Of a DNA stretch of 64,000 nucleotides, positions 1 through 64,000 are shown piece by piece (positions within the stretch are counted from its first letter, which is position 1; every line of letters begins with the position of its first letter). The notes below the pieces were generated by a model. The model saw only the letters and a program-made list of their open reading frames with translations, was not told the origin of the DNA and made no database searches. The translations under genes and the position numbers were made by a program. Source of the stretch: Centroscyllium fabricii (lineage: Eukaryota). Location of the stretch: NCBI GenBank assembly GCA_051313645.2, contig JBNRSN020000012.1, positions 2,604,001-2,668,000 on the forward strand. The letters run 5' to 3'.

Positions 1-3000
1 GAGTGAGAGTGTGGGAGGACTGAGTGAAGAGTGAGAGTGTGGGAGGAGCTCAGTGAAGAGTGAGAGTGTGGGAGAGACTGAGTGAAGAGTGAGAGTGTGG
101 GAGGAGCTCAGTGAAGAGTGAGAATATGGAGGGACTGAGTGAAGAGTGAGAGTGTGTGAGGGACTGAGTGAAGAGTGAGAGTGTGGGGGAGCTCAGTGAA
201 GAGTGAGAGTGTGGGAGGAGCTCAGTGAAGTGTGAGAGGGTGGGAGGAGCAGAGTGAAGAGTGAGAGTGTGGGGGGAGCTCAGTGAAGATTGTGAGTGTG
301 GGAGGGACTCAGTGAAGGGTGAGAGTGTGGGAGGAGCTCAGTGAAGAGTGAGAGTGTGGGAGGGAATGAGTGAAGAGTGAGAGTGTGGGAGGAGCAGAGT
401 GAAGCGTGAGAGTGTGGGAGGGACTGAGTGAAGAGAGAGAGTGTGGGAGGAGCTCAGTGAAGAGTGAGAGTGTGGGAGGAGCAGAGTGAAGAGTGAGAGT
501 GTGGGAGGAGCTCAGTGAAGAGGTTGAGTGTGGGAGGGACTGAGTGAAGAGTGAGAGTGTGGGGGGAGCTCAGTGAAGAGTGAGAGTGTGGGAGGAGCTC
601 AGTGAAGAGTGAGATTGTGGGAGGACCTGAGTGAAGAGTGAAAGTGTGGGAGGAGCTCAGTGAAGAGTGAGAGTGTGGGAGGAGCTCAGTGAAGAGTGAG
701 AGTGTGGGAGGAGCTCAGTGAAGAGTGAGAGTGTGGGAGGGACTGAGTCAAGAGTGAGAGTATGGGAGGGACTGAGTGAAGAGTGAGAGTGTGGGAGGGA
801 CTCAGTGAAGAGTGAGAGTGTGGGAGGAGCTCAGTGAAGAGTGAGAGGGTGGGAGGAGCTCAGTGAAGAGTGAGAGTGTGGGAGGAGCTCAGTGAAGAGT
901 GAGAGTGTGGGAGGAGCTCAGTGAAGAGTGAGAGTGTGGGAGGGACTCAGTGAAGAGTGAGAGTATGGGAGGGACTGAGTGAAGAGTGAGAGTGTGGGAG
1001 GAGCAGAGTGAAGAGTGAGAGTGTGGGAGGCACTCAGTGAAGAGTGAGAGTGTGGGAGGGACTCAGTGAAGAGTGAGAGTATGGGAGGGACTGAGTGAAG
1101 AGTGAGAGTGTGGGAGGAGCAGAGTGAAGAGTGAGAGTGTGGTGGGAGCTCAGTGAAGAGTGAGAGTGTGGGACGGACTGAGTGAAGAGTGAGAGTGTGG
1201 GAGGAGCTCAGTGAAGAGTGAGAGTGTGGGAGGGACTCAGTGAAGAGTGAGAGTGTGGGAGGAGCTCAGTGAAGAGTGAAAGTATGGGAGTGACTGAGTG
1301 AAGAGTGAGAGTGTGGGAGGGACTCAATGAAGAGTGAGAGTGTGGGAGGAGCAGAGTGAAGAGTGAGAGTGTGGGAGGGACTGAGTGAAGAGTGAGAGTG
1401 TGGGAGGGACTCAGTGAAGAGTGAAAGTATGGGAGGGACTGAGTGAAGAGTGAGAGTGTGGGAGGAGCTCAGTGAAGAGTGAGAGTGTGGGAGGGACTCA
1501 GTGAAGAGTGAGTGTGTTGGAGGAGCTCAGTGAAGAGTGAGAGTGTGGTAGGGACTCAGTGAAGAGTGAGAATGTGGGAGGGACTGAGTGAAGAGTGAGA
1601 GTGTGGGAGGGACTGAGTGAAGAGTGAGAGTGTGGGAGGAGCTCAGTGAAGAGTGAGATTGTGTGAGGGACTGAGTGAAGAGTGAGAGTGTTGGAGGAGC
1701 TCAGTGAAGAGTGAGAGTGTGGGAGGTACTCAGTGAAGAGTGAGAGTCTGGGAGGAGCTCAGTGAAGAATGAGAGTGTGGGAGGGACTCAGTGAAGAGTG
1801 AGAGTGTGGGAGGAGCTCAGTGAAGAGTGAGAGTGTGGGAGGAGCTCAGTGAAGAGTGAGAGTGTGGGAGGGACTCAGTGAAGAGTGAGAGTGTGGGAGG
1901 AGCTCAGTGAAGAGTGAGAGTGTGGGAGGGACTCAGTGAAGAGTGAGAGTGTGGGAGGGACTGAGTGAAGAGTGAGAGTGTGGGAGGAGCTCAGTGAATA
2001 GTGAGAGTGTGGGAGGAGCAGAGTGAAGAGTGAGAGTGTGGGAGGGACTGAGTGAAGAGTGAGAGTGTGGGAGGGACTCAGTGAAGAGTGAGAGTGTGAG
2101 AGGAGCTCAGTGAAGAGTGAGAGTGTGGGAGGAGCTCAGTGAAGAGTGAGAGTGTGGGAGGGACTGAGTGAATAGTGAGAGTGTGGGAGGAGATCAGTGA
2201 AGAGTGAGAGTGTGGGAGGAGCTCAGTGAAGAGTGAGAGTGTGGGAGGGACTGAGTGAAGAGTGAGAGAGTGGGAGGGACTGAGTGAAGAGTGAGTGTGG
2301 GAGGAGCTCAGCGAAGAGTGAGAGTGCGGGAGGAGCTCAGTGAAGAGTGAGAGTGTGGGAGGAGCTCAGTGAAGAGTGAGTGTGTGGGAGGGACTGAGTG
2401 AAGAGTGAGAGTGTGGGAGGGACTCAGTGAAGATTGAGAGTGTGGGAGGGACTCAGTGAAGAGTGAGAGTGTGGGAGGAGCTCAGTGAAGAGTGAGAGTG
2501 TGGGAGGGGCTGAGTGAATAGTGAGAGTGTGGGAGGAGCTCAGTGAAGAGTGAGAGTATGGGAGGAGCTCAGTGAAGAGTGAGAGTGTGGGAGGGACTCA
2601 GTGAAGAGTGAGAGTGTGGGAGGGACTGAGTGAAGAGTGAGAGTGTGGGAGGGACTGAGTGAAGAGTGAGAGTGTGAGAGGAGCTCAGTGAATAGTGAGA
2701 GTGTGGGAGGGACTGAGTGAAGAGTGAGAGTGTTGGAGGAGTTCAGTGAAGAGTGAGAGAGTGGGAGGGACTCAGTGAAGAGGGAGAGTGTGGGAGGAGC
2801 TCAGTGAAGAGTGAGAGTGTGGGAGGGACTCAGTGAAGAGTGAGAGTGTGGGAGGAGCTCAGTGAAGAGTGAGCGTGTGGGAGGGACTCAGTGAAGAGTG
2901 AGAGTGTGGGAGGGACTCAGTGAAGAGTGAGAGTGTTGGAGGAGCTCAGTGAAGAGTGAGAGTGTGGGAGGAGCTCAGTGGAGAGTGAGAGTGTGGGAGG

Positions 3001-6000
3001 AGCTCAGTGAAGATTGAGAGTGTGGGAGGAGCTCAGTGAAGAGTGAGAGTGTGGGAGGAGCTCAGTGAAGAGTGAGAGTGTGGGAGGAGCTCAGTGAAGA
3101 GTGAGAGTGTGGGAGGAGCTCAGTGATGAGTGAGAGTGTGGGAGGAGCTCAGTGAAGAGTGAGAGTGTGGGAGAGACTGAGTGAAGAGTGAGAGTGTGGG
3201 AGGAGCTCAGTGAAGAGTGAGCGTGTGGGAGGAGCTCAGTGAAGAGTGAGATTGTGGGAGAGACTGAGTGAAGAGTGAGAGTGTGGGAGGAGCTCAGTGA
3301 AGAGTGAGAGTGTGGGAGGAGCTCAGTGAAGAGTGAGAGTATGGGAGTGACTGAGTGAAGAGTGAGAGTGTGGGAGGGACTGAGTGAAGAGTGAGAGTGT
3401 GGGGGGAGCTCAGTGAAGAGTGAGAGTGTGGGAGGAGCTCAGTGAAGAGTGAGAGGGTGGGAGGAGCAGAGTGAAGAGTGAGAGTGTGGGGGGAGCTCAG
3501 TGAAGAGTGAGAGTGTGGGAGGGACTCAGTGAAGAGTGAAAGTATGGGAGGGACTGAGTGAAGAGTGAGAGTGTGGGAGGAGCTCAGTGAAGAGTGAGAG
3601 TGTGGGAGGGACTCAGTGAAGAGTGAGAGTGTTGGAGGAGCTCAGTGAAGAGTGAGAGTGTGGTAGGGACTCAGTGAAGAGTGAGAATGTGGGAGGGACT
3701 GAGTGAAGAGTGAGAGTGTGGGAGGGACTGAGTGAAGAGTGAGAGTGTGGGAGGAGCTCAGTGAAGAGTGAGAGTGTGGGAGAGACTGAGTGAAGAGTGA
3801 GAGTGTGGGAGGAGCTCAGTGAAGAGTGAGAATATGGGAGGGACTGAGTGAAGAGTGAGAGTGTGTGAGGGACTGAGTGAAGAGTGAGAGTGTGGGGGGA
3901 GCTCAGTGAAGAGTGAGAGTGTGGGAGGAGCTCAGTGAAGTGTGAGAGGGTGGGAGGAGCAGAGTGAAGAGTGAGAGTGTGGGGGGAGCTCAGTGAAGAT
4001 TGTGAGTGTGGGAGGGACTCAGTGAAGGGTGAGAGTGTGGGAGGAGCTCAGTGAAGAGTGAGAGTGTGGGAGGGAATGAGTGAAGAGTGAGAGTGTGGGA
4101 GGAGCAGAGTGAAGCGTGAGAGTGTGGGAGGGACTGAGTGAAGAGAGAGAGTGTGGGAGGAGCTCAGTGAAGAGTGAGAGTGTGGGAGGAGCAGAGTGAA
4201 GAGTGAGAGTGTGGGAGGAGCTCAGTGAAGAGGTTGAGTGTGGGAGGGACTGAGTGAAGAGTGAGAGTGTGGGGGGAGCTCAGTGAAGAGTGAGAGTGTG
4301 GGAGGAGCTCAGTGAAGAGTGAGATTGTGGGAGGACCTGAGTGAAGAGTGAAAGTGTGGGAGGAGCTCAGTGAAGAGTGAGAGTGTGGGAGGAGCTCAGT
4401 GAAGAGTGAGAGTGTGGGAGGAGCTCAGTGAAGAGTGAGAGTGTGGGAGGGACTGAGTCAAGAGTGAGAGTATGGGAGGGACTGAGTGAAGAGTGAGAGT
4501 GTGGGAGGGACTCAGTGAAGAGTGAGAGTGTGGGAGGAGCTCAGTGAAGAGTGAGAGGGTGGGAGGAGCTCAGTGAAGAGTGAGAGTGTGGGAGGAGCTC
4601 AGTGAAGAGTGAGAGTGTGGGAGGAGCTCAGTGAAGAGTGAGAGTGTGGGAGGGACTCAGTGAAGAGTGAGAGTATGGGAGGGACTGAGTGAAGAGTGAG
4701 AGTGTGGGAGGAGCAGAGTGAAGAGTGAGAGTGTGGGAGGCACTCAGTGAAGAGTGAGAGTGTGGGAGGGACTCAGTGAAGAGTGAGAGTATGGGAGGGA
4801 CTGAGTGAAGAGTGAGAGTGTGGGAGGAGCAGAGTGAAGAGTGAGAGTGTGGTGGGAGCTCAGTGAAGAGTGAGAGTGTGGGACGGACTGAGTGAAGAGT
4901 GAGAGTGTGGGAGGAGCTCAGTGAAGAGTGAGAGTGTGGGAGGGACTCAGTGAAGAGTGAGAGTGTGGGAGGAGCTCAGTGAAGAGTGAAAGTATGGGAG
5001 TGACTGAGTGAAGAGTGAGAGTGTGGGAGGGACTCAATGAAGAGTGAGAGTGTGGGAGGAGCAGAGTGAAGAGTGAGAGTGTGGGAGGGACTGAGTGAAG
5101 AGTGAGAGTGTGGGAGGGACTCAGTGAAGAGTGAAAGTATGGGAGGGACTGAGTGAAGAGTGAGAGTGTGGGAGGAGCTCAGTGAAGAGTGAGAGTGTGG
5201 GAGGGACTCAGTGAAGAGTGAGTGTGTTGGAGGAGCTCAGTGAAGAGTGAGAGTGTGGTAGGGACTCAGTGAAGAGTGAGAATGTGGGAGGGACTGAGTG
5301 AAGAGTGAGAGTGTGGGAGGGACTGAGTGAAGAGTGAGAGTGTGGGAGGAGCTCAGTGAAGAGTGAGATTGTGTGAGGGACTGAGTGAAGAGTGAGAGTG
5401 TTGGAGGAGCTCAGTGAAGAGTGAGAGTGTGGGAGGTACTCAGTGAAGAGTGAGAGTCTGGGAGGAGCTCAGTGAAGAATGAGAGTGTGGGAGGGACTCA
5501 GTGAAGAGTGAGAGTGTGGGAGGAGCTCAGTGAAGAGTGAGAGTGTGGGAGGAGCTCAGTGAAGAGTGAGAGTGTGGGAGGGACTCAGTGAAGAGTGAGA
5601 GTGTGGGAGGAGCTCAGTGAAGAGTGAGAGTGTGGGAGGGACTCAGTGAAGAGTGAGAGTGTGGGAGGGACTGAGTGAAGAGTGAGAGTGTGGGAGGAGC
5701 TCAGTGAATAGTGAGAGTGTGGGAGGAGCAGAGTGAAGAGTGAGAGTGTGGGAGGGACTGAGTGAAGAGTGAGAGTGTGGGAGGGACTCAGTGAAGAGTG
5801 AGAGTGTGAGAGGAGCTCAGTGAAGAGTGAGAGTGTGGGAGGAGCTCAGTGAAGAGTGAGAGTGTGGGAGGGACTGAGTGAATAGTGAGAGTGTGGGAGG
5901 AGATCAGTGAAGAGTGAGAGTGTGGGAGGAGCTCAGTGAAGAGTGAGAGTGTGGGAGGGACTGAGTGAAGAGTGAGAGAGTGGGAGGGACTGAGTGAAGA

Positions 6001-9000
6001 GTGAGTGTGGGAGGAGCTCAGCGAAGAGTGAGAGTGCGGGAGGAGCTCAGTGAAGAGTGAGAGTGTGGGAGGAGCTCAGTGAAGAGTGAGTGTGTGGGAG
6101 GGACTGAGTGAAGAGTGAGAGTGTGGGAGGGACTCAGTGAAGATTGAGAGTGTGGGAGGGACTCAGTGAAGAGTGAGAGTGTGGGAGGAGCTCAGTGAAG
6201 AGTGAGAGTGTGGGAGGGGCTGAGTGAATAGTGAGAGTGTGGGAGGAGCTCAGTGAAGAGTGAGAGTATGGGAGGAGCTCAGTGAAGAGTGAGAGTGTGG
6301 GAGGGACTCAGTGAAGAGTGAGAGTGTGGGAGGGACTGAGTGAAGAGTGAGAGTGTGGGAGGGACTGAGTGAAGAGTGAGAGTGTGAGAGGAGCTCAGTG
6401 AATAGTGAGAGTGTGGGAGGGACTGAGTGAAGAGTGAGAGTGTTGGAGGAGTTCAGTGAAGAGTGAGAGAGTGGGAGGGACTCAGTGAAGAGGGAGAGTG
6501 TGGGAGGAGCTCAGTGAAGAGTGAGAGTGTGGGAGGGACTCAGTGAAGAGTGAGAGTGTGGGAGGAGCTCAGTGAAGAGTGAGCGTGTGGGAGGGACTCA
6601 GTGAAGAGTGAGAGTGTGGGAGGGACTCAGTGAAGAGTGAGAGTGTGGGAGGGACTCAGTGAAGAGTGAGAGTGTGGGAGGGACTCAGTGAAGAGTGAGA
6701 GTGTGGGAGGAGCTCAGTGAAGAGTGAGAGTGTGGGAGGGACTCAGTGAAGAGTGAGAGTGTGGGAGGGACTGAGTGAAGAGTGAGAGTGTGGGAGGAGC
6801 TCAGTGAAGAGTGAGAGTGTGGGAGGGTCTGAGTGAAGAGTGAGAGTGTGGGAGGAGCTCAGTGAAGAGTGAGAGTGTGGGAGGAGCTCAGTGAAGACGA
6901 GAGTGTGGGATGAGCTCAGTGAAGAGTGAGAGTGTGGGAGGGACTGAGTGAAGAGTGAGAGTGCGGGAGGAGCTCAGTGAAGAGTGAGAGTGTGGGAGGG
7001 ACTGAGTGAAGAGTGAGAGTGTGAGAGGAGCTCAGTGAAGAGTGAGAGTGTGGGAGGGACTCAGTGAAGAATGAGAGTGTGAGAGGAGCTCAGTGAAGAG
7101 TGAGTGTGTGGGAGGGATTGAGTGAAGAGTGAGTGTGGGAGGAGCTCAGTGAAGAGTGAGAGTGCGGGTGGAGCTCAGTGAAGAGTGAGAGTGTGGGAGG
7201 AGCTCAGTGAAGAGTGAGAGTGTGGGAGGGACTCAGTGAAGAGTGAGAGTGTGGGAGGAGCTCCATGAAGAGTGAGAGTGTGGGAGGAGCTCAGTGAAGA
7301 GTGAGAGTGTGGGAGGAGCTCAGTGAAGAGTGAGAGTGTGGGAGGGACTCAGTGAAGAGTGAGAGTGTGGGAGGAGCTCAGTGAAGAGTGAGAGTGTGGG
7401 AGGAGCTCAGTGAAGAGTGAGAGTGCGGGAGGGACTCAGTGAAGAGTGAGAGTGTGGGAGGAGCTCAGTGAAGAGTGAGAGTGTGGGAAGGTCTCAGTGA
7501 AGAGTGAGAGTGTGGGAGGGACTCAGTGAAGAGTGAGAGTGTGGAGGGAGCTCAGTGAAGAGTGAGAGTGTGGGAGGAGCTCAGTGAAGTGTGAGAGTGT
7601 GGGAGGAGCTCAGTGAAGAGTGAGAGTGTGGGAGGAGCTCAGTGAAGAGTGAGCGTGTGGGAGGAGCTCAGTGAAGAGTGAGAGTGTGGGAGGAGCTCAG
7701 TGAAGAGTGAGAGTGTGGAGGGACTGAGTGAAGAGTGAGAGTGTGGGAGGGACTGAGTGAAGAGTGAGAGTGTGGGAGGGACTCAGTGAAGAGTGAGACT
7801 GTGGGAGGGACTGAGTGAAGAGTGAGAGTGTGTGAGGGACTGAGTGAAGAGTGAGTGTGGGAGGAGCTCAGTGAAGAGTGAGAGTGCGGAAGGGGCTCAG
7901 TGAAGAGTGAGAGTGTGGGAGGAGCTCAGTGAAGAGTGAGAGTGTGGGAGGGACTGAGTGAAGAGTGAGACTGTGGGACGGACTGAGTGAAGAGTGAGAG
8001 TGTTGGAGGGACTGAGTGAAGAGTGAGTGTGGGAGGAGCTCAGTGAAGAGTGAGAGTGCGGGAGGAGCTCAGTGAAGAGTGAGAGTGTGGGAGGAGCTCA
8101 GTGAAGAGTGAGAGTGTGGGAGGGACTGAGTGAAGAGTGAGAGTGTGGGAGGGACTCAGTGAAGATTGAGAGTGTGGGAGGGACTCAGTGAAGAGTGAGA
8201 GTGTGGGAGGAGCTCAGTGAAGAGTGAGAGTGTGGGAGGAACTGAGTGAATAGTGAGAGTGTGGGAGGATCTCAGTGAAGAGTGAGAGTGTGGGAGGAGC
8301 TCAGTGAAGAGTGAGAGTGTGGGAGGGACTGAGTGAAGAGTGAGAATGTGGGAGGGACTCAGTGAAGAGTGAGAGTGTTGGAGGAGCTCAGTGAAGAGTG
8401 AGAGTGTGGGAGGGACTCAGTGAAGAGTGAGAGTGTGGGAGGGACTGAGTGAAGAGTGAGAGTGTGGGAGGGACTGAGTGAAGAGTGAGAGTGTGAGAGG
8501 AGCTCAGTGAATAGTGAGAGTGTGGGAGGGACTGAGTGAAGAGTGAGAGTGTTGGATGAGTTCAGTGAAGAGTGAGAGTGTGGGAGGGACTCAGTGAAGA
8601 GTGAGAGTGTGGGAGGAGCTCAGTGAAGCGTGAGAGTGTGGGAGGGACTCAGTGAAGAGTGAGAGTGTGGGAGGAGCTCAGTGAAGAGTGAGAGTGCGGG
8701 AGGAGCTCAGTGAAGAGTGAGAGTGCGGGAGGAGCTCAGTGAAGAGTGAGAGTGTGGGAGGGACTCAGTGAAGAGTGAGAGTGTGGGAGCGACTCAGTGA
8801 AGAGTGAGAGTGTGGGAGGAGCTCAGTGAAGAGTGAGAGTGTGGGAGGGACTCAGTTAAGAGTGAGAGTGTGGGAGGGACTGAGTGAAGAGTTAGAGTGT
8901 GGGAGGAGCTCAGTGAAGAGTGAGAGTGTGGGAGGGTCTGAGTGAAGAGTGAGAGTGTGGGAGGAGCTCATTGAAGAGTGAGAGTGTGGGAGGAGCTCAG

Positions 9001-12000
9001 TGAAGAGTGAGAGTGTGGGAGGAGCTCAGTGAAGAGTGAGTGTGTGGGAGGGACTGAGTGAAGAGTGAGTGTGGGAGGAGCTCAGTGAAGAGTGAGAGAG
9101 CGGGAGGAGCTCAGTGAAGAGTGAGTGTGTGGGAGGGACTGAGTGAAGAGTGAGAGTGTGGGAGGGATTCAGTGAAGATTGAGAGTGTGGGTGGGACTCA
9201 GTGAAGAGTGAGAGTGTGGGAGGTGCTCAGTGAAGAGTGAGAGTGTGGGAGGAGCTCCATGAAGAGTGAGAGTGTGGGAGGAGCTCAGTGAAGAGTGAGA
9301 GTGTGGGAGGGACTCAGTGAAGAGTGAGAGTGTGGGAGGAGCTCAGTGAAGAGTGAGAGTGTGGGAGGAGCTCAGTGAAGAGTGAGAGTGTGGGAGGGAC
9401 TCAGTGAAGAGTGAGAGTGTGGGAGGAGCTCAGTGAAGAGTGAGAGTGTGGGAGGGTCTCAGTGAAGAGTGAGAGTGTGGAGGGACTCAGTGAAGAGTGA
9501 GAGTGTGGGAGGAGCAGAGTGAAGAGTGAGAGTGTGGAGGGACTGAGTGAAGAGTGAGAGTGTTGGAGGAGCTCAGTGAAGAGTGAGAGTGTGGGAGGAG
9601 CTCAGTGAAGATTGAGCGTGTGGGAGGAGCTCAGTGAAGAGTGAGAGTGTGGAGGGACTGCGTGAAGAGTGAGAGTGTTGGAGGGATTGAGTGAAGAGTG
9701 AGAGTGTGGGAGGAACTCAGTGAAGAGTGAGAGTGTGGGAGGGACTGAGTGAAGAGTGAGAGTGTGGGAGGGACTCAGTGAAGAGTGAGACTGTGGGAGG
9801 GACACAGTGAAGAGTGAGAGAATGGGAGGGACTGAGTGAAGAGTGAGAGTGTGGGAGGAGCTCAGTGAAGAGTGAGAGTGTGGGAGGAGCTCAGTGAAGA
9901 GTGAGAGTGTGTAGGGACTGAGTGAAGAGTGAGAGTGTGGAGCGACTGTGTGAAGAGTGAGAGTGTGTGAGGGTCTCAGTGAAGAGTGAGAGTGTGGGAG
10001 GGACTCAGTGAAGAGTGAGAGTGTGGGAGGGACTCAGTGAAGAGTGAGAGTGTGGGAGGGACTCAGTGAAGAGTGAGAGTGTGGGAGGGACTGAGTGAAG
10101 AGTGAGAGTGTGGGAGGAGCTCAGTGAAGAGTGAGAGTATGGGAGGGACTGAGTGAAGAGTGAGAGTGTGGGAGGAGCTCAGTGAATGGTGAGAGTGTGG
10201 GAGGAGCTCAGTGAAGAGTGAGAGCGTGGGAGGGACTGAGTGAAGAGTGAGAGTGTGGGAGGGTCTGTGTGAAGAGTGAGAGTGTGGGAGGAGCTCAGTG
10301 AAGAGTGAGAGTGTGGGAGGAGCTCAGTGAAGAGTGAGAGTGTGGGAGGGACTGAGTGAAGAGTGAGAGTGTGGGAGGGACTGAGTGAAGAGTGAGAGTG
10401 TGGGAGGAGCTCAGTGAAGAGTGAGAGTGTTGGAGGGACTGAGTGAATAGTGAGAGTGTGGGAGGGACTCAGTGAAGAGTGAGAGTGTGAGAGGAGCTCA
10501 GTGAAGAGTGAGAGTGTAGGAGGAGCTCAGTGAAGAGTGAGAGTGTGGAGGGACTGAGTGAAGCGTGAGAGTAGCTCAGTAAAGAGTGAGCGTGTGGGAG
10601 GGACTGAGTGAAGAGTGAGAGTGTGGGAGGAGCTCAGTGAAGAGTGAGAGTGTGGGAGGAGCTCAGTGAAGAGTGAGAGTGTGGGAGGGACTCAGTGAAG
10701 AGTGAGAGTGTGGGAGGTACTGAGTGAAGAGTGAGAGTGTGGGAGGATCTCAGTGAAGAGTGAGAGTGTGGGAGGAGCTCAGTGAAGAGTGAGAGTGTGG
10801 GAGGGACTGAATATAGAGTGAGAGTGTGGGAGGAGCTCAGTGAAGAGTGAGAGTGTGGGAGGGACTGAGTGAAGAGTGAGCGTGTGGGAGGAGCTCAGTG
10901 AAGAGTGAGAGTGTGGGAGGAGATCAGTGAAGAGTGAGAGTGTGGGAGGGACTGAGTGAAGAGTGAGAGTGTGGGAGGAGCTCAGTGAAGAGTGAGAGTG
11001 TGGGAGGAGCTCAGTGAAGAGTGAGAGTGTGGGAGGGACTGAGTGAAGAGTGAGAGTGTGGGAGGAGCTCAGTGAAGAGTGAGAGTGTGGGAGGGACTGA
11101 GTGAAGAGTGAGAGTGTGGGAGGAGCTCAGTGAAGAGTGAGAGTGTGGGAGGGACTCAGTGAAGAGTGAGAGTGTGGGGGGAGCTCAGTGAAGAGTGAGT
11201 GTGTGGGAGGAGCTCAGTGAAGAGTGAGAGTGTGGGAGGCACTCAGTGAAGAGTGAGGGTGTGGGAGGGACTCAGTGAAGAGTGAGTGTGGGAGGAGCTC
11301 AATGAAGAGTGAGAGTGTGGGAGGAGCTCATTGAAGAGTGAGCGTGTGGGAGGACCTCAGTGAAGAGTGAGAGTGTGTGAGGGACTGAGTGAAGAGTGAG
11401 AGTGTGGGAGGAGCTCAGTGAAGAGTGAGAGTGTGGGAGGAGCTCAGTGAAGAGTGAGAGTGTGGGAGGAGCTCAGTGAAGAGTGAGAGTGTGGGAGGGA
11501 CTGAGTGAAGAGTGAGAGTGTGGGAGGAGCTCAGTGAAGAGTGAGAGTGTGGGAGGAGCTCAGTGAAGAGTGAGAGTGTGGGAGGAGCTCACTGAAGAGT
11601 GAGAGTGTGTGAGGGACTGAGTGAAGAGTGAGAGTGTGGGAGGAGCTCAGTGAAGAGTGAGAGTGTGGGAGGTGCTCAGTGAAGAGTGAGAGTGTGGGAG
11701 GAGCTCAGTGAAGAGTGAGAGCGTGGGAGGAGCTCAGTGAAGAGTGAGAGTGTGGGAGGGGCTGAGTGAAGAGTGAGAGTGCGGGAGGAGTTCAGTGAAG
11801 AGTGAGCGTGTTGGAGTGACTCAGTGAAGAGTGAGAGTGTGGGAGGAGCTCCGTGAAGAGTGAGCGTGTGGGAGGAGCTCAGTGAAGAGTGAGAGTGTGG
11901 GAGGAGCTCAGTGAAGAGTGAGAGTGTGGGAGGAGCTCAGTGAAGAGTGAGAGTGTGGGAGGAGCTCAGTGAAGAGTGAGCATGTGGGAGGAGCTCAGTG

Positions 12001-15000
12001 AAGAGTGAGAGTGTGGGAGGAGCTCAGTGAAGAGTGAGAGTGTGGGAGGAGCTCAGTGAAGAGTGAGAGTGTGGGAGGAGCTCAGTGAAGAGTGAGATTG
12101 TGGGAGGGACTGAGTGAAGAGTGAGGGTGTGGGAGGAGCTCAGTGAAGAGTGAGAGTGTGGGAGGAGCTCAGTGAAGAGTGAGAGTGTGGGAGGAGCTCA
12201 GTGAAGAGTGAGAGTGTGGGAGGAGCTCAGTGAAGAGTGAGAGTGTGGGAGGAGCTCAGTGAAGAGTGAGAGTGTGGGAGGGGCTGAGTGAAGTGTGAGA
12301 GTGTGGGAGGGGCTGAGTGAAGAGTGAGAGTGTGGGAGGAGCTCAGTGAAGAGTGAGCGTGTGGGAGGGACTGAGTGAAGAGTGAGAGTGTGGGAGGGAC
12401 TGAGGGAAGAGTGAGAGTGTGGGAGGAGCTCAGTGAAGAGTGAGCGTGTGGGAGGAGCTCAGTGAAGAGTGAGAGTGTGGGAGGGACTGAGTGAAGAGTG
12501 AGAGTGTGGGAGGGCCTCAGTGAAGAGTGAGAGTGTGGGAGGGACTGAGTGAAGAGTGAGAGTGCGGGAGGAGCTCAGTGAAGAGTGAGAGTGTGGGAGG
12601 GACTGAGTGAAGAGTGAGAGTGTGGGAGGAGCTCAGTGAAGAGTGAGAGTGTGGGAGGAGCAGAGTGAAGAGTGAGAGTGCGGGAGGGACTGAGTGAAGA
12701 GTGAGAGTGTGGGAGGAGCTCAGTGAATGGTTAGAGGGGGGACTCAGTGAAGAGTGAGAGTGTGGGAGGGACTCAGTGAAGAGTGAGAGTGTGGGAGGAG
12801 CTCAGTGAAGAGTGAGAGTGTGGGAGGGACTGAGTGAAGAGTGAGAGTGTGGGAGGGACTCAGTGAAGAGTGAGAGTGTGGGAGGGACTGAGTGAAGAGT
12901 GAGAGTGCGGGAGGAGCTCAGTGAAGAGCGAGAGTGTGGGAGGGACTGAGTGAAGAGTGAGAGTGTGGGAGGAGCTCAGTGAAGAGTGAGAGTGTGGGAG
13001 GAGCAGAGTGAAGAGTGAGAGTGTGGGAGGGACTGAGTGAAGAGTGAGCGTGTGGGAGGATCTCAATGAAGAGTGAGAGTGTGGGAGGAGCTCAGTGAAG
13101 AGTGAGCGTGTGGGAGGGACTCCGTGAAGAGTGAGAGTGTGGGAGGAGCTCAGTGAAGAGTGAGAGTGTGGGAGGGACTGAGTGAAGAGTGAGAGTGTGG
13201 GACGAGCTCAGTGAAGAGTGAGAGTTTGGGAGGGACTCAGTGAAGAGTGAGAGTGTGGGGGGAGCTCAGTGAAGAGTGAGTGTGTGGGAGGAGCTCAGTG
13301 AAGAGTGAGAGTGTGGGAGGCACTCCGTGAAGAGTGAGGGTGTGGGAGGGACTGAGTGAAGAGTGAGTGTGTGGGAGGAGCTCAATGAAGAGTGAGAGTG
13401 TGGGAGGAGCTCATTGAAGAGTGAGCGTGTGGGAGGAGCTCAGTGAAGAGTGAGAGTGTGTGATGGACTGAGTGAAGAGTTAGAGTGTGGGAGGGACTGT
13501 GTGAAGAGTGAGAGTGGGGGAGGAGCACAGTGAAGAGTGAGAGTGTGGGAGGAGCTCAGTGAAGAGTGAGAGTGTGGGAGGGACTGAGTGAAGAGTGAGA
13601 GTGTGGGAGGGACTGAGTGAAGAGTGAGAGTGTGGGAGGAGCTCAGTGAATAGTGAGAGTGTGGGAGGCGCTCAGTGAATGGTGAGAGTGTGGGAGGAGC
13701 TCAGTGAAGAGTGAGAGCGTGGGAGGGACTGAGTGAAGAGTGAGAGTGTGGGAGGGACTGTGTGAAGAGTGAGAGTGTGGGAGGAGCTCAGTGAAGAGTG
13801 AGAGTGTGGGAGGAGCTCAGTGAAGAGTGAGAGTGTGGGAGGGACTGAGTGAAGAGTGAGAGTGTGGGAGGGACTGAGTGAAGAGTGAGAGTGTGGGAGG
13901 AGCTCAGTGAAGAGTGAGAGTGTTGGAGGGACTGAGTGAATAGTGAGAGTGTGGGAGGGACTCAGTGAAGAGTGAGAGTGTGAGAGGAGCTCAGTGAAGA
14001 GTGAGAGTGTAGGAGGAGCTCAGTGAAGTGTGAGAGTGTGGGAGGGACTGAGTGAAGAGTGAGAGTGTGGGAGGAGCTCAGTGAAGAGTGAGCGTGTGGG
14101 AGGGACTGAGTGAAGAGTGAGAGTGTGGGAGGGACTGAGTGAAGAGTGAGAGTGTGGGAGGAGCTCAGTGATGAGTGAGAGTGTGGGAGGAGCTCAGTGA
14201 AGGGTGAGAGTGTGGGAGGGACTCAGTGAAGAGTGAGAGTGTGGGAGGGACTGAGTGAAGAGTGAGAGTGTGGGAGGTGCTCAGTGAAGAGTGAGAGTGT
14301 GGGAGGAGCTCAGTGAAGAGTGAGAGTGTGGGAGGGACTGAATGAAGAGTGAGAGTGTGGGAGGAGCTCAGTGAAGAGTGAGAGTGTGGGAGGGACTGAG
14401 TGAAGAGTGAGAGTGTGGGAGGAGCTCAGTGAAGAGTGAGAGTGTGGGAGGAGCTCAGTGAAGAGTGAGAGTGTGGGAGGAGCGCAGTTAAGAGTGAGAG
14501 TGTGGGAGGGACTGAGTGAAGAGTGAGAGTGTGGGAGGAGCTCAGTGAAGAGTGAGAGTGTGGGAGGAGCTCAGTGAAGAGTGAGAGTGTGGGAGGGACT
14601 GAGTGAAGAGTGAGAGTGTGTGACGAGCTCAGTGAAGAGTGAGAGTTTGGGAGGGACTCAGTGAAGAGTGAATGTGTGGGGGAGCTCAGTGAAGAGTGAG
14701 TGTGTGGGAGGAGCTCAGTGAAGAGTGAGAGTGTGGGAGGCACTCCGTGAAGAGTGAGGGTGTGGGAGGGACTCAGTGAAGAGTGAGTGTGTGGGAGGAG
14801 CTCAATGAAGAGTGAGAGTGTGGGAGGAGCTCATTGAAGAGTGAGCGTGTGGGAGGAGCTCAGTGAAGAGTGAGAGTGTGTGAGGGACTGAGTGAAGAGT
14901 TAGAGTGTGGGAGGGACTGTGTGAAGAGTGAGAGTGGGGGAGGAGCTCAGTGAAGAGTGAGAGTGTGGGAGGAGCTCAGTGAAGAGTGAGAGTGTGGGAG

Positions 15001-18000
15001 GGACTGAGTGAAGAGTGAGAGTGTGGGAGGGACTGAGTGAAGAGTGAGAGTGTGGGAGGAGCTCAGTGAATAGTGAGAGTGTGGGAGGAGCTCAGTGAAT
15101 GGTGAGAGTGTGGGAGGAGCTCAGTGAAGAGTGAGAGCGTGGGAGGGACTGAGTGAAGAGTGAGAGTGTGGGAGGGACTGTGTGAAGAGTGAGAGTGTGG
15201 GAGGGACTGAGTGAAGAGTGAGAGTGCGGGAGGAGCTCAGTGAAGAGCGAGAGTGTGGGAGGGACTGAGTGAAGAGTGAGAGTGTGGGAGGAGCTCAGTG
15301 AAGAGTGAGTGTGGGAGGTACTGAGTGAAGAGTGAGAGTGTGGGAGGAGCTCAGTGAAGAGTGAGAGTGTGGGAGGAGCGCAGTGAAGAGTGAGAGTGTG
15401 GGAGGGACTGAGTGAAGAGTGAGAGTGTGGGAGGAGCTCAGTGAAGAGTGAGAGTGTGGGAGGGACTGAGTGAAGAGTGAGAGTGTGGGAGGAGCTCAGT
15501 GAAGAGTGAGCGTGTGGGAGGGACTGAGTGAAGAGTGAGAGTGCGGGAGGGACTGAGTGAAGAGTGCGAGTGTGGGAGGAGCTCAGTGAAGAGTGAGAGT
15601 GTGGGAGGAGCTCAGTGAAGAGTGAGCGTGTGGGAGGAGCTCAGTGAAGAGTGAGAGTGTGGGAGGGACTGAGTGAAGAGTGAGAGTGTGGGAGGGACTC
15701 AGTGAAGAGTGAGTGTGTGGGAGGGACTGAGTGAAGAGTGAGAGTGTGGGAGGATCTCAGTGAAGAGTGAGAGTGTGGGAGGAGCTCAGTGAAGAGTGAG
15801 CGTGTGGGAGGGACTCAGTGAAGAGTGAGAGTGTGGGAGGAGCTCAGTGAAGAGTGAGAGTGTGGGAGGGACTGAGTGAAGAGTGAGAGTGTGGGAGGGA
15901 CTCAGTGAAGAGTGAGAGTGTGGGAGGAGCTCAGTTAAGAGTGAGAGTGTGGGAGGGACTCAGTGAAGAGTGAGAGTGTGGGAGGAGCTCAGTTAAGAGT
16001 GAGAGTGTGGGAGGAGCTCAGTGAAGAGTGAGAGTGTGGGAGGAGCTCAGTGAAGAGTGAGAGTGTGGGAGGAGCTCAGTGAAGAGTGAGAGTGTGGGAG
16101 GGGCTGAGTGAAGAGTGAGAGTGTGGGAGCGGCTGAGTGAAGAGTGAGAGTGTGGGACGAGCTCAGTGAAGAGTGAGAGTGTGGGAGGGACTGAGTGAAG
16201 AGTGAGAGTGTGGGAGGGACTGAGTGAAGAGTGAGAGTGTGGGAGGAGCTCAGTGAAGAATGAGAGTGTGGGAGGGACTGAGTGAAGAGTGAGAGTGTGG
16301 GAGGGACTGAGTGAAGAGTGAGAGTGTGGGAGGAGCTCAGTGAAGAGTGAGCGTGTGGGAGGGACTGAGTGAAGAGTGAGAGTGTGGGAGGAGCTCAGTG
16401 AAGAGTGAGAGTGTGGGAGGAGCTCAGTGAAGAGTGAGAGTGTGGGAGGGACTGAGTGAAGAGTGAGAGTTTCGGAAGGACTCAGTGAAGAGTGAGAGTG
16501 TGGGAGGGACTGAGTGAAGAGTGAGAGTATGGGAGGAGCTCAGTGAAGAGTGAGAGTGTGGGAGGAGCTCAGTGAAGAGTGAGAGTGCGGGAGGGACTGA
16601 ATGAAGAGTGAGAGTGTGGGAGGAGCTCAGTGAAGAGTGAGAGTGTGGGAGGGACTGAGTGAAGAGTGAGAGTGAGGGTGGAGCTCAGTGAAGAGTGAGA
16701 GTGTGGGAGGAGCTCAGTGAAGAGTGAGAGTGTGGGAGGGACTGAGTGAAGAGTGAGAGTGTGGGAGGAGCTCAGTGAAGAGTGAGAGTGTGGGAGGAGC
16801 TCAGTGAAGTGTGAGAGTGTGGGAGGGACTGAGTGAAGAGTGAGAGTGTGGGAGGAGCTCAGTGAAGAGTGAGAGTGTGGGAGGGACTCAGTGAAGAGTG
16901 AGAGTGTGGGAGGAGCTCAGTGAAGAGTGAGCGTGTGGGAGGGAGTGAGTGAAGAGTGAGAGTGCGGGAGGGACTGAGTGAAGAGTGAGAGTGTGGGAGG
17001 AGCTCAGTGAAGAGTGAGAGTGTGGGAGGAGCTCCGTGAAGAGTGAGCGTGTGGGAGGAGCTCAGTGAAGAGTGAGAGTGTGGGAGGGACTGAGTGAAGA
17101 GTGAGAGTGTGGGAGGGACTCAGTGAAGAGTGAGAGTGTGGGAGGGACTGAGTGAAGAGTGAGAGTGTGGGAGGATCTCAGTGAAGAGTGAGAGTGTGGG
17201 AGGAGCTCAGTGAAGAGTGAGCGTGTGGGAGGGACTCAGTGAAGAGTGAGAGTGTGGGAGGCGCTCAGTGAAGAGTGAGAGTGTGGGAGGGACTCAGTGA
17301 AGAGTGAGAGTGTGGGGGGAGCTCAGTGAAGAGTGAGTGTGTGGGAGGAGCTCAGTGAAGAGTGAGAGTGTGGGAGGCACTCAGTGAAGAGTGAGGGTGT
17401 GGGAGGGACTCAGTGAAGAGTGAGTGTGTGGGAGGAGCTCAATGAAGAGTGAGAGTGTGGGAGGAGCTCATTGAAGAGTGAGCGTGTGGGAGGAGCTCAG
17501 TGAAGAGTGAGAGTGTGGGGGGAGCTCAGTGAAGAGTGAGTGTGTGGGAGGAGCTCAGTGAAGAGTGAGAGTGTGGGAGGCACTCAGTGAAGAGTGAGGG
17601 TGTGGGAGGGACTCTGTGAAGAGTGAGTGTGTGGGAGGAGCTCAGTGAAGAGTGAGAGTGTGGGAGGAGCTCAGTGAAGAGTGAGAGTGTGGGAGGGACT
17701 GAGTGAAGAGTGAGAGTGTGGGAGGAGCTCAGTGAAGAGTGAGAGTGTGGGAGGAGCTCAGTGAAGAGTGAGAGTGTGGGAGGAGCTCAGTGAAGAGTGA
17801 GAGTGTGTGAGGGACTGAGTGAAGAGTGAGAGTGTGGGAGGAGCTCAGTGAAGAGTGAGATTGTGGAAGGAGCTCAGTGAAGAGTGAGAGTGTGGGAGGA
17901 GCTCAGTGAAGAGTGAGAGTGTGGGAGGAGCTCAGTGAAGAGTGAGAGTGTGGGAGGGGCTGAGTGAAGAGTGAGAGTGTGGGAGGGGCTGAGTGAAGAG

Positions 18001-21000
18001 TGAGAGTGTGGGAGGAGCTCAGTGAAGAGTGAGCGTGTTGGAGTGACTCAGTGAAGAGTGAGAGTGTGGGAGGAGCTCCGTGAAGAGTGAGCGTGTGGGA
18101 GGAGCTCAGTGAAGAGTGAGAGTGTGGGAGGAGCTCAGTGAAGAGTGAGAGTGTGGGAGGAGCTCAGTGAAGAGTGAGAGAGTGGGAGGAGCTCAGTGAA
18201 GAGTGAGAGTGTGGGAGGAGCTCAGTGAAGAGTGAGCGTGTGGGAGGAGCTCAGTGAAGAGTGAGAGTGTGGGAGGAGCTCAGTGAAGAGTGAGAGTGTG
18301 GGAGGAGCTCAGTGAAGAGTCAGAGTGTGGGAGGGACTGAGTGAAGAGTGAGGGTGTGGGAGGAGCTCAGTGAAGAGTGAGAGTGTGGGAGGAGCTCAGT
18401 GAAGAGTGAGAGTGTGGGAGGAGCTCAGTGAAGAGTGAGAGTGTGGGAGGAGCTCAGTGAAGAGTGAGAGTGTGGGAGGAGCTCAGTGAAGAGTGAGAGT
18501 GTGGGAGGGGCTGAGTGAAGAGTGAGAGTGTGGGAGGGGCTGAGTGAAGAGTGAGAGTGTGGGAGGAGCTCAGTGAAGAGTGAGCGTGTGGGAGGAGCTC
18601 AGTGAAGAGTGAGAGTGTGGGAGGAGCTCAGTGAAGAGTGAGAGTGTGGGAGGGACTGAATATAGAGTGAGAGTGTGGGAGGAGCTCAGTGAAGAGTGAG
18701 AGTGTGGGAGGGACTGAGTGAAGAGTGAGCGTGTGGGAGTAGCTCAGTGAAGAGTGAGAGTGTGGGAGGAGCTCAGTGAAGAGTGAGAGTGTGGGAGGGA
18801 CTGAGTGAAGAGTGAGAGTGTGGGAGGAGCTCAGCGAAGAGTGAGAGTGTGGGAGGAGCTCAGTGAAGAGTGAGAGTGTGGGAGGGACTGAGTGAAGAGT
18901 GAGAGTGTGGGAGGAGCTCAGTGAAGAGTGAGAGTGTGGGAGGGACTGAGTGAAGAGTGAGAGTGTGGGAGGAGCTCAGTGAAGAGTGAGAGTGTGGGAG
19001 GGACTCAGTGAAGAGTGAGAGTGTGGGGGGAGCTCAGTGAAGAGTGAGTGTGTGGGAGGAGCTCAGTGAAGAGTGAGAGTGTGGGAGGCACTCAGTGAAG
19101 AGTGAGGGTGTGGGAGGGACTCAGTGAAGAGTGAGTGTGTGGGAGGAGCTCAATGAAGAGTGAGAGTGTGGGAGGAGCTCATTGAAGAGTGAGCGTGTGG
19201 GAGGACCTCAGTGAAGAGTGAGAGTGTGTGTGGGACTGAGTGAAGAGTGAGAGTGTGGGAGGAGCTCAGTGAAGAGTGAGAGTGTGGGAGGAGCTCAGTG
19301 AAGAGTGAGAGTGTGGGAGGAGCTCAGTGAAGAGTGAGAGTGTGGGAGGGACTGAGTGAAGAGTGAGAGTGTGGGAGGAGCTCAGTGAAGAGTGAGAGTG
19401 TGGGAGGAGCTCAGTGAAGAGTGAGAGTGTGGGAGGAGCTCAGTGAAGAGTGAGAGTGTGTGAGGGACTGAGTGAAGAGTGAGAGTGTGGGAGGAGCTCA
19501 GTGAAGAGTGAGAGTGTGGGAGGAGCTCAGTGAAGAGTGAGAGTGTGGGAGGAGCTCAGTGAAGAGTGAGAGTGTGGGAGGAGCTCAGTGAAGAGTGAGA
19601 GTGTGGGAGGGGCTGAGTGAAGAGTGAGAGTGTGGGAGGAGTTCAGTGAAGAGTGAGCGTGTTGCAGTGACTCAGTGAAGAATGAGAGTGTGGGAGGAGC
19701 TCCGTGAAGAGTGAGCGTGTGGGAGGAGCTCAGTGAAGAGTGAGAGTGTGGGAGGAGCTCAGTGAAGAGTGAGAGTGTGGGAGGAGCTCAGTGAAGAGTG
19801 AGAGTGTGGGAGGAGCTCAGTGAAGAGTGAGCGTGTGGGAGGAGCTCAGTGAAGAGTGAGAGTGTGGGAGGAGCTCAGTGAAGAGTGAGAGTGTGGGAGG
19901 AGCTCAGTGAAGAGTGAGAGTGTGGGAGGAGCTCAGTGAAGAGTGAGAGCGTGGGAGGGACTGAGTGAAGAGTGAGGGTGTGGGAGGAGCTCAGTGAAGA
20001 GTGAGAGTGTGGGAGGAGCTCAGTGAAGAGTGAGAGTGTGGGAGGAGCTCAGTGAAGAGTGAGAGTGTGGGAGGAGCTCAGTGAAGAGTGAGAGTGTGGG
20101 AGGAGCTCAGTGAAGAGTGAGAGTGTGGGAGGGGCTGAGTGAAGTGTGAGAGTGTGGGAGGGGCTGAGTGAAGAGTGAGTGTGTGGGAGGAGCTCAGTGA
20201 AGAGTGAGCGTGTGGGAGGGACTGAGTGAAGAGTGAGAGTGTGGGAGGGACTGAGTGAAGAGTGAGAGTGTGGGAGGAGCTCAGTGAAGAGTGAGCGTGT
20301 GGGAGGAGCTCAGTGAAGAGTGAGAGTGTGGGAGGGACTGAGTGAAGAGTGAGAGTGTGGGAGGACCTCAGTGAAGAGTGAGAGTGTGGGAGGGACTGAG
20401 TGAAGAGTGAGAGTGCGGGAGGAGCTCAGTGAAGAGTGAGAGTGTGGGAGGGACTGAGTGAAGAGTGAGAGTGTGGGAGGAGCTCAGTGAAGAGTGAGAG
20501 TGTGGGAGGAGCAGAGTGAAGAGTGAGAGTGTGGGAGGGACTGAGTGAAGAGTGAGAGTGTGGGAGGAGCTCAGTGAATGGTTAGAGGGGGGACTCAGTG
20601 AAGAGTGAGAGTGTGGGAGGGACTCAGTGAAGAGTGAGAGTGTGGGAGGAGCTCAGTGAAGCGTGAGAGTGTGGGAGGGACTGAGTGAAGAGTGAGAGTG
20701 TGGGAGGGACTCAGTGAAGAGTGAGAGTGTGGGAGGGACAGAGTGAAGAGTGAGAGTGCGGGAGGAGCTCAGTGAAGAGCGAGAGTTTGGGAGGGACTGA
20801 GTGAAGAGTGAGAGTGTGGGAGGAGCTCAGTGAAGAGTGAGAGTGTGGGAGGAGCAGAGTGAAGAGTGAGAGTGTGGGAGGGACTGAGTGAAGAGTGAGA
20901 GTGTGGGAGGATCTCAATGAAGAGTGAGAGTGTGGGAGGAGCTCAGTGAAGAGTGAGCGTGTGGGAGGGACTCTGTGAAGAGTGAGAGTGTGGGAGGAGC

Positions 21001-24000
21001 TCAGTGAAGAGTGAGAGTGTGGGAGGGACTGAGTGAAGAGTGAGAGTGTGGGGGGAGCTCAGTGAAGAGTGAGTGTGTGGGAGGAGCTCAGTGAAGAGTG
21101 AGAGTGTGGGAGGCACTCAGTGAAGAGTGAGGGTGTGGGAGGGACTCAGTGAAGAGTGAGTGTGTGGGAGGAGCTCAATGAAGAGTGAGAGTGTGGGAGG
21201 AGCTCATTGAAGAGTGAGCGTGTGGGAGGAGCTCAGTGAAGAGTGAGAGTGTGTGAGGGACTGAGTGAAGAGTGAGAGTGTGGGAGGGACTGTGTGAAGA
21301 GTGAGAGTGTGGGAGGAGCTCAGTGAAGAGTGAGAGTGTGGGAGGAGCTCAGTGAAGAGTGAGAGTGTGGGAAGGACTGAGTGAAGAGTGAGAGTGTGGG
21401 AGGGACTGAGTGAAGAGTGAGAGTGTGGGAGGAGCTCAGTGAATAGTGAGAGTGTGGGAGGAGCTCAGTGAATGGTGAGAGTGTGGGAGGAGCTCAGTGA
21501 AGAGTGAGAGCGTGGGAGGGACTGAGTGAAGAGTGAGAGTGTGGGAGGGACTGTGTGAAGAGTGAGAGTGTGGGAGGAGCTCAGTGAAGAGTGAGAGTGT
21601 GGGAGGAGCTCAGTGAAGAGTGAGAGTGTGGGAGGGACTGAGTGAAGAGTGAGAGTGTGGGAGGGACTGAGTGAAGAGTGAGAGTGTGGGAGGAGCTCAG
21701 TGAAGAGTGAGAGTGTTGGAGGGACTGAGTGAATAGTGAGAGTGTGGGAGGGACTCAGTGAAGAGTGAGAGTGTGAGAGGAGCTCAGTGAAGAGTGAGAG
21801 TGTAGGAGGAGCTCAGTGAAGTGTGAGAGTGTGGGAGGGACTGAGTGAAGAGTGAGGGAGGAACTCAGTGAAGAGTGAGCGTGTGGGAGGGACTGAGTGA
21901 AGAGTGAGAGTGTGGGAGGGACTGAGTGAAGAGTGAGAGTGTGGGAGGAGCTCAGTGAAGAGTGAGAGTGTGGGAGGAGCTCAGTGAAGGGTGAGAGTGT
22001 GGGAGGAGCTCAGTGAAGAGTGAGAGTGTGGGAGGGACTGAATGAAGAGTGAGAGTGTGGGAGGAGCTCAGTGAAGAGTGAGAGTGTGGGAGGGACTGAG
22101 TGAAGAGTGAGAGTGTGGGAGGAGCTCAGTGAAGAGTGAGAGTGTGGGAGGAGCTCAGTGAAGAGTGAGTGTGGGAGGTACTGAGTGAAGAGTGAGAGTG
22201 TGGGAGGAGCTCAGTGAAGAGTGAGAGTGTGGGAGGAGCTCAGTGAAGAGTGAGAGTGTGGGAGGGACTGAGTGAAGAGTGAGAGTGTGGGAGGAGCTCA
22301 GTGAAGAGTGAGAGTGTGGGAGGGACTCAGTGAAGAGTGAGAGTGTGGGAGGAGCTCAGTGAAGAGTGAGCGTGTGGGAGGGACTGAGTGAAGAGTGAGA
22401 GTGCGGGAGGGACTGAGTGAAGAGTGCGAGTGTGGGAGGAGCTCAGTGAAGAGTGAGAGTGTGGGAGGAGCTCAGTGAAGAGTGAGCGTGTGGGAGGAGC
22501 TCAGTGAAGAGTGAGAGTGTGGGAGGTACTGAGTGAAGAGTGAGAGTGTGGGAGGGACTCAGTGAAGAGTGAGTGTGTGGGAGGGACTGAGTGAAGAGTG
22601 AGAGTGTGGGAGGATCTCAGTGAAGAGTGAGAGTGTGGGAGGAGCTCAGTGAAGAGTGAGCGTGTGGGAGGCACTCAGTGAAGAGTGAGAGTGTGGGAGG
22701 AGCTCAGTGAAGAGTGAGAGTGTGGGAGGGACTGAGTGAAGAGTGAGAGTGTGGGAGGGACTCAGTGAAGAGTGAGAGTGTGGGAGGAGCTCAGTTAAGA
22801 GTGAGAGTGTGGGAGGGACTCAGTGAAGAGTGAGAGTGTGGGAGGAGCTCAGTGAAGAGTGAGCGTGTGGGAGGAGCTCAGTTAAGAGTGAGAGTGTGGG
22901 AGGAGCTCAGTGAAGAGTGAGAGTGTGGGAGGAGCTCAGTGAAGAGTGAGAGTGTAGGAGGAGCTCAGTGAAGAGTGAGAGTGTTGGAGGGGCTGAGTGA
23001 AGAGTGAGAGTGTGGGAGCGGCTGAGTGAAGAGTGAGAGTGTGGGACGAGCTCAGTGAAGAGTGAGAGTGTGGGAGGGACTGAGTGAAGAGTGAGAGTGT
23101 GGGAGGGACTGAGTGAAGAGTGAGAGTGTGGGAGGAGCTCAGTGAAGAATGAGAGTGTGGGAGGGACTGAGTGAAGAGTGAGAGTGTGGGAGGGACTGAG
23201 TGAAGAGTGAGAGTGTGGGAGGAGCTCAGTGAAGAGTGAGCGTGTGGGAGGGACTGAGTGAAGAGTGAGAGTGTGGGAGGAGCTCAGTGAAGAGTGAGAG
23301 TGTGGGAGGAGCTCAGTGAAGAGTGAGAGTGTGGGAGGGACTGAGTGAAGAGTGAGAGTGTGGGAAGGACTCAGTGAAGAGTGAGAGTGTGGGAGGGACT
23401 GAGTGAAGAGTGAGAGTATGGGAGGAGCTCAGTGAAGAGTGAGAGTGTGGGAGGAGCTCAGTGAAGAGTGAGAGTGTGGGAGGGACTGAATGAAGAGTGA
23501 GAGTGTGGGAGGAGCTCAGTGAAGAGTGAGAGTGTGGGAGGGACTGAGTGAAGAGTGAGAGTGAGGGTGGAGCTCAGTGAAGAGTGAGAGTGTGGGAGGA
23601 GCTCAGTGAAGAGTGAGAGTGTGGGAGGGACTGAGTGAAGAGTGAGAGTGTGGGAGGAGCTCAGTGAAGAGTGAGAGTGTGGGAGGAGCTCAGTGAAGTG
23701 TGAGAGTGTGGGAGGGACTGAGTGAAGAGTGAGAGTGTGGGAGGAGCTCAGTGAAGAGTGAGAGTGTGGGAGGGACTCAGTGAAGAGTGAGAGTGTGGGA
23801 GGAGCTCAGTGAAGGGTGAGCGTGTGGGAGGGACTGAGTGAAGAGTGAGAGTGCGGGAGGGACTGAGTGAAGAGTGAGAGTGTGGGAGGAGCTCAGTGAA
23901 GAGTGAGAGTGTGGGAGGAGCTCCGTGAAGAGTGAGCGTGTGGGAGGAGCTCAGTGAAGAGTGAGAGTGTGGGAGGGACTGAGTGAAGAGTGAGAGTGTG

Positions 24001-27000
24001 GGAGGGACTCAGTGAAGAGTGAGAGTGTGGGAGGGACTGAGTGAAGAGTGAGAGTGTGGGAGGATCTCAGTGAAGAGTGAGAGTGTGGGAGGAGCTCAGT
24101 GAAGAGTGAGCGTGTGGGAGGGATTCAGTGAAGAGTGAGAGTGTGGGAGGCGCTCAGTGAAGAGTGAGAGTGTGGGAGGGACTCAGTGAAGAGTGAGAGT
24201 GTGGGGGGAGCTCAGTGAAGAGTGAGTGTGTGGGAGGAGCTCAGTGAAGAGTGAGAGTGTGGGAGGCACTCAGTGAAGAGTGAGGGTGTGGGAGGGACTC
24301 AGTGAAGAGTGAGTGTGTGGGAGGAGCTCAATGAAGAGTGAGAGTGTGGGAGGAGCTCATTGAAGAGTGAGCGTGTGGGAGGAGCTCAGTGAAGAGTGAG
24401 AGTGTGGGGGGAGCTCAGTGAAGAGTGAGTGTGTGGGAGGAGCTCAGTGAAGAGTGAGAGTGTGGGAGGCACTCAGTGAAGAGTGAGGGTGTGGGAGGGA
24501 CTCTGTGAAGAGTGAGTGTGTGGGAGGAGCTCAGTGAAGAGTGAGAGTGTGGGAGGAGCTCAGTGAAGAGTGAGAGTGTGGGAGGGACTGAGTGAAGAGT
24601 GAGAGTGTGGGAGGAGCTCAGTGAAGAGTGAGAGTGTGGGAGGAGCTCAGTGAAGAGTGAGAGTGTGGGAGGAGCTCAGTGAAGAGTGAGAGTGTGTGAG
24701 GGACTGAGTGAAGAGTGAGAGTGTGGGAGGAGCTCAGTGAAGAGTGAGAGTGTGGAAGGAGCTCAGTGAAGAGTGAGAGTGTGTGAGGGACTGAGTGAAG
24801 AGTGAGAGTGTGGGAGGAGCTCAGTGAAGAGTGAGAGTGTGGGAGGAGCTCAGTGAAGAGTGAGAGTGTGGGAGGAGCTCAGTGAAGAGTGAGAGTGTGG
24901 GAGGTACTGAGTGAAGAGTGAGAGTGTGGGAGGAGCTCAGTGAAGAGTGAGAGTGTGGGAGGAGCTCAGTGAAGAGTGAGAGTGTGGGAGGAGCTCAGTG
25001 AAGAGTGAGAGTGTGTGAGGGACTGAGTGAAGAGTGAGAGTGTGGGAGGAGCTCAGTGAAGAGTGAGAGTGTGGGAGGAGCTCAGTGAAGAGTGAGAGTG
25101 TGGGAGGAGCTCAGTGAAGAGTGAGAGTGTGGGAGGAGCTCAGTGAAGAGTGAGAGTGTGGGAGGGGCTGAGTGAAGAGTGAGAGTGTGGGAGGAGTTCA
25201 GTGAAGAGTGAGCGTGTTGCAGTGACTCAGTGAAGAATGAGAGTGTGGGAGGAGCTCCGTGAAGAGTGAGCGTGTGGGAGGAGCTCAGTGAAGAGTGAGA
25301 GTGTGGGAGGAGCTCAGTGAAGAGTGAGAGTGTGGGAGGAGCTCAGTGAAGAGTGAGAGTGTGGGAGGAGCTCAGTGAAGAGTGAGCGTGTGGGAGGAGC
25401 TCAGTGAAGAGTGAGAGTGTGGGAGGAGCTCAGTGAAGAGTGAGAGTGTGGGAGGAGCTCAGTGAAGAGTGAGAGTGTGGGACGAGCTCAGTGAAGAGTG
25501 AGAGCGTGGGAGGGACTGAGTGAAGAGTGAGGGTGTGGGAGGAGCTCAGTGAAGAGTGAGAGTGTGGGAGGAGCTCAGTGAAGAGTGAGAGTGTGGGAGG
25601 AGCTCAGTGAAGAGTGAGAGTGTGGGAGGAGCTCAGTGAAGAGTGAGAGTGTGGGAGGAGCTCAGTGAAGAGTGAGAGTGTGGGAGGGGCTGAGTGAAGT
25701 GTGAGAGTGTGGGAGGGGCTGAGTGAAGAGTGAGTGTGTGGGAGGAGCTCAGTGAAGAGTGAGCGTGTGGGAGGGACTGAGTGAAGAGTGAGAGTGTGGG
25801 AGGGACTGAGTGAAGAGTGAGAGTGTGGGAGGAGCTCAGTGAAGAGTGAGCGTGTGGGAGGAGCTCAGTGAAGAGTGAGAGTGTGGGAGGGACTGAGTGA
25901 AGAGTGAGAGTGTGGGAGGACCTCAGTGAAGAGTGAGAGTGTGGGAGGGACTGAGTGAAGAGTGAGAGTGCGGGAGGAGCTCAGTGAAGAGTGAGAGTGT
26001 GGGAGGGACTGAGTGAAGAGTGAGAGTGTGGGAGGAGCTCAGTGAAGAGTGAGAGTGTGGGAGGAGCAGAGTGAAGAGTGAGAGTGTGGGAGGGACTGAG
26101 TGAAGAGTGAGAGTGTGGGAGGAGCTCAGTGAATGGTTAGAGGGGGGAATCAGTGAAGAGTGAGAGTGTGGGAGGGACTCAGTGAAGAGTGAGAGTGTGG
26201 GAGGAGCTCAGTGAAGCGTGAGAGTGTGGGAGGGACTGAGTGAAGAGTGAGAGTGTGGGAGGGACTCAGTGAAGAGTGAGAGTGTGGGAGGGACAGAGTG
26301 AAGAGTGAGAGTGCGGGAGGAGCTCAGTGAAGAGCGAGAGTGTGGGAGGGACTGAGTGAAGAGTGAGAGTGTGGGAGGAGCTCAGTGAAGAGTGAGAGTG
26401 TGGGAGGAGCAGAGTGAAGAGTGAGAGTGTGGGAGGGCCTGAGTGAAGAGTGAGAGTGTGGGAGGATCTCAATGAAGAGTGAGAGTGTGGGAGGAGCTCA
26501 GTGAAGAGTGAGCGTGTGGGAGGGACTCTGTGAAGAGTGAGAGTGTGGGAGGAGCTCAGTGAAGAGTGAGAGTGTGGGAGGGACTCAGTGAAGAGTGAGA
26601 GTGTGGGGGGAGCTCAGTGAAGAGTGAGTGTGCGGGAGGAGCTCAGTGAAGAGTGAGAGTGTGGGAGGCACTCAGTGAAGAGTGAGGGTGTGGGAGGGAC
26701 TCAGTGAAGAGTGAGTGTGTGGGAGGAGCTCAATGAAGAGTGAGAGTGTGGGAGGAGCTCATTGAAGAGTGAGCGTGTGGGAGGAGCTCAGTGAAGAGTG
26801 AGAGTGTGTGAGGGACTGAGTGAAGAGTGAGAGTGTGGGAGGGACTGTGTGAAGAGTGAGAGTGTGGGAGGAGCTCAGTGAAGAGTGAGAGTGTGGGAGG
26901 AGCTCAGTGAAGAGTGAGAGTGTGGGAGGGACTGAGTGAAGAGTGAGAGTGTGGGAGGGACTGAGTGAAGAGTGAGAGTGTGGGAGGAGCTCAGTGAATA

Positions 27001-30000
27001 GTGAGAGTGTGGGAGGAGCTCAGTGAATGGTGAGAGTGTGGGAGGAGCTCAGTGAAGAGTGAGAGCGTGGGAGGGACTGAGTGAAGAGTGAGAGTGTGGG
27101 AGGGACTGTGTGAAGAGTGAGAGTGTGGGAGGAGCTCAGTGAAGAGTGAGAGTGTGGGAGGAGCTCAGTGAAGAGTGAGAGTGTGGGAGGGACTGAGTGA
27201 AGAGTGAGAGTGTGGGAGGGACTGAGTGAAGAGTGAGAGTGTGGGAGGTGCTCAGTGAAGAGTGAGAGTGTTGGAGGGACTGAGTGAATAGTGAGAGTGT
27301 GGGAGGGACTCAGTGAAGAGTGAGAGTGTGAGAGGAGCTCAGTGAAGAGTGAGAGTGTAGGAGGAGCTCAGTGAAGTGTGAGAGTGTGGGAGGGACTGAG
27401 TGAAGAGTGAGGGAGGAACTCAGTGAAGAGTGAGCGTGTGGGAGGGACTGAGTGAAGAGTGAGAGTGTGGGAGGGACTGAGTGAAGAGTGAGAGTGTGGG
27501 AGGAGCTCAGTGAAGGGTGAGATTGTGGGAGGGACTCAGTGAAGAGTGAGAGTGTGGGAGGGACTGAGAGAAGAGTCAGAGTGTGGGAGGTGCTCAGTGA
27601 AGAGTGAGAGTGTGGGAGGAGCTCAGTGAAGAGTGAGAGTGTGGGAGGGACTGAATGAAGAGTGAGAGTGTGGGAGGAGCTCAGTGAAGAGTGAGAGTGT
27701 GGGAGGGACTGAGTGAAGAGTGAGAGTGTGGGAGGAGCTCAGTGAAGAGTGAGAGTGTGGGAGGAGCTCAGTGAAGAGTGAGTGTGGGAGGTACTGAGTG
27801 AAGAGTGAGAGTGTGGGAGGAGCTCAGTGAAGAGTGAGAGTGTGGGAGGAGCTCAGTGAAGAGTGAGAGTGTGGGAGGGACTGAGTGAAGAGTGAGAGTG
27901 TGGGAGGAGCTCAGTGAAGAGTGAGAGTGTGGGAGGGACTCAGTGAAGAGTGAGAGTGTGGGAGGAGCTCAGTGAAGAGTGAGCGTGTGGGAGGGACTGA
28001 GTGAAGAGTGAGAGTGCGGGAGGGACTGAGTGAAGAGTGCGAGTGTGGGAGGAGCTCAGTGAAGAGTGAGAGTGTGGGAGGAGCTCAGTGAAGAGTGAGC
28101 GTGTGGGAGGAGCTCAGTGAAGAGTGAGAGTGTGGGAGGGACTGAGTGAAGAGTGAGAGTGTGGGAGGGACTCAGTGAAGAGTGAGTGTGTGGGAGGGAC
28201 TGAGTGAAGAGTGAGAGTGTGGGAGGATCTCAGTGAAGAGTGAGAGTGTGGGAGGAGCTCAGTGAAGAGTGAGCGTGTGGGAGGGACTCAGTGAAGAGTG
28301 AGAGTGTGGGAGGAGCTCAGTGAAGAGTGAGAGTGTGGGAGGGACTGAGTGAAGAGTGAGAGTGTGGGAGGGACTCAGTGAAGAGTGAGAGTGTGGGAGG
28401 AGCTCAGTTAAGAGTGAGAGTGTGGGAGGGACTCAGTGAAGAGTGAGAGTGTGGGAGGAGCTCAGTGAAGAGTGAGCGTGTGGGAGGAGCTCAGTTAAGA
28501 GTGAGAGTGTGGGAGGAGCTCAGTGAAGAGTGAGAGTGTGGGAGGAGCTCAGTGAAGAGTGAGAGTGTAGGAGGAGCTCAGTGAAGAGTGAGAGTGTGGG
28601 AGGGGCTGAGTGAAGAGTGAGAGTGTGGGAGCGGCTGAGTGAAGAGTGAGAGTGTGGGAGGAGCTCAGTGAAGAGTGAGCGTGTGGGAGGGACTGAGTGA
28701 AGAGTGAGAGTGTGGGAGGGACTGAGTGAAGAGTGAGAGTGTGGGAGGAGCTCAGTGAAGAATGAGAGTGTGGGAGGGACTGAGTGAAGAGTGAGAGTGT
28801 GGGAGGGACTGAGTGAAGAGTGAGAGTGTGGGAGCAGCTCAGTGAAGAGTGAGCGTGTGGGAGGGACTGAGTGAAGAGTGAGAGGGTGGGAGGAGCTCAG
28901 TGAAGAGTGAGAGTGTGGGAGGAGCTCAGTGAAGAGTGAGAGTGTGGGAGGGACTGAGTGAAGAGTGAGAGTGTGGGAAGGACTCAGTGAAGAGTGAGAG
29001 TGTGGGAGGGACTGAGTGAAGAGTGAGAGTGTGGGAGGAGCTCAGTGAAGAGTGAGAGTGTGGGAGGAGCTCAGTGAAGAGTGAGAGTCTGGGAGGGACT
29101 GAATGAAGAGTGAGAGTGTGGGAGGAGCTCAGTGAAGAGTGAGAGTGTGGGAGGGACTGAGTGAAGAGTGAGAGTGTGGGTGGAGCTCAGTGAAGAGTGA
29201 GAGTGTGGGAGGAGCTCAGTGAAGAGTGAGAGCGTGGGAGGGACTGAGTGAAGAGTGAGAGTGTGGGAGGAGCTCAGTGAAGAGTGAGAGTGTGGGAGGA
29301 GCTCAGTGAAGAGTGAGAGTGTGGGAGGGACTGAGTGAAGAGTGAGAGTGTGGGAGGAGCTCAGTGAAGAGTGAGAGTGTGGGAGGGACTCAGTGAAGAG
29401 TGAGAGTGTGGGAGGAGCTCAGTGAAGAGTGAGCGTGTGGGAGGGACTGAGTGAAGAGTGAGAGTGCGGGAGGGACTGAGTGAAGAGTGAGAGTGTGGGA
29501 GGAGCTCAGTGAAGAGTGAGAGTGTGGGAAGAGCTCAGTGAAGAGTGAGCGTGTGGGAGGAGCTCAGTGAAGAGTGAGAGTGTGGGAGGGACTGAGTGAA
29601 GAGTGAGAGTGTGGGAGGGACTCAGTGAAGAGTGAGGGTGTGGGAGGGACTGAGTGAAGAGTGAGAGTGTGGGAGGATCTCAGTGAAGAGTGAGAGTGTG
29701 GGAGGAGCTCAGTGAAGAGTGAGCGTGTGGGAGGGACTCAGTGAAGAGTGAGAGTGTGGGAGGCGCTCAGTGAAGAGTGAGAGTGTGGGAGGGACTCAGT
29801 GAAGAGTGAGAGTGTGGGGGGAGCTCAGTGAAGAGTGAGTGTGTGGGAGGAGCTCAGTGAAGAGTGAGAGTGTGGGAGGCACTCAGTGAAGAGTGAGGGT
29901 GTGGGAGGGACTCAGTGAAGAGTGAGTGTGTGGGAGGAGCTCAATGAAGAGTGAGAGTGTGGGAGGAGCTCATTGAAGAGTGAGCGTGTGGGAGGAGCTC

Positions 30001-33000
30001 AGTGAAGAGTGAGAGTGTGGGGGGAGCTCAGTGAAGAGTGAGTGTGTGGGAGGAGCTCAGTGAAGAGTGAGAGTGTGGGAGGCACTCAGTGAAGAGTGAG
30101 GGTGTGGGAGGGACTCAGTGAAGAGTGAGTGTGTGGGAGGAGCTCAGTGAAGAGTGAGAGTGTGGGAGGAGCTCAGTGAAGAGTGAGAGTGTGGGAGGGA
30201 CTGAGTGAAGAGTGAGAGTGTGGGAGGAGCTCAGTGAAGAGTGAGAGTGTGGGAGGAGCTCAGTGAAGAGTGAGAGTGTGGGAGGAGCTCAGTGAAGAGT
30301 GAGAGTGTGGGAGGAGCTCAGTGAAGAGTGAGAGTGTGGGAGGGACTGAGTGAAGAGTGAGAGTGTGGGAGGGACTCAGTGAAGAGTGAGAGTGTGGGAG
30401 GGACTGAGTGAAGTGTGAGAGTGTGGGAGGATCTCAGTGAAGAGTGAGAGTGTGGGAGGAGCTCAGTGAAGAGTGAGCGTGTGGGAGGGACTCAGTGAAG
30501 AGTGAGAGTGTGGGAGGCGCTCAGTGAAGAGTGAGAGTGTGGGAGGGACTCAGTGAAGAGTGAGAGTGTGGGGGGAGCTCAGTGAAGAGTGAGTGTGTGG
30601 GAGGATCTCAGTGAAGAGTGAGAGTGTGGGAGGAGCTCAGTGAAGAGTGAGAGTGTGGGAGGAGCTCAGTGAAGAGTGAGAGTGTGGGAGGGGCTGAGTG
30701 AAGAGTGAGAGTGTGGGAGGGGCTGAGTGAAGAGTGAGAGTGTGGGAGGAGCTCAGTGAAGAGTGAGCGTGTTGGAGTGACTCAGTGAAGAGTGAGAGTG
30801 TGGGAGGAGCTCCGTGAAGAGTGAGCGTGTGGGAGGAGCTCAGTGAAGAGTGAGAGTGTGGGAGGAGCTCAGTGAAGAGTGAGAGTGTGGGAGGAGCTCA
30901 GTGAAGAGTGAGAGTGTGGGAGGAGCTCAGTGAAGAGTGAGAGTGTGGGAGGAGCTCAGTGAAGAGTGAGCGTGTGGGAGGAGCTCCGTGAAGAGTGAGA
31001 GTGTGGGAGGAGCTCAGTGAAGAGTGAGAGTGTGGGAGGAGCTCAGTGAAGAGTCAGAGTGTGGGAGGGACTGAGTGAAGAGTGAGGGTGTGGGAGGAGC
31101 TCAGTGAAGAGTGAGAGTGTGAGAGGAGCTCAGTGAAGAGTGAGAGTGTGGGAGGAGCTCAGTGAAGAGTGAGAGTGTGGGAGGAGCTCAGTGAAGAGTG
31201 AGAGTGTGGGAGGGGCTGAGTGAAGAGTGAGAGAGTGGGAGGGGCTGAGTGAAGAGTGAGAGTGTGGGAGGAGCTCAGTGAAGAGTGAGCGTGTGGGAGG
31301 GACTGAGTGAAGAGTGAGAGTGTGGGAGGAACTGAGTGAAGAGTGAGAGTGTGGGAGGAGCTCAGTGAAGAGTGAGCGTGTGGGAGGAGCTCAGTGAAGA
31401 GTGAGAGTGTGGGAGGGACTGAGTGAAGAGTGAGAGTGTGGGAGGGACTCAGTGAAGAGTGAGAGTGTGGGAGGGACTGAGTGAAGAGTGAGAGTGCGGG
31501 AGGAGCTCAGTGAAGAGTGAGAGTGTGGGAGGGTCTGAGTGAAGAGTGAGAGTGTGGGAGGAGCTCAGTGAAGAGTGAGAGTGTGGGAGGAGCAGAGTGA
31601 AGAGTGAGAGTGTGGGAGGGACTGAGTGAAGAGTGAGAGTGTGGGAGGAGCTCAGTGAAGGGTTAGGGGGGGACTCAGTGAAGAGTGAGAGTGTGGGAGG
31701 GACTCAGTGAAGAGTGAGAGTGTGGGAGGAGCTCAGTGAAGAGTGAGAGTGTGGGAGGGACTGAGTGAAGAGTGAGAGTGTGGGAGGGACTCAGTGAAGA
31801 GCGAGAGTGTGGGAGGGACTGAGTGAAGAGTGAGAGTGCGGGAGGAGCTCAGTGAAGAGTGAGAGTGTGGGAGGGACTGAGTGAAGAGTGAGAGTGTGGG
31901 AGGAGCTCAGTGAAGAGTGAGAGTGTGGGAGGAGCAGAGTGAAGAGTGAGAGTGTGGGAGGGACTGAGTGAAGAGTGAGAGTGTGGGAGGATCTCAATGA
32001 AGAGTGAGAGTGTGGGAGGAGCTCAGTGAAGAGTGAGCGTGTGGGAGGGACTCAGTGAAGAGTGAGAGTGTGGGAGGAGCTCAGAGAAGAGTGAGAGTGT
32101 GGGAGGGACTGAGTGAAGAGTGAGAGTGTGGGATGAGCTCAGTGAAGTGTGAGAGTGTGGGAGGGACTCAGTGAAGAGTGAGAGTGTGGGGGGAGCTCAG
32201 TGAAGAGTGAGTGTGTGGGAGGAGCTCAGTGAAGAGTGAGAGTGTGGGAGGCACTCAGTGAAGAGTGAGGGTGTGGGAGGGACTCAGTGAAGAGTGAGTG
32301 TGTGGGAGGAGCTCAATGAAGAGTGAGAGTGTGGGAGGAGCTCATTGAAGAGTGAGCGTGTGGGAGGAGCTCAGTGAAGAGTGAGAGTGTGTGAGGGACT
32401 GAGTGAAGAGTGAGAGTGTGGGAGGAGTTCAGTGAAGAGTGAGCGTGTGGGAGGAGCTCAGTGAAGTGTGAGAGTGTGGGAGGGACTGAGTGAAGAGTGA
32501 GAGTGTGGGAGGAGCTCAGTGAAGAGTGAGCGTGTGGGAGTGACTCAGTGAAGAGTGAGAGTGTGGGAGGAGCTCAGTGAAGAGTGAGCGTGTGGGAGGA
32601 GCTCAGTGAAGAGTGAGAGTGTGGGAGGAGCTCATTGAAGAGTGAGAGTGTGGGAGGAGCTCAGTGAAGAGTGAGAGTGTGGGAGGGACTGAGTGAAGAG
32701 TGAGGGTGTGGGAGGGACTCAGTGAAGAGTGAGTGTGTGGGAGGAGCTCAGTTAAGAGTGAGAGTGTGGAAGGAGCTCAGTGAAGAGTGAGAGTGTGGGA
32801 GGAGCTCAGTGAAGAGTGAGAGTGTGGGAGGAGCTCAGTGAAGAGTGAGAGTGTGGGAGGGGCTGAGTGAAGAGTGAGAGTGTGGGAGCGGCTGAGTGAA
32901 GAGTGAGAGTGTGGGAGGAGCTCAATGAAGAGTGAGCGTGTGGGAGGGACTGAGTGAAGAGTGAGAGTGTGGGAGGGACTGAGTGAAGAGTGAGAGTGTG

Positions 33001-36000
33001 GGAGGAGCTCAGTGAAGAGTGAGAGTGTGGGAGGGACTGAGTGAAGAGTGAGAGTGTGGGAGGGACTGAGTGAAGAGTGAGAGTGTGGGAGGAGCTCAGT
33101 GAAGAGTGAGCGTGTGGGAGGGACTGAGTGAAGAGTGAGAGTGTGGGAGGAGCTCAGTGAAGAGTGAGAGTGTGGGAGGAGCTCAGTGAAGAGTGAGAGT
33201 GTGGGAGGGACTGAGTGAAGAGTGAGAGTGTGGGAGGGACTCAGTGAAGAGTGAGAGTGTGGGAGGGACTGAGTGAAGAGTGAGAGTGTGGGAGGAGCTC
33301 AGTGAAGAGTGAGAGTGTGGGAGGAGCTCAGTGAAGAGTGAGAGTGTGGGAGGGACTGAATGAAGAGTGAGAGTGTGGGAGGAGCTCAGTGAAGAGTGAG
33401 AGTGTTGGAGGGACTGAGTGAAGAGTGAGAGTGTGGGAGGAGCTCAGTGAAGAGTGAGAGTGTGGGAGGAGCTCAGTGAAGAATGAGAGTGTGGGAGGGA
33501 CTGAGTGAAGAGTGAGAGTGTGGGAGGAGCTCAGTGAAGAGTGAGAGTGTGGGAGGAGCTCAGTGAAGAGTGAGAGTGTGGGAGGGACTGAGTGAAGAGT
33601 GAGAGTGTGGGAGGAGCTCAGTGAAGAGTGAGAGTGTTGGAGGGACTCAGTGAAGAGTGAGAGTGTGGGAGGAGCTCAGTGAAGAGTGAGCGTGTGGGAG
33701 GGACTGAGTGAAGAGTGAGAGTGCGGGAGGGACTGAGTGAAGAGTGAGAGTGTGGGAGGAGCTCAGTGAAGAGTGAGAGTGTGGGAGGAGCTCAGTGAAG
33801 AGTGAGCGTGTGGGAGGAGCTCAGTGAAGAGTGAGAGTGTGGGAGGGACTGAGTGAAGAGTGAGAGTGTGGGAGGGACTCAGTGAAGAGTGAGAGTGTGG
33901 GAGGGACTGAGTGAAGAGTGAGAGTGTGGGAGGATCTCAGTGAAGAGTGAGAGTGTGGGAGGAGCTCAGTGAAGAGTGAGCGTGTGGGAGGGACTCAGTG
34001 AAGAGTGAGAGTGTGGGAGGCGCTCAGTGAAGAGTGAGAGTGTGGGAGGGACTCAGTGAAGAGTGAGAGTGTGGGGGGAGCTCAGTGAAGAGTGAGTGTG
34101 TGGGAGGAGCTCAGTGAAGAGTGAGAGTGTGGGAGGCACTCAGTGAAGAGTGAGGGTGTGGGAGGGACTCAGTGAAGAGTGAGTGTGTGGGAGGAGCTCA
34201 ATGAAGAGTGAGAGTGTGGGAGGAGCTCATTGAAGAGTGAGCGTGTGGGAGGAGCTCAGTGAAGAGTGAGAGTGTGTGAGGGACTGAGTGAAGAGTGAGA
34301 GTGTGGGAGGAGCTCAGTGAAGAGTGAGAGTGTGGGAGGAGCTCAGTGAAGAGTGAGAGTGTGGGAGGATCTCAGTGAAGAGTGAGAGTGTGGGAGGGAC
34401 TGAGTGAAGAGTGAGAGTGTGGGAGGAGCTCAGTGAAGAGTGAGAGTGTGGGAGGAGCTCAGTGAAGAGTGAGAGTGTGGGAGGAGCTCAGTGAAGAGTG
34501 AGAGTGTGTGAGGGACTGAGTGAAGAGTGAGAGTGTGGGAGGAGGTCAGTGAAGAGTGAGAGTGTGGGAGGAGCTCAGTGAAGAGTGAGAGTGTGGGAGG
34601 AGCTCAGTGAAGAGTGAGAGTGTGGGAGGAGCTCAGTGAAGAGTGAGAGTGTGGGAGGGGCTGAGTGACGAGTGAGAGTGTGGGAGGGGCTGAGTGAAGA
34701 GTGAGAGTGTGGGAGGTGCTCAGTGAAGAGTGAGCGTGTTGGAGTGACTCAGTGAAGAGTGAGAGTGTGGGAGGAGCTCCGTGAAGAGTGAGCGTGTGGG
34801 AGGAGCTCAGTGAAGAGTGAGAGTGTGGGAGGAGCTCAGTGAAGAGTGAGAGTGTGGGTGGAGCTCAGTGAAGAGTGAGAGTGTGGGAGGAGCTCAGTGA
34901 AGAGTGAGAGTGTGGGAGGAGCTCAGTGAAGAGTGAGCGTGTGGGAGGAGCTCAGTGAAGAGTGAGAGTGTGGGAGGAGCTCAGTGAAGAGTGAGAGTGT
35001 GGGAGGAGCTCAGTGAAGAGTGAGAGTGTGGGAGTTGCTCAGTGAAGAGTGAGAGTGTGGGAGGGACTGATTGAAGAGTGAGGGTGTGGGAGGAGCTCAG
35101 TGAAGAGTGAGAGTGTGGGAGGAGCTCAGTGAAGAGTGAGAGTGTGGGAGGAGCTCAGTGAAGAGTGAGAGTGTGGGAGGAGCTCAGTGAAGAGTGAGAG
35201 TGTGGGAGGAGCTCAGTGAAGAGTGAGAGTGTGGGAGGGGCTGAGTGAAGAGTGAGAGTGTGGGAGGGGCTGAGTGAAGAGTGAGAGTGTGGGAGGAGCT
35301 CAGTGAAGAGTGAGCGTGTGGGAGGGACTGAGTGAAGAGTGAGAGTGTGGGAGGGACTGAGTGAAGAGTGAGAGTGTGGGAGGAGCTCAGTGAAGAGTGA
35401 GCATGTGGGAGGAGCTCAGTGAAGAGTGAGAGTGTGGGAGGGACTGAGTGAAGAGTGAGAGTGTGGGAGGGCCTCAGTGAAGAGTGAGAGTGTGGGAGGG
35501 ACTGAGTGAAAAGTGAGAGTGCGGGAGGAGCTCAGTGAAGAGTGAGAGTGTGGGAGGGACTGAGTGAAGAGTGAGAGTGTGGGAGGAGCTCAGTGAAGAG
35601 TGAGAGTGTGGGAGGAGCAGAGTGAAGAGTGAGAGTGTGGGAGGGACTGAGTGAAGAGTGAGAGTGTGGGAGGAGCTCAGTGAAGGGTTAGGGGGGAGAC
35701 TCAGTGAAGAGTGAGTGTGTGGGAGGGACTCAGTGAAGAGTGAGAGTGTGGGAGGAGCTCAGTGAAGAGTGAGAGTGTGGGAGGGAATGAGTGAAGAGTG
35801 AGAGTGTGGGAGGGACTCAGTGAAGAGCGAGAGTGTGGGAGGGACTGAGTGAAGAGTGAGAGTGCGGGAGGAGCTCAGTGAAGAGTGAGAGTGTGGGAGG
35901 GACTGAGTGAAGAGTGAGAGTGTGGGAGGAGCTCAGTGAAGAGTGAGAGTGTGGGAGCAGCAGAGTGAAGAGTGAGAGTGTGGGAGGGACTGAGTGAAGA

Positions 36001-36278
36001 GTGAGAGTGTGGGAGGATCTCAATGAAGAGTGAGAGTGTGGGAGGAGCTCAGTGAAGAGTGAGCGTGTGGGAGGGACTCAGTGAAGAGTGAGTTTGTGGG
36101 AGGAGCTCAGTGAAGAGTGAGTGTGTGGGAGGGACTGAGTGAAGAGTGAGAGTGTGGGATGAGCTCAGTGAAGAGTGAGAGTGTGGGAGGGACTCAGTGA
36201 AGAGTGAGAGTGTGGGGGGAGCTCAGTGAAGAGTGCCCGGCCTGCTAGTCTAGAACGCCCGATCCCAAATCGACCTCG

Positions 36279-36311
<33 letters not shown>

Positions 36312-39300
36312 GGATGGGAGACCATCGGGGAAGACCAGGTGCAATAGCAGGCAGTGACCACGGAGGAGGCGCTAACGCGCGGTCAAAAAGCAGACCGTTA
36401 ACCGGTCTGTTAAAAACTCCATCCACCACTTCGAAAGAAGACACGATAAGAAGAAGAAGTGAAGAGTGAGTGTGTGGGAGGAGCTCAGTGAAGAGTGAGA
36501 GTGTGGGAGGCACTCAGTGAAGAGTGAGGTTGTGGGAGGGACTCAGTGAAGAGTGAGTGTGTGGGAGGAGCTCAATGAAGAGTGAGAGTGTGGGCGGAGC
36601 TCATTGAAGAGTGAGCGTGTGGGAGGAGCTCAGTGAAGAGTGAGAGTGTGTGAGGGACTGAGTGGAGAGTGTGGGAGGAGTTCAGTGAAGAGTGAGCGTG
36701 TGGGAGGAGCTCAGTGAAGGGTGAGAGTGTGGGAGGGACTGAGTGAAGAGTGAGAGTGTGGGAGGAGCTCAGTGAAGAGTGAGCGTGTGGGAGTGACTCA
36801 GTGAAGAGTGAGAGTGTGGGAGGAGCTCAGTGAAGAGTGAGCGTGTGGGAGGAGCTCAGTGAAGAGTGAGAGTGTGGGAGGAGATCAGTGAAGAGTGAGA
36901 GTGTGGGAGGAGCTCAGTGAAGAGTGAGAGTGTGGGAGGGACTGAGTGAAGAGTGAGGGTGTGGGAGGGACTCAGTGAAGAGTGAGAGTGTGGGAGGAGC
37001 TCAGTAAAGAGTGAGAGTGTGGGAGGAGCTCAGTGAAGAGTGAGAGTGTGGGAGGAGCTCAGTGAAGAGTGAGAGTGTGGGAGGAGCTCAGTGAAGAGTG
37101 AGAGTGTGGGAGGGGCTGAGTGAAGAGTGAGAGTGTGGGAGCGGCTGAGTGAAGAGTGAGAGTGTGGGAGGAGCTCAGTGAAGAGTGAGCGTGTGGGAGG
37201 GACTGATTGAAGAGTGAGAGTGTGGGAGGGACTGAGTGAAGAGTGAGAGTGTGGGAGGAGCTCAGTGAAGAGTGAGAGTGTGGGAGGGACTGAGTGAAGA
37301 GTGAGAGTGTGGGAGGGACTGAGTGAAGAGTGAGAGTGTGGGAGGAGCTCAGTGAAGAGTGAGCGTGTGGGAGGGACTGAGTGAAGAGTGAGAGTGTGGG
37401 AGGAGCTCAGTGAAGAGTGAGAGTGTGGGAGGAGCTCAGTGAAGAGTGAGTGTGTGGGAGGGACTCAGTGAAGAGTGAGAGTTTGGGAGGGACTGAGTGA
37501 AGAGTGAGAGTGTGGGAGGAGCTCAGTGAAGAGTGAGAGTGTGGGAGGAGCTCAGTGAAGAGTGAGAGTGTGGGAGGGACTGAGTGAAGAGTGAGAGTGT
37601 GGGAGGAGCTCAGTCAAGAGTGAGAGTGTGGGAGGGACTGAGTGAAGAGTGAGAGTGTGGGAGGAGCTCAGTGAAGAGTGAGAGTGTGGGAGGAGCTCAG
37701 TGAAGAGTGAGAGTGTGGGAGGAGCTCAGTGAAGAGTGAGAGTGTGGGAGGGACGGAGTGAAGAGTGAGAATGTGGGAGGAGCTCAGTGAAGAGTGAGAG
37801 TGTGGGAGGGACTGAGTGAAGAGTGAGAGTGTGGGAGGAGCTCAGTGAAGAGTGAGAGTGTGGAAGGGACTCAGTGAAGAGTGAGAGTGTGGGAGGAGCT
37901 CAGTGAAGAGTGAGCGTGTGGGAGGGACTGAGTGAAGAGTGAGAGTGCGGGAGGGACTGAGTGAAGAGTGAGAATGTGGGAGGAGCTCAGTGAAGAGTGA
38001 GAGTGTGGGAGGGACTGAGTGAAGAGTGAGAGTGTGGGAGGGACTGAGTGAAGAGTGAGAGTGCGGGAGGAGCTCAGTGAAGAGTGAGAGTGTGGGAGGG
38101 ACTGAGTGAAGAGTGAGAGTGTGGGAGGGACTGAGTGAAGAGTGAGAGTGTGGGAGGGACTGAGTGAAGAGTGAGAGTGCGGGAGGAGCTCAGTGAAGAG
38201 TGAGAGTGTGGGAGGAGCTCAGTGAAGAGTGAGAGTGTGGGAGGGACTGAGTGAAGAGTGAGAGTGCGGGAGGAGCTCAGTGAAGAGTGAGAGTGTGGGA
38301 GGGACTGAGTGAAGAGTGAGAGTGTGGGAGGGACTGAGTGAAGAGTGAGAGTGCGGTAGGAGCTCAGTGAAGAGTGAGAGTGTGGGAGGGACTCAGTGAA
38401 GAGTGAGAGTGTGGGAGGGACTCAGTGAAGAGTGAGCGTGTGGGAGGGGCTCAGTGAAGAGTGAGAGTGTGGGAGGAGCTCAGTGAAGAGTGAGAGTTTG
38501 TGAGGGACTGAGTGAAGAGTGAGAGTGTGGGAGGAGCTCAGTGAAGAGTGAGAGTGTGGGAGGGACTGAGTGAAGAGTGAGAGTGTGGGAGGAGCTCAGT
38601 GAAGAGTGAGAGTGTGGGAGGAGCTCAGTGAAGAGTGAGAGTGTGGGAGGAGCTCAGTGAAGAGTGAGAGTGTGGGAGGGACGGAGTGAAGAGTGAGAAT
38701 GTGGGAGGAGCTCAGTGAAGAGTGAGAGTGTGGGAGGGACTGAGTGAAGAGTGAGAGTGTGGGAGGAGCTCAGTGAAGAGTGAGAGTGTGGAAGGGACTC
38801 AGTGAAGAGTGAGAGTGTGGGAGGAGCTCAGTGAAGAGTGAGCGTGTGGGAGGGACTGAGTGAAGAGTGAGAGTGCGGGAGGGACTGAGTGAAGAGTGAG
38901 AATGTGGGAGGAGCTCAGTGAAGAGTGAGAGTGTGGGAGGGACTGAGTGAGGAGTGAGAGTGTGGGAGGGACTGAGTGAAGAGTGAGAATGCGGGAGGAG
39001 CTCAGTGAAGAGTGAGAGTGTGGGAGGGACTCAGTGAAGAGTGAGAGTGTGGGAGGGACTGAGTGAAGAGTGAGAGTGTGGGAGGGACTGAGTGAAGAGT
39101 GAGAGTGCGGGAGGAGCTCAGTGAAGAGTGAGAGTGTGGGAGGAGCTCAGTGAAGAGTGAGAGTGTGGGAGGAGCTCAGTGAAGAGTGAGAGTGTGGGAG
39201 GGACTGAGTGAAGAGTGAGAGTGCGGGAGGAGCTCAGTGAAGAGTGAGAGTTTGGGAGGGACTGAGTGAAGAGTGAGAGTGTGGGAGGGACTGAGTGAAG

Positions 39301-42300
39301 AGTGAGAGTGCGGGAGGAGCTCAGTGAAGAGTGAGAGTGTGGGAGGGACTCAGTGAAGAGTGAGAGTGTGGGAGGGACTCAGTGAAGAGTGAGCGTGTGG
39401 GAGGGGCTCAGTGAAGAGTGAGAGTGTGGGAGGAGCTCAGTGAAGAGTGAGAGTTTGTGAGGGACTGAGTGAAGAGTGAGAGTGTGGGAGGAGCTCAGTG
39501 AAGAGTGAGAGTGTGGGAGGGACTGAGTGAAGAGTGAGAGTGTGGGAGGAGCTCAGTGAAGAGTGAGTGTGTGGGAGGAGCTCAGTGAAGAGTGAGAGTG
39601 TGGGAGGAGCTCAGTGAAGAGTGAGAGTGTGGGAGGAGCTCAGTGAAGAGTGAGAGTGTGGGAGGAGCTCAGTGAAGAGTGAGAGTGTGGGAGGGGCTGA
39701 GTGACGAGTGAGAGTGTGGGAGGGGCTGAGTGAAGAGTGAGAGTGTGGGAGGTGCTCAGTGAAGAGTGAGCGTGTTGGAGTGACTCAGTGAAGAGTGAGA
39801 GTGTGGGAGGAGCTCCGTGAAGAGTGAGCGTGTGGGAGGAGCTCAGTGAAGAGTGAGAGTGTGGGAGGAGCTCAGTGAAGAGTGAGAGTGTGGGTGGAGC
39901 TCAGTGAAGAGTGAGAGTGTGGGAGGAGCTCAGTGAAGAGTGAGAGTGTGGGAGGAGCTCAGTGAAGAGTGAGCGTGTGGGAGGAGCTCAGTGAAGAGTG
40001 AGAGTGTGGGAGGAGCTCAGTGAAGAGTGAGAGTGTGGGAGGAGCTCAGTGAAGAGTGAGAGTGTGGGAGTTGCTCAGTGAAGAGTGAGAGTGTGGGAGG
40101 GACTGAGTGAAGAGTGAGGGTGTGGGAGGAGCTCAGTGAAGAGTGAGAGTGTGGGAGGAGCTCAGTGAAGAGTGAGAGTGTGGGAGGAGCTCAGTGAAGA
40201 GTGAGAGTGTGGGAGGAGCTCAGTGAAGAGTGAGAGTGTGGGAGGAGCTCAGTGAAGAGTGAGAGTGTGGGAGGGGCTGAGTGAAGAGTGAGAGTGTGGG
40301 AGGGGCTGAGTGAAGAGTGAAAGTGTGGGAGGAGCTCAGTGAAGAGTGAGCGTGTGGGAGGGGCTGAGTGAAGAGTGAGAGTGTGGGAGGGGCTGAGTGA
40401 AGAGTGAAAGTGTGGGAGGAGCTCAGTGAAGAGTGAGAGTGTGGGAGGGACTGAGTGAAGAGTGAGAGTGTGGGAGGGACTCAGTGAAGAGTGAGAGTGT
40501 GGTAGGGACTGAGTGAAAAGTGAGAGTGCGGGAGGAGCTCAGTGAAGAGTGAGAGTGTGGGAGGGACTGAGTGAAGAGTGAGAGTGTGGGAGGAGCTCAG
40601 TGAAGAGTGAGAGTGTGGGAGGAGCAGAGTGAAGAGTGAGAGTGTGGGAGGGACTGAGTGAAGAGTGAGAGTGTGGGAGGAGCTCAGTGAAGGGTTAGGG
40701 GGGAGACTCAGTGAAGAGTGAGAGTGTGGGAGGGACTCAGTGAAGAGTGAGAGTGTGGGAGGAGCTCAGTGAAGAGTGAGAGTGTGGGAGGGAATGAGTG
40801 AAGAGTGAGAGTGTGGGAGGGACTCAGTGAAGAGCGAGAGTGTGGGAGGGACTGAGTGAAGAGTGAGAGTGCGGGAGGAGCTCAGTGAAGAGTGAGAGTG
40901 TGGGAGGGACTGAGTGAAGAGTGAGAGTGTGGGAGGAGCTCAGTGAAGAGTGAGAGTGTGGGAGGAGCAGAGTGAAGAGTGAGAGTGTGGGAGGGACTTA
41001 GTGAAGAGTGAGAGTGTGGGAGGATCTCAATGAAGAGTGAGAGTGTGGGATGAGCTCAGTGAAGAGTGAGAGTGTGGGAGGGACTCAGTGAAGAGTGAGT
41101 TTGTGGGAGGAGCTCAGTGAAGAGTGAGTGTGTGGGAGGGACTGAGTGAAGAGTGAGAGTGTGGGATGAGCTCAGTGAAGAGTGAGAGTGTGGGAGGGAC
41201 TCAGTGAAGAGTGAGAGTGTGGGGGGAGCTCAGTGAAGAGTGAATGTGTGGGAGGAGCTCAGTGAAGAGTGAGAGTGTGTGAGGCACTCAGTGAAGAGTG
41301 AGGTTGTGGGAGGGACTCAGTGAAGAGTGAGTGTGTGGGAGGAGCTCAATGAAGAGTGAGAGTGTGGGCGGAGCTCATTGAAGAGTGAGCGTGTGGGAGG
41401 AGCTCAGTGAAGAGTGAGAGTGTGTGAGGGACTGAGTGAAGAGTGAGAGTGTGGGAGGAGTTCAGTGAAGAGTGAGCGTGTGGGAGGAGCTCAGTGAAGA
41501 GTGAGAGTGTGGGAGGGACTGAGTGAAGAGTGAGAGTGTGGGAGGAGCTCAGTGAAGAGTGAGCGTGTGGGAGTGACTCAGTGAAGAGTGAGAGTGTGGG
41601 AGGAGCTCAGTGAAGAGTGAGCGTGTGGGAGGAGCTCAGTGAAGAGTGAGAGTGTGGGAGGAGCTCAGTGAAGAGTGAGAGTGTGGGAGGAGCTCAGTGA
41701 AGAGTGAGAGTGTGGGAGGGACTGAGTGAAGAGTGAGGGTGTGGGAGGGACTCAGTGAAGAGTGAGAGTGTGGGAGGAGCTCAGTGAAGAGTGAGAGTGT
41801 GGGAGGAGCTCAGTGAAGAGTGAGAGTGTGGGAGGAGCTCAGTGAAGAGTGAGAGTGTGGGAGGAGCTCAGTGAAGAGTGAGAGTGTGGGAGGGGCTGAG
41901 TGAAGAGTGAGAGTGTGGGAGCGGCTGAGTGAAGAGTGAGAGTGTGGGAGGAGCTCAGTGAAGAGTGAGCGTGTGGGAGGGACTGATTGAAGAGTGAGAG
42001 TGTGGGAGGGACTGAGTGAAGAGTGAGAGTGTGGGAGGAGCTCAGTGAAGAGTGAGAGTGTGGGAGGGACTGAGTGAAGAGTGAGAGTGTGGGAGGGACT
42101 GAGTGAAGAGTGAGAGTGTGGGAGGAGCTCAGTGAAGAGTGAGCGTGTGGGAGGGACTGAGTGAAGAGTGAGAGTGTGGGAGGAGCTCAGTGAAGAGTGA
42201 GAGTGTGGGAGGAGCTCAGTGAAGAGTGAGAGTGTGGGAGGGACTCAGTGAAGAGTGAGAGTTTGGGAGGGACTGAGTGAAGAGTGAGAGTGTGGGAGGA

Positions 42301-45300
42301 GCTCAGTGAAGAGTGAGAGTGTGGGAGGAGCTCAGTGAAGAGTGAGAGTGTGGGAGGGACTGAGTGAAGAGTGAGAGTGTGGGAGGAGCTCAGTCAAGAG
42401 TGAGAGTGTGGGAGGGACTGAGTGAAGAGTGAGAGTGTGGGAGGAGCTCAGTGAAGAGTGAGAGTGTGGGAGGAGCTCAGTGAAGAGTGAGAGTGTGGGA
42501 GGAGCTCAGTGAAGAGTGAGAGTGTGGGAGGGACGGAGTGAAGAGTGAGAATGTGGGAGGAGCTCAGTGAAGAGTGAGAGTGTGGGAGGGACTGAGTGAA
42601 GAGTGAGAGTGTGGGAGGAGCTCAGTGAAGAGTGAGAGTGTGGAAGGGACTCAGTGAAGAGTGAGAGTGTGGGAGGAGCTCAGTGAAGAGTGAGCGTGTG
42701 GGAGGGACTGAGTGAAGAGTGAGAGTGCGGGAGGGACTGAGTGAAGAGTGAGAATGTGGGAGGAGCTCAGTGAAGAGTGAGAGTGTGGGAGGGACTGAGT
42801 GAAGAGTGAGAGTGTGGGAGGGACTGAGTGAAGAGTGAGAGTGCGGGAGGAGCTCAGTGAAGAGTGAGAGTGTGGGAGGGACTCAGTGAAGAGTGAGAGT
42901 GTGGGAGGGACTGAGTGAAGAGTGAGAGTGTGGGAGGGACTGAGTGAAGAGTGAGAGTGCGGGAGGAGCTCAGTGAAGAGTGAGAGTGTGGGAGGAGCTC
43001 AGTGAAGAGTGAGAGTGTGGGAGGGACTGAGTGAAGAGTGAGAGTGCGGGAGGAGCTCAGTGAAGAGTGAGAGTGTGGGAGGGACTGAGTGAAGAGTGAG
43101 AGTGTGGGAGGGACTGAGTGAAGAGTGAGAGTGCGGGAGGAGCTCAGTGAAGAGTGAGAGTGTGGGAGGGACTCAGTGAAGAGTGAGAGTGTGGGAGGGA
43201 CTCAGTGAAGAGTGAGCGTGTGGGAGGGGCTCAGTGAAGAGTGAGAGTGTGGGAGGAGCTCAGTGAAGAGTGAGAGTTTGTGAGGGACTGAGTGAAGAGT
43301 GAGAGTGTGGGAGGAGCTCAGTGAAGAGTGAGAGTGTGGGAGGGACTCAGTGAAGAGTGAGAGTGTGGGAGGAGCTCAGTGAAGAGTGAGTGTGTGGGAG
43401 GAGCTCAGTGAAGAGTGAGAGTGTGGGAGGAGCTCAGTGAAGAGTGAGAGTGTGGGAGGAGCTCAGTGAAGAGTGAGAGTGTGGGAGGCACTCAGTGAAG
43501 AGTGAGTGTGTGGGAGGGACTGAGTGAAGAGTGAGAGTGTGGGAGGAGCTCAGTGAAGAGTGAGAGTGTGGGAGGAGCTCAGTGAAGAGTGAGCATGTGG
43601 GAGGAGCTCAGTGAAGAGTGAGATTGTGGGAGGGACTGAGTGAAGAGTGAGAGTGTGGGAGGAGCTCAGTGAAGAGTGAGCGTGTGGGAGGAGCTCAGTG
43701 TAGAGTGAGAGTGTGGGAGGGACTGAGTGAAGAGTGAGAGTGTGGGAGGAGCTCAGTGAAGAGTGAGCGTGTGGGAGGTTCTCAGTGAAGAGTGAGAGTG
43801 TGGGAGGAGCTCAGTGAAGAGTGAGCATGTGGGAGGAGCTCAGTAAAGAGTGAGAGTGTGGGAGGAGCTCAGTGTAGAGTGAGATTGTGGGAGGGACTGA
43901 GTGAAGAGTGAGAGTGTGGGAGGAGCTCAGTGAAGAGTGAGCGTGTGGGAGGGTCTCAGTGAAGAGTGAGAGTGTGGGAGGAGCTCAGTGAAGAGTGAGC
44001 ATGTGGGAGGAGCTCAGTGAAGAGTGAGAGTGTGGGAGGAGCTCAGTGATGAGTGAGAGTGTGGGAGGGGCTGAGTGAAGAGTTGGAGTGTGGGAGGAGC
44101 TCAGTGAAGAGTGAGAGTGTGGGAGGAGCTCAGTGAAGAGTGAGAGTGTGGGAGTGACTCAGTGAAGAGTGAGAGTGTGGGAGGGACTGAGTGAAGAGTG
44201 AGAGTGTGGGAGGAGCTCAGTGAAGAGTGAGAGTGTGGGAGGAGCTCAGTGAAGAGTGAGAGTGTGGGAGGAGCTCAGTGAAGAGTGAGAGTGTGGGAGG
44301 AGCTCAGTGAAGAGTGTGAGTGTGGGAGGAGCTCAGTGAAGAGTGAGAGTGTGGGAGGGGCTGAGTGAAGAGTGAGAGTGTGGGAGGAGCTCAGTGAAGA
44401 GTGAGAGTGTGGGAGGAGCTCAGTGAAGAGTGAGAGTGTGGGAGGGGCTGAGTGAAGAGTGAGAGTGTGGGAGGAGCTCAGTGAAGAGTGAGAGTGTGGG
44501 AGGAGCTCAGTGAAGAGTGAGAGTGTGGGAGGGGCTGAGGGAAGAGTGAGGGTGTGGGAGGGACTGAGTGAAGAGTGAGAGTGTGGGAGGAGCTCAGTGA
44601 AGAGTGAGAGTGTGGGAGGAGCTCAGTGAAGAGTGAGAGTGTGGGAGGAGCTCAGTGAAGAGTGGGAGTGTGGGAGGAGCTCAGTGAAGAGTGAGAGTGT
44701 GGGAGGGGCTGAGTGAAGAGTGAGAGTGTGGGAGGAGCTCAGTGAAGAGTGAGAGTGTGGGAGGAGCTCAGTGAAGAGTGAGAGTGTGGGAGGAGCTCAG
44801 TGAAGAGTTAGATTGTGGGAGGGGCTGAGTGAAGAGTGAGAGTGTGGGAGGAGCTCAGTGAAGAGTGAGAGTGTGGGAGGAGCTCAGTGAAGAGTGAGAG
44901 TGTGGGAGGGGCTGAGTGAAGAGTGAGAGTGTGGGAGGAGCTCAGTGAAGAGTGAGAGTGTGGGAGGAGCTCAGTGAAGAGTGAGAGTGTGGGAGGGGCT
45001 GAGTGAAGAGTGAGGGTGTGGGAGGGACTGAGTGAAGAGTGAGAGTGTGGGAGGAGCTCAGTGAAGAGTGAGAGTGTGGGAGGAGCTCAGTGAAGAGTGA
45101 GAGTGTGGGAGGAGCTCAGTGAAGGGTGAGAGTGTGGAGGGACTGAGTGAAGAGTGAGAGTGTTGGAGGAGCTCAGTGAAGAGTGAGAGTGTGGGAGGAG
45201 CTCAGTGAAGAGTGAGAGTGTGGGAGGAGCTCAGTGAAGCGTGAGAGTGTGGGAGGGGCTGAGTGAAGAGTGAGAGTGTGGGTGGGACTGAGTGACGAGT

Positions 45301-45326
45301 GAGAGTGCGGGAGGATCTCAGTGAAG
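1..45326. repeat. 29-bp G-rich satellite array (~1,550 monomers), consensus GAGTGAGAGTGTGGGAG(GAGCTC/GGACTG/GGACTC)AGTGAA; runs off the left edge
   Basis: Continuous 29-nt periodicity read directly. It ends abruptly at ...GGATCTCAGTGAAG|TTAAAGG (45326). The only foreign insert is at 36236-36457. Confidence 0.98.
36236..36457 (+). mobile_element. 5S rRNA-derived SINE (SINE3 type) with (AAG)n tail, inserted in the satellite
   Basis: 5S-like head with A box AGCTAAGCAG (36281), intermediate element GGTCAGT (36301) and C box TGGATGGGAG (36311). Then a ~95-bp non-5S body and tail GATAAGAAGAAGA. TSD AGTGAAGAGTG at 36225-36235 and 36458-36468. Confidence 0.9.
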
Positions 45327-45889
45327 TTAAAGGACTTTGGAACGTGCTGGAACAATGCTTGGGGCATCTGATCCAATCGGAATCTATAGAAATTGCATTC
45401 GAAGTGTTTAAGAATATTTTGAATGGACATATTTCCAGCAGCCACTGATAGAAAAAAAGCTGGGAGTAAAAGAAGTACAGTAGTGAGTGCAGCTGGAGGT
45501 TGTGCTTTGCTCATGAAGGAATTCCCAGCTGGAGAAATCCCCGGCTTTTTGCACAGCGGATATTGCTGTGAAATCCAGATGTTGCCAATTACTAGATTGC
45601 AAACGGTTGGAATTCTGGGATTTGTCATTCAATGTGCCTATTTCACCACATTTTGCACATGTTGACGATGGTCATTGGAGAATTCCGGGAATTCTGCTGT
45701 CGATTGAGTTATCCTTTAGTTATCCAGCGCTGGGCAAGATACAAGACAAATCTTGCTATCTGACAGGTAATCACTCTCTAAACTCTAGCCTCCAACCTCA
45801 CTGTCCATCAGAACCATCCCTCTCTCTCACTCTGGTTTATCAACTCAATGACACACTTTGCCCCTTAAATCTTCCTCTCTTGTTCCTTT

Positions 45890-45946
45890 TATTTAATTAA
45901 TTCGCTGGATGTGGGCATCACTGGCAAGGCCAGAATTTATTGCCTA
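45890..45946 (-). mobile_element. Short terminal fragment of a shark-type LINE/SINE (CR1/L2 group)
   Basis: GGATGTGGGCATCACTGGCAAGGCCAGAATTTATTGCC resembles a repeat end I recall as common in chondrichthyan genomes; recognition only. Confidence 0.45.
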
Positions 45947-46021
45947 TTTATCCTTTTAAATTCCAGATGTTCTTTCTTCACACACTTCCTGCTCCCTACG
46001 TCCCCAGTGTGTTGAAGTCTC

Positions 46022-46169
46022 AGCACATTATGGCTCAGTGGGTAACAGTCTCGCTCTCTGATTCAGAAGGTTGTGGGTTCAAGATCATTTCAGACACTTG
46101 AGCCCTTAACCTAATCTGACACTTAAGTGCAGTACTGAGGGAGCGCTGCACTGTCGGAGGTGCCGTCTT
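46022..46169 (+). mobile_element. 5' part of a SacSINE1-like DeuSINE (tRNA head and start of Deu domain), cut off by CR1
   Basis: A box TGGCTCAGTGG, B-box-like GGTTCAAGATC, then GCAGTACTGAGGGAGCGCTGCACTGTCGGAGGTGCCGTCTT. Homologous to 48395-48540 and 60585-60612. Confidence 0.8.
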
Positions 46170-46170
46170 G

Positions 46171-46593
46171 AACATAAGGAAAAGGAACAGGAGTCGGCCA
46201 TTTGGCCCCTCGAGCCTGCTCCGCCATTCAATAAGATCATGGCTGATCTACTACCTCAACTCCACTTCCCCGCACGATCCCTTGATTCGCTTAATATCCA
46301 AAAATCTATCGATCTCTGTCTTGAATATACTCAACGACTGAGCCTCCACAGCCCTCTGGGGTAGAGAATTCCAAAGATTCACCACCCTCTGAGTGAAGAA
46401 ATTCCTCCTCATCTCAGTCCTAAATGACCGACCCCTTATTCTGAGACTGTGACCCCTGGTTCTAGACTCCCCAGCCAGAGGAAACATCCTCTCAGCATCG
46501 ACCCTGTCGAGCCCTGTAAGAATTCTGTATGTTTCAATGAGATCAACTCTCATTCTTCTAAACTGTGGAGAATATTGGCCTAGTCTACTCAAT
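46171..46593 (-). mobile_element. CR1 (HER1-like) LINE 3' fragment
   Basis: ORF2 C-terminus ...RRMRVDLIETYRIL...TRGHSLRI...RRNFFTQRVVNLWNSLP, followed by a CR1-type 3' UTR and tail. Confidence 0.9.
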
Positions 46594-46726
46594 TTCAATG
46601 AAAACTGGAGCTGGTGAGGAGCCTGTGAGCTCCCGGTCACAGGAAACGCCTCACTGCTTCTCTTAAAGCTGCATCGGTAAATATAACTTCATTATAGTTT
46701 TGTATTTGTGTCTTTCTTCTGTTTGA

Positions 46727-46902
46727 CCCCAGAGGGCTGTGGATGCCGAAACGTTGAGTATATTTAAGGCTGAGATCAGTAGCTGTTTGGACTCGAGGGG
46801 AATCGAGGGATATTGGGATCGGGCGGGAAAGTGTTGAGGTTGAAGATCAGCCTGGATCTTATTGAATGGCGGAGCAGACTCGAGATTCCGAATGGCTGGC
46901 TC
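46727..46902 (+). mobile_element. CR1 3' fragment (opposite orientation)
   Basis: CCCAGAGGGCTGTGGA...GATCAGCC..GATCTTATTGAATGGCGGAGCAG is the reverse complement of the flanking CR1 3' ends. Confidence 0.85.
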
Positions 46903-48187
46903 ACAAGAACATAAGAACAAACGAGATAGGAGCAGGAATAGTCCACTTGGCCCCTCGAGCCTGCTCCGCCATTCAATAAGATCATGGCTGATCTTGGGCT
47001 CAAAGCCACTTCCCTGCCTGCTCCCCATAATCCTTCACTCCCTTATCTTGCAAAAATCTGTCTATCTCCACCTTAAATGTATTTAATGACCCAGCCTCCA
47101 TGGCTCTCTGGGGCAGAGAATTCCACAGATTTACGACCCTCTGAGTGAAGAGATTTCTCCTCATCTCAGTTCTAAAAGGGCGATCGCTTATTCTGAAACT
47201 ATGCCCCCGGGTCCTAGATTTCCCCACGAGGGGAAACATCCTCTCAGCATCTACCCTGTCAATCCCCCTCAGTATGTTATATGTTTTAATAAGATCCCCT
47301 CTCATTCTTCTAAACTCCAATGAGTATCGGCCCAACCTGCTCAACCTTTCCTTATAAGTCAACCCCCTAATCTCTGGAATTAACCGTGTGAATCGTCTCT
47401 GAACTGCGTCCAATGCAAGTATATCCTTCCTTAAATAAGGAGACCAAAACTGTACGCAGTGCTCCAGGTGTGGTCTCACCAATACCCAGTACAGTTGTAG
47501 CAGAACTTCCTGCTTTTATACTCCAACCCCCTTGAAATAAAGGCCAACATTCCATTTGCCTTTTTGATTTCTTGCTGTACCTGCTGCTAACTTTTTGTCT
47601 TTCATGCACAAGGACCCCCAGGTCCCTCTGAACTATAGCCTTTTGTAATCTCTCTCCGTTTAAATAATAATTTGCTTTTTTATTTTTCCTGCCAAAGTGG
47701 ATAACCTCGCACTTTCCCACATTATACTCCATCTGCCAAATGTTTGCCCTGTCTCCTAGCCTGTCTATATCCCTTTGCAGATTCTTTGTGTCCTCTGCAC
47801 AACTTGCTTTCCCACCCATCTTTGTATCATCTGCAAACTTGGCTACATTACACTCGATCCTTTCATCCAAGTCATTAATGTAGATTGTAAATAGTTGGGG
47901 CCCCAGCACCGATCCCTGTGGCACCTCACCAGTTACCGTTTGCCAATCAGAAAATGACCCATTTATCTCAACTCTCTGCTTTCTGTTAGTTAGCCAATTC
48001 TCTATCCATGCTAATATATTACCCCCATTCCAAGATGTCTGATCTTATGCAGTAACTTTTATGTGGCACGTTATCGAATGCCTTCCAGAAATCCAAATAC
48101 ACCACATCTACTGGTCCCCATTTATCCACCCTACTCGTTACATCCTCAAAGAACTCCTGCAAATTTGTTAAACATCATTTGCTTTTC
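46903..48187 (-). mobile_element. 5'-truncated CR1 LINE with frameshifted reverse transcriptase (RT)
   Basis: RT motifs PQGSVLGP and FADD (ORF 47367-47924), C-terminus VRPHLEHCVQFWSP...WNSLP (ORF 47000-47482), then 3' UTR and tail. Confidence 0.93.
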
Positions 48188-48189
48188 AG

Positions 48190-48310
48190 AAGGTCAAAGA
48201 TCAGCCATGATCTTACTGAATGGTGGAGCAGACGCGAGGGGCCGAATGGCCTACTCATACAAACATAAGAAATAGGACCAGCAATAGGCCACGTGGCCCC
48301 TCGGGCTCCT
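48190..48310. mobile_element. Two short CR1/HE1-type 3' ends joined tail to tail (+48190-48256, -48257-48310)
   Basis: GATCAGCCATGATC...GAATGGCCTACTC followed by AACATAAGAAATAGGACCAGCAATAGGCCACGTGGCCCCTCG. Confidence 0.75.
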
Positions 48311-48507
48311 GGTCCTCATTCATATGTTCGTATAGATCGATTTTAAAGTGTGGCTCTTGTGGTCTATTCTGTTCCAGCGCCTTTATTCATTGTTGCAGCC
48401 TGTGGCTCAGTGAGCAGCACTCTCTCTCACTCGCCTCTGAGTCAGAAGGTTGTGGGTTCAAGACCCACTCCAGAGACTTGAGCACAAAATATAGGCTGAC
48501 ACTCCCA

Positions 48508-49023
48508 GTGCAGTACTGAGGGAGTGCAGCACTGTCGGAGGGGCAGTACTGAGGGAGTGCAGCACCGTCGGAGGGGCAGTACTGAGGGAGTGCTGCACTG
48601 TCGGAGAAGCAGTACTGAGGCAGTGCAGCACTGTCGGAGGGGCAGTACTGAGAGAGTGCAGCACTGTCGGAGGGGCAGTACGGAAAGTGTGCTGCACTGT
48701 CGGAGAGGCAGTACTGAGGGAGCGTTGCACTGTCGGAGAGGCAGTACTGAGGGAGTGCTGCACTGTCAGAGAGGCAGTACTGAGGGAGTGCTGCACTGTT
48801 GGAGGGGCAGTACTGAGGAAGCGTTGCACTGTCAGAGGGGCAGTATCGAGGGAGTGCTGCACTGTCAGAGGGGCAGTACTGAGGGAGCGCCGCACTGACA
48901 GAGCGGTAGTACTGAGGGAGCGCTGCACTGTCGGAGAGGCAGTACTGAGGGAGAGCCGCACTGTCGGAGGGGCAGTACTGAGGGAGTGCAGCACTGTCGG
49001 AGGGGCAGTACTGAGGGAGCACC
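48508..49023. repeat. 32-33-bp minisatellite GCAGTACTGAGGGAGTGCTGCACTGTCGGAGGG (~16 units) derived from the SINE interior
   Basis: Direct tandem periodicity. It continues at 59944-60052 and 60429-60600. Confidence 0.95.
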
Positions 49024-49995
49024 TGTAAGGTCGCAATATTACAGATTCAGAAAGATCCATAAAAGACAAGAGACAGATGGTTGGATTGAACATTTTTATT
49101 GAGCAGATAGCAGCAGAGGAAAACAAGCTGCGGCTTGATGAAAGGGAAGGGGCCCCAAAAGATGGCCACCGGACCACATGACAAGACGGCCAGAGCCAAA
49201 AACGAAACTACAGAAATAGTTTTACAGTCCTGCAGAAAGCCCGCGAAAACCCAGACATGGAGGCGCCGAAAACCAATATTTGATTATAAAGAACTGACCA
49301 GCTCCCCTCAGAACCGTTTAGCCCAACAATGAAAAATGCACCCAGATAATAAGCGCCTAATATGCTGCAAATATAGACTAACTGGCCCTAAATAGCCAGG
49401 CTTAGAAACTGCACAGCAAAGTTAGCAAGAAGCAATTTGCACCCGATCTAAACAATGCAGCGCTCACAGAAGCAGTTAGGATGGCTCTCAAACCATCCCC
49501 AGCAGGTTAGCTGGACAAAGAATGCTTAAACCGTTTTTAATAAGACAATACATTTCAATGATTGGCAAGGCATTAAGCACTCAACATTTTGGGTATAACT
49601 TCAGACATTTTGGACAGTTCGCTCTCTTATGACTCTGATCTCTCTTACGACTCGTGGGAAGCTCTTAGCTCAGCTCTCTTAGCTCTTCGCTCTTGGGAAA
49701 AGACGTTAGGTACAGTTCTCTTTTCGGTTGACTCTCTGGAAGAGGGGGTCTCATGGAATCTTGATCTCGAAAACTTGAAGGAAGGCTCTTGGAAGGAGCT
49801 CTTGGACTGTTTCAGCAGTGACTTTGCTGGGGTTTCTCTTCGGAGGCTCCCGTTCAGATCTCTGGGTGCAGGGCAAGCAGGGTGCAGGTTCTGGCAGGGC
49901 AGTGGTATCGCATCAGGGCTGGGATCATCGCTGGGGTAGTTGGTCGTTGGGCTCCGTAAAGCGAAGTGCTGGCAGCAGTAGGACTCTTTGCCCCG

Positions 49996-50001
49996 TATAA
50001 A
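49996..50001 (+). promoter_or_regulatory. Candidate LTR TATA box
   Basis: CCCG-TATAAA-GAAG in the middle of the LTR, present in both LTRs. The start site is not verified. Confidence 0.5.
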
Positions 50002-50562
50002 GAAGCGAAACAAGGCACTGGAGACAAGGCGTCCGAAGCAGGGGCCAAAGCGAGTGAGTTAGAAAAGACTTGTTACAGTTTGGCTCGAGAGGGCAGGATC
50101 GGCATACCACAGGGTCCGGTTCAGCCAGGGAGAAGGTGCGGTCTGGTGTGAGGTAGAAGAACCCTTGAGAGACCTGCCCGGGACCAGCCCGAGCAGACCC
50201 AGCCGCCGCCAAGAGGGAGAAGCAAACAAGTGGACTCCCGAATCTTCCACAGCCACGTGACGACCGACGCTGCAGCCGAAGGACGAAGAACTTCATAGCT
50301 GACCCCGAGTTTGACTGAGTGGTGAGCATGTGCCCCGATCCTACACACCTGGACATAGCTAGGCAATAGAGGGGAGGGTGGTTTATTTGGTTAATCTTTA
50401 GAGTGTTTGCCCTCTTTTTCGATGTGCCGTGCGTTCCCCATCCTATAAGTTAATTGCGTATGTCGGATAGCTATATTTTGGGCTACGAATGTTTACATTT
50501 TATACTGTTGTTGATATATGACATACAAGTCGATTGATGTGTATGAACTTGTGATCTGCTAT

Positions 50563-50568
50563 AATAAA
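50563..50568 (+). promoter_or_regulatory. Candidate LTR polyadenylation signal (copy in the 3' LTR at 59718)
   Basis: AATAAA followed by pyrimidine/GT-rich sequence. Further AATAAA motifs at 50739 and 50760. Confidence 0.55.
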
Positions 50569-50791
50569 GATCCACTTTTAAACTCTTATTCAAAGCCAAT
50601 CTGAGTCAAGTCTTTATACATCTCGTCTCTCTTCCTGCATCTAAGTCCAGCGTCGAGAACCGTAAGGGTGAGCGATTCGAACCGCTCACGGGGGAGGAGG
50701 TTTATTGCGCGAGGCCTGGCAGACGGCTAGAGCAAGGCAATAAAGGACCCCAAGTCGTGAATAAAACACACGGCGCACACCCCTTACAGAA

Positions 50792-52597
50792 ATGGTGACC
50801 ACGAAGGGACGTTGGCAGCAGGAAAGAGATGTGTTGGACTCAGCCTTGAATAAAAGAAACCAAATGGATGAGAAAATTGCTGATTATGTATTTAGTAAGG
50901 TTAACCTGACCAAGCAGTGGATTGGGGACCTGCTGGCAGACAAACGTCCACTGGACGCAGCTATCCATTGGACGGGTAGCAAGGGGCATAAAAAGTCAGT
51001 GGAGAAGGCGGTCTGGCTTATGTGCTATAAGAAGCAGGTCCAACTTTCGGACCAGGTGATTGCGGCGCAGACCGCGCAGATCAAAGGGTTAGTGCTCGAA
51101 GTGGAGGAAAAGGTCTCAGGGGGGCAGCAGTTGATCACCGCACTCGAGGCTCTGAATCGAGAGCGCCAGGTAAAGACCAGCCGCCATGAGGCCAGGGTTG
51201 AGCTCCTAGAGCGACAGGTGGTAGAGGCCATGTCGAGCGAAGGGAAGCTCAGGGAACGGTGCGTCCGCCTAAGTGGCCAGTTAAAGGCCCAGGACGAGAA
51301 TTTGCTGGGAATGAGGGCAGCATATAAGATGTCCCTCGAGACAAAGTACGAGGACGCTGATCATGGCTCCTGTTTAAAAGAGATTCAGGACCTCAGGGAG
51401 GCCCTGAGCAAGTCAAATGGCCTGGTGTGCCTCATCGACCCATCGGTGGGTGAGGTAAAAGTGGTTAAGGAACCCCCGAAGCCAAGGCAGAGGAGGGCGC
51501 CGGAGGCACCAGCCCCAGCGCTCCCCGCGCGATCACCCCATTATGCGCAAGCATGGGAGAGAGAGAACAGACAAGAGGTGGCGGCGGAGGTTCCCAAGGT
51601 GGGGGATCCGGACCCGGCACCCATGTGCCCGGTTCGAGAAACGAGGCGGGGTTCCGACACTGTGGATGGGGACCCCGGGCCCATCATGAATGAGGTTATA
51701 GTGCCCCATAGCTCGCAACAAATAAGGAGTATGATCGGACACTTTAGGAAGCTGTCCGCAGCAGGCGATCCGTCCCTGCACTTTAGAGAGGTCGAGCAGA
51801 CCGCAGCGGTAAACGGCTGCGATGAAGGGGAGCAAGCCAGGATGTTGCTTTTCTCCCTAGATAGCTCTATCCTTCAGTGTCTCTCCGACGAGAGCAAAAG
51901 GGGGGATAAGTGCTACAACGACTTACGGGACGAGGTCTTGGAAGTGTTGGGGATGGACGATGAAGGTCCGTTTGTGAGGCTGGGTAGGACCGTGCAGATG
52001 GAGGGAGAACCCCCACGGGTTTTTGCCGGGAGGCTGTGGCCTGTGTATCAGCGCAGCTGCCCAGATGTACCTGCACGGGCTGTTTTGCGCGATGCCGGGA
52101 GAGCCCAGTGGCTCCGGTGCATCGTTGCCAACAGCCTACCAGCCGTTAGAGAGCAGGCTAAGGTGTGGTTTGACCCCACCGACGCTCAGACCACAGAGGA
52201 GACGGTCCTCAACCGACTCACGGTCGGATACAAAAACACAAGAAGTTCGGTGATGCACTGCGATAAGGGGAAGGTGTATGCGACTAACGCAGACGCCCCA
52301 GTGCAGAGAGAGTGGCATCAGGAGGGGGGCAACCCGGGGCAGTCTACGTGTCATAGGTGCGGGAAGGCAGGCCACTGGCGCAGAGACTGTAGAGCCCCGT
52401 GGAGGGAGGTCAAGGAAAGAGCTCCCGCAGCCCCAGCCCGAGCACCCACTCCCACGGGAGGTGCCGGTGCGACTTTAAGTCCCGAAACGATTGAGTCCAC
52501 GCTGGGGGCCATGAAGTTGTATATGGCTTCCCAGGGGAAGGCAGCGGTTGCCACCGGTTCCGCAGGCACCGCAGCCCCTTACGTAGAAACCCAATGA
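50792..52597 (+). CDS. gag: Gag polyprotein (N-terminal coiled-coil-like region, capsid-like region, one CCHC zinc knuckle)
   Basis: Intact 601-aa ORF directly after the LTR. CHRCGKAGHWRRDC at 52349-52390. Confidence 0.92.
   Translation: MVTTKGRWQQERDVLDSALNKRNQMDEKIADYVFSKVNLTKQWIGDLLADKRPLDAAIHWTGSKGHKKSVEKAVWLMCYKKQVQLSDQVIAAQTAQIKGLVLEVEEKVSGGQQLITALEALNRERQVKTSRHEARVELLERQVVEAMSSEGKLRERCVRLSGQLKAQDENLLGMRAAYKMSLETKYEDADHGSCLKEIQDLREALSKSNGLVCLIDPSVGEVKVVKEPPKPRQRRAPEAPAPALPARSPHYAQAWERENRQEVAAEVPKVGDPDPAPMCPVRETRRGSDTVDGDPGPIMNEVIVPHSSQQIRSMIGHFRKLSAAGDPSLHFREVEQTAAVNGCDEGEQARMLLFSLDSSILQCLSDESKRGDKCYNDLRDEVLEVLGMDDEGPFVRLGRTVQMEGEPPRVFAGRLWPVYQRSCPDVPARAVLRDAGRAQWLRCIVANSLPAVREQAKVWFDPTDAQTTEETVLNRLTVGYKNTRSSVMHCDKGKVYATNADAPVQREWHQEGGNPGQSTCHRCGKAGHWRRDCRAPWREVKERAPAAPARAPTPTGGAGATLSPETIESTLGAMKLYMASQGKAAVATGSAGTAAPYVETQ
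50793..50809 (+). other. Primer binding site, probably tRNA-Arg(UCG)
   Basis: TGGTGACCACGAAGGGA lies 4 nt after the LTR. It is complementary to the vertebrate tRNA-Arg(UCG) 3' end ...TCCCTTCGTGGTCGCCA as I recall it, with one G-U pair. Confidence 0.8.
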
Positions 52598-53677
52598 CTA
52601 AGACCCGCGCTGCCCATTTACCTGTGTCCGCTCCATTATGATGCGTGGAGGAGACCTCTGGTGGAAATGGAGGTGGAGAGACAGGAGGGGAATTATCTGT
52701 TGGATACAGGGGCCTCATGCACCGTGATCCATACAGAGAAGCCGTTTAATTCCCCAATGTCCACCGGAGTCCCTTTTGCATTAGCAGGGTTTACGGGCAA
52801 GGAACAGGGGGGCGCGCGCTCTAGGCCACTCTCCGTTCAGTTAGGAGCGCTCCGCACCACGTGGGAGTGCATCCTGCTGAAATGGGAAGAAGGAGGTGGT
52901 AGAGGAATAGTCGGGGCAGATTTTCTGGGAGCACACGGGATCATGATCGACCTAAGGAACCACTGTCTATGGGCAGCCGAGAGTGGAAGAGGTGAAGTAG
53001 TGGTCATAGGGGAGGAAGAAGAGAAGGGGACCTTATGCACCATGAAGCCGTCCGGAGGTTACGACCTCGAAAGTTTGTCCAAGGGTGTTCCGGCCGACAT
53101 GCATGCGGCCGTGACTTATAATATAAACGCCTTTGCGACCCATAAGCACGATTGCGGGAGGGTCCTAGGGTTTGAGGTTAGTGGGCAGGGGGATCCCATG
53201 TCCCGACCCCAGAAACAGTATAACTTCCCTAAGGAAGCTGAGTCCGATCTGGAGACAGTGATGTCTTCACTGGTGCGGCAGGGCGTGTTGAGGCCGATAG
53301 CCACCCATGTGAACTCTCCGTTGTGGCCCGTGAGGAAGCCGGACAACTCATGGAGAGCCACGGTGGATTACCGGGTCCTCAACAGTAACATTCCCGCCTG
53401 CGCACCCACGGTGGCAGCAGTTGCCGACCTGATGGGAAGTATTCCCGCTTCCGCGACGGTGTTCACGGTGTTGGATATTTCCAACGGGTTTTGGTCCATC
53501 CCGCTGCGGAGGGAGGACCAGTACAAGTTTGCCTTTACTTTTAAAGGGCAGCAGTACACATGGAACTGCCTACCACAAGGCTTCCACAACAGCCCCAGCA
53601 TTTTCCACCAGTGTATGGCAGGGAGTTTAAAGGAGTTTAGCCAGCCCAATCAGATAGTGCAGTATGTGGACGACTTT
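52598..53677 (+). CDS. pol: Pol part 1: aspartic protease and RT (in frame with gag)
   Basis: LLDTGAS (52703), NSPLWPVRK, DYR, LDISNGFW, LPQGF, YVDD (53663-53674). Confidence 0.93.
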
Positions 53678-56600
53678 ACTTTTGTTCACGGACACTAGGG
53701 AAGAGCACTTGCCACTGCTAGGCGAGCTGCTGGAACTACTGGCTAGGAAGGGTTTTAAAATAAACCCGAAGAAGGCACGGATCGGCCAGACAGAAGTAAA
53801 ATTTCTGGGTCTAACCATCCGCGCTGGGGAAAGGGCCATAGATAAGGCCAGGAGGGAGTCGGTACAGGAGCTACCGATCCCTACCACCGTAAAGGGTGTG
53901 AGGTCCTTTTTGGGACTGACCGGGTATTGCAGAGACTTCATTGAGGACTATGCAGCCACAGCAGCGCCGCTGCTCCGACTCTTGCACAAGGGAGTTGGGT
54001 GGTCATGGGATGAGGGTTGCCAGGCGGCGTTTGAAAAGTTGAAGAGGGACCTGCAAACCGCGCCAGCCCTGGGGGCCATAGAGGGGGGGGAGGAGTTTTC
54101 CCTGGAGGTAGCTGCCAGTGAAGACAGCTTGAGTGCTGTGCTGCTCCAAGAGCGGCACGGCAAGCTGCGACCGGTAGTGTATTCCTCAAGGGTACTCACA
54201 GACGTGGAGAGGGGGTTCTCCAACTGCGAACGGCATCTTTTAGCCACGCATTGGGCCGTGAAAAGATCACTGATCTTCACGGGAACCTCACCCATCACTC
54301 TCCTCACCCACCACACACCCACCAGGATGCTCCTGGATGGAAGGATTAAGGATGGGACCGTGAGCAGCGCGAGGATTGCGCGCTGGACTCTTCTCCTGTC
54401 CCAGATGGATTTAAAGGTGGAGGGCCTGTGTGAGCCCAAGCTTGCAGCAAATTTAATGTACCCCGGAACGACCCATCGGTGTTCCGTGGAGGGGGTGTGG
54501 GAGGTGAACATAGGTCTGCGAGCCGGGATACATCCCACGGGCCGCGAGATTTATGTTGATGGTTCCAGCACGGTGGTGGCTGGCGAACGACTCACAGGCT
54601 GCGGGATTTTTGACCCTACGGCAGACATTGCCTTGGCGGTTAAGCTTCCCCGCACCATGAGCGCGCAGCAGGCCGAGCTGTCGGCGGTGGCGTACGTGGT
54701 AACCCACCCCGAGACCTTCCCAACCCCGTACACAATTTGCTCAGATAGCATGTTCACGTGCAACTCGTGCACGGAGTATCTAGCCATATGGTCACGTCGC
54801 GGGTACACTTCCGCGGACGGGCGACCATTAACGGTAAAGCCCTTGTTGGAGAAGATCCTAGCGGCAGTAGGGGAAGCAGGGGAGATCTTCATCCACAAGG
54901 TGAAGGCTCACTCTTCCACGGAACCCCGTGGGGGAGGCAATCAGCGGGCGGATGCACTGGCCAAGGAGGGTGCGCGTGAAGGCACTTTCTGGGACCCCTA
55001 TGGGTCCGGGCCCGTGGCCGCGATCCGGGATAAGGAGGGGAACCGCCCCAGGGTACCCCTGCCTTTGGACCTAAAGATGGTTCAAACCCAGGATCCCGTT
55101 TTAAAAGCTGTCCTCAAGGCTATTAGCGAGGACAAGCAGGTAGAGGGCCCGTACAGTAGGGCGACCCTCTCCGTTAAGGAAGGAATGTTGTTCAGGGAGG
55201 AACAGTGGGTTGTGCCGCAGCAGCACAGGAGGGAATTCCTCCAACTGGCTCACGAGGGTCCAGGAGCAGGGCACCCCGGGCCAGAGGTTACGTGGCAACG
55301 GGTAGAGCAGGCAGGGTGGTGGCCGGGACTCAGGGAAGATGCCCGCGAGTTCTGTGCAAGCTGCCTGGTGTGCGCTGCGAACAACCCAGACCCCCAAAGG
55401 AGGAAAGCGCGGATGGGACACGTCAGGAGGGTGGAGGGACCATGGCAGTCGATACAAGTCGACTATATAGGGCCCCTACCCACCGCCCAGGGAGGCTATA
55501 AGTATTGTCTCGTCCTGGTGGACGTGTTCTCCAAGTGGGTGGAAGCTTTCCCCTGTAGGACGGCTACAGCCTTAGGTACTGCCAGGATCTTGGTCCGGGA
55601 GGTGTTCTCACGGTGGGGACTTCCCCGTTTTGTGGAGTCTGACCAGAGGAGTCACTTCACCGGCCAAGTGATGCAGAACACCCTCATGCTCTTAGGCATC
55701 GAAGGGAAATGGCACGTAGCGCACAACCCCCAGTCGTCAGGGATTGTGGAACGCATGAACCGAACCCTTAAGGAACGGTTGAGGAAAGAGGCTATGGGCT
55801 CGCCCCAGAAATGGGCGGAGATCCTGCCTTTAGTCCTCATGGGGATCAGGGCCAGCCAGTCGAAAAGTACGGGGTATTCCCCGCACGAGTTAATGACTGG
55901 AAGGGCCATGCGCACCCCCACTCATGTACTAGCCCCGGTGCTCATGGAAGGCCAGCTCGAAGAGGTAAAGAAGGACAGGTTTGCCCAAAATCTGTTCGAG
56001 CACCTAAAGCAAGTACATGAGCAGGCAGCAGGGAACATGGGCAGACAGCATCAGGGGAACAAGCTGTTGCTGGAGCCCCGAAGAACGCAAGAATGGGAAG
56101 TAGGAGACCTGGTCATGGTGAGGAACTATGCCCGGGTAGGGAGTTTAGAGCCACTGTACATGGGGCCCTACAGTATTGTAGACAAGGCAAGCCCCATGGT
56201 GTATGCGGTGAAGGTGCCCCGACGCACGAAGTGGTTTCATATTAACCAATGCAAAAGGTATAAGTCGGGCACGCAGGGGTCGACCACAGGGGCAAGCCCT
56301 GTGAGTGGGAACGCCCAGCCAAGTGTAGGACCACAGGTCGCGCAGGCAGGTAAAGTAGCCTGCGTGAGAGGAGAGGCCCCTATGGAGGAGCGGAGGGTCT
56401 CCCGTGCTGTGTGGGATTCAGATGGGGAAGAGCCGGACCAACACGACCAAGTGTTGGACCCAATTGACCAACACGACCAAGTGTTGGACCTGACTGACCA
56501 ACACGACCAAGTGTTGGACCCAGTCACAAAGGAGAAGGAGGGGTCGGAGGACGGGGGTTCCGTTCTCGACTCAAGTGCCGAAGAGGTAGGGATAGCGGGC

Positions 56601-57194
56601 GGAGACTCACCACCTTGGGAGACAGGTGAGATGAGGTCGGAAGCCGCAAGAGATCCCAGTCCCGGGGAAGCGAAGCTGGAGGAGGGAGGGTCGGTGCTGG
56701 CAGCTGTGAAGGAGTCACAGGCTGCAGCACGACCTGGCCCGGCCTTCAGTTCGTCGACGAGGCGAGAGGAGGGAACGTCGGTGCTGGCAGCTGTGAGGGA
56801 GTCACAGGCTGCAGCACGACCTGGCCTGGTCCTCAGGTCGTCGGCCCAGGGGACTCTCGGTCCCAGGGAAGCGAAGCTGGAGGAAGGGAGGCCGGTGCTG
56901 GCAGCTGTGAAGGAGTCACAGGCTGCAGCATGACCTGGCTCGGTCCCCAGTTCGTCAGCGGAGCTGGTGGAGGGAACGTCGGTGTTGGCAGCTGTGAAGG
57001 AGTCACAGGCTGCAACACGGCCTGGCCCGATCCTCAGTTCGTCGGCCCAGGGGGCAGTACCTAAAAGCATCCTTCGTCGATCGGATAGGAAATCCCAGCC
57101 CAGGAAGGCTTGGCCAGAACCGTCCTATGCCCTCAGGTATAGGGACAGAACAGGGGGAAAAAGCCCCCGCCAAAGAATAATTGTATACCCCTGA
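53676..57194 (+). CDS. pol: Pol part 2: RT thumb, tether, RNase H, integrase and repetitive tail (after a 1-nt frameshift; in-frame TGA at 56931)
   Basis: FLGL and SFLGLTGY motifs. RNase H YVDGS/QAEL/SDS/KAH/GNQRAD. Integrase HHCC, D(55461) D(55641) E(55749) and GPY. The same frame continues past 56933 to 57194. Confidence 0.9.
56436..56525 (+). repeat. 3 x 30-bp tandem repeat (DQHDQVLDPI), each with a CCAACAC/GTGTTGG hairpin
   Basis: GACCAACACGACCAAGTGTTGGACC repeated three times. Confidence 0.93.
56665..57052 (+). repeat. 4 palindromic repeats (VLAAVKESQAA) spaced 87/114/87 bp
   Basis: GTGCTGGCAGCTGTGAAGGAGTCACAGGCTGCAGCAC cores at 56694, 56781, 56895 and 56982. Confidence 0.93.
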
Positions 57195-57504
57195 CAAGCA
57201 GCAACAGGCTGCGGGGGACCAAAGGCAAGGGCCAGCGACGCACCGCCACAGGGAGCGGCCCGCTGCGACCCTGACACGGGATAGGTAGGCTGCCCGGGAG
57301 AGGCAGCACTGTAATATAGTTGTGGATAAGTTTCGATAATGTTAAGGGAATAGCCCGAATTAAGTTTTGAATTTTAATGGTTTAGCATAAGGACAGCGGG
57401 AGTGTTTAGCTAATATTGGATCTGTCCAGGATGTGTGCGCATCTCACCACAGCCAGGCACTCTTGGGAGGCCGGCACCCCTTTGTTTAGTTGCAGGACCT
57501 GAAG

Positions 57505-57980
57505 ATGTGGAGATTCTGGTGACGCTCGCGGTCATCAGAGATGGACTGGCCTATCGGGGCCACACCGGGGAGTAAGAGGTGGAGGAAACAACCACCTACT
57601 CCCACGAGGGCAGATGACCAGGACGGCTGGGAACGGACTCAATGGAGCATTCCAGCACGTCGGAGTTTGCCCGCAGAGGGACTTGTTTGTTGTGCCCCGG
57701 ATTAAGATCGTCGCACCCAGAACCAGCGCTATCATCGGCAGAAGGACTTGTTCGGTGTGGGATGGAAAGATCTCAGCGAGCCGATGGTGGTGGCTACGGA
57801 AGACCGCCAGAACGCTTGAAAGACTTTTGGGACAAATGGTGGGATTTGATGAGGGGATATGTGTGTGGGTTGCGGATTTTTCGGTTGTTTGTGTGATTTT
57901 CCTTTATGACAATAAAAGATGTGTACAGGTGGAGACGAAGGCATCGGCCTGGCAGACGTGGAAGGAACCAGGAGGTGTAA
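57505..57980 (+). pseudogene. Possible degenerate small membrane-protein/env remnant
   Basis: Acceptor-like TTTGTTTAGTTGCAG, then an ATG and hydrophobic ILVTLAVI. Later FWDKWWDL, a hydrophobic stretch and RWRRRHR. Broken by stops and frameshifts. Confidence 0.3.
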
Positions 57981-58166
57981 GAAACTGTTATGTACATATC
58001 TGTTGCCCAGGGTGGAGGCAATGCGAGGTTGACCAAAGGGAATGGGAACCGCATGTGTCATGGGGCAGGAGTTAGTTTAAGTTTCAGGGAAGTTGAGGTG
58101 TGGAGAATCGGGTAATCTTGCTCAACCTTTTATTTAATTGATTCGCTAAGCGGGGTTATGCTAATC

Positions 58167-58178
58167 AACAGGAGGGAC
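58167..58178 (+). other. Polypurine tract
   Basis: AACAGGAGGGAC immediately 5' of the 3' LTR. Confidence 0.75.
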
Positions 58179-59943
58179 TGTAAGGTCGCAATATTACAGA
58201 TTCAGAAAGATCCATAAAAGACAAGAGACAGATGGTTGGATTGAACATTTTTATTGAGCAGATAGCAGCAGAGGAAAACAAGCTGCGGCTTGATGAAAGG
58301 GAAGGGGCCCCAAAAGATGGCCACCGGACCACATGACAAGACGGCCAGAGCCAAAAACGAAACTACAGAAATAGTTTTACAGTCCTGCAGAAAGCCCGCG
58401 AAAACCCAGACATGGAGGCGCCGAAAACCAATATTTGATTATAAAGAACTGACCAGCTCCCCTCAGAACCGTTTAGCCCAACAATGAAAAATGCACCCAG
58501 ATAATAAGCGCCTAATATGCTGCAAATATAGACTAACTGGCCCTAAATAGCCAGGCATAGAAACTGCACAGCAAAGTTAGCAAGAAGCAATTTGCACCCG
58601 ATCTAAACAATGCAGCGCTCACAGAAGCAGTTAGGATGGCTCTCAAACCATCCCCAGCAGGTTAGCTGGACAAAGAATGCTTAAACCGTTTTTAATAAGA
58701 CAATACATTTCAATGATTGGCAAGGCATTAAGCACTCAACATTTTGGGTATAACTTCAGACATTTTGGACAGTTCGCTCTCTTATGACTCTGATCTCTCT
58801 TACGACTCGTGGGAAGCTCTTAGCTCAGCTCTCTTAGCTCTTCGCTCTTGGGAAAAGACGTTAGGTACAGTTCTCTTTTCGGTTGACTCTCTGGAAGAGG
58901 GGGTCTCATGGAATCTTGATCTCGAAAACTTGAAGGAAGGCTCTTGGAAGGAGCTCTTGGACTGTTTCAGCAGTGACTTTGCTGGGGTTTCTCTTCGGAG
59001 GCTCCCGTTCAGATCTCTGGGTGCAGGGCAAGCAGGGTGCAGGTTCTGGCAGGGCAGTGGTATCGCATCAGGGCTGGGATCATCGCTGGGGTAGTTGGTC
59101 GTTGGGCTCCGTAAAGCGAAGTGCTGGCAGCAGTGGGACTCTTTGCCCCGTATAAAGAAGCGAAACAAGGCACTGGAGACAAGGCGTCCGAAGCAGGGGC
59201 CAAAGCGAGTGAGTTAGAAAAGACTTGTTACAGTTTGGCTCGAGAGGGCAGGATCGGCATACCACAGGGTCCGGTTCAGCCAGGGAGAAGGTGTGGTGTG
59301 GTGTGAGGTAGAAGAACCCTTGAGAGACCTGCCCGGGACCAGCCCGAGCAGACCCAGCCGCCGCCAAGAGGGAGAAGCAAACAAGTGGACTCCCGAATCT
59401 TCCACAGCCACGTGACGACCGACGCTGCAGCCGAAGGGCGAAGAACTTCGTAGCTGACCCCGAGTTTGACCGAGTGGTGAGCATGTGCCCCGATCCTACA
59501 CACCTGGACATAGCTAGGCAATAGAGGGGAGGGTGGTTTATTTGGTTAATCTTTAGAGTGTTTGCCCTCTTTTTCGATGTGCCGTGCGTTCCCCATCCTA
59601 TAAGTTAATTGCGTATGTCGGATAGCTATATTTTGGGCTACGAATGTTTACATTTTATACTGTTGTTGATATGTGACATACAAGTCGATTGATGTGTATG
59701 AACTTGTGATCTGCTATAATAAAGATCCACTTTTAAACTCTTATTCAAAGCCAATCTGAGTCAAGTCTTTATACATCTCGTCTCTCTTCCTGCATCTAAG
59801 TCCAGCGTCGAGAACCGTAAGGGTGAGCGATTCGAACCGCTCACGGGGGAGGAGGTTTATTGCGCGAGGCCTGGCAGACGGCTAGAGCAAGGCAATAAAG
59901 GACCCCAAGTCGTGAATAAAACACACGGCGCACACCCCTTACA
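58179..59943 (+). repeat. 3' LTR (1765 bp)
   Basis: About 8 substitutions versus the 5' LTR by eye; no indels seen. Confidence 0.97.
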
Positions 59944-60052
59944 CACCGCACTGACAGAACGGTAGTACTGAGGGAGCGCTGCACTGTCGGAGAGGCAGTA
60001 CTGAGGGAGCACTGCACTGTCGGAGGGGCAGTACTGAGGAACCACTGCACTG

Positions 60053-60428
60053 AGGACGACACGGTGGCGTAGTGGTTAGCACTGCTGCCTCGCAATTAGG
60101 AGCTCCTGGGTTCGAATCCTGCTTGGCCCAGGACCTCTCTGCGTGGAGTTTGTATGTTCTCCCCGTGTTTGTGTGGGTTTCCTCCGGGTACTCCGGTTTC
60201 CTCCCACCACCCAAAGACATGGAGGTTAGGTGAATTGGAGACACTAAAAATTGCCCATGAGTATGTGTGTGAGATATAGTTCTTAGAGTTGGGGGTGTCA
60301 GGGGATATGGGGAGAGGGTAGGAGGGTGGGTGCTGGGTTTGGATGATCAGCCATGATCTCATTGAATGGTGGGGCAGGCTCGAAGGGCCGAATGGCCGAC
60401 TCCTGCTCCTACCTTCTGTGTTTGTGTG
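60053..60428 (+). mobile_element. HE1-like V-SINE (tRNA head, V domain, CR1/HER1 tail)
   Basis: A box TGGCGTAGTGG (60065), B box GGTTCGAATCC (60109), V domain GTGGAGTTTG..TGTTCTCCCCGTG...CTCCGGTTTCCTCCCAC. The tail matches the local CR1 3' ends. TSD TGCACTG at 60046-60052 and 60429-60435. Confidence 0.88.
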
Positions 60429-61160
60429 TGCACTGTCGGAGGGGCAGTACTGAGGGAGCACTGCATTGTCGGAGGGGCTGTACTAAGGGAGTGCTTAATG
60501 TCTGAGGGGCAGTACAGAGGGAGCTCTGCACTGTTGATGGGGCAGTACTGAGGGAGCGGCGCACTGTCGGAGGCGCAGTAGAGGGTGCGCTGCACTGTCG
60601 GAGGTGCCGTCTTTCGGATGAGACCTGATACCGAGTCCCTGTCTGCCCTCTCAGGTGGACGTAAAAAATCCCTTGGCACTATTTGGAAGAAGAGCAGGGG
60701 AGGTCTCTCTGGGTCCTGACAAGTATTTATCCCTTAATAATATCGCTGGTCATTTAGTTCATTGCTGTTTGTGGGGGCTTGCTGTGCACAAACTGGCTGC
60801 TGTGTCTCCTATGTTACCTCAGTGGCAATTGTTCAAAGGTACTTCATTGGCTGTAAAACGCTTTGGGATGTCCTGTTTTCATAAAAGGTGCTGTAGAAAT
60901 GCGAGATCTTCCACCGGCCACAGCTGTTCACTGCCCTGTGTAACAACCCCTGCTGCGTGGATCGACCTTCCTTTAAAGATTCTCTGGTGTTCTGGGAGCC
61001 GGAGGACGGTTGATTCTGTGGATTTATCAGCGAAGGAGAGGCTGCTCTCCAGGTTGGGGCTGAGCTCTCAGTGTCAGTTGGGTGTCAAAGTAGCAAAGAC
61101 ATCTCGACAGGTTGGAGGTGGAGTTTGAAGGAGTCCATGTACCCAGATGGTCAGTCAGCA

Positions 61161-61662
61161 CTGGTCACTCACTGTGATTGTCACTCAGTGTGATGGTCAC
61201 TCACTGTGATGGTCACTCACTCTGCTGGTCACTCACTGTGATGGTCACTCACTGTGATGGTCGCTCACTGCGATGGTCACTCACTCTGCTGGTCCCTCAC
61301 TGTGATGGTCACTCACTGTGCTGGTCACTCTGTGTTGGTCACACACTCTGCTGGTCACTCACTCTGCTGGTCACTCACTGTGATGGTCACTCGCTCTGCT
61401 GGTCACTCACTGTGATGGTCACTCACTGTGATGGTCACTCACTGTGCTGGGCACTCACTGTGTTGGTCACTCACTGTGTTGGTCACTCATTGTGATGGTC
61501 GCTCACTGTGAGGGTCTCTCATTGCGATGGTCACTCACTGTGATGGTCACTCACTGTGAGAGTCACTCACTGTGATGGTCACTCACTCTGCTGGTCACTC
61601 ACTGTGATGGTCATTCACTGTGAGGGTCACTCACTGTGAGGGTCACTCACTGTGATGGTCAC
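61161..61662. repeat. 16-bp minisatellite TGGTCACTCACTGTGA / TGGTCACTCACTCTGC (~31 units)
   Basis: Direct tandem periodicity. Confidence 0.95.
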
Positions 61663-61669
61663 CCTCTGT

Positions 61670-64000
61670 AATTAAATTAAATTCAAATCTATTCCAATTG
61701 CTTTATTGGCATGACAAGATACATCTTATGTTGCCAAAGCACAGAAAAAGGACATATACAATTGAACACACAAATGCAGAACTAGACATACAGTGAATGG
61801 ATAACTATGCAAACACATACATATATACCCACATATAAACCTTATATACTCTTCTTAGCTTCAGTGGTCACTGGTTGTCCCTCTGCTTATGGTAAGCTGT
61901 GACGTAGTTTGCCGCTAATTTTATACAGTCCCTCTGTTCCCCCAATAGATATGGGAGTTTTGGTGGTCATTCAAATTTTTGAATTGAGGGCATGTTTTTA
62001 AGAATCTTGGGTAGAAATTCCCACTTATGCCCTGATAGTTTTCACAAGTTTTGAGGAAATGCAGCTCTGTGTCCATCACTCCCTGACTGCAGTGAGAGCA
62101 CAGCCTTTCCTCTCTGGGCAGCCAAGTCTGTCTGTGTCTGCCTTTTTCGATGGCTAGGCTGTGCTCACTAAGTCTGTACATTGTCAGGATTTTTCTCAGT
62201 TTGCTATCTTTCACCATGGTCAGGTAATCAGCCATGGTACACTGTCTGTTTAGGGCCAAATAACAATCTAGTTTGTTTTGGGTTTTTGTCGTTTCTGTCC
62301 AGTATGTCAAATATTTTACTCTTTGTTTAGTAATAATTGTGTTGGGTCGAATTCTGTGTGCTAGGATGTCACTGTCCTGGGGCTGGTTGTTACCAATAGT
62401 GTTAGTAGTTACTTCACTGAGTCCCAGGACCAGTTGGCTGAGGGGACTTTTCTTTATGTTCACTTCTTGGCATTTCAGGGCTTTGTAGTGATAGCTGTGG
62501 GGGTTGCTCAGTTTTAGATGTTTCAAAATTTGATGGCTCTTTTTGGATATTAATTAATAGTGGATATTGGCCAAACTCTGCCCTGCATGCATTGTTTGTG
62601 GTTTTCCTCTGAGTCCGGAGGATACTTTTACAGAATTCAGCATGTAGGGTCTCAATTGGGTGTTTGTCCCATTTTGCAAATTTGTGGTGTGTTAGCGGAC
62701 CCCACACCTCACTGCCATAAAGTGCGATTGGTTCAATTACTGATTTAAAAATTTTGATCCAAATGCCAATTGGAATTTCTATTTGGATTGACTTTTTAAT
62801 GGCATAGAAAGCCCTTTTTGCTTTCTCTTTCAGTTCATTCACAGCCAAGTGAAAATTTCCCGTAGAACTGATTTTTAAGTCTAAGTATGTGTAGTTTGTA
62901 GTTTGTTCAATTTTAGTTGCTCCTAGTGTGAAGTTTGTTTTGGTTCCCTGATGTCTGGATCTTTGCTGGAACACAAGAACTTTAGATTTTTTGAGGTTTA
63001 TTGTCAAGGCCCAATTCTGGCAGAACGACTCTAGCCGATCAAAGTTCTGCTGTAGACCCTCTTCTGTTGGTGACAGCAGAACCAGGTCATCTGCATATAG
63101 GAGGAATTTAACCTCAGAGTCATATAGGGCGAGGCCAGGTGCTTAGATTGTTCCAGTAGTTTTGCCAGTTCATTTATATAAATATTAAAAAGAGTCGGTA
63201 AGATAGACGAGCCCTGTGCCACGCCACGACCCTGTGAGAAATATTTTGTTTGTTTGTCTCCGATTTTAACTGCACATTTGTTACCTGTGTACATTGATTT
63301 AATTACATCATATGTTTTTCTCCCTACCCCACTTTCAATAAGTTTTAAGAATAGACTGTCGTGCCAAGTAGAATCGAATACCTTTTGGAAATCTATAAAA
63401 CAGGCAAAAATGTTTGCTTTTGTTTTGGTGGACATGTTTGTCAATTAGGGTGTGTAGGGTGAAAATATGGTCCGATGTTCTATAATTTGGTAAGAATCCA
63501 ATTTGGCTGTTACTCAGGACATTGTGCTCCGTAAGAAAGTTTGTAAGTCTTTTGTTTATGATACTACTAAATACCTTCCCCAGATTACTGTTCACACAGA
63601 TGCCTCGGTAATTGTTTGGGTCGCGTATGTCTCCACATTTATATATGGGCGTTATGAGTCCTTTGTTCCAGACTTCAGGGAAGTAACCAACACTCAGAAC
63701 CAAGTTGAAGAGTTTTAGGATAGCCAATTTCAATTTATCATCAGTGTGTTTTAGCATCGCATTTAGTATGCCATCTGCACCACCTGCTTTTCTTGGTCAC
63801 AGGTTCTTAAGTTTTTCAGATAGCTCTCTTTCAGTTATTAAGGAGTCTAAGGGGTTTTGGTAATCCTTTATGGTCAATTCGAGCTTTTCCAATTTTTTAC
63901 ATATTTACTCTTGCTCTGGGCTTAGTGTGTGTTTCTGGTACAATTTTTCAAAATGGTTTTCCCATATCTCTCCATTTTGAATGGGCAATTCATCTTGTTG
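61670..64000 (-). mobile_element. Decayed non-LTR retrotransposon, RTE-X-like; 3' end present, runs off the right edge
   Basis: Frameshifted ORF2 with DPNNYRGI, QIGF, FIDF, GVAQG, YADD (63086-63097), YGSEVWG and C-terminal RLSEHSLAIEKGRH...CSHC...HFL..C. AATAAA at 61702-61707 (-) and an (AATTT)-like tail. The clade call is less certain than the LINE call. Confidence 0.85.

Follow-up and report, generated by a model that had tools for sequence, protein, structure and literature searches.

The window analysed here, the whole stretch of 64,000 nucleotides, contains a 222-bp insert (36236-36457) that interrupts a 29-bp minisatellite and that is a real element, most likely a variant SINE3 whose body is a disabled ribozyme (Table 1). 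The interpretation that we favor, with a probability of roughly 0.6, is that this is a young SINE3 in which a head derived from 5S rRNA is joined to the two ends, 5' and 3', of a Vingi/Ingi-type LINE, the ribozyme of which has been disabled because its cleavage would remove the promoter. The wider proposal, that the insert represents a SINE3 family from cartilaginous fish that is as yet undescribed and was active recently, the first one with a 5S head to rely on a Vingi/Ingi LINE, and that its entire body is a dead HDV-like ribozyme the fold of which is under selection, is put forward only tentatively.

Table 1. Features of the SINE3 insert and its host array (positions are those of the window)
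Feature	Position	Strand	Remarks
Host 29-bp minisatellite array	1..45326		about 1566 units, 90% matches
Left target-site duplication, AGTGAAGAGTG	36225..36235	+	final G possibly identical with the first base of the head
5S rRNA-derived head	36236..36353	+	Rfam RF00001 at 36240-36353, 59.1 bits, E 7.9e-10
Rebuilt terminal helix, 5' arm	36240..36247	+	exact complement of 36345-36352, 8 bp, in the register of 5S helix I
Type-1 Pol III internal control region (box A, intermediate element, box C)	36281..36328	+	ungapped Rfam alignment
HDV-like ribozyme fold, predicted inactive	36354..36424	+	descriptor search, 24 pairs
P1 of the ribozyme-like fold	36355-59/36381-85	+	
P2 of the ribozyme-like fold	36362-68/36417-24	+	one bulge
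P3 of the ribozyme-like fold	36369-71/36378-80	+	
P4 of the ribozyme-like fold	36389-97/36403-11	+	
Putative LINE-derived 3' end	36425..36447	+	4-nt linker, CTTC-GAAA-GAAG hairpin, ACACGAT
(AAG)n tail	36448..36457	+	extends two bases into the right duplication
Right target-site duplication, AGTGAAGAGTG	36458..36468	+	

Across the insert, the spacing of the minisatellite motif is 29, 29, 233 and 29, and when the flanks are joined (40 bases from each side), the resulting 80-bp uninterrupted site has 12 exact occurrences elsewhere in the array. Given this spacing and the 12 empty sites, the repeated AGTGAAGAGTG is a true duplication, as the initial annotation had proposed. The fixed length of 11 bp that was assigned to it there did not hold: the length is ambiguous between 8 and 11 bp, because the first two bases extend the AAG repeat and the last G may open the head. 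Only 2 nt of microhomology are found at the junction between the insert and the duplication; the GAAGA microhomology between tail and target that had been suggested is displaced from the junction by three bases, being located within the duplication, and was rejected as out of the priming register. The insert is the sole interruption of more than 90 bp in the minisatellite array and the only copy of this SINE in the window; with one copy, the window by itself does not bear out the terms 'young' and 'family' of the initial annotation. The minisatellite itself, at least 45 kb long, is strongly G-skewed, lacks T4 runs on the + strand, and displays a higher-order spacing of 203 bp, which corresponds to 7 units.

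The Rfam match of the head covers positions 1-120 of the RF00001 model, for which the gathering score is 38; at the gathering score, 5S rRNA is the only family detected in the whole window. Near its 5' end, the head is about 9 nt shorter than 5S rRNA, with the deletion located in helix I and loop A. The positions of box A, the intermediate element and box C within the head are those of Xenopus 5S rRNA, which we assume to apply here, and given that the Rfam alignment is ungapped through the promoter region, the boxes lie at normal spacing. The longest T run inside the insert is 2, so that an internal terminator is lacking. The type-1 Pol III elements thus appear intact, as previously described, and transcription by RNA polymerase III from the internal 5S promoter would be expected. 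The first T4 downstream of the insert is 8,960 bases away; a copy that lacks a terminator for about 9 kb is therefore unlikely to be a source copy.

According to the available text on SINEBase, a SINE counts as 5S-derived when 60 nt or more of it are at least 60% identical to 5S rRNA (PMC3531059); the head matches the Rfam model with 59.1 bits and is identical to the Repbase 5S consensus in 54 of 65 columns, as counted by eye. Over the span common to both comparisons, the head agrees with that of CoeSINE5 in 60 of 65 columns, and altogether in about 78 of 87 (both by eye), which provides a lead toward a head inherited from a SINE rather than a fresh capture of 5S rRNA. As is typical of SINE3, the element is short and non-tandem, has a body and a tail beyond the RNA gene, and is flanked by a target duplication. 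It is highly improbable that the insert is a dispersed variant 5S rRNA gene or pseudogene with a chance hairpin region downstream: such a gene would account for the near full-length Rfam match and the conserved promoter but not for the lack of a T-run terminator after the 5S part, the missing 5' bases of helix I and loop A, or the presence of a target duplication, a repeat tail and a structured body of 104 nt.

The body that follows the head was first described as short and unique. A short body is indeed present, but it is not featureless: its fold resembles an HDV ribozyme. The body folds more stably than 200 of 200 shuffled sequences (z = -3.33 and -3.69), and bases that are unpaired in this fold are able to form one more helix. 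A descriptor of the form P1-P2-P3-L3-P3'-P1'-P4-P2', which was composed after inspection of the sequence and permits one bulge in P2, yielded 42 parses of the body, the best of them with 24 pairs, and no parse in any of 2000 dinucleotide shuffles. The helices that define HDV-like ribozymes, as given in the available part of PMC3185411, are all found: P1, P2, a P3 of 3 bp and P4 occur in the nested double-pseudoknot order. The same helices in the same order, including a 3-bp P3, are described in the accessible portions of the literature on the L1Tc/ingi Pr77 and R2 ribozymes (PMC3185411, PMC4035085, PMC6765202). Unlike those ribozymes, the body lies inside a predicted Pol III transcript rather than at the 5' end, and it lacks two essential features, the P1.1 pair and the J4/2 cytosine. 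In HDV-like ribozymes, this cytosine is the general acid, according to the available text of PMC6765202. In each of the five best parses, the stretch that links P4 to P2 is free of C, and the position that is occupied by the catalytic C in the Vingi examples discussed below is a U (36410). The P1.1 pair (1-2 bp), the partners of which in the Vingi examples are a C in L3 and a G after P1, is missing, with an A at 36374 and a J1/4 composed entirely of A. Self-cleavage of the body RNA 5' of P1 is accordingly predicted to be negative. An Rfam E-value search of the body detected no match to a ribozyme family; matches to Hrs13 and mir-128, both far below the gathering score, were rejected.

The supplement of PMC5786205 contains, along with the alligator SINE2-1_AMi, 5' end sequences from four Vingi LINEs, and these five sequences, compared by eye, share the layout of the body; P3 is formed by GCG/CGC in four of them, and P4 includes CAG/CTG in every one. 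We read them, again by eye, as probable HDV-like ribozyme layouts in which the C at the catalytic position is kept; the available text of the paper does not itself describe the Vingi ends as ribozymes. Counted by eye, 14 of the 18 positions in the P3-L3-P3'-P1' core of the body are the same in Vingi-2_SPur, and 14 are the same in SINE2-1_AMi; for the segment from P1 through P1', the count is 22 of 33 in either comparison. Within P1, a single two-sided change separates the body from Vingi-2_SPur, and pairing is preserved. A degenerate Vingi core motif, written after the sequence had been inspected, fits 36369-36384 with one substitution and one deletion; equal or better fits were obtained in 3 of 20,000 shuffles of the body and at one site in the remainder of the window. 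The heptamer CGCGGTC occurs twice in the 141,770 characters of the supplement, both times in Vingi 5' ends, two other motifs of the body do not occur in it, and none of the three is found in an RTE row. The available text of the same paper (PMC5786205) notes that LINEs of the RTE, R1, R2, R4, Ingi and LOA groups also bear 5' ribozymes; the comparison of the body covers the Vingi ends printed there, and its derivation from Vingi is putative.

The 3' part of the insert can be compared to the same alligator element. In SINE2-1_AMi, P2 is followed by a 4-nt linker, a hairpin of 5 bp, the motif ACACGA and a purine tail, which is the order seen in the insert; the tail of SINE2-1_AMi was labelled 'unknown' by Kojima in 2018 (PMC5786205). 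The tail hairpin of the insert (4 bp, GAAA loop) has z = -2.88, with 6 of 200 shuffles equally stable. The end in (AAG)n was correctly recognized from the outset, consisting of three complete units and one that merges into the duplication. No mention of the 10-nt tail motif was found in the retrotransposition literature that was searched; the tail was compared to SINE2-1_AMi and to BovB ends. In the supplement, GACACGA was found in five places: two BovB-type rows, SINE2-1_AMi and two unrelated sequences.

These observations bear on the choice of the partner LINE, which the initial annotation had sought in the RTE clade. Under that alternative, the insert would belong to a SINE3 family moved by an RTE-clade or other ribozyme-bearing LINE, with a body derived from that LINE or left behind after a tail swap. 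RTE LINEs bear HDV-like ribozymes, tail exchange among SINEs is common, SINEs that combine 5S and RTE components are already known, and the tail resembles BovB 3' ends. That resemblance is limited to GACACGA and a gapped TCG-AAAGA. In BovB, furthermore, GACACGA belongs to a different hairpin and is located 10-20 nt ahead of the repeat, whereas in the insert it abuts the tail, as it does in SINE2-1_AMi. In a comparison by eye with the CoeSINE5 and SINE-1_Pmo examples in the supplement of PMC5786205, no RTE 5'-UTR segment is visible in the body, and the core motif is confined to the Vingi rows of that supplement. The layout of body and tail fits Vingi-derived sequences better, and an RTE partner is the less likely reading; if the partner were an RTE LINE after all, the insert would be an ordinary additional member of a known SINE type. 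The novelty that had been attributed to the combination of a 5S head and an RTE tail would not follow in any case, given that Ped-1, CoeSINE5, SINE-1_Pmo and HaSE3 already have this structure.

Whether the insert is one of many copies, a SINE3 family being expected to number at least 100 interspersed ones per genome, was addressed with sequencing runs, in which the evidence consists of the occurrence of 18 sampled words (31-mers) rather than of aligned copies. Among the 21 runs listed, 20 contain some of the 18 words and 13, from 4 studies, contain at least half. When the possible source study is left out, there remain 9 runs from 3 studies, with word shares of 0.61-0.89 in 175-422 million letters; among these are organism B, organism C, three unlabelled runs and two fish gut metagenomes. 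Eight runs with word shares of 0.22 or less were excluded as no evidence, and no RNA run containing words of the insert is among the runs listed. Because the head and the junctions account for 118 of the 192 possible 31-mers of the insert, the 8 of the 9 runs with shares of at least 0.67 probably include words from the body. Provided that the letter counts reflect sequencing depth, the presence of the words in data sets this small is an indirect sign of numerous copies that are nearly identical. The body motifs had no matches in GTDB genomes and none in IMG/VR, collections that, like the metagenome contigs, hold little eukaryotic DNA. A match to the tail motif in a metagenome contig was rejected as a chance occurrence, being limited to a 21-mer on the minus strand of an AT-rich, gene-dense contig; that contig is phage-like and contains methyltransferase-like frames.

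Two further explanations were considered. The first is a one-off chimera, generated by a template switch from the RNA of a non-autonomous LINE to 5S RNA or an older SINE3 RNA and never multiplied. One copy in 64 kb and no further copy in the three collections scanned, with their small eukaryotic content, are what such an event would produce. Arguments against it are the occurrence of most of the sampled words in small runs and under different organism labels, a remodelled head that still closes a new, perfect 8-bp terminal helix, and a body in which the helices of the ribozyme are kept and its catalytic positions lost; we consider a one-off chimera quite improbable. Long satellite arrays are error-prone in assembly, and the second explanation is an assembly artefact within the array. 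The clean duplication in phase with the array and the 13 runs with at least half of the words make this the least probable of all the explanations considered.

The conclusion that no Deu or V domain is present was upheld: BLAST detected no significant similarity between the insert and the SINE pieces of the window that are Deu-like or V-like, and the fold and the tail account for the 104-nt body. The broader view of the insert, as an element of 5S origin that was mobilised by a LINE and has neither a Deu or V domain nor a CR1/L2 tail, is likewise supported. The search for a partner LINE by means of the SINE tail, which had been recommended, was carried out within the 64-kb window and found no LINE end that shares it; the two degraded LINE fragments of the window, with reverse transcriptase matches at 46900-48250 (-) and 61700-64000 (-), both lack the tail of the SINE. 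We take these fragments to be CR1-like and RTEX- or L2-like.

Beyond the 29-bp array, the window contains several other repeats. Two SINE pieces (about 46115-46170 and 60590-60650) resemble, in a comparison by eye, the Deu domain of SINE2-2_CM from the elephant shark. Together with known repeat signatures and the two fish gut metagenomes that contain most words of the insert, this resemblance makes a cartilaginous fish likely as the host. A SINE-like piece that has a tRNA head and a CR1-type tail, presumably V-SINE-like, is located at 60060-60420 (+); ARAGORN predicted 0 tRNA genes in the window, this piece included. A recent LTR retroelement spans 49024-59943 (+), with LTRs at 49024-50788 and 58179-59943 that are 99.5% identical (8 mismatches in 1766) and with CACC duplicated at both sides. 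Its frames encode a zinc knuckle, a protease, RT, RT_RNaseH, RNase_H and integrase, the RT being split across two frames near 53660-53700; the two RNase H-type domains presumably recall retrovirus-like lineages, and no envelope family was detected in the single downstream frame that was scanned. The LTR element is inserted into an array of 33-bp tandem repeats (48510-49019, 59964-60052 and 60429-60604), which, judging by eye from SINE2-2_CM, may have been amplified from the start of a Deu-like SINE domain and would then be a SINE-derived satellite. A 16-bp minisatellite of 31 copies occupies 61162-61662.

Among the known systems, SINE2-1_AMi (tRNA, Vingi 5' end and unknown 3' end; PMC5786205) resembles the insert in having P1-P4, the linker, the hairpin, ACACGA and a purine-rich tail, and differs from it in its tRNA head, in keeping the J4/2 cytosine and the P1.1 bases, and in its P2, P4 and tail repeat. 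The anole elements SINE2-1_ACar/SINE2-1B_Acar share with the insert a Pol III head and a bipartite Vingi remnant; as described in the available parts of PMC4494074 and PMC3747384, which served for a comparison by description only, the head is a tRNA and the remnant consists of 5' and 3' parts of Vingi-2_ACar. CoeSINE5 of the coelacanth (5S, RTE 5' and RTE 3' ends, 225 bp; PMC5786205) is of the same size and plan, but its body and tail are RTE-derived without visible similarity to the insert, its tail is (CAA)n, and no ribozyme fold was noted in it. Ped-1, which is listed as 5S plus RTE in a table within the available text of PMC3747384, SINE-1_Pmo and HaSE3 also combine a 5S head with the lack of a Deu domain and a CR1/L2 tail; they carry RTE 5'-UTR segments in place of the ribozyme-like body and reside in other hosts. 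The 5S DeuSINEs of that same partial source (zebrafish SINE3, AmnSINE1 and OS-SINE1; PMC3747384) have a 5S-derived head in common with the insert but possess a Deu domain and tails of the CR1/L2 or RSg-1 type; the insert shows no such domain or tail. The partner LINEs of SINE3 are given as CR1, I and RTE in the accessible part of PMC7245038, which makes SINE3-1_TC, with its I-clade partner, the nearest precedent there. In the literature searched on SINE3, 5S-derived SINEs and Vingi, we found no description of this element, no SINE that combines 5S with Vingi and no SINE3 from a cartilaginous fish; Repbase, Dfam or SINEBase may contain it.

The data are compatible with the following scenario for the origin and mobility of a SINE3 with Vingi/Ingi-type ends. 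An internally deleted Vingi/Ingi-type LINE would have been captured by a 5S-headed element via template switch or module exchange, in accord with the model of Kojima, who proposed, in the available text, that SINE bodies derive from LINE 5' ends (Kojima 2018, PMC5786205). The body would then be the 5' HDV-like ribozyme of the LINE, with its fold retained and its catalysis disabled. The same text points out that an active ribozyme downstream of a SINE head would produce 5' truncation (Kojima 2018, PMC5786205); here, it would cut the joint between head and body, so that every new insertion would lack the promoter, and cleavage 5' of P1 may have been lost for that reason. SINE2-1_AMi keeps the J4/2 cytosine behind its tRNA head, and therefore, loss of this cytosine is not universal. 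The fold itself may be retained for RNA stability or for protein binding. RNA polymerase III would transcribe the element from the promoter inside the 5S head, the reverse transcriptase of the putative partner LINE would recognize the hairpin-ACACGA-(AAG)n end, and insertion would occur via target-primed reverse transcription, leaving the observed 8-11 bp duplication.

If the ribozyme reading is correct, the element keeps a whole ribozyme that is nevertheless disabled at its catalytic positions, which would make the incompatibility idea of Kojima (2018) directly testable. The pairing of 5S with Vingi would be added to the known SINE-LINE pairs, and the element would provide a natural minimal template of about 100 nt for Vingi enzymes, which, according to the available part of PMC13708176, are under development for gene insertion. 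Should the fold prove to be under selection even though the ribozyme is dead, this would imply that the LINE machinery or RNA stability requires the shape of the ribozyme apart from its cleavage activity.

Follow-up and report, generated by a model that had tools for sequence, protein, structure and literature searches.

A probable SnRV-related endogenous retrovirus, young but apparently defective and without a recognisable env, in the shark Centroscyllium fabricii

The provirus described here, located in a window of 64 kb (the whole stretch of DNA that was analysed), is very probably a defective endogenous SnRV-related class III retrovirus (clade Huo) that belongs to the lineage of CmiERV I and a set of frog and coelacanth elements. 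The original prediction had presented it as a recently active, basal, retrovirus-like lineage that replicates without env. Its retroviral character is borne out by an RT that falls with canonical retroviruses in three trees, but the claim of a new basal lineage is not: the family of CmiERV lineage I, which is SnRV-related and env-bearing, was already described and has the same gag-pol architecture.

The provirus is nearly complete and comparatively young (Table 1). The two LTRs differ at 8 of 1765 nt (6 transitions, 2 transversions, 0 indels), and the measured identity of 99.55% agrees with the earlier estimate by eye of ~99.5%. Given the slow rates of sharks, the insertion would be about 1–10 Myr old, 1 or 10 depending on the rate used. 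The 33-nt tandem repeat keeps its register across the insertion point. The primer-binding site starts 4 nt past the 5′ LTR and is overlapped by the first gag ATG; SnRV uses an Arg primer. An older database assigned the same primer-binding sequence to Trp, not Arg. The rest of the 64-kb window held no further copies or solo LTRs of the provirus, and an Rfam scan of 45300–64000 gave 0 matches.

Table 1. Features of the provirus and its target site, in window coordinates
Feature	Position	Strand	Evidence and details
5′ target-site duplication, CACC (4 nt)	49020..49023	+	within 33-nt tandem repeat
5′ LTR, 1765 nt, TG...CA ends	49024..50788	+	candidate promoter TATAA at 49996; candidate poly(A) signal AATAAA at 50563
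gag, 601 aa, open, ends in UGA	50792..52597	+	zf-CCHC E=1e-4
Primer-binding site	50793..50810	+	17/18 nt match to published tRNA-Arg-assigned site
Aspartic protease	52598..52930	+	RVP E=3.2e-4; DTG at 52703
Reverse transcriptase	53204..54005	+	YVDD 53663–53674, frameshift directly after it
Tether/connection, degenerate Gypsy-type RNase H without catalytic carboxylates	54006..54404	+	RT_RNaseH_2 E=3.9e-20; RT_RNaseH E=2e-17; EVAAS 54105–54119, ERHLLA 54228–54245, LTHH 54303–54314
Retrovirus-type RNase H, D-E-D-(H)-D residues present	54546..54974	+	PF00075 E=3.4e-19; DGS 54558, AEL 54672, SDS 54741, KAH 54903, GNQRAD 54936
Integrase: HHCC zinc finger, DDE core, GPY/SH3-like C-terminal domain	55212..56261	+	Integrase_H2C2 E=2.1e-17; rve E=2.2e-14; SH3_Tf2-1 E=8.5e-5; GPY 56163–56171
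Low-complexity integrase tail	56270..57194	+	30-nt and 87/201-nt tandem repeats; stop at 56931–56933
Possible env remnant	57480..58001	+	hydropathy
Short polypurine tract adjoining 3′ LTR	58170..58177	+	
3′ LTR, 1765 nt	58179..59943	+	
3′ target-site duplication, CACC	59944..59947	+	

Gag consists of a heptad-rich N-terminal stretch, a helical CA-like middle and one CCHC knuckle. An Atlas search returned retrotransposon and Ty3-capsid gag clusters (best 0.93), comparison with the PDB gave nothing informative beyond zinc knuckles, and a single-sequence fold prediction of the CA-like region reached a mean pLDDT of 47.6. The terminal UGA of gag is in frame with pro-pol, in the context UGA-CUA. 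The 120 nt past the stop showed no better fold than shuffled sequence (z=0.38; of 200 shuffles, 120 did equally well), so a structure stimulating read-through is not demonstrated. The in-frame gag-pol stop, the zinc finger and the GPY motif fit ERVs of the SnRV/Ovex1 type, which have a zinc finger and/or GPY/F.

All the motifs on which the original prediction was built are present as described, including the YVDD of the RT, the GPY of the integrase and the pair of RNase H domains. In the first of the pair, EVAAS, ERHLLA and LTHH align to the TDAS, E and TDH of Gypsy RNase H rows, with all three acidic residues replaced, while all five motifs of the second are intact. To our knowledge, a tether followed by a new RNase H is standard throughout retroviruses; the dual RNase H is the normal retroviral state and no marker of a missing link. 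The integrase continues into a repetitive tail that is cut by a stop, after which the same frame is open to the end of the tail.

The description of the copy as env-less also holds, in that no intact env was found in the 1.25-kb interval upstream of the 3′ LTR. Pfam searches of all three forward frames of 56900–58178 returned 0 families at E≤10, an Atlas search with the 92-aa ORF at 57618–57893 gave no usable match, and 0 of 308 candidate proteins of 306–2000 aa matched the putative remnant at E≤10, a result that the search tool itself rates as weak evidence. The remnant would comprise a splice-acceptor-like pyrimidine-AG (~57480–57495), a hydrophobic stretch (~57510) and a Trp-rich, hydrophobic and basic stretch (~57830–57960); its signal-peptide-like and membrane-anchor-like parts (57.5–58.0 kb) are interrupted by stops and spread over frames, and neither an ISD nor a CX6CC motif was seen in it. 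Env loss is frequent among ERVs, and its absence thus counts against an infectious virus but not against an ERV. Secondary loss is more likely than primitive absence, and a remnant broken at several places over ~500 nt, in a provirus with a fully open gag and only 0.45% LTR divergence, suggests that decay predated the insertion. A more tentative reading, within the same SnRV-related family, is that the loss is private to this copy, by deletion during or after its making, and that its siblings bear env and spread by reinfection. The closest described relative, CmiERV lineage I, has an env, anamniote high-copy ERV families with a gamma-type env keep it in most copies (66–91%), and the frog class III family XtERV-S commonly includes young copies with internal deletions, all of which would favour a private loss, but the extent of the breakage argues against it, as does, weakly, the lack of long env-like homologs among the 308 candidates.

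Missing from the original prediction are the stop in the integrase tail and a frameshift in pol. The RT frame shuts at 53698, and the thumb, tether, RNase H and integrase lie in another frame (53658–56933). Because of this break a full RT cannot be made from the provirus as assembled, and judged by its sequence the copy is defective. It is unlikely that the frameshift is an assembly error in a pol-competent copy: the break sits at a short T run and a Pol 86% identical to that of the provirus reads open through the position, but the lack of any indel difference between two 1765-nt LTRs implies that indel errors are rare in this part of the assembly, and the provirus bears another lesion, the stop within the integrase tail. 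The earlier description of the element as recently active is weakened by the frameshift and by the slow shark rates, though its comparative youth stands.

The placement of the provirus rests foremost on the RT. Against the published alignment, it shares PTVA, LDISNGFWSI, LPQGFH.SP.IFHQ and QYVDD with SnRV, and the loki/Odin signatures SRWPM, PFGY.NSP and EF/WNIFLHK are absent. Over a core of 99 residues, identity is 68/99 to CmiERV1 (translated and counted by hand), 59/99 to SnRV, 41–49/98 to lokiretroviruses and 41/99 to WEHV-1. Scores for PR-RT in phmmer follow a similar course (SnRV 194 bits, best foamy 118, loki 86–118, WEHV-1 113, MLV 80.5). The provirus grouped with canonical retroviruses in an RT tree of 42 rows (100/98), in one of the 26 rows kept from it (99/97) and in a tree of RT, tether and integrase with 19 rows (98/99), whereas loki formed its own clade (100/99–100). 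A clade of the family with loki was rejected for the RT (p-AU 0.0225) and one with SnRV was not (p-AU 0.325 and 0.337), although no tree joined the two with support; SnRV instead grouped with class I rows (87/82 in the 42-row tree, 82/86 in the 26-row tree), and the base of the trees lacked resolution. The 16 rows dropped from the larger tree were near-duplicates, long branches, the two-RT chimera P0121 and the class I-like P0157; P0173 and P0093 were too short for the RT set. It should be noted that the trees left out foamy, Odin, ERV-L, ERV4 and CmiERV sequences. No foamy protein was present among the 342 proteins of the comparison set, and foamy viruses were compared by score and motif only; P0212, which has a match to a foamy-like motif, reads as class I-like and was left out. 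The close database relatives of the Pol include the 86% identical Pol, a protein of the sevengill shark Heptranchias perlo (83%) and Pols of frogs and coelacanth.

The tether and integrase tell a less uniform story. The tether is 38% identical to loki and 25% to SnRV, and the integrase 40–44% and 35%; for the integrase, a clade of the family with loki was not rejected (p-AU 0.334), while one with SnRV, a long branch, was borderline rejected (0.0486). These values, the unresolved base of all trees and the repeated integrase replacement reported for retroviruses would favour a mosaic in which a class III RT is combined with an integrase and tether of loki ancestry, by recombination or retention, on a distinct early canonical branch of shark, frog and coelacanth elements that is not a relative of SnRV. 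Such a mosaic is improbable, as the RNase H and integrase trees are without resolution, loki is a closed clade in both (100/100), and the SnRV branch length of 2.58 in the integrase means that slow evolution in the family accounts for the identities. Similarly doubtful is the fuller scenario of an under-described early branch of shark, frog and coelacanth elements, with a class III RT and loki-type integrase and tether, that shed env and has amplified in the germ line within the last few Myr; if true, it would parallel ERV-L in aquatic hosts and offer a bridge by which the history of the retroviral integrase could be rooted.

Most improbable is a reading along the lines of the original prediction, with a basal, primitively env-less and currently active lineage adjacent to loki, Odin or spuma and a transitional dual RNase H, which could draw on the tether and integrase identities, the non-rejection of an integrase clade with loki, relatives annotated as 'NYNRIN-like' when the loki integrase is reported nearest to CGIN1, a foamy RT as best PDB match and the missing env, but is opposed by the absent loki/Odin RT signatures, the rejected RT clade with loki, the concatenated tree, the higher score of SnRV than of foamy, a CCHC gag in frame with pol, the env of the closest described relative and the frameshifted RT.

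As an SnRV-related class III retrovirus, and by its motifs and established retrovirus biology, the provirus would have had a genomic RNA driven by the 5′ LTR, from which Gag would be made directly, with Gag-Pol arising when the UGA is occasionally read through. Minus-strand synthesis would be primed by tRNA-Arg. The old Gypsy-type RNase H would serve as a connection domain without catalytic activity, and it would fall to the second RNase H to remove RNA and make the plus-strand primer. The integrase would then have inserted the DNA into the 33-nt tandem repeat, with a 4-nt duplication, about 1–10 Myr ago. An ancestor presumably bore an env of which at most a short, decayed remnant is kept, and for this reason the progenitor probably relied on spread within germ cells or on the Env of a helper. 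The significance is modest: a young, nearly complete shark member for a thinly sampled retrovirus group, with the missing env as its sole mildly interesting feature. Should siblings also be env-less, the family would show in Chondrichthyes what is known from other ERV groups, the loss of env and subsequent intracellular spread. Its conservative tether and integrase could help settle weak nodes of the integrase tree.

Several described groups resemble the provirus in part. Membership of Ty3/Gypsy (Metaviridae) was rejected, with the Gypsy-type RNase H dead, a second RNase H present and the RT outside Gypsy, yet an RT clade of the family with Gypsy was not rejected (p-AU 0.066). Odin elements, known only from sea anemones (PMC9040795), likewise have a dual RNase H and no env, but this is the state of any env-less ERV and hence not diagnostic, and their RT motifs SRWPM, PFGYVNSP and FVDD are absent from the provirus in a comparison by eye. 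Foamy viruses lack a Cys-His box and have a pol in a frame of its own with a separate start, unlike the CCHC gag and in-frame pol seen here. Lokiretroviruses, not reported from Chondrichthyes (PMC7947760), share the tether, new RNase H and GPY/F-type integrase but have a paramyxovirus-like Env (PF00523) that none of the three forward frames matched in Pfam at E≤10. XtERV-S/ERV-L and ERV4 (PMC8278194, PMC4299795) share a class III-side pol, an in-frame gag-pol TGA and TGT...ACA ends, and ERV-L is a precedent for class III spread without env. In these groups the duplication is 5 nt long and a CCHC is missing, in contrast to the 4-nt duplication and CCHC of the provirus; XtERV-S/ERV-L have YIDD and a dUTPase where the provirus has YVDD and no dUTPase match, and ERV3/ERV4 lack the GPY/F. 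The YIDD, dUTPase and missing CCHC rule out XtERV-S as its family.

The nearest relatives lie among SnRV-like viruses. SnRV itself (clade Huo; Xu et al. 2018, PMC6001957) is the best-scoring described virus and shares the gag-pol stop read-through and dual RNase H, with identities of 45% in RT (261 columns), 25% in the tether and 35% in the integrase, but it is exogenous and reads through UAG instead of UGA. The 'NYNRIN-like' Pols of Pyxicephalus, Rhinophrynus, Aquarana, Xenopus tropicalis and Latimeria have the same Pfam architecture as the provirus and are closer in identity (RT 46–55%, tether 49–52%, integrase 45–49%), and they grouped with it at 82/86 in the 42-row tree, though with no support above 80 in the 26-row and 19-row trees. 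CmiERV lineage I of Callorhinchus milii (scaffold 2; Han 2015, PMC4422223), also from a cartilaginous fish, clusters with SnRV, and its copies are ~75 Myr old by the rate of that paper. By eye, the CmiERV1 sequence from the paper's supplement shares with the provirus HKHDCGR, the tether motifs LEVA and CERHLLA, the second RNase H, a GPF/Y integrase, a CCHC gag and an in-frame CAA-TGA gag end. It differs in its gamma-type env, in LTRs of ~830 nt that are 3.3% diverged (1765 nt and 0.45% in the provirus), in a long leader and another primer-binding site than the Arg-type site overlapped by the first gag ATG, and in lacking the repetitive integrase tail. SnRV-related ERVs were already recorded in sharks, and by this placement the provirus would be a new member of a group of fish and amphibian retroviruses that had been described before.

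The element is bounded by a single pair of LTRs, spaced 9155 nt apart in an offset scan, that differ by eight mismatches and no indels (K2P = 0.0045). Its boundaries are exact, because CACC stands at either end, within a 33-nt tandem repeat whose register is unbroken across the insertion. The insertion would date to 1.0 Myr (0.4–2.0) at 2.2e-9 per site per year, or to 10.3 Myr (4.4–20.3) at 2.2e-10, the rate assumed for sharks in PMC4422223; no second copy occurs elsewhere in the 64-kb window. The LTRs are unusually long compared with XtERV-S (705 nt) and CmiERV1 (~830 nt). Among the other repeats, the 5S insert looks like a 5S-derived SINE, which we take to be SINE3-type, or a retroposed 5S copy, and the dispersed repeats are probably SINE or LINE tails.

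Features of the element and its surroundings (window positions)
Feature	Coordinates	Strand	Details
29-nt satellite	1-45326		~1566 copies at 90% match, filling 45 kb; extreme strand skew, GC skew ~0.77
5S rRNA-derived insert	~36235-36460	+	Inside satellite; Rfam RF00001, 59.1 bits, 36240-36353; unique 3' part, short AAG-repeat tail
Dispersed repeats (several)	46180-46995, 48190-48256, 60345-60429		Roughly 60-85 nt
Non-LTR retrotransposon RT fragments	47000-48044	-	RVT_1 E=3.9e-11
33-nt tandem repeat	48510-49019, 59964-60052, 60429-60604		Insertion target
Whole element	49024-59943		LTR to LTR
5' LTR	49024-50788		1765 nt, TG...CA; antisense ORF of 143 codons, open in both LTRs
First gag ATG	50792		4 nt past 5' LTR, overlaps primer-binding site (50793-50810), no leader left
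gag	50792-52597		601 aa, open, one CCHC knuckle
Integrase tail	56436-57053		In-frame tandem repeats, 30 nt and 87/201 nt
pol stop to 3' LTR interval			1245 nt
3' LTR	58179-59943		1765 nt, TG...CA
SINE-like segment	~60054-60346		Splits 33-nt repeat farther along
16-nt tandem repeat	61162-61662		31 copies
ORF	61921-62553	-	210 codons; by eye like C-terminal end of LINE protein; no Pfam match

The original prediction described a degenerate Gypsy-type RNase H (the tether) ahead of a second, intact one, and its sequence motifs are all present. Pfam domains run in the order protease, RT, RT_RNaseH/RT_RNaseH_2, RNase_H, and integrase (IN) zinc finger, core and SH3-like domain. Alignment with Gypsy rows shows all three acidic residues gone from the first RNase H and kept in the second. 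MLV RT can be aligned over the full length of the segment between thumb and RNase H, both included (E=1.3e-39). Two lesions had been overlooked, a frameshift directly after YVDD in RT and a stop within the repetitive IN tail. Since a database Pol 86% identical to the element is open across the frameshift position, this lesion belongs to this copy or to its assembly. The tail repeats are absent from the predicted end of a protein from the shark Heptranchias perlo, the closest named relative (83% identity over 62% of the query); the host is thus probably a cartilaginous fish.

The RT search recovered 52 proteins at E<=1e-20, with frog and coelacanth 'NYNRIN-like' Pols (44–52% identity) next closest after the sibling protein, and the same group again came out on top in a search of 1.84 billion representatives. 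Reference rows were assigned by looking up the names of 20 of the 150 entries listed (among them WEHV-1, Labeo and Leucoraja) and by motif. P0195, which agrees with the published RT of snakehead retrovirus (SnRV) apart from a trimmed insert and a single observed difference, was taken as SnRV; P0179, P0182, P0250 and P0281, which carry lokiretrovirus (loki) signatures, were taken as loki. None of the 342 proteins fetched was recognised as foamy, ERV-L or Odin (a sea-anemone retrotransposon). Loki and the element's class III family alike are filed as 'NYNRIN-like' or 'Gypsy retrotransposon integrase-like 1' (P0122–P0128, P0173, P0182, P0002), so these misleading annotations conceal both groups.

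The RT does not support the loki/Odin-adjacent position originally proposed. By eye, it lacks SRWPM, PFGY.NSP and EF/WNIFLHK of the Loki and Odin rows and shares PTVA, LDISNGFWSI and LPQGFH.SP.IFHQ with SnRV; a clade of loki with the family (the element and its close Pol relatives) was rejected (p-AU 0.0225). Identity over 261 columns was 45% to SnRV, 35–39% to loki, 32–38% to class I and 27–34% to Gypsy rows, and the element's protease-RT piece scored 194 bits with SnRV, 86–118 with loki, 113 with WEHV-1, 118 with the best foamy chain and 80.5 with MLV. Maximum-likelihood (ML) trees grouped the element with canonical retroviruses (support 100/98, 42/44 rows; 99/97, 26/42 rows; 98/99, RT, tether and IN over 19 rows). 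The RT did not reject the family with SnRV (p-AU 0.325), and ML trees never joined the two with support. That missing support, a p-AU of 0.066 for the family with Gypsy, and a tether and IN with higher identity to loki than to SnRV weigh against an SnRV-related reading. For IN, the family with SnRV was borderline rejected (p-AU 0.0486) and with loki was not (0.334); IN and RNase H trees gave no resolved placement.

SnRV is primed by tRNA-Arg. The element's 18-nt primer-binding site, starting 4 nt past the 5' LTR, matches 17 of 18 positions of a sequence that PMC11905727 assigns to tRNA-Arg and an older database labels Trp. Either the next ATG (50864) is the true gag start, or the element has lost its leader by deletion, or the long R-U5 or gag itself contains the packaging signals. 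Gag resembles retrotransposon/Ty3-capsid Gags in language-model features (best 0.93). It ends in a UGA in frame with pro-pol, and UGA-CUA is among the read-through contexts catalogued for other viruses. Because folding downstream of the UGA was no better than shuffles, we only infer read-through into pro-pol.

The predicted absence of env was borne out between pol and the 3' LTR, where Pfam (all three forward frames), Atlas and long-homolog searches were blank. A pyrimidine-AG tract with a nearby ATG and a hydrophobic stretch near 57500, and Trp-rich, hydrophobic and basic stretches in turn at ~57830–57960, resemble the remaining ends of an env lost to deletion and decay. Both are interrupted by stops and scattered over frames, and, homology being undetected, the resemblance is one of pattern; a decayed accessory gene is a possible alternative. 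Several lesions within 500 nt, next to a gag that is still open and LTRs only 0.45% diverged, make it rather probable that the decay is older than this insertion.

Domains, catalytic residues, the layout of LTRs, target-site duplication and primer-binding site, and lesions are read directly. By established retrovirus biology, the LTR would drive transcription, UGA read-through would yield pol and tRNA-Arg would prime reverse transcription; the tether would serve as a dead connection domain beside an active second RNase H, and integration would proceed with a 4-nt stagger. Spread may have occurred without an Env of its own.

Dual RNase H is a standard retroviral feature, and ERVs commonly lose env secondarily. 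Loki are reported from five classes, Chondrichthyes not among them (PMC7947760), and a supplement row reads 'Chondrichthyes 3 0'. The SnRV-related group, named clade Huo, is found in all major vertebrate lineages (PMC6001957), zinc fingers and GPY/F are noted in SnRV/Ovex1-related ERVs (PMC4299795), and a preprint describes anamniote elements that combine an SnRV-related pol of class III with a gamma-type Env. No description of this particular family was found in the literature covered, which left most subscription journals and repeat databases outside its scope. The closest described relative is CmiERV lineage I of the elephant shark, which clusters with SnRV and is defined by a downstream env (Han 2015, PMC4422223). 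Its sequence CmiERV1 is identical to the element at 68 of 99 RT-core residues by hand count, compared with 59 of 99 for SnRV and 41–49 of 98 for loki. Read by eye, CmiERV1 shows the element's tether motifs, a second RNase H, a CCHC gag that closes with CAA-TGA, GPF, and an env of gamma type carrying ISD and CX6CC. It has a long leader where the element has none.
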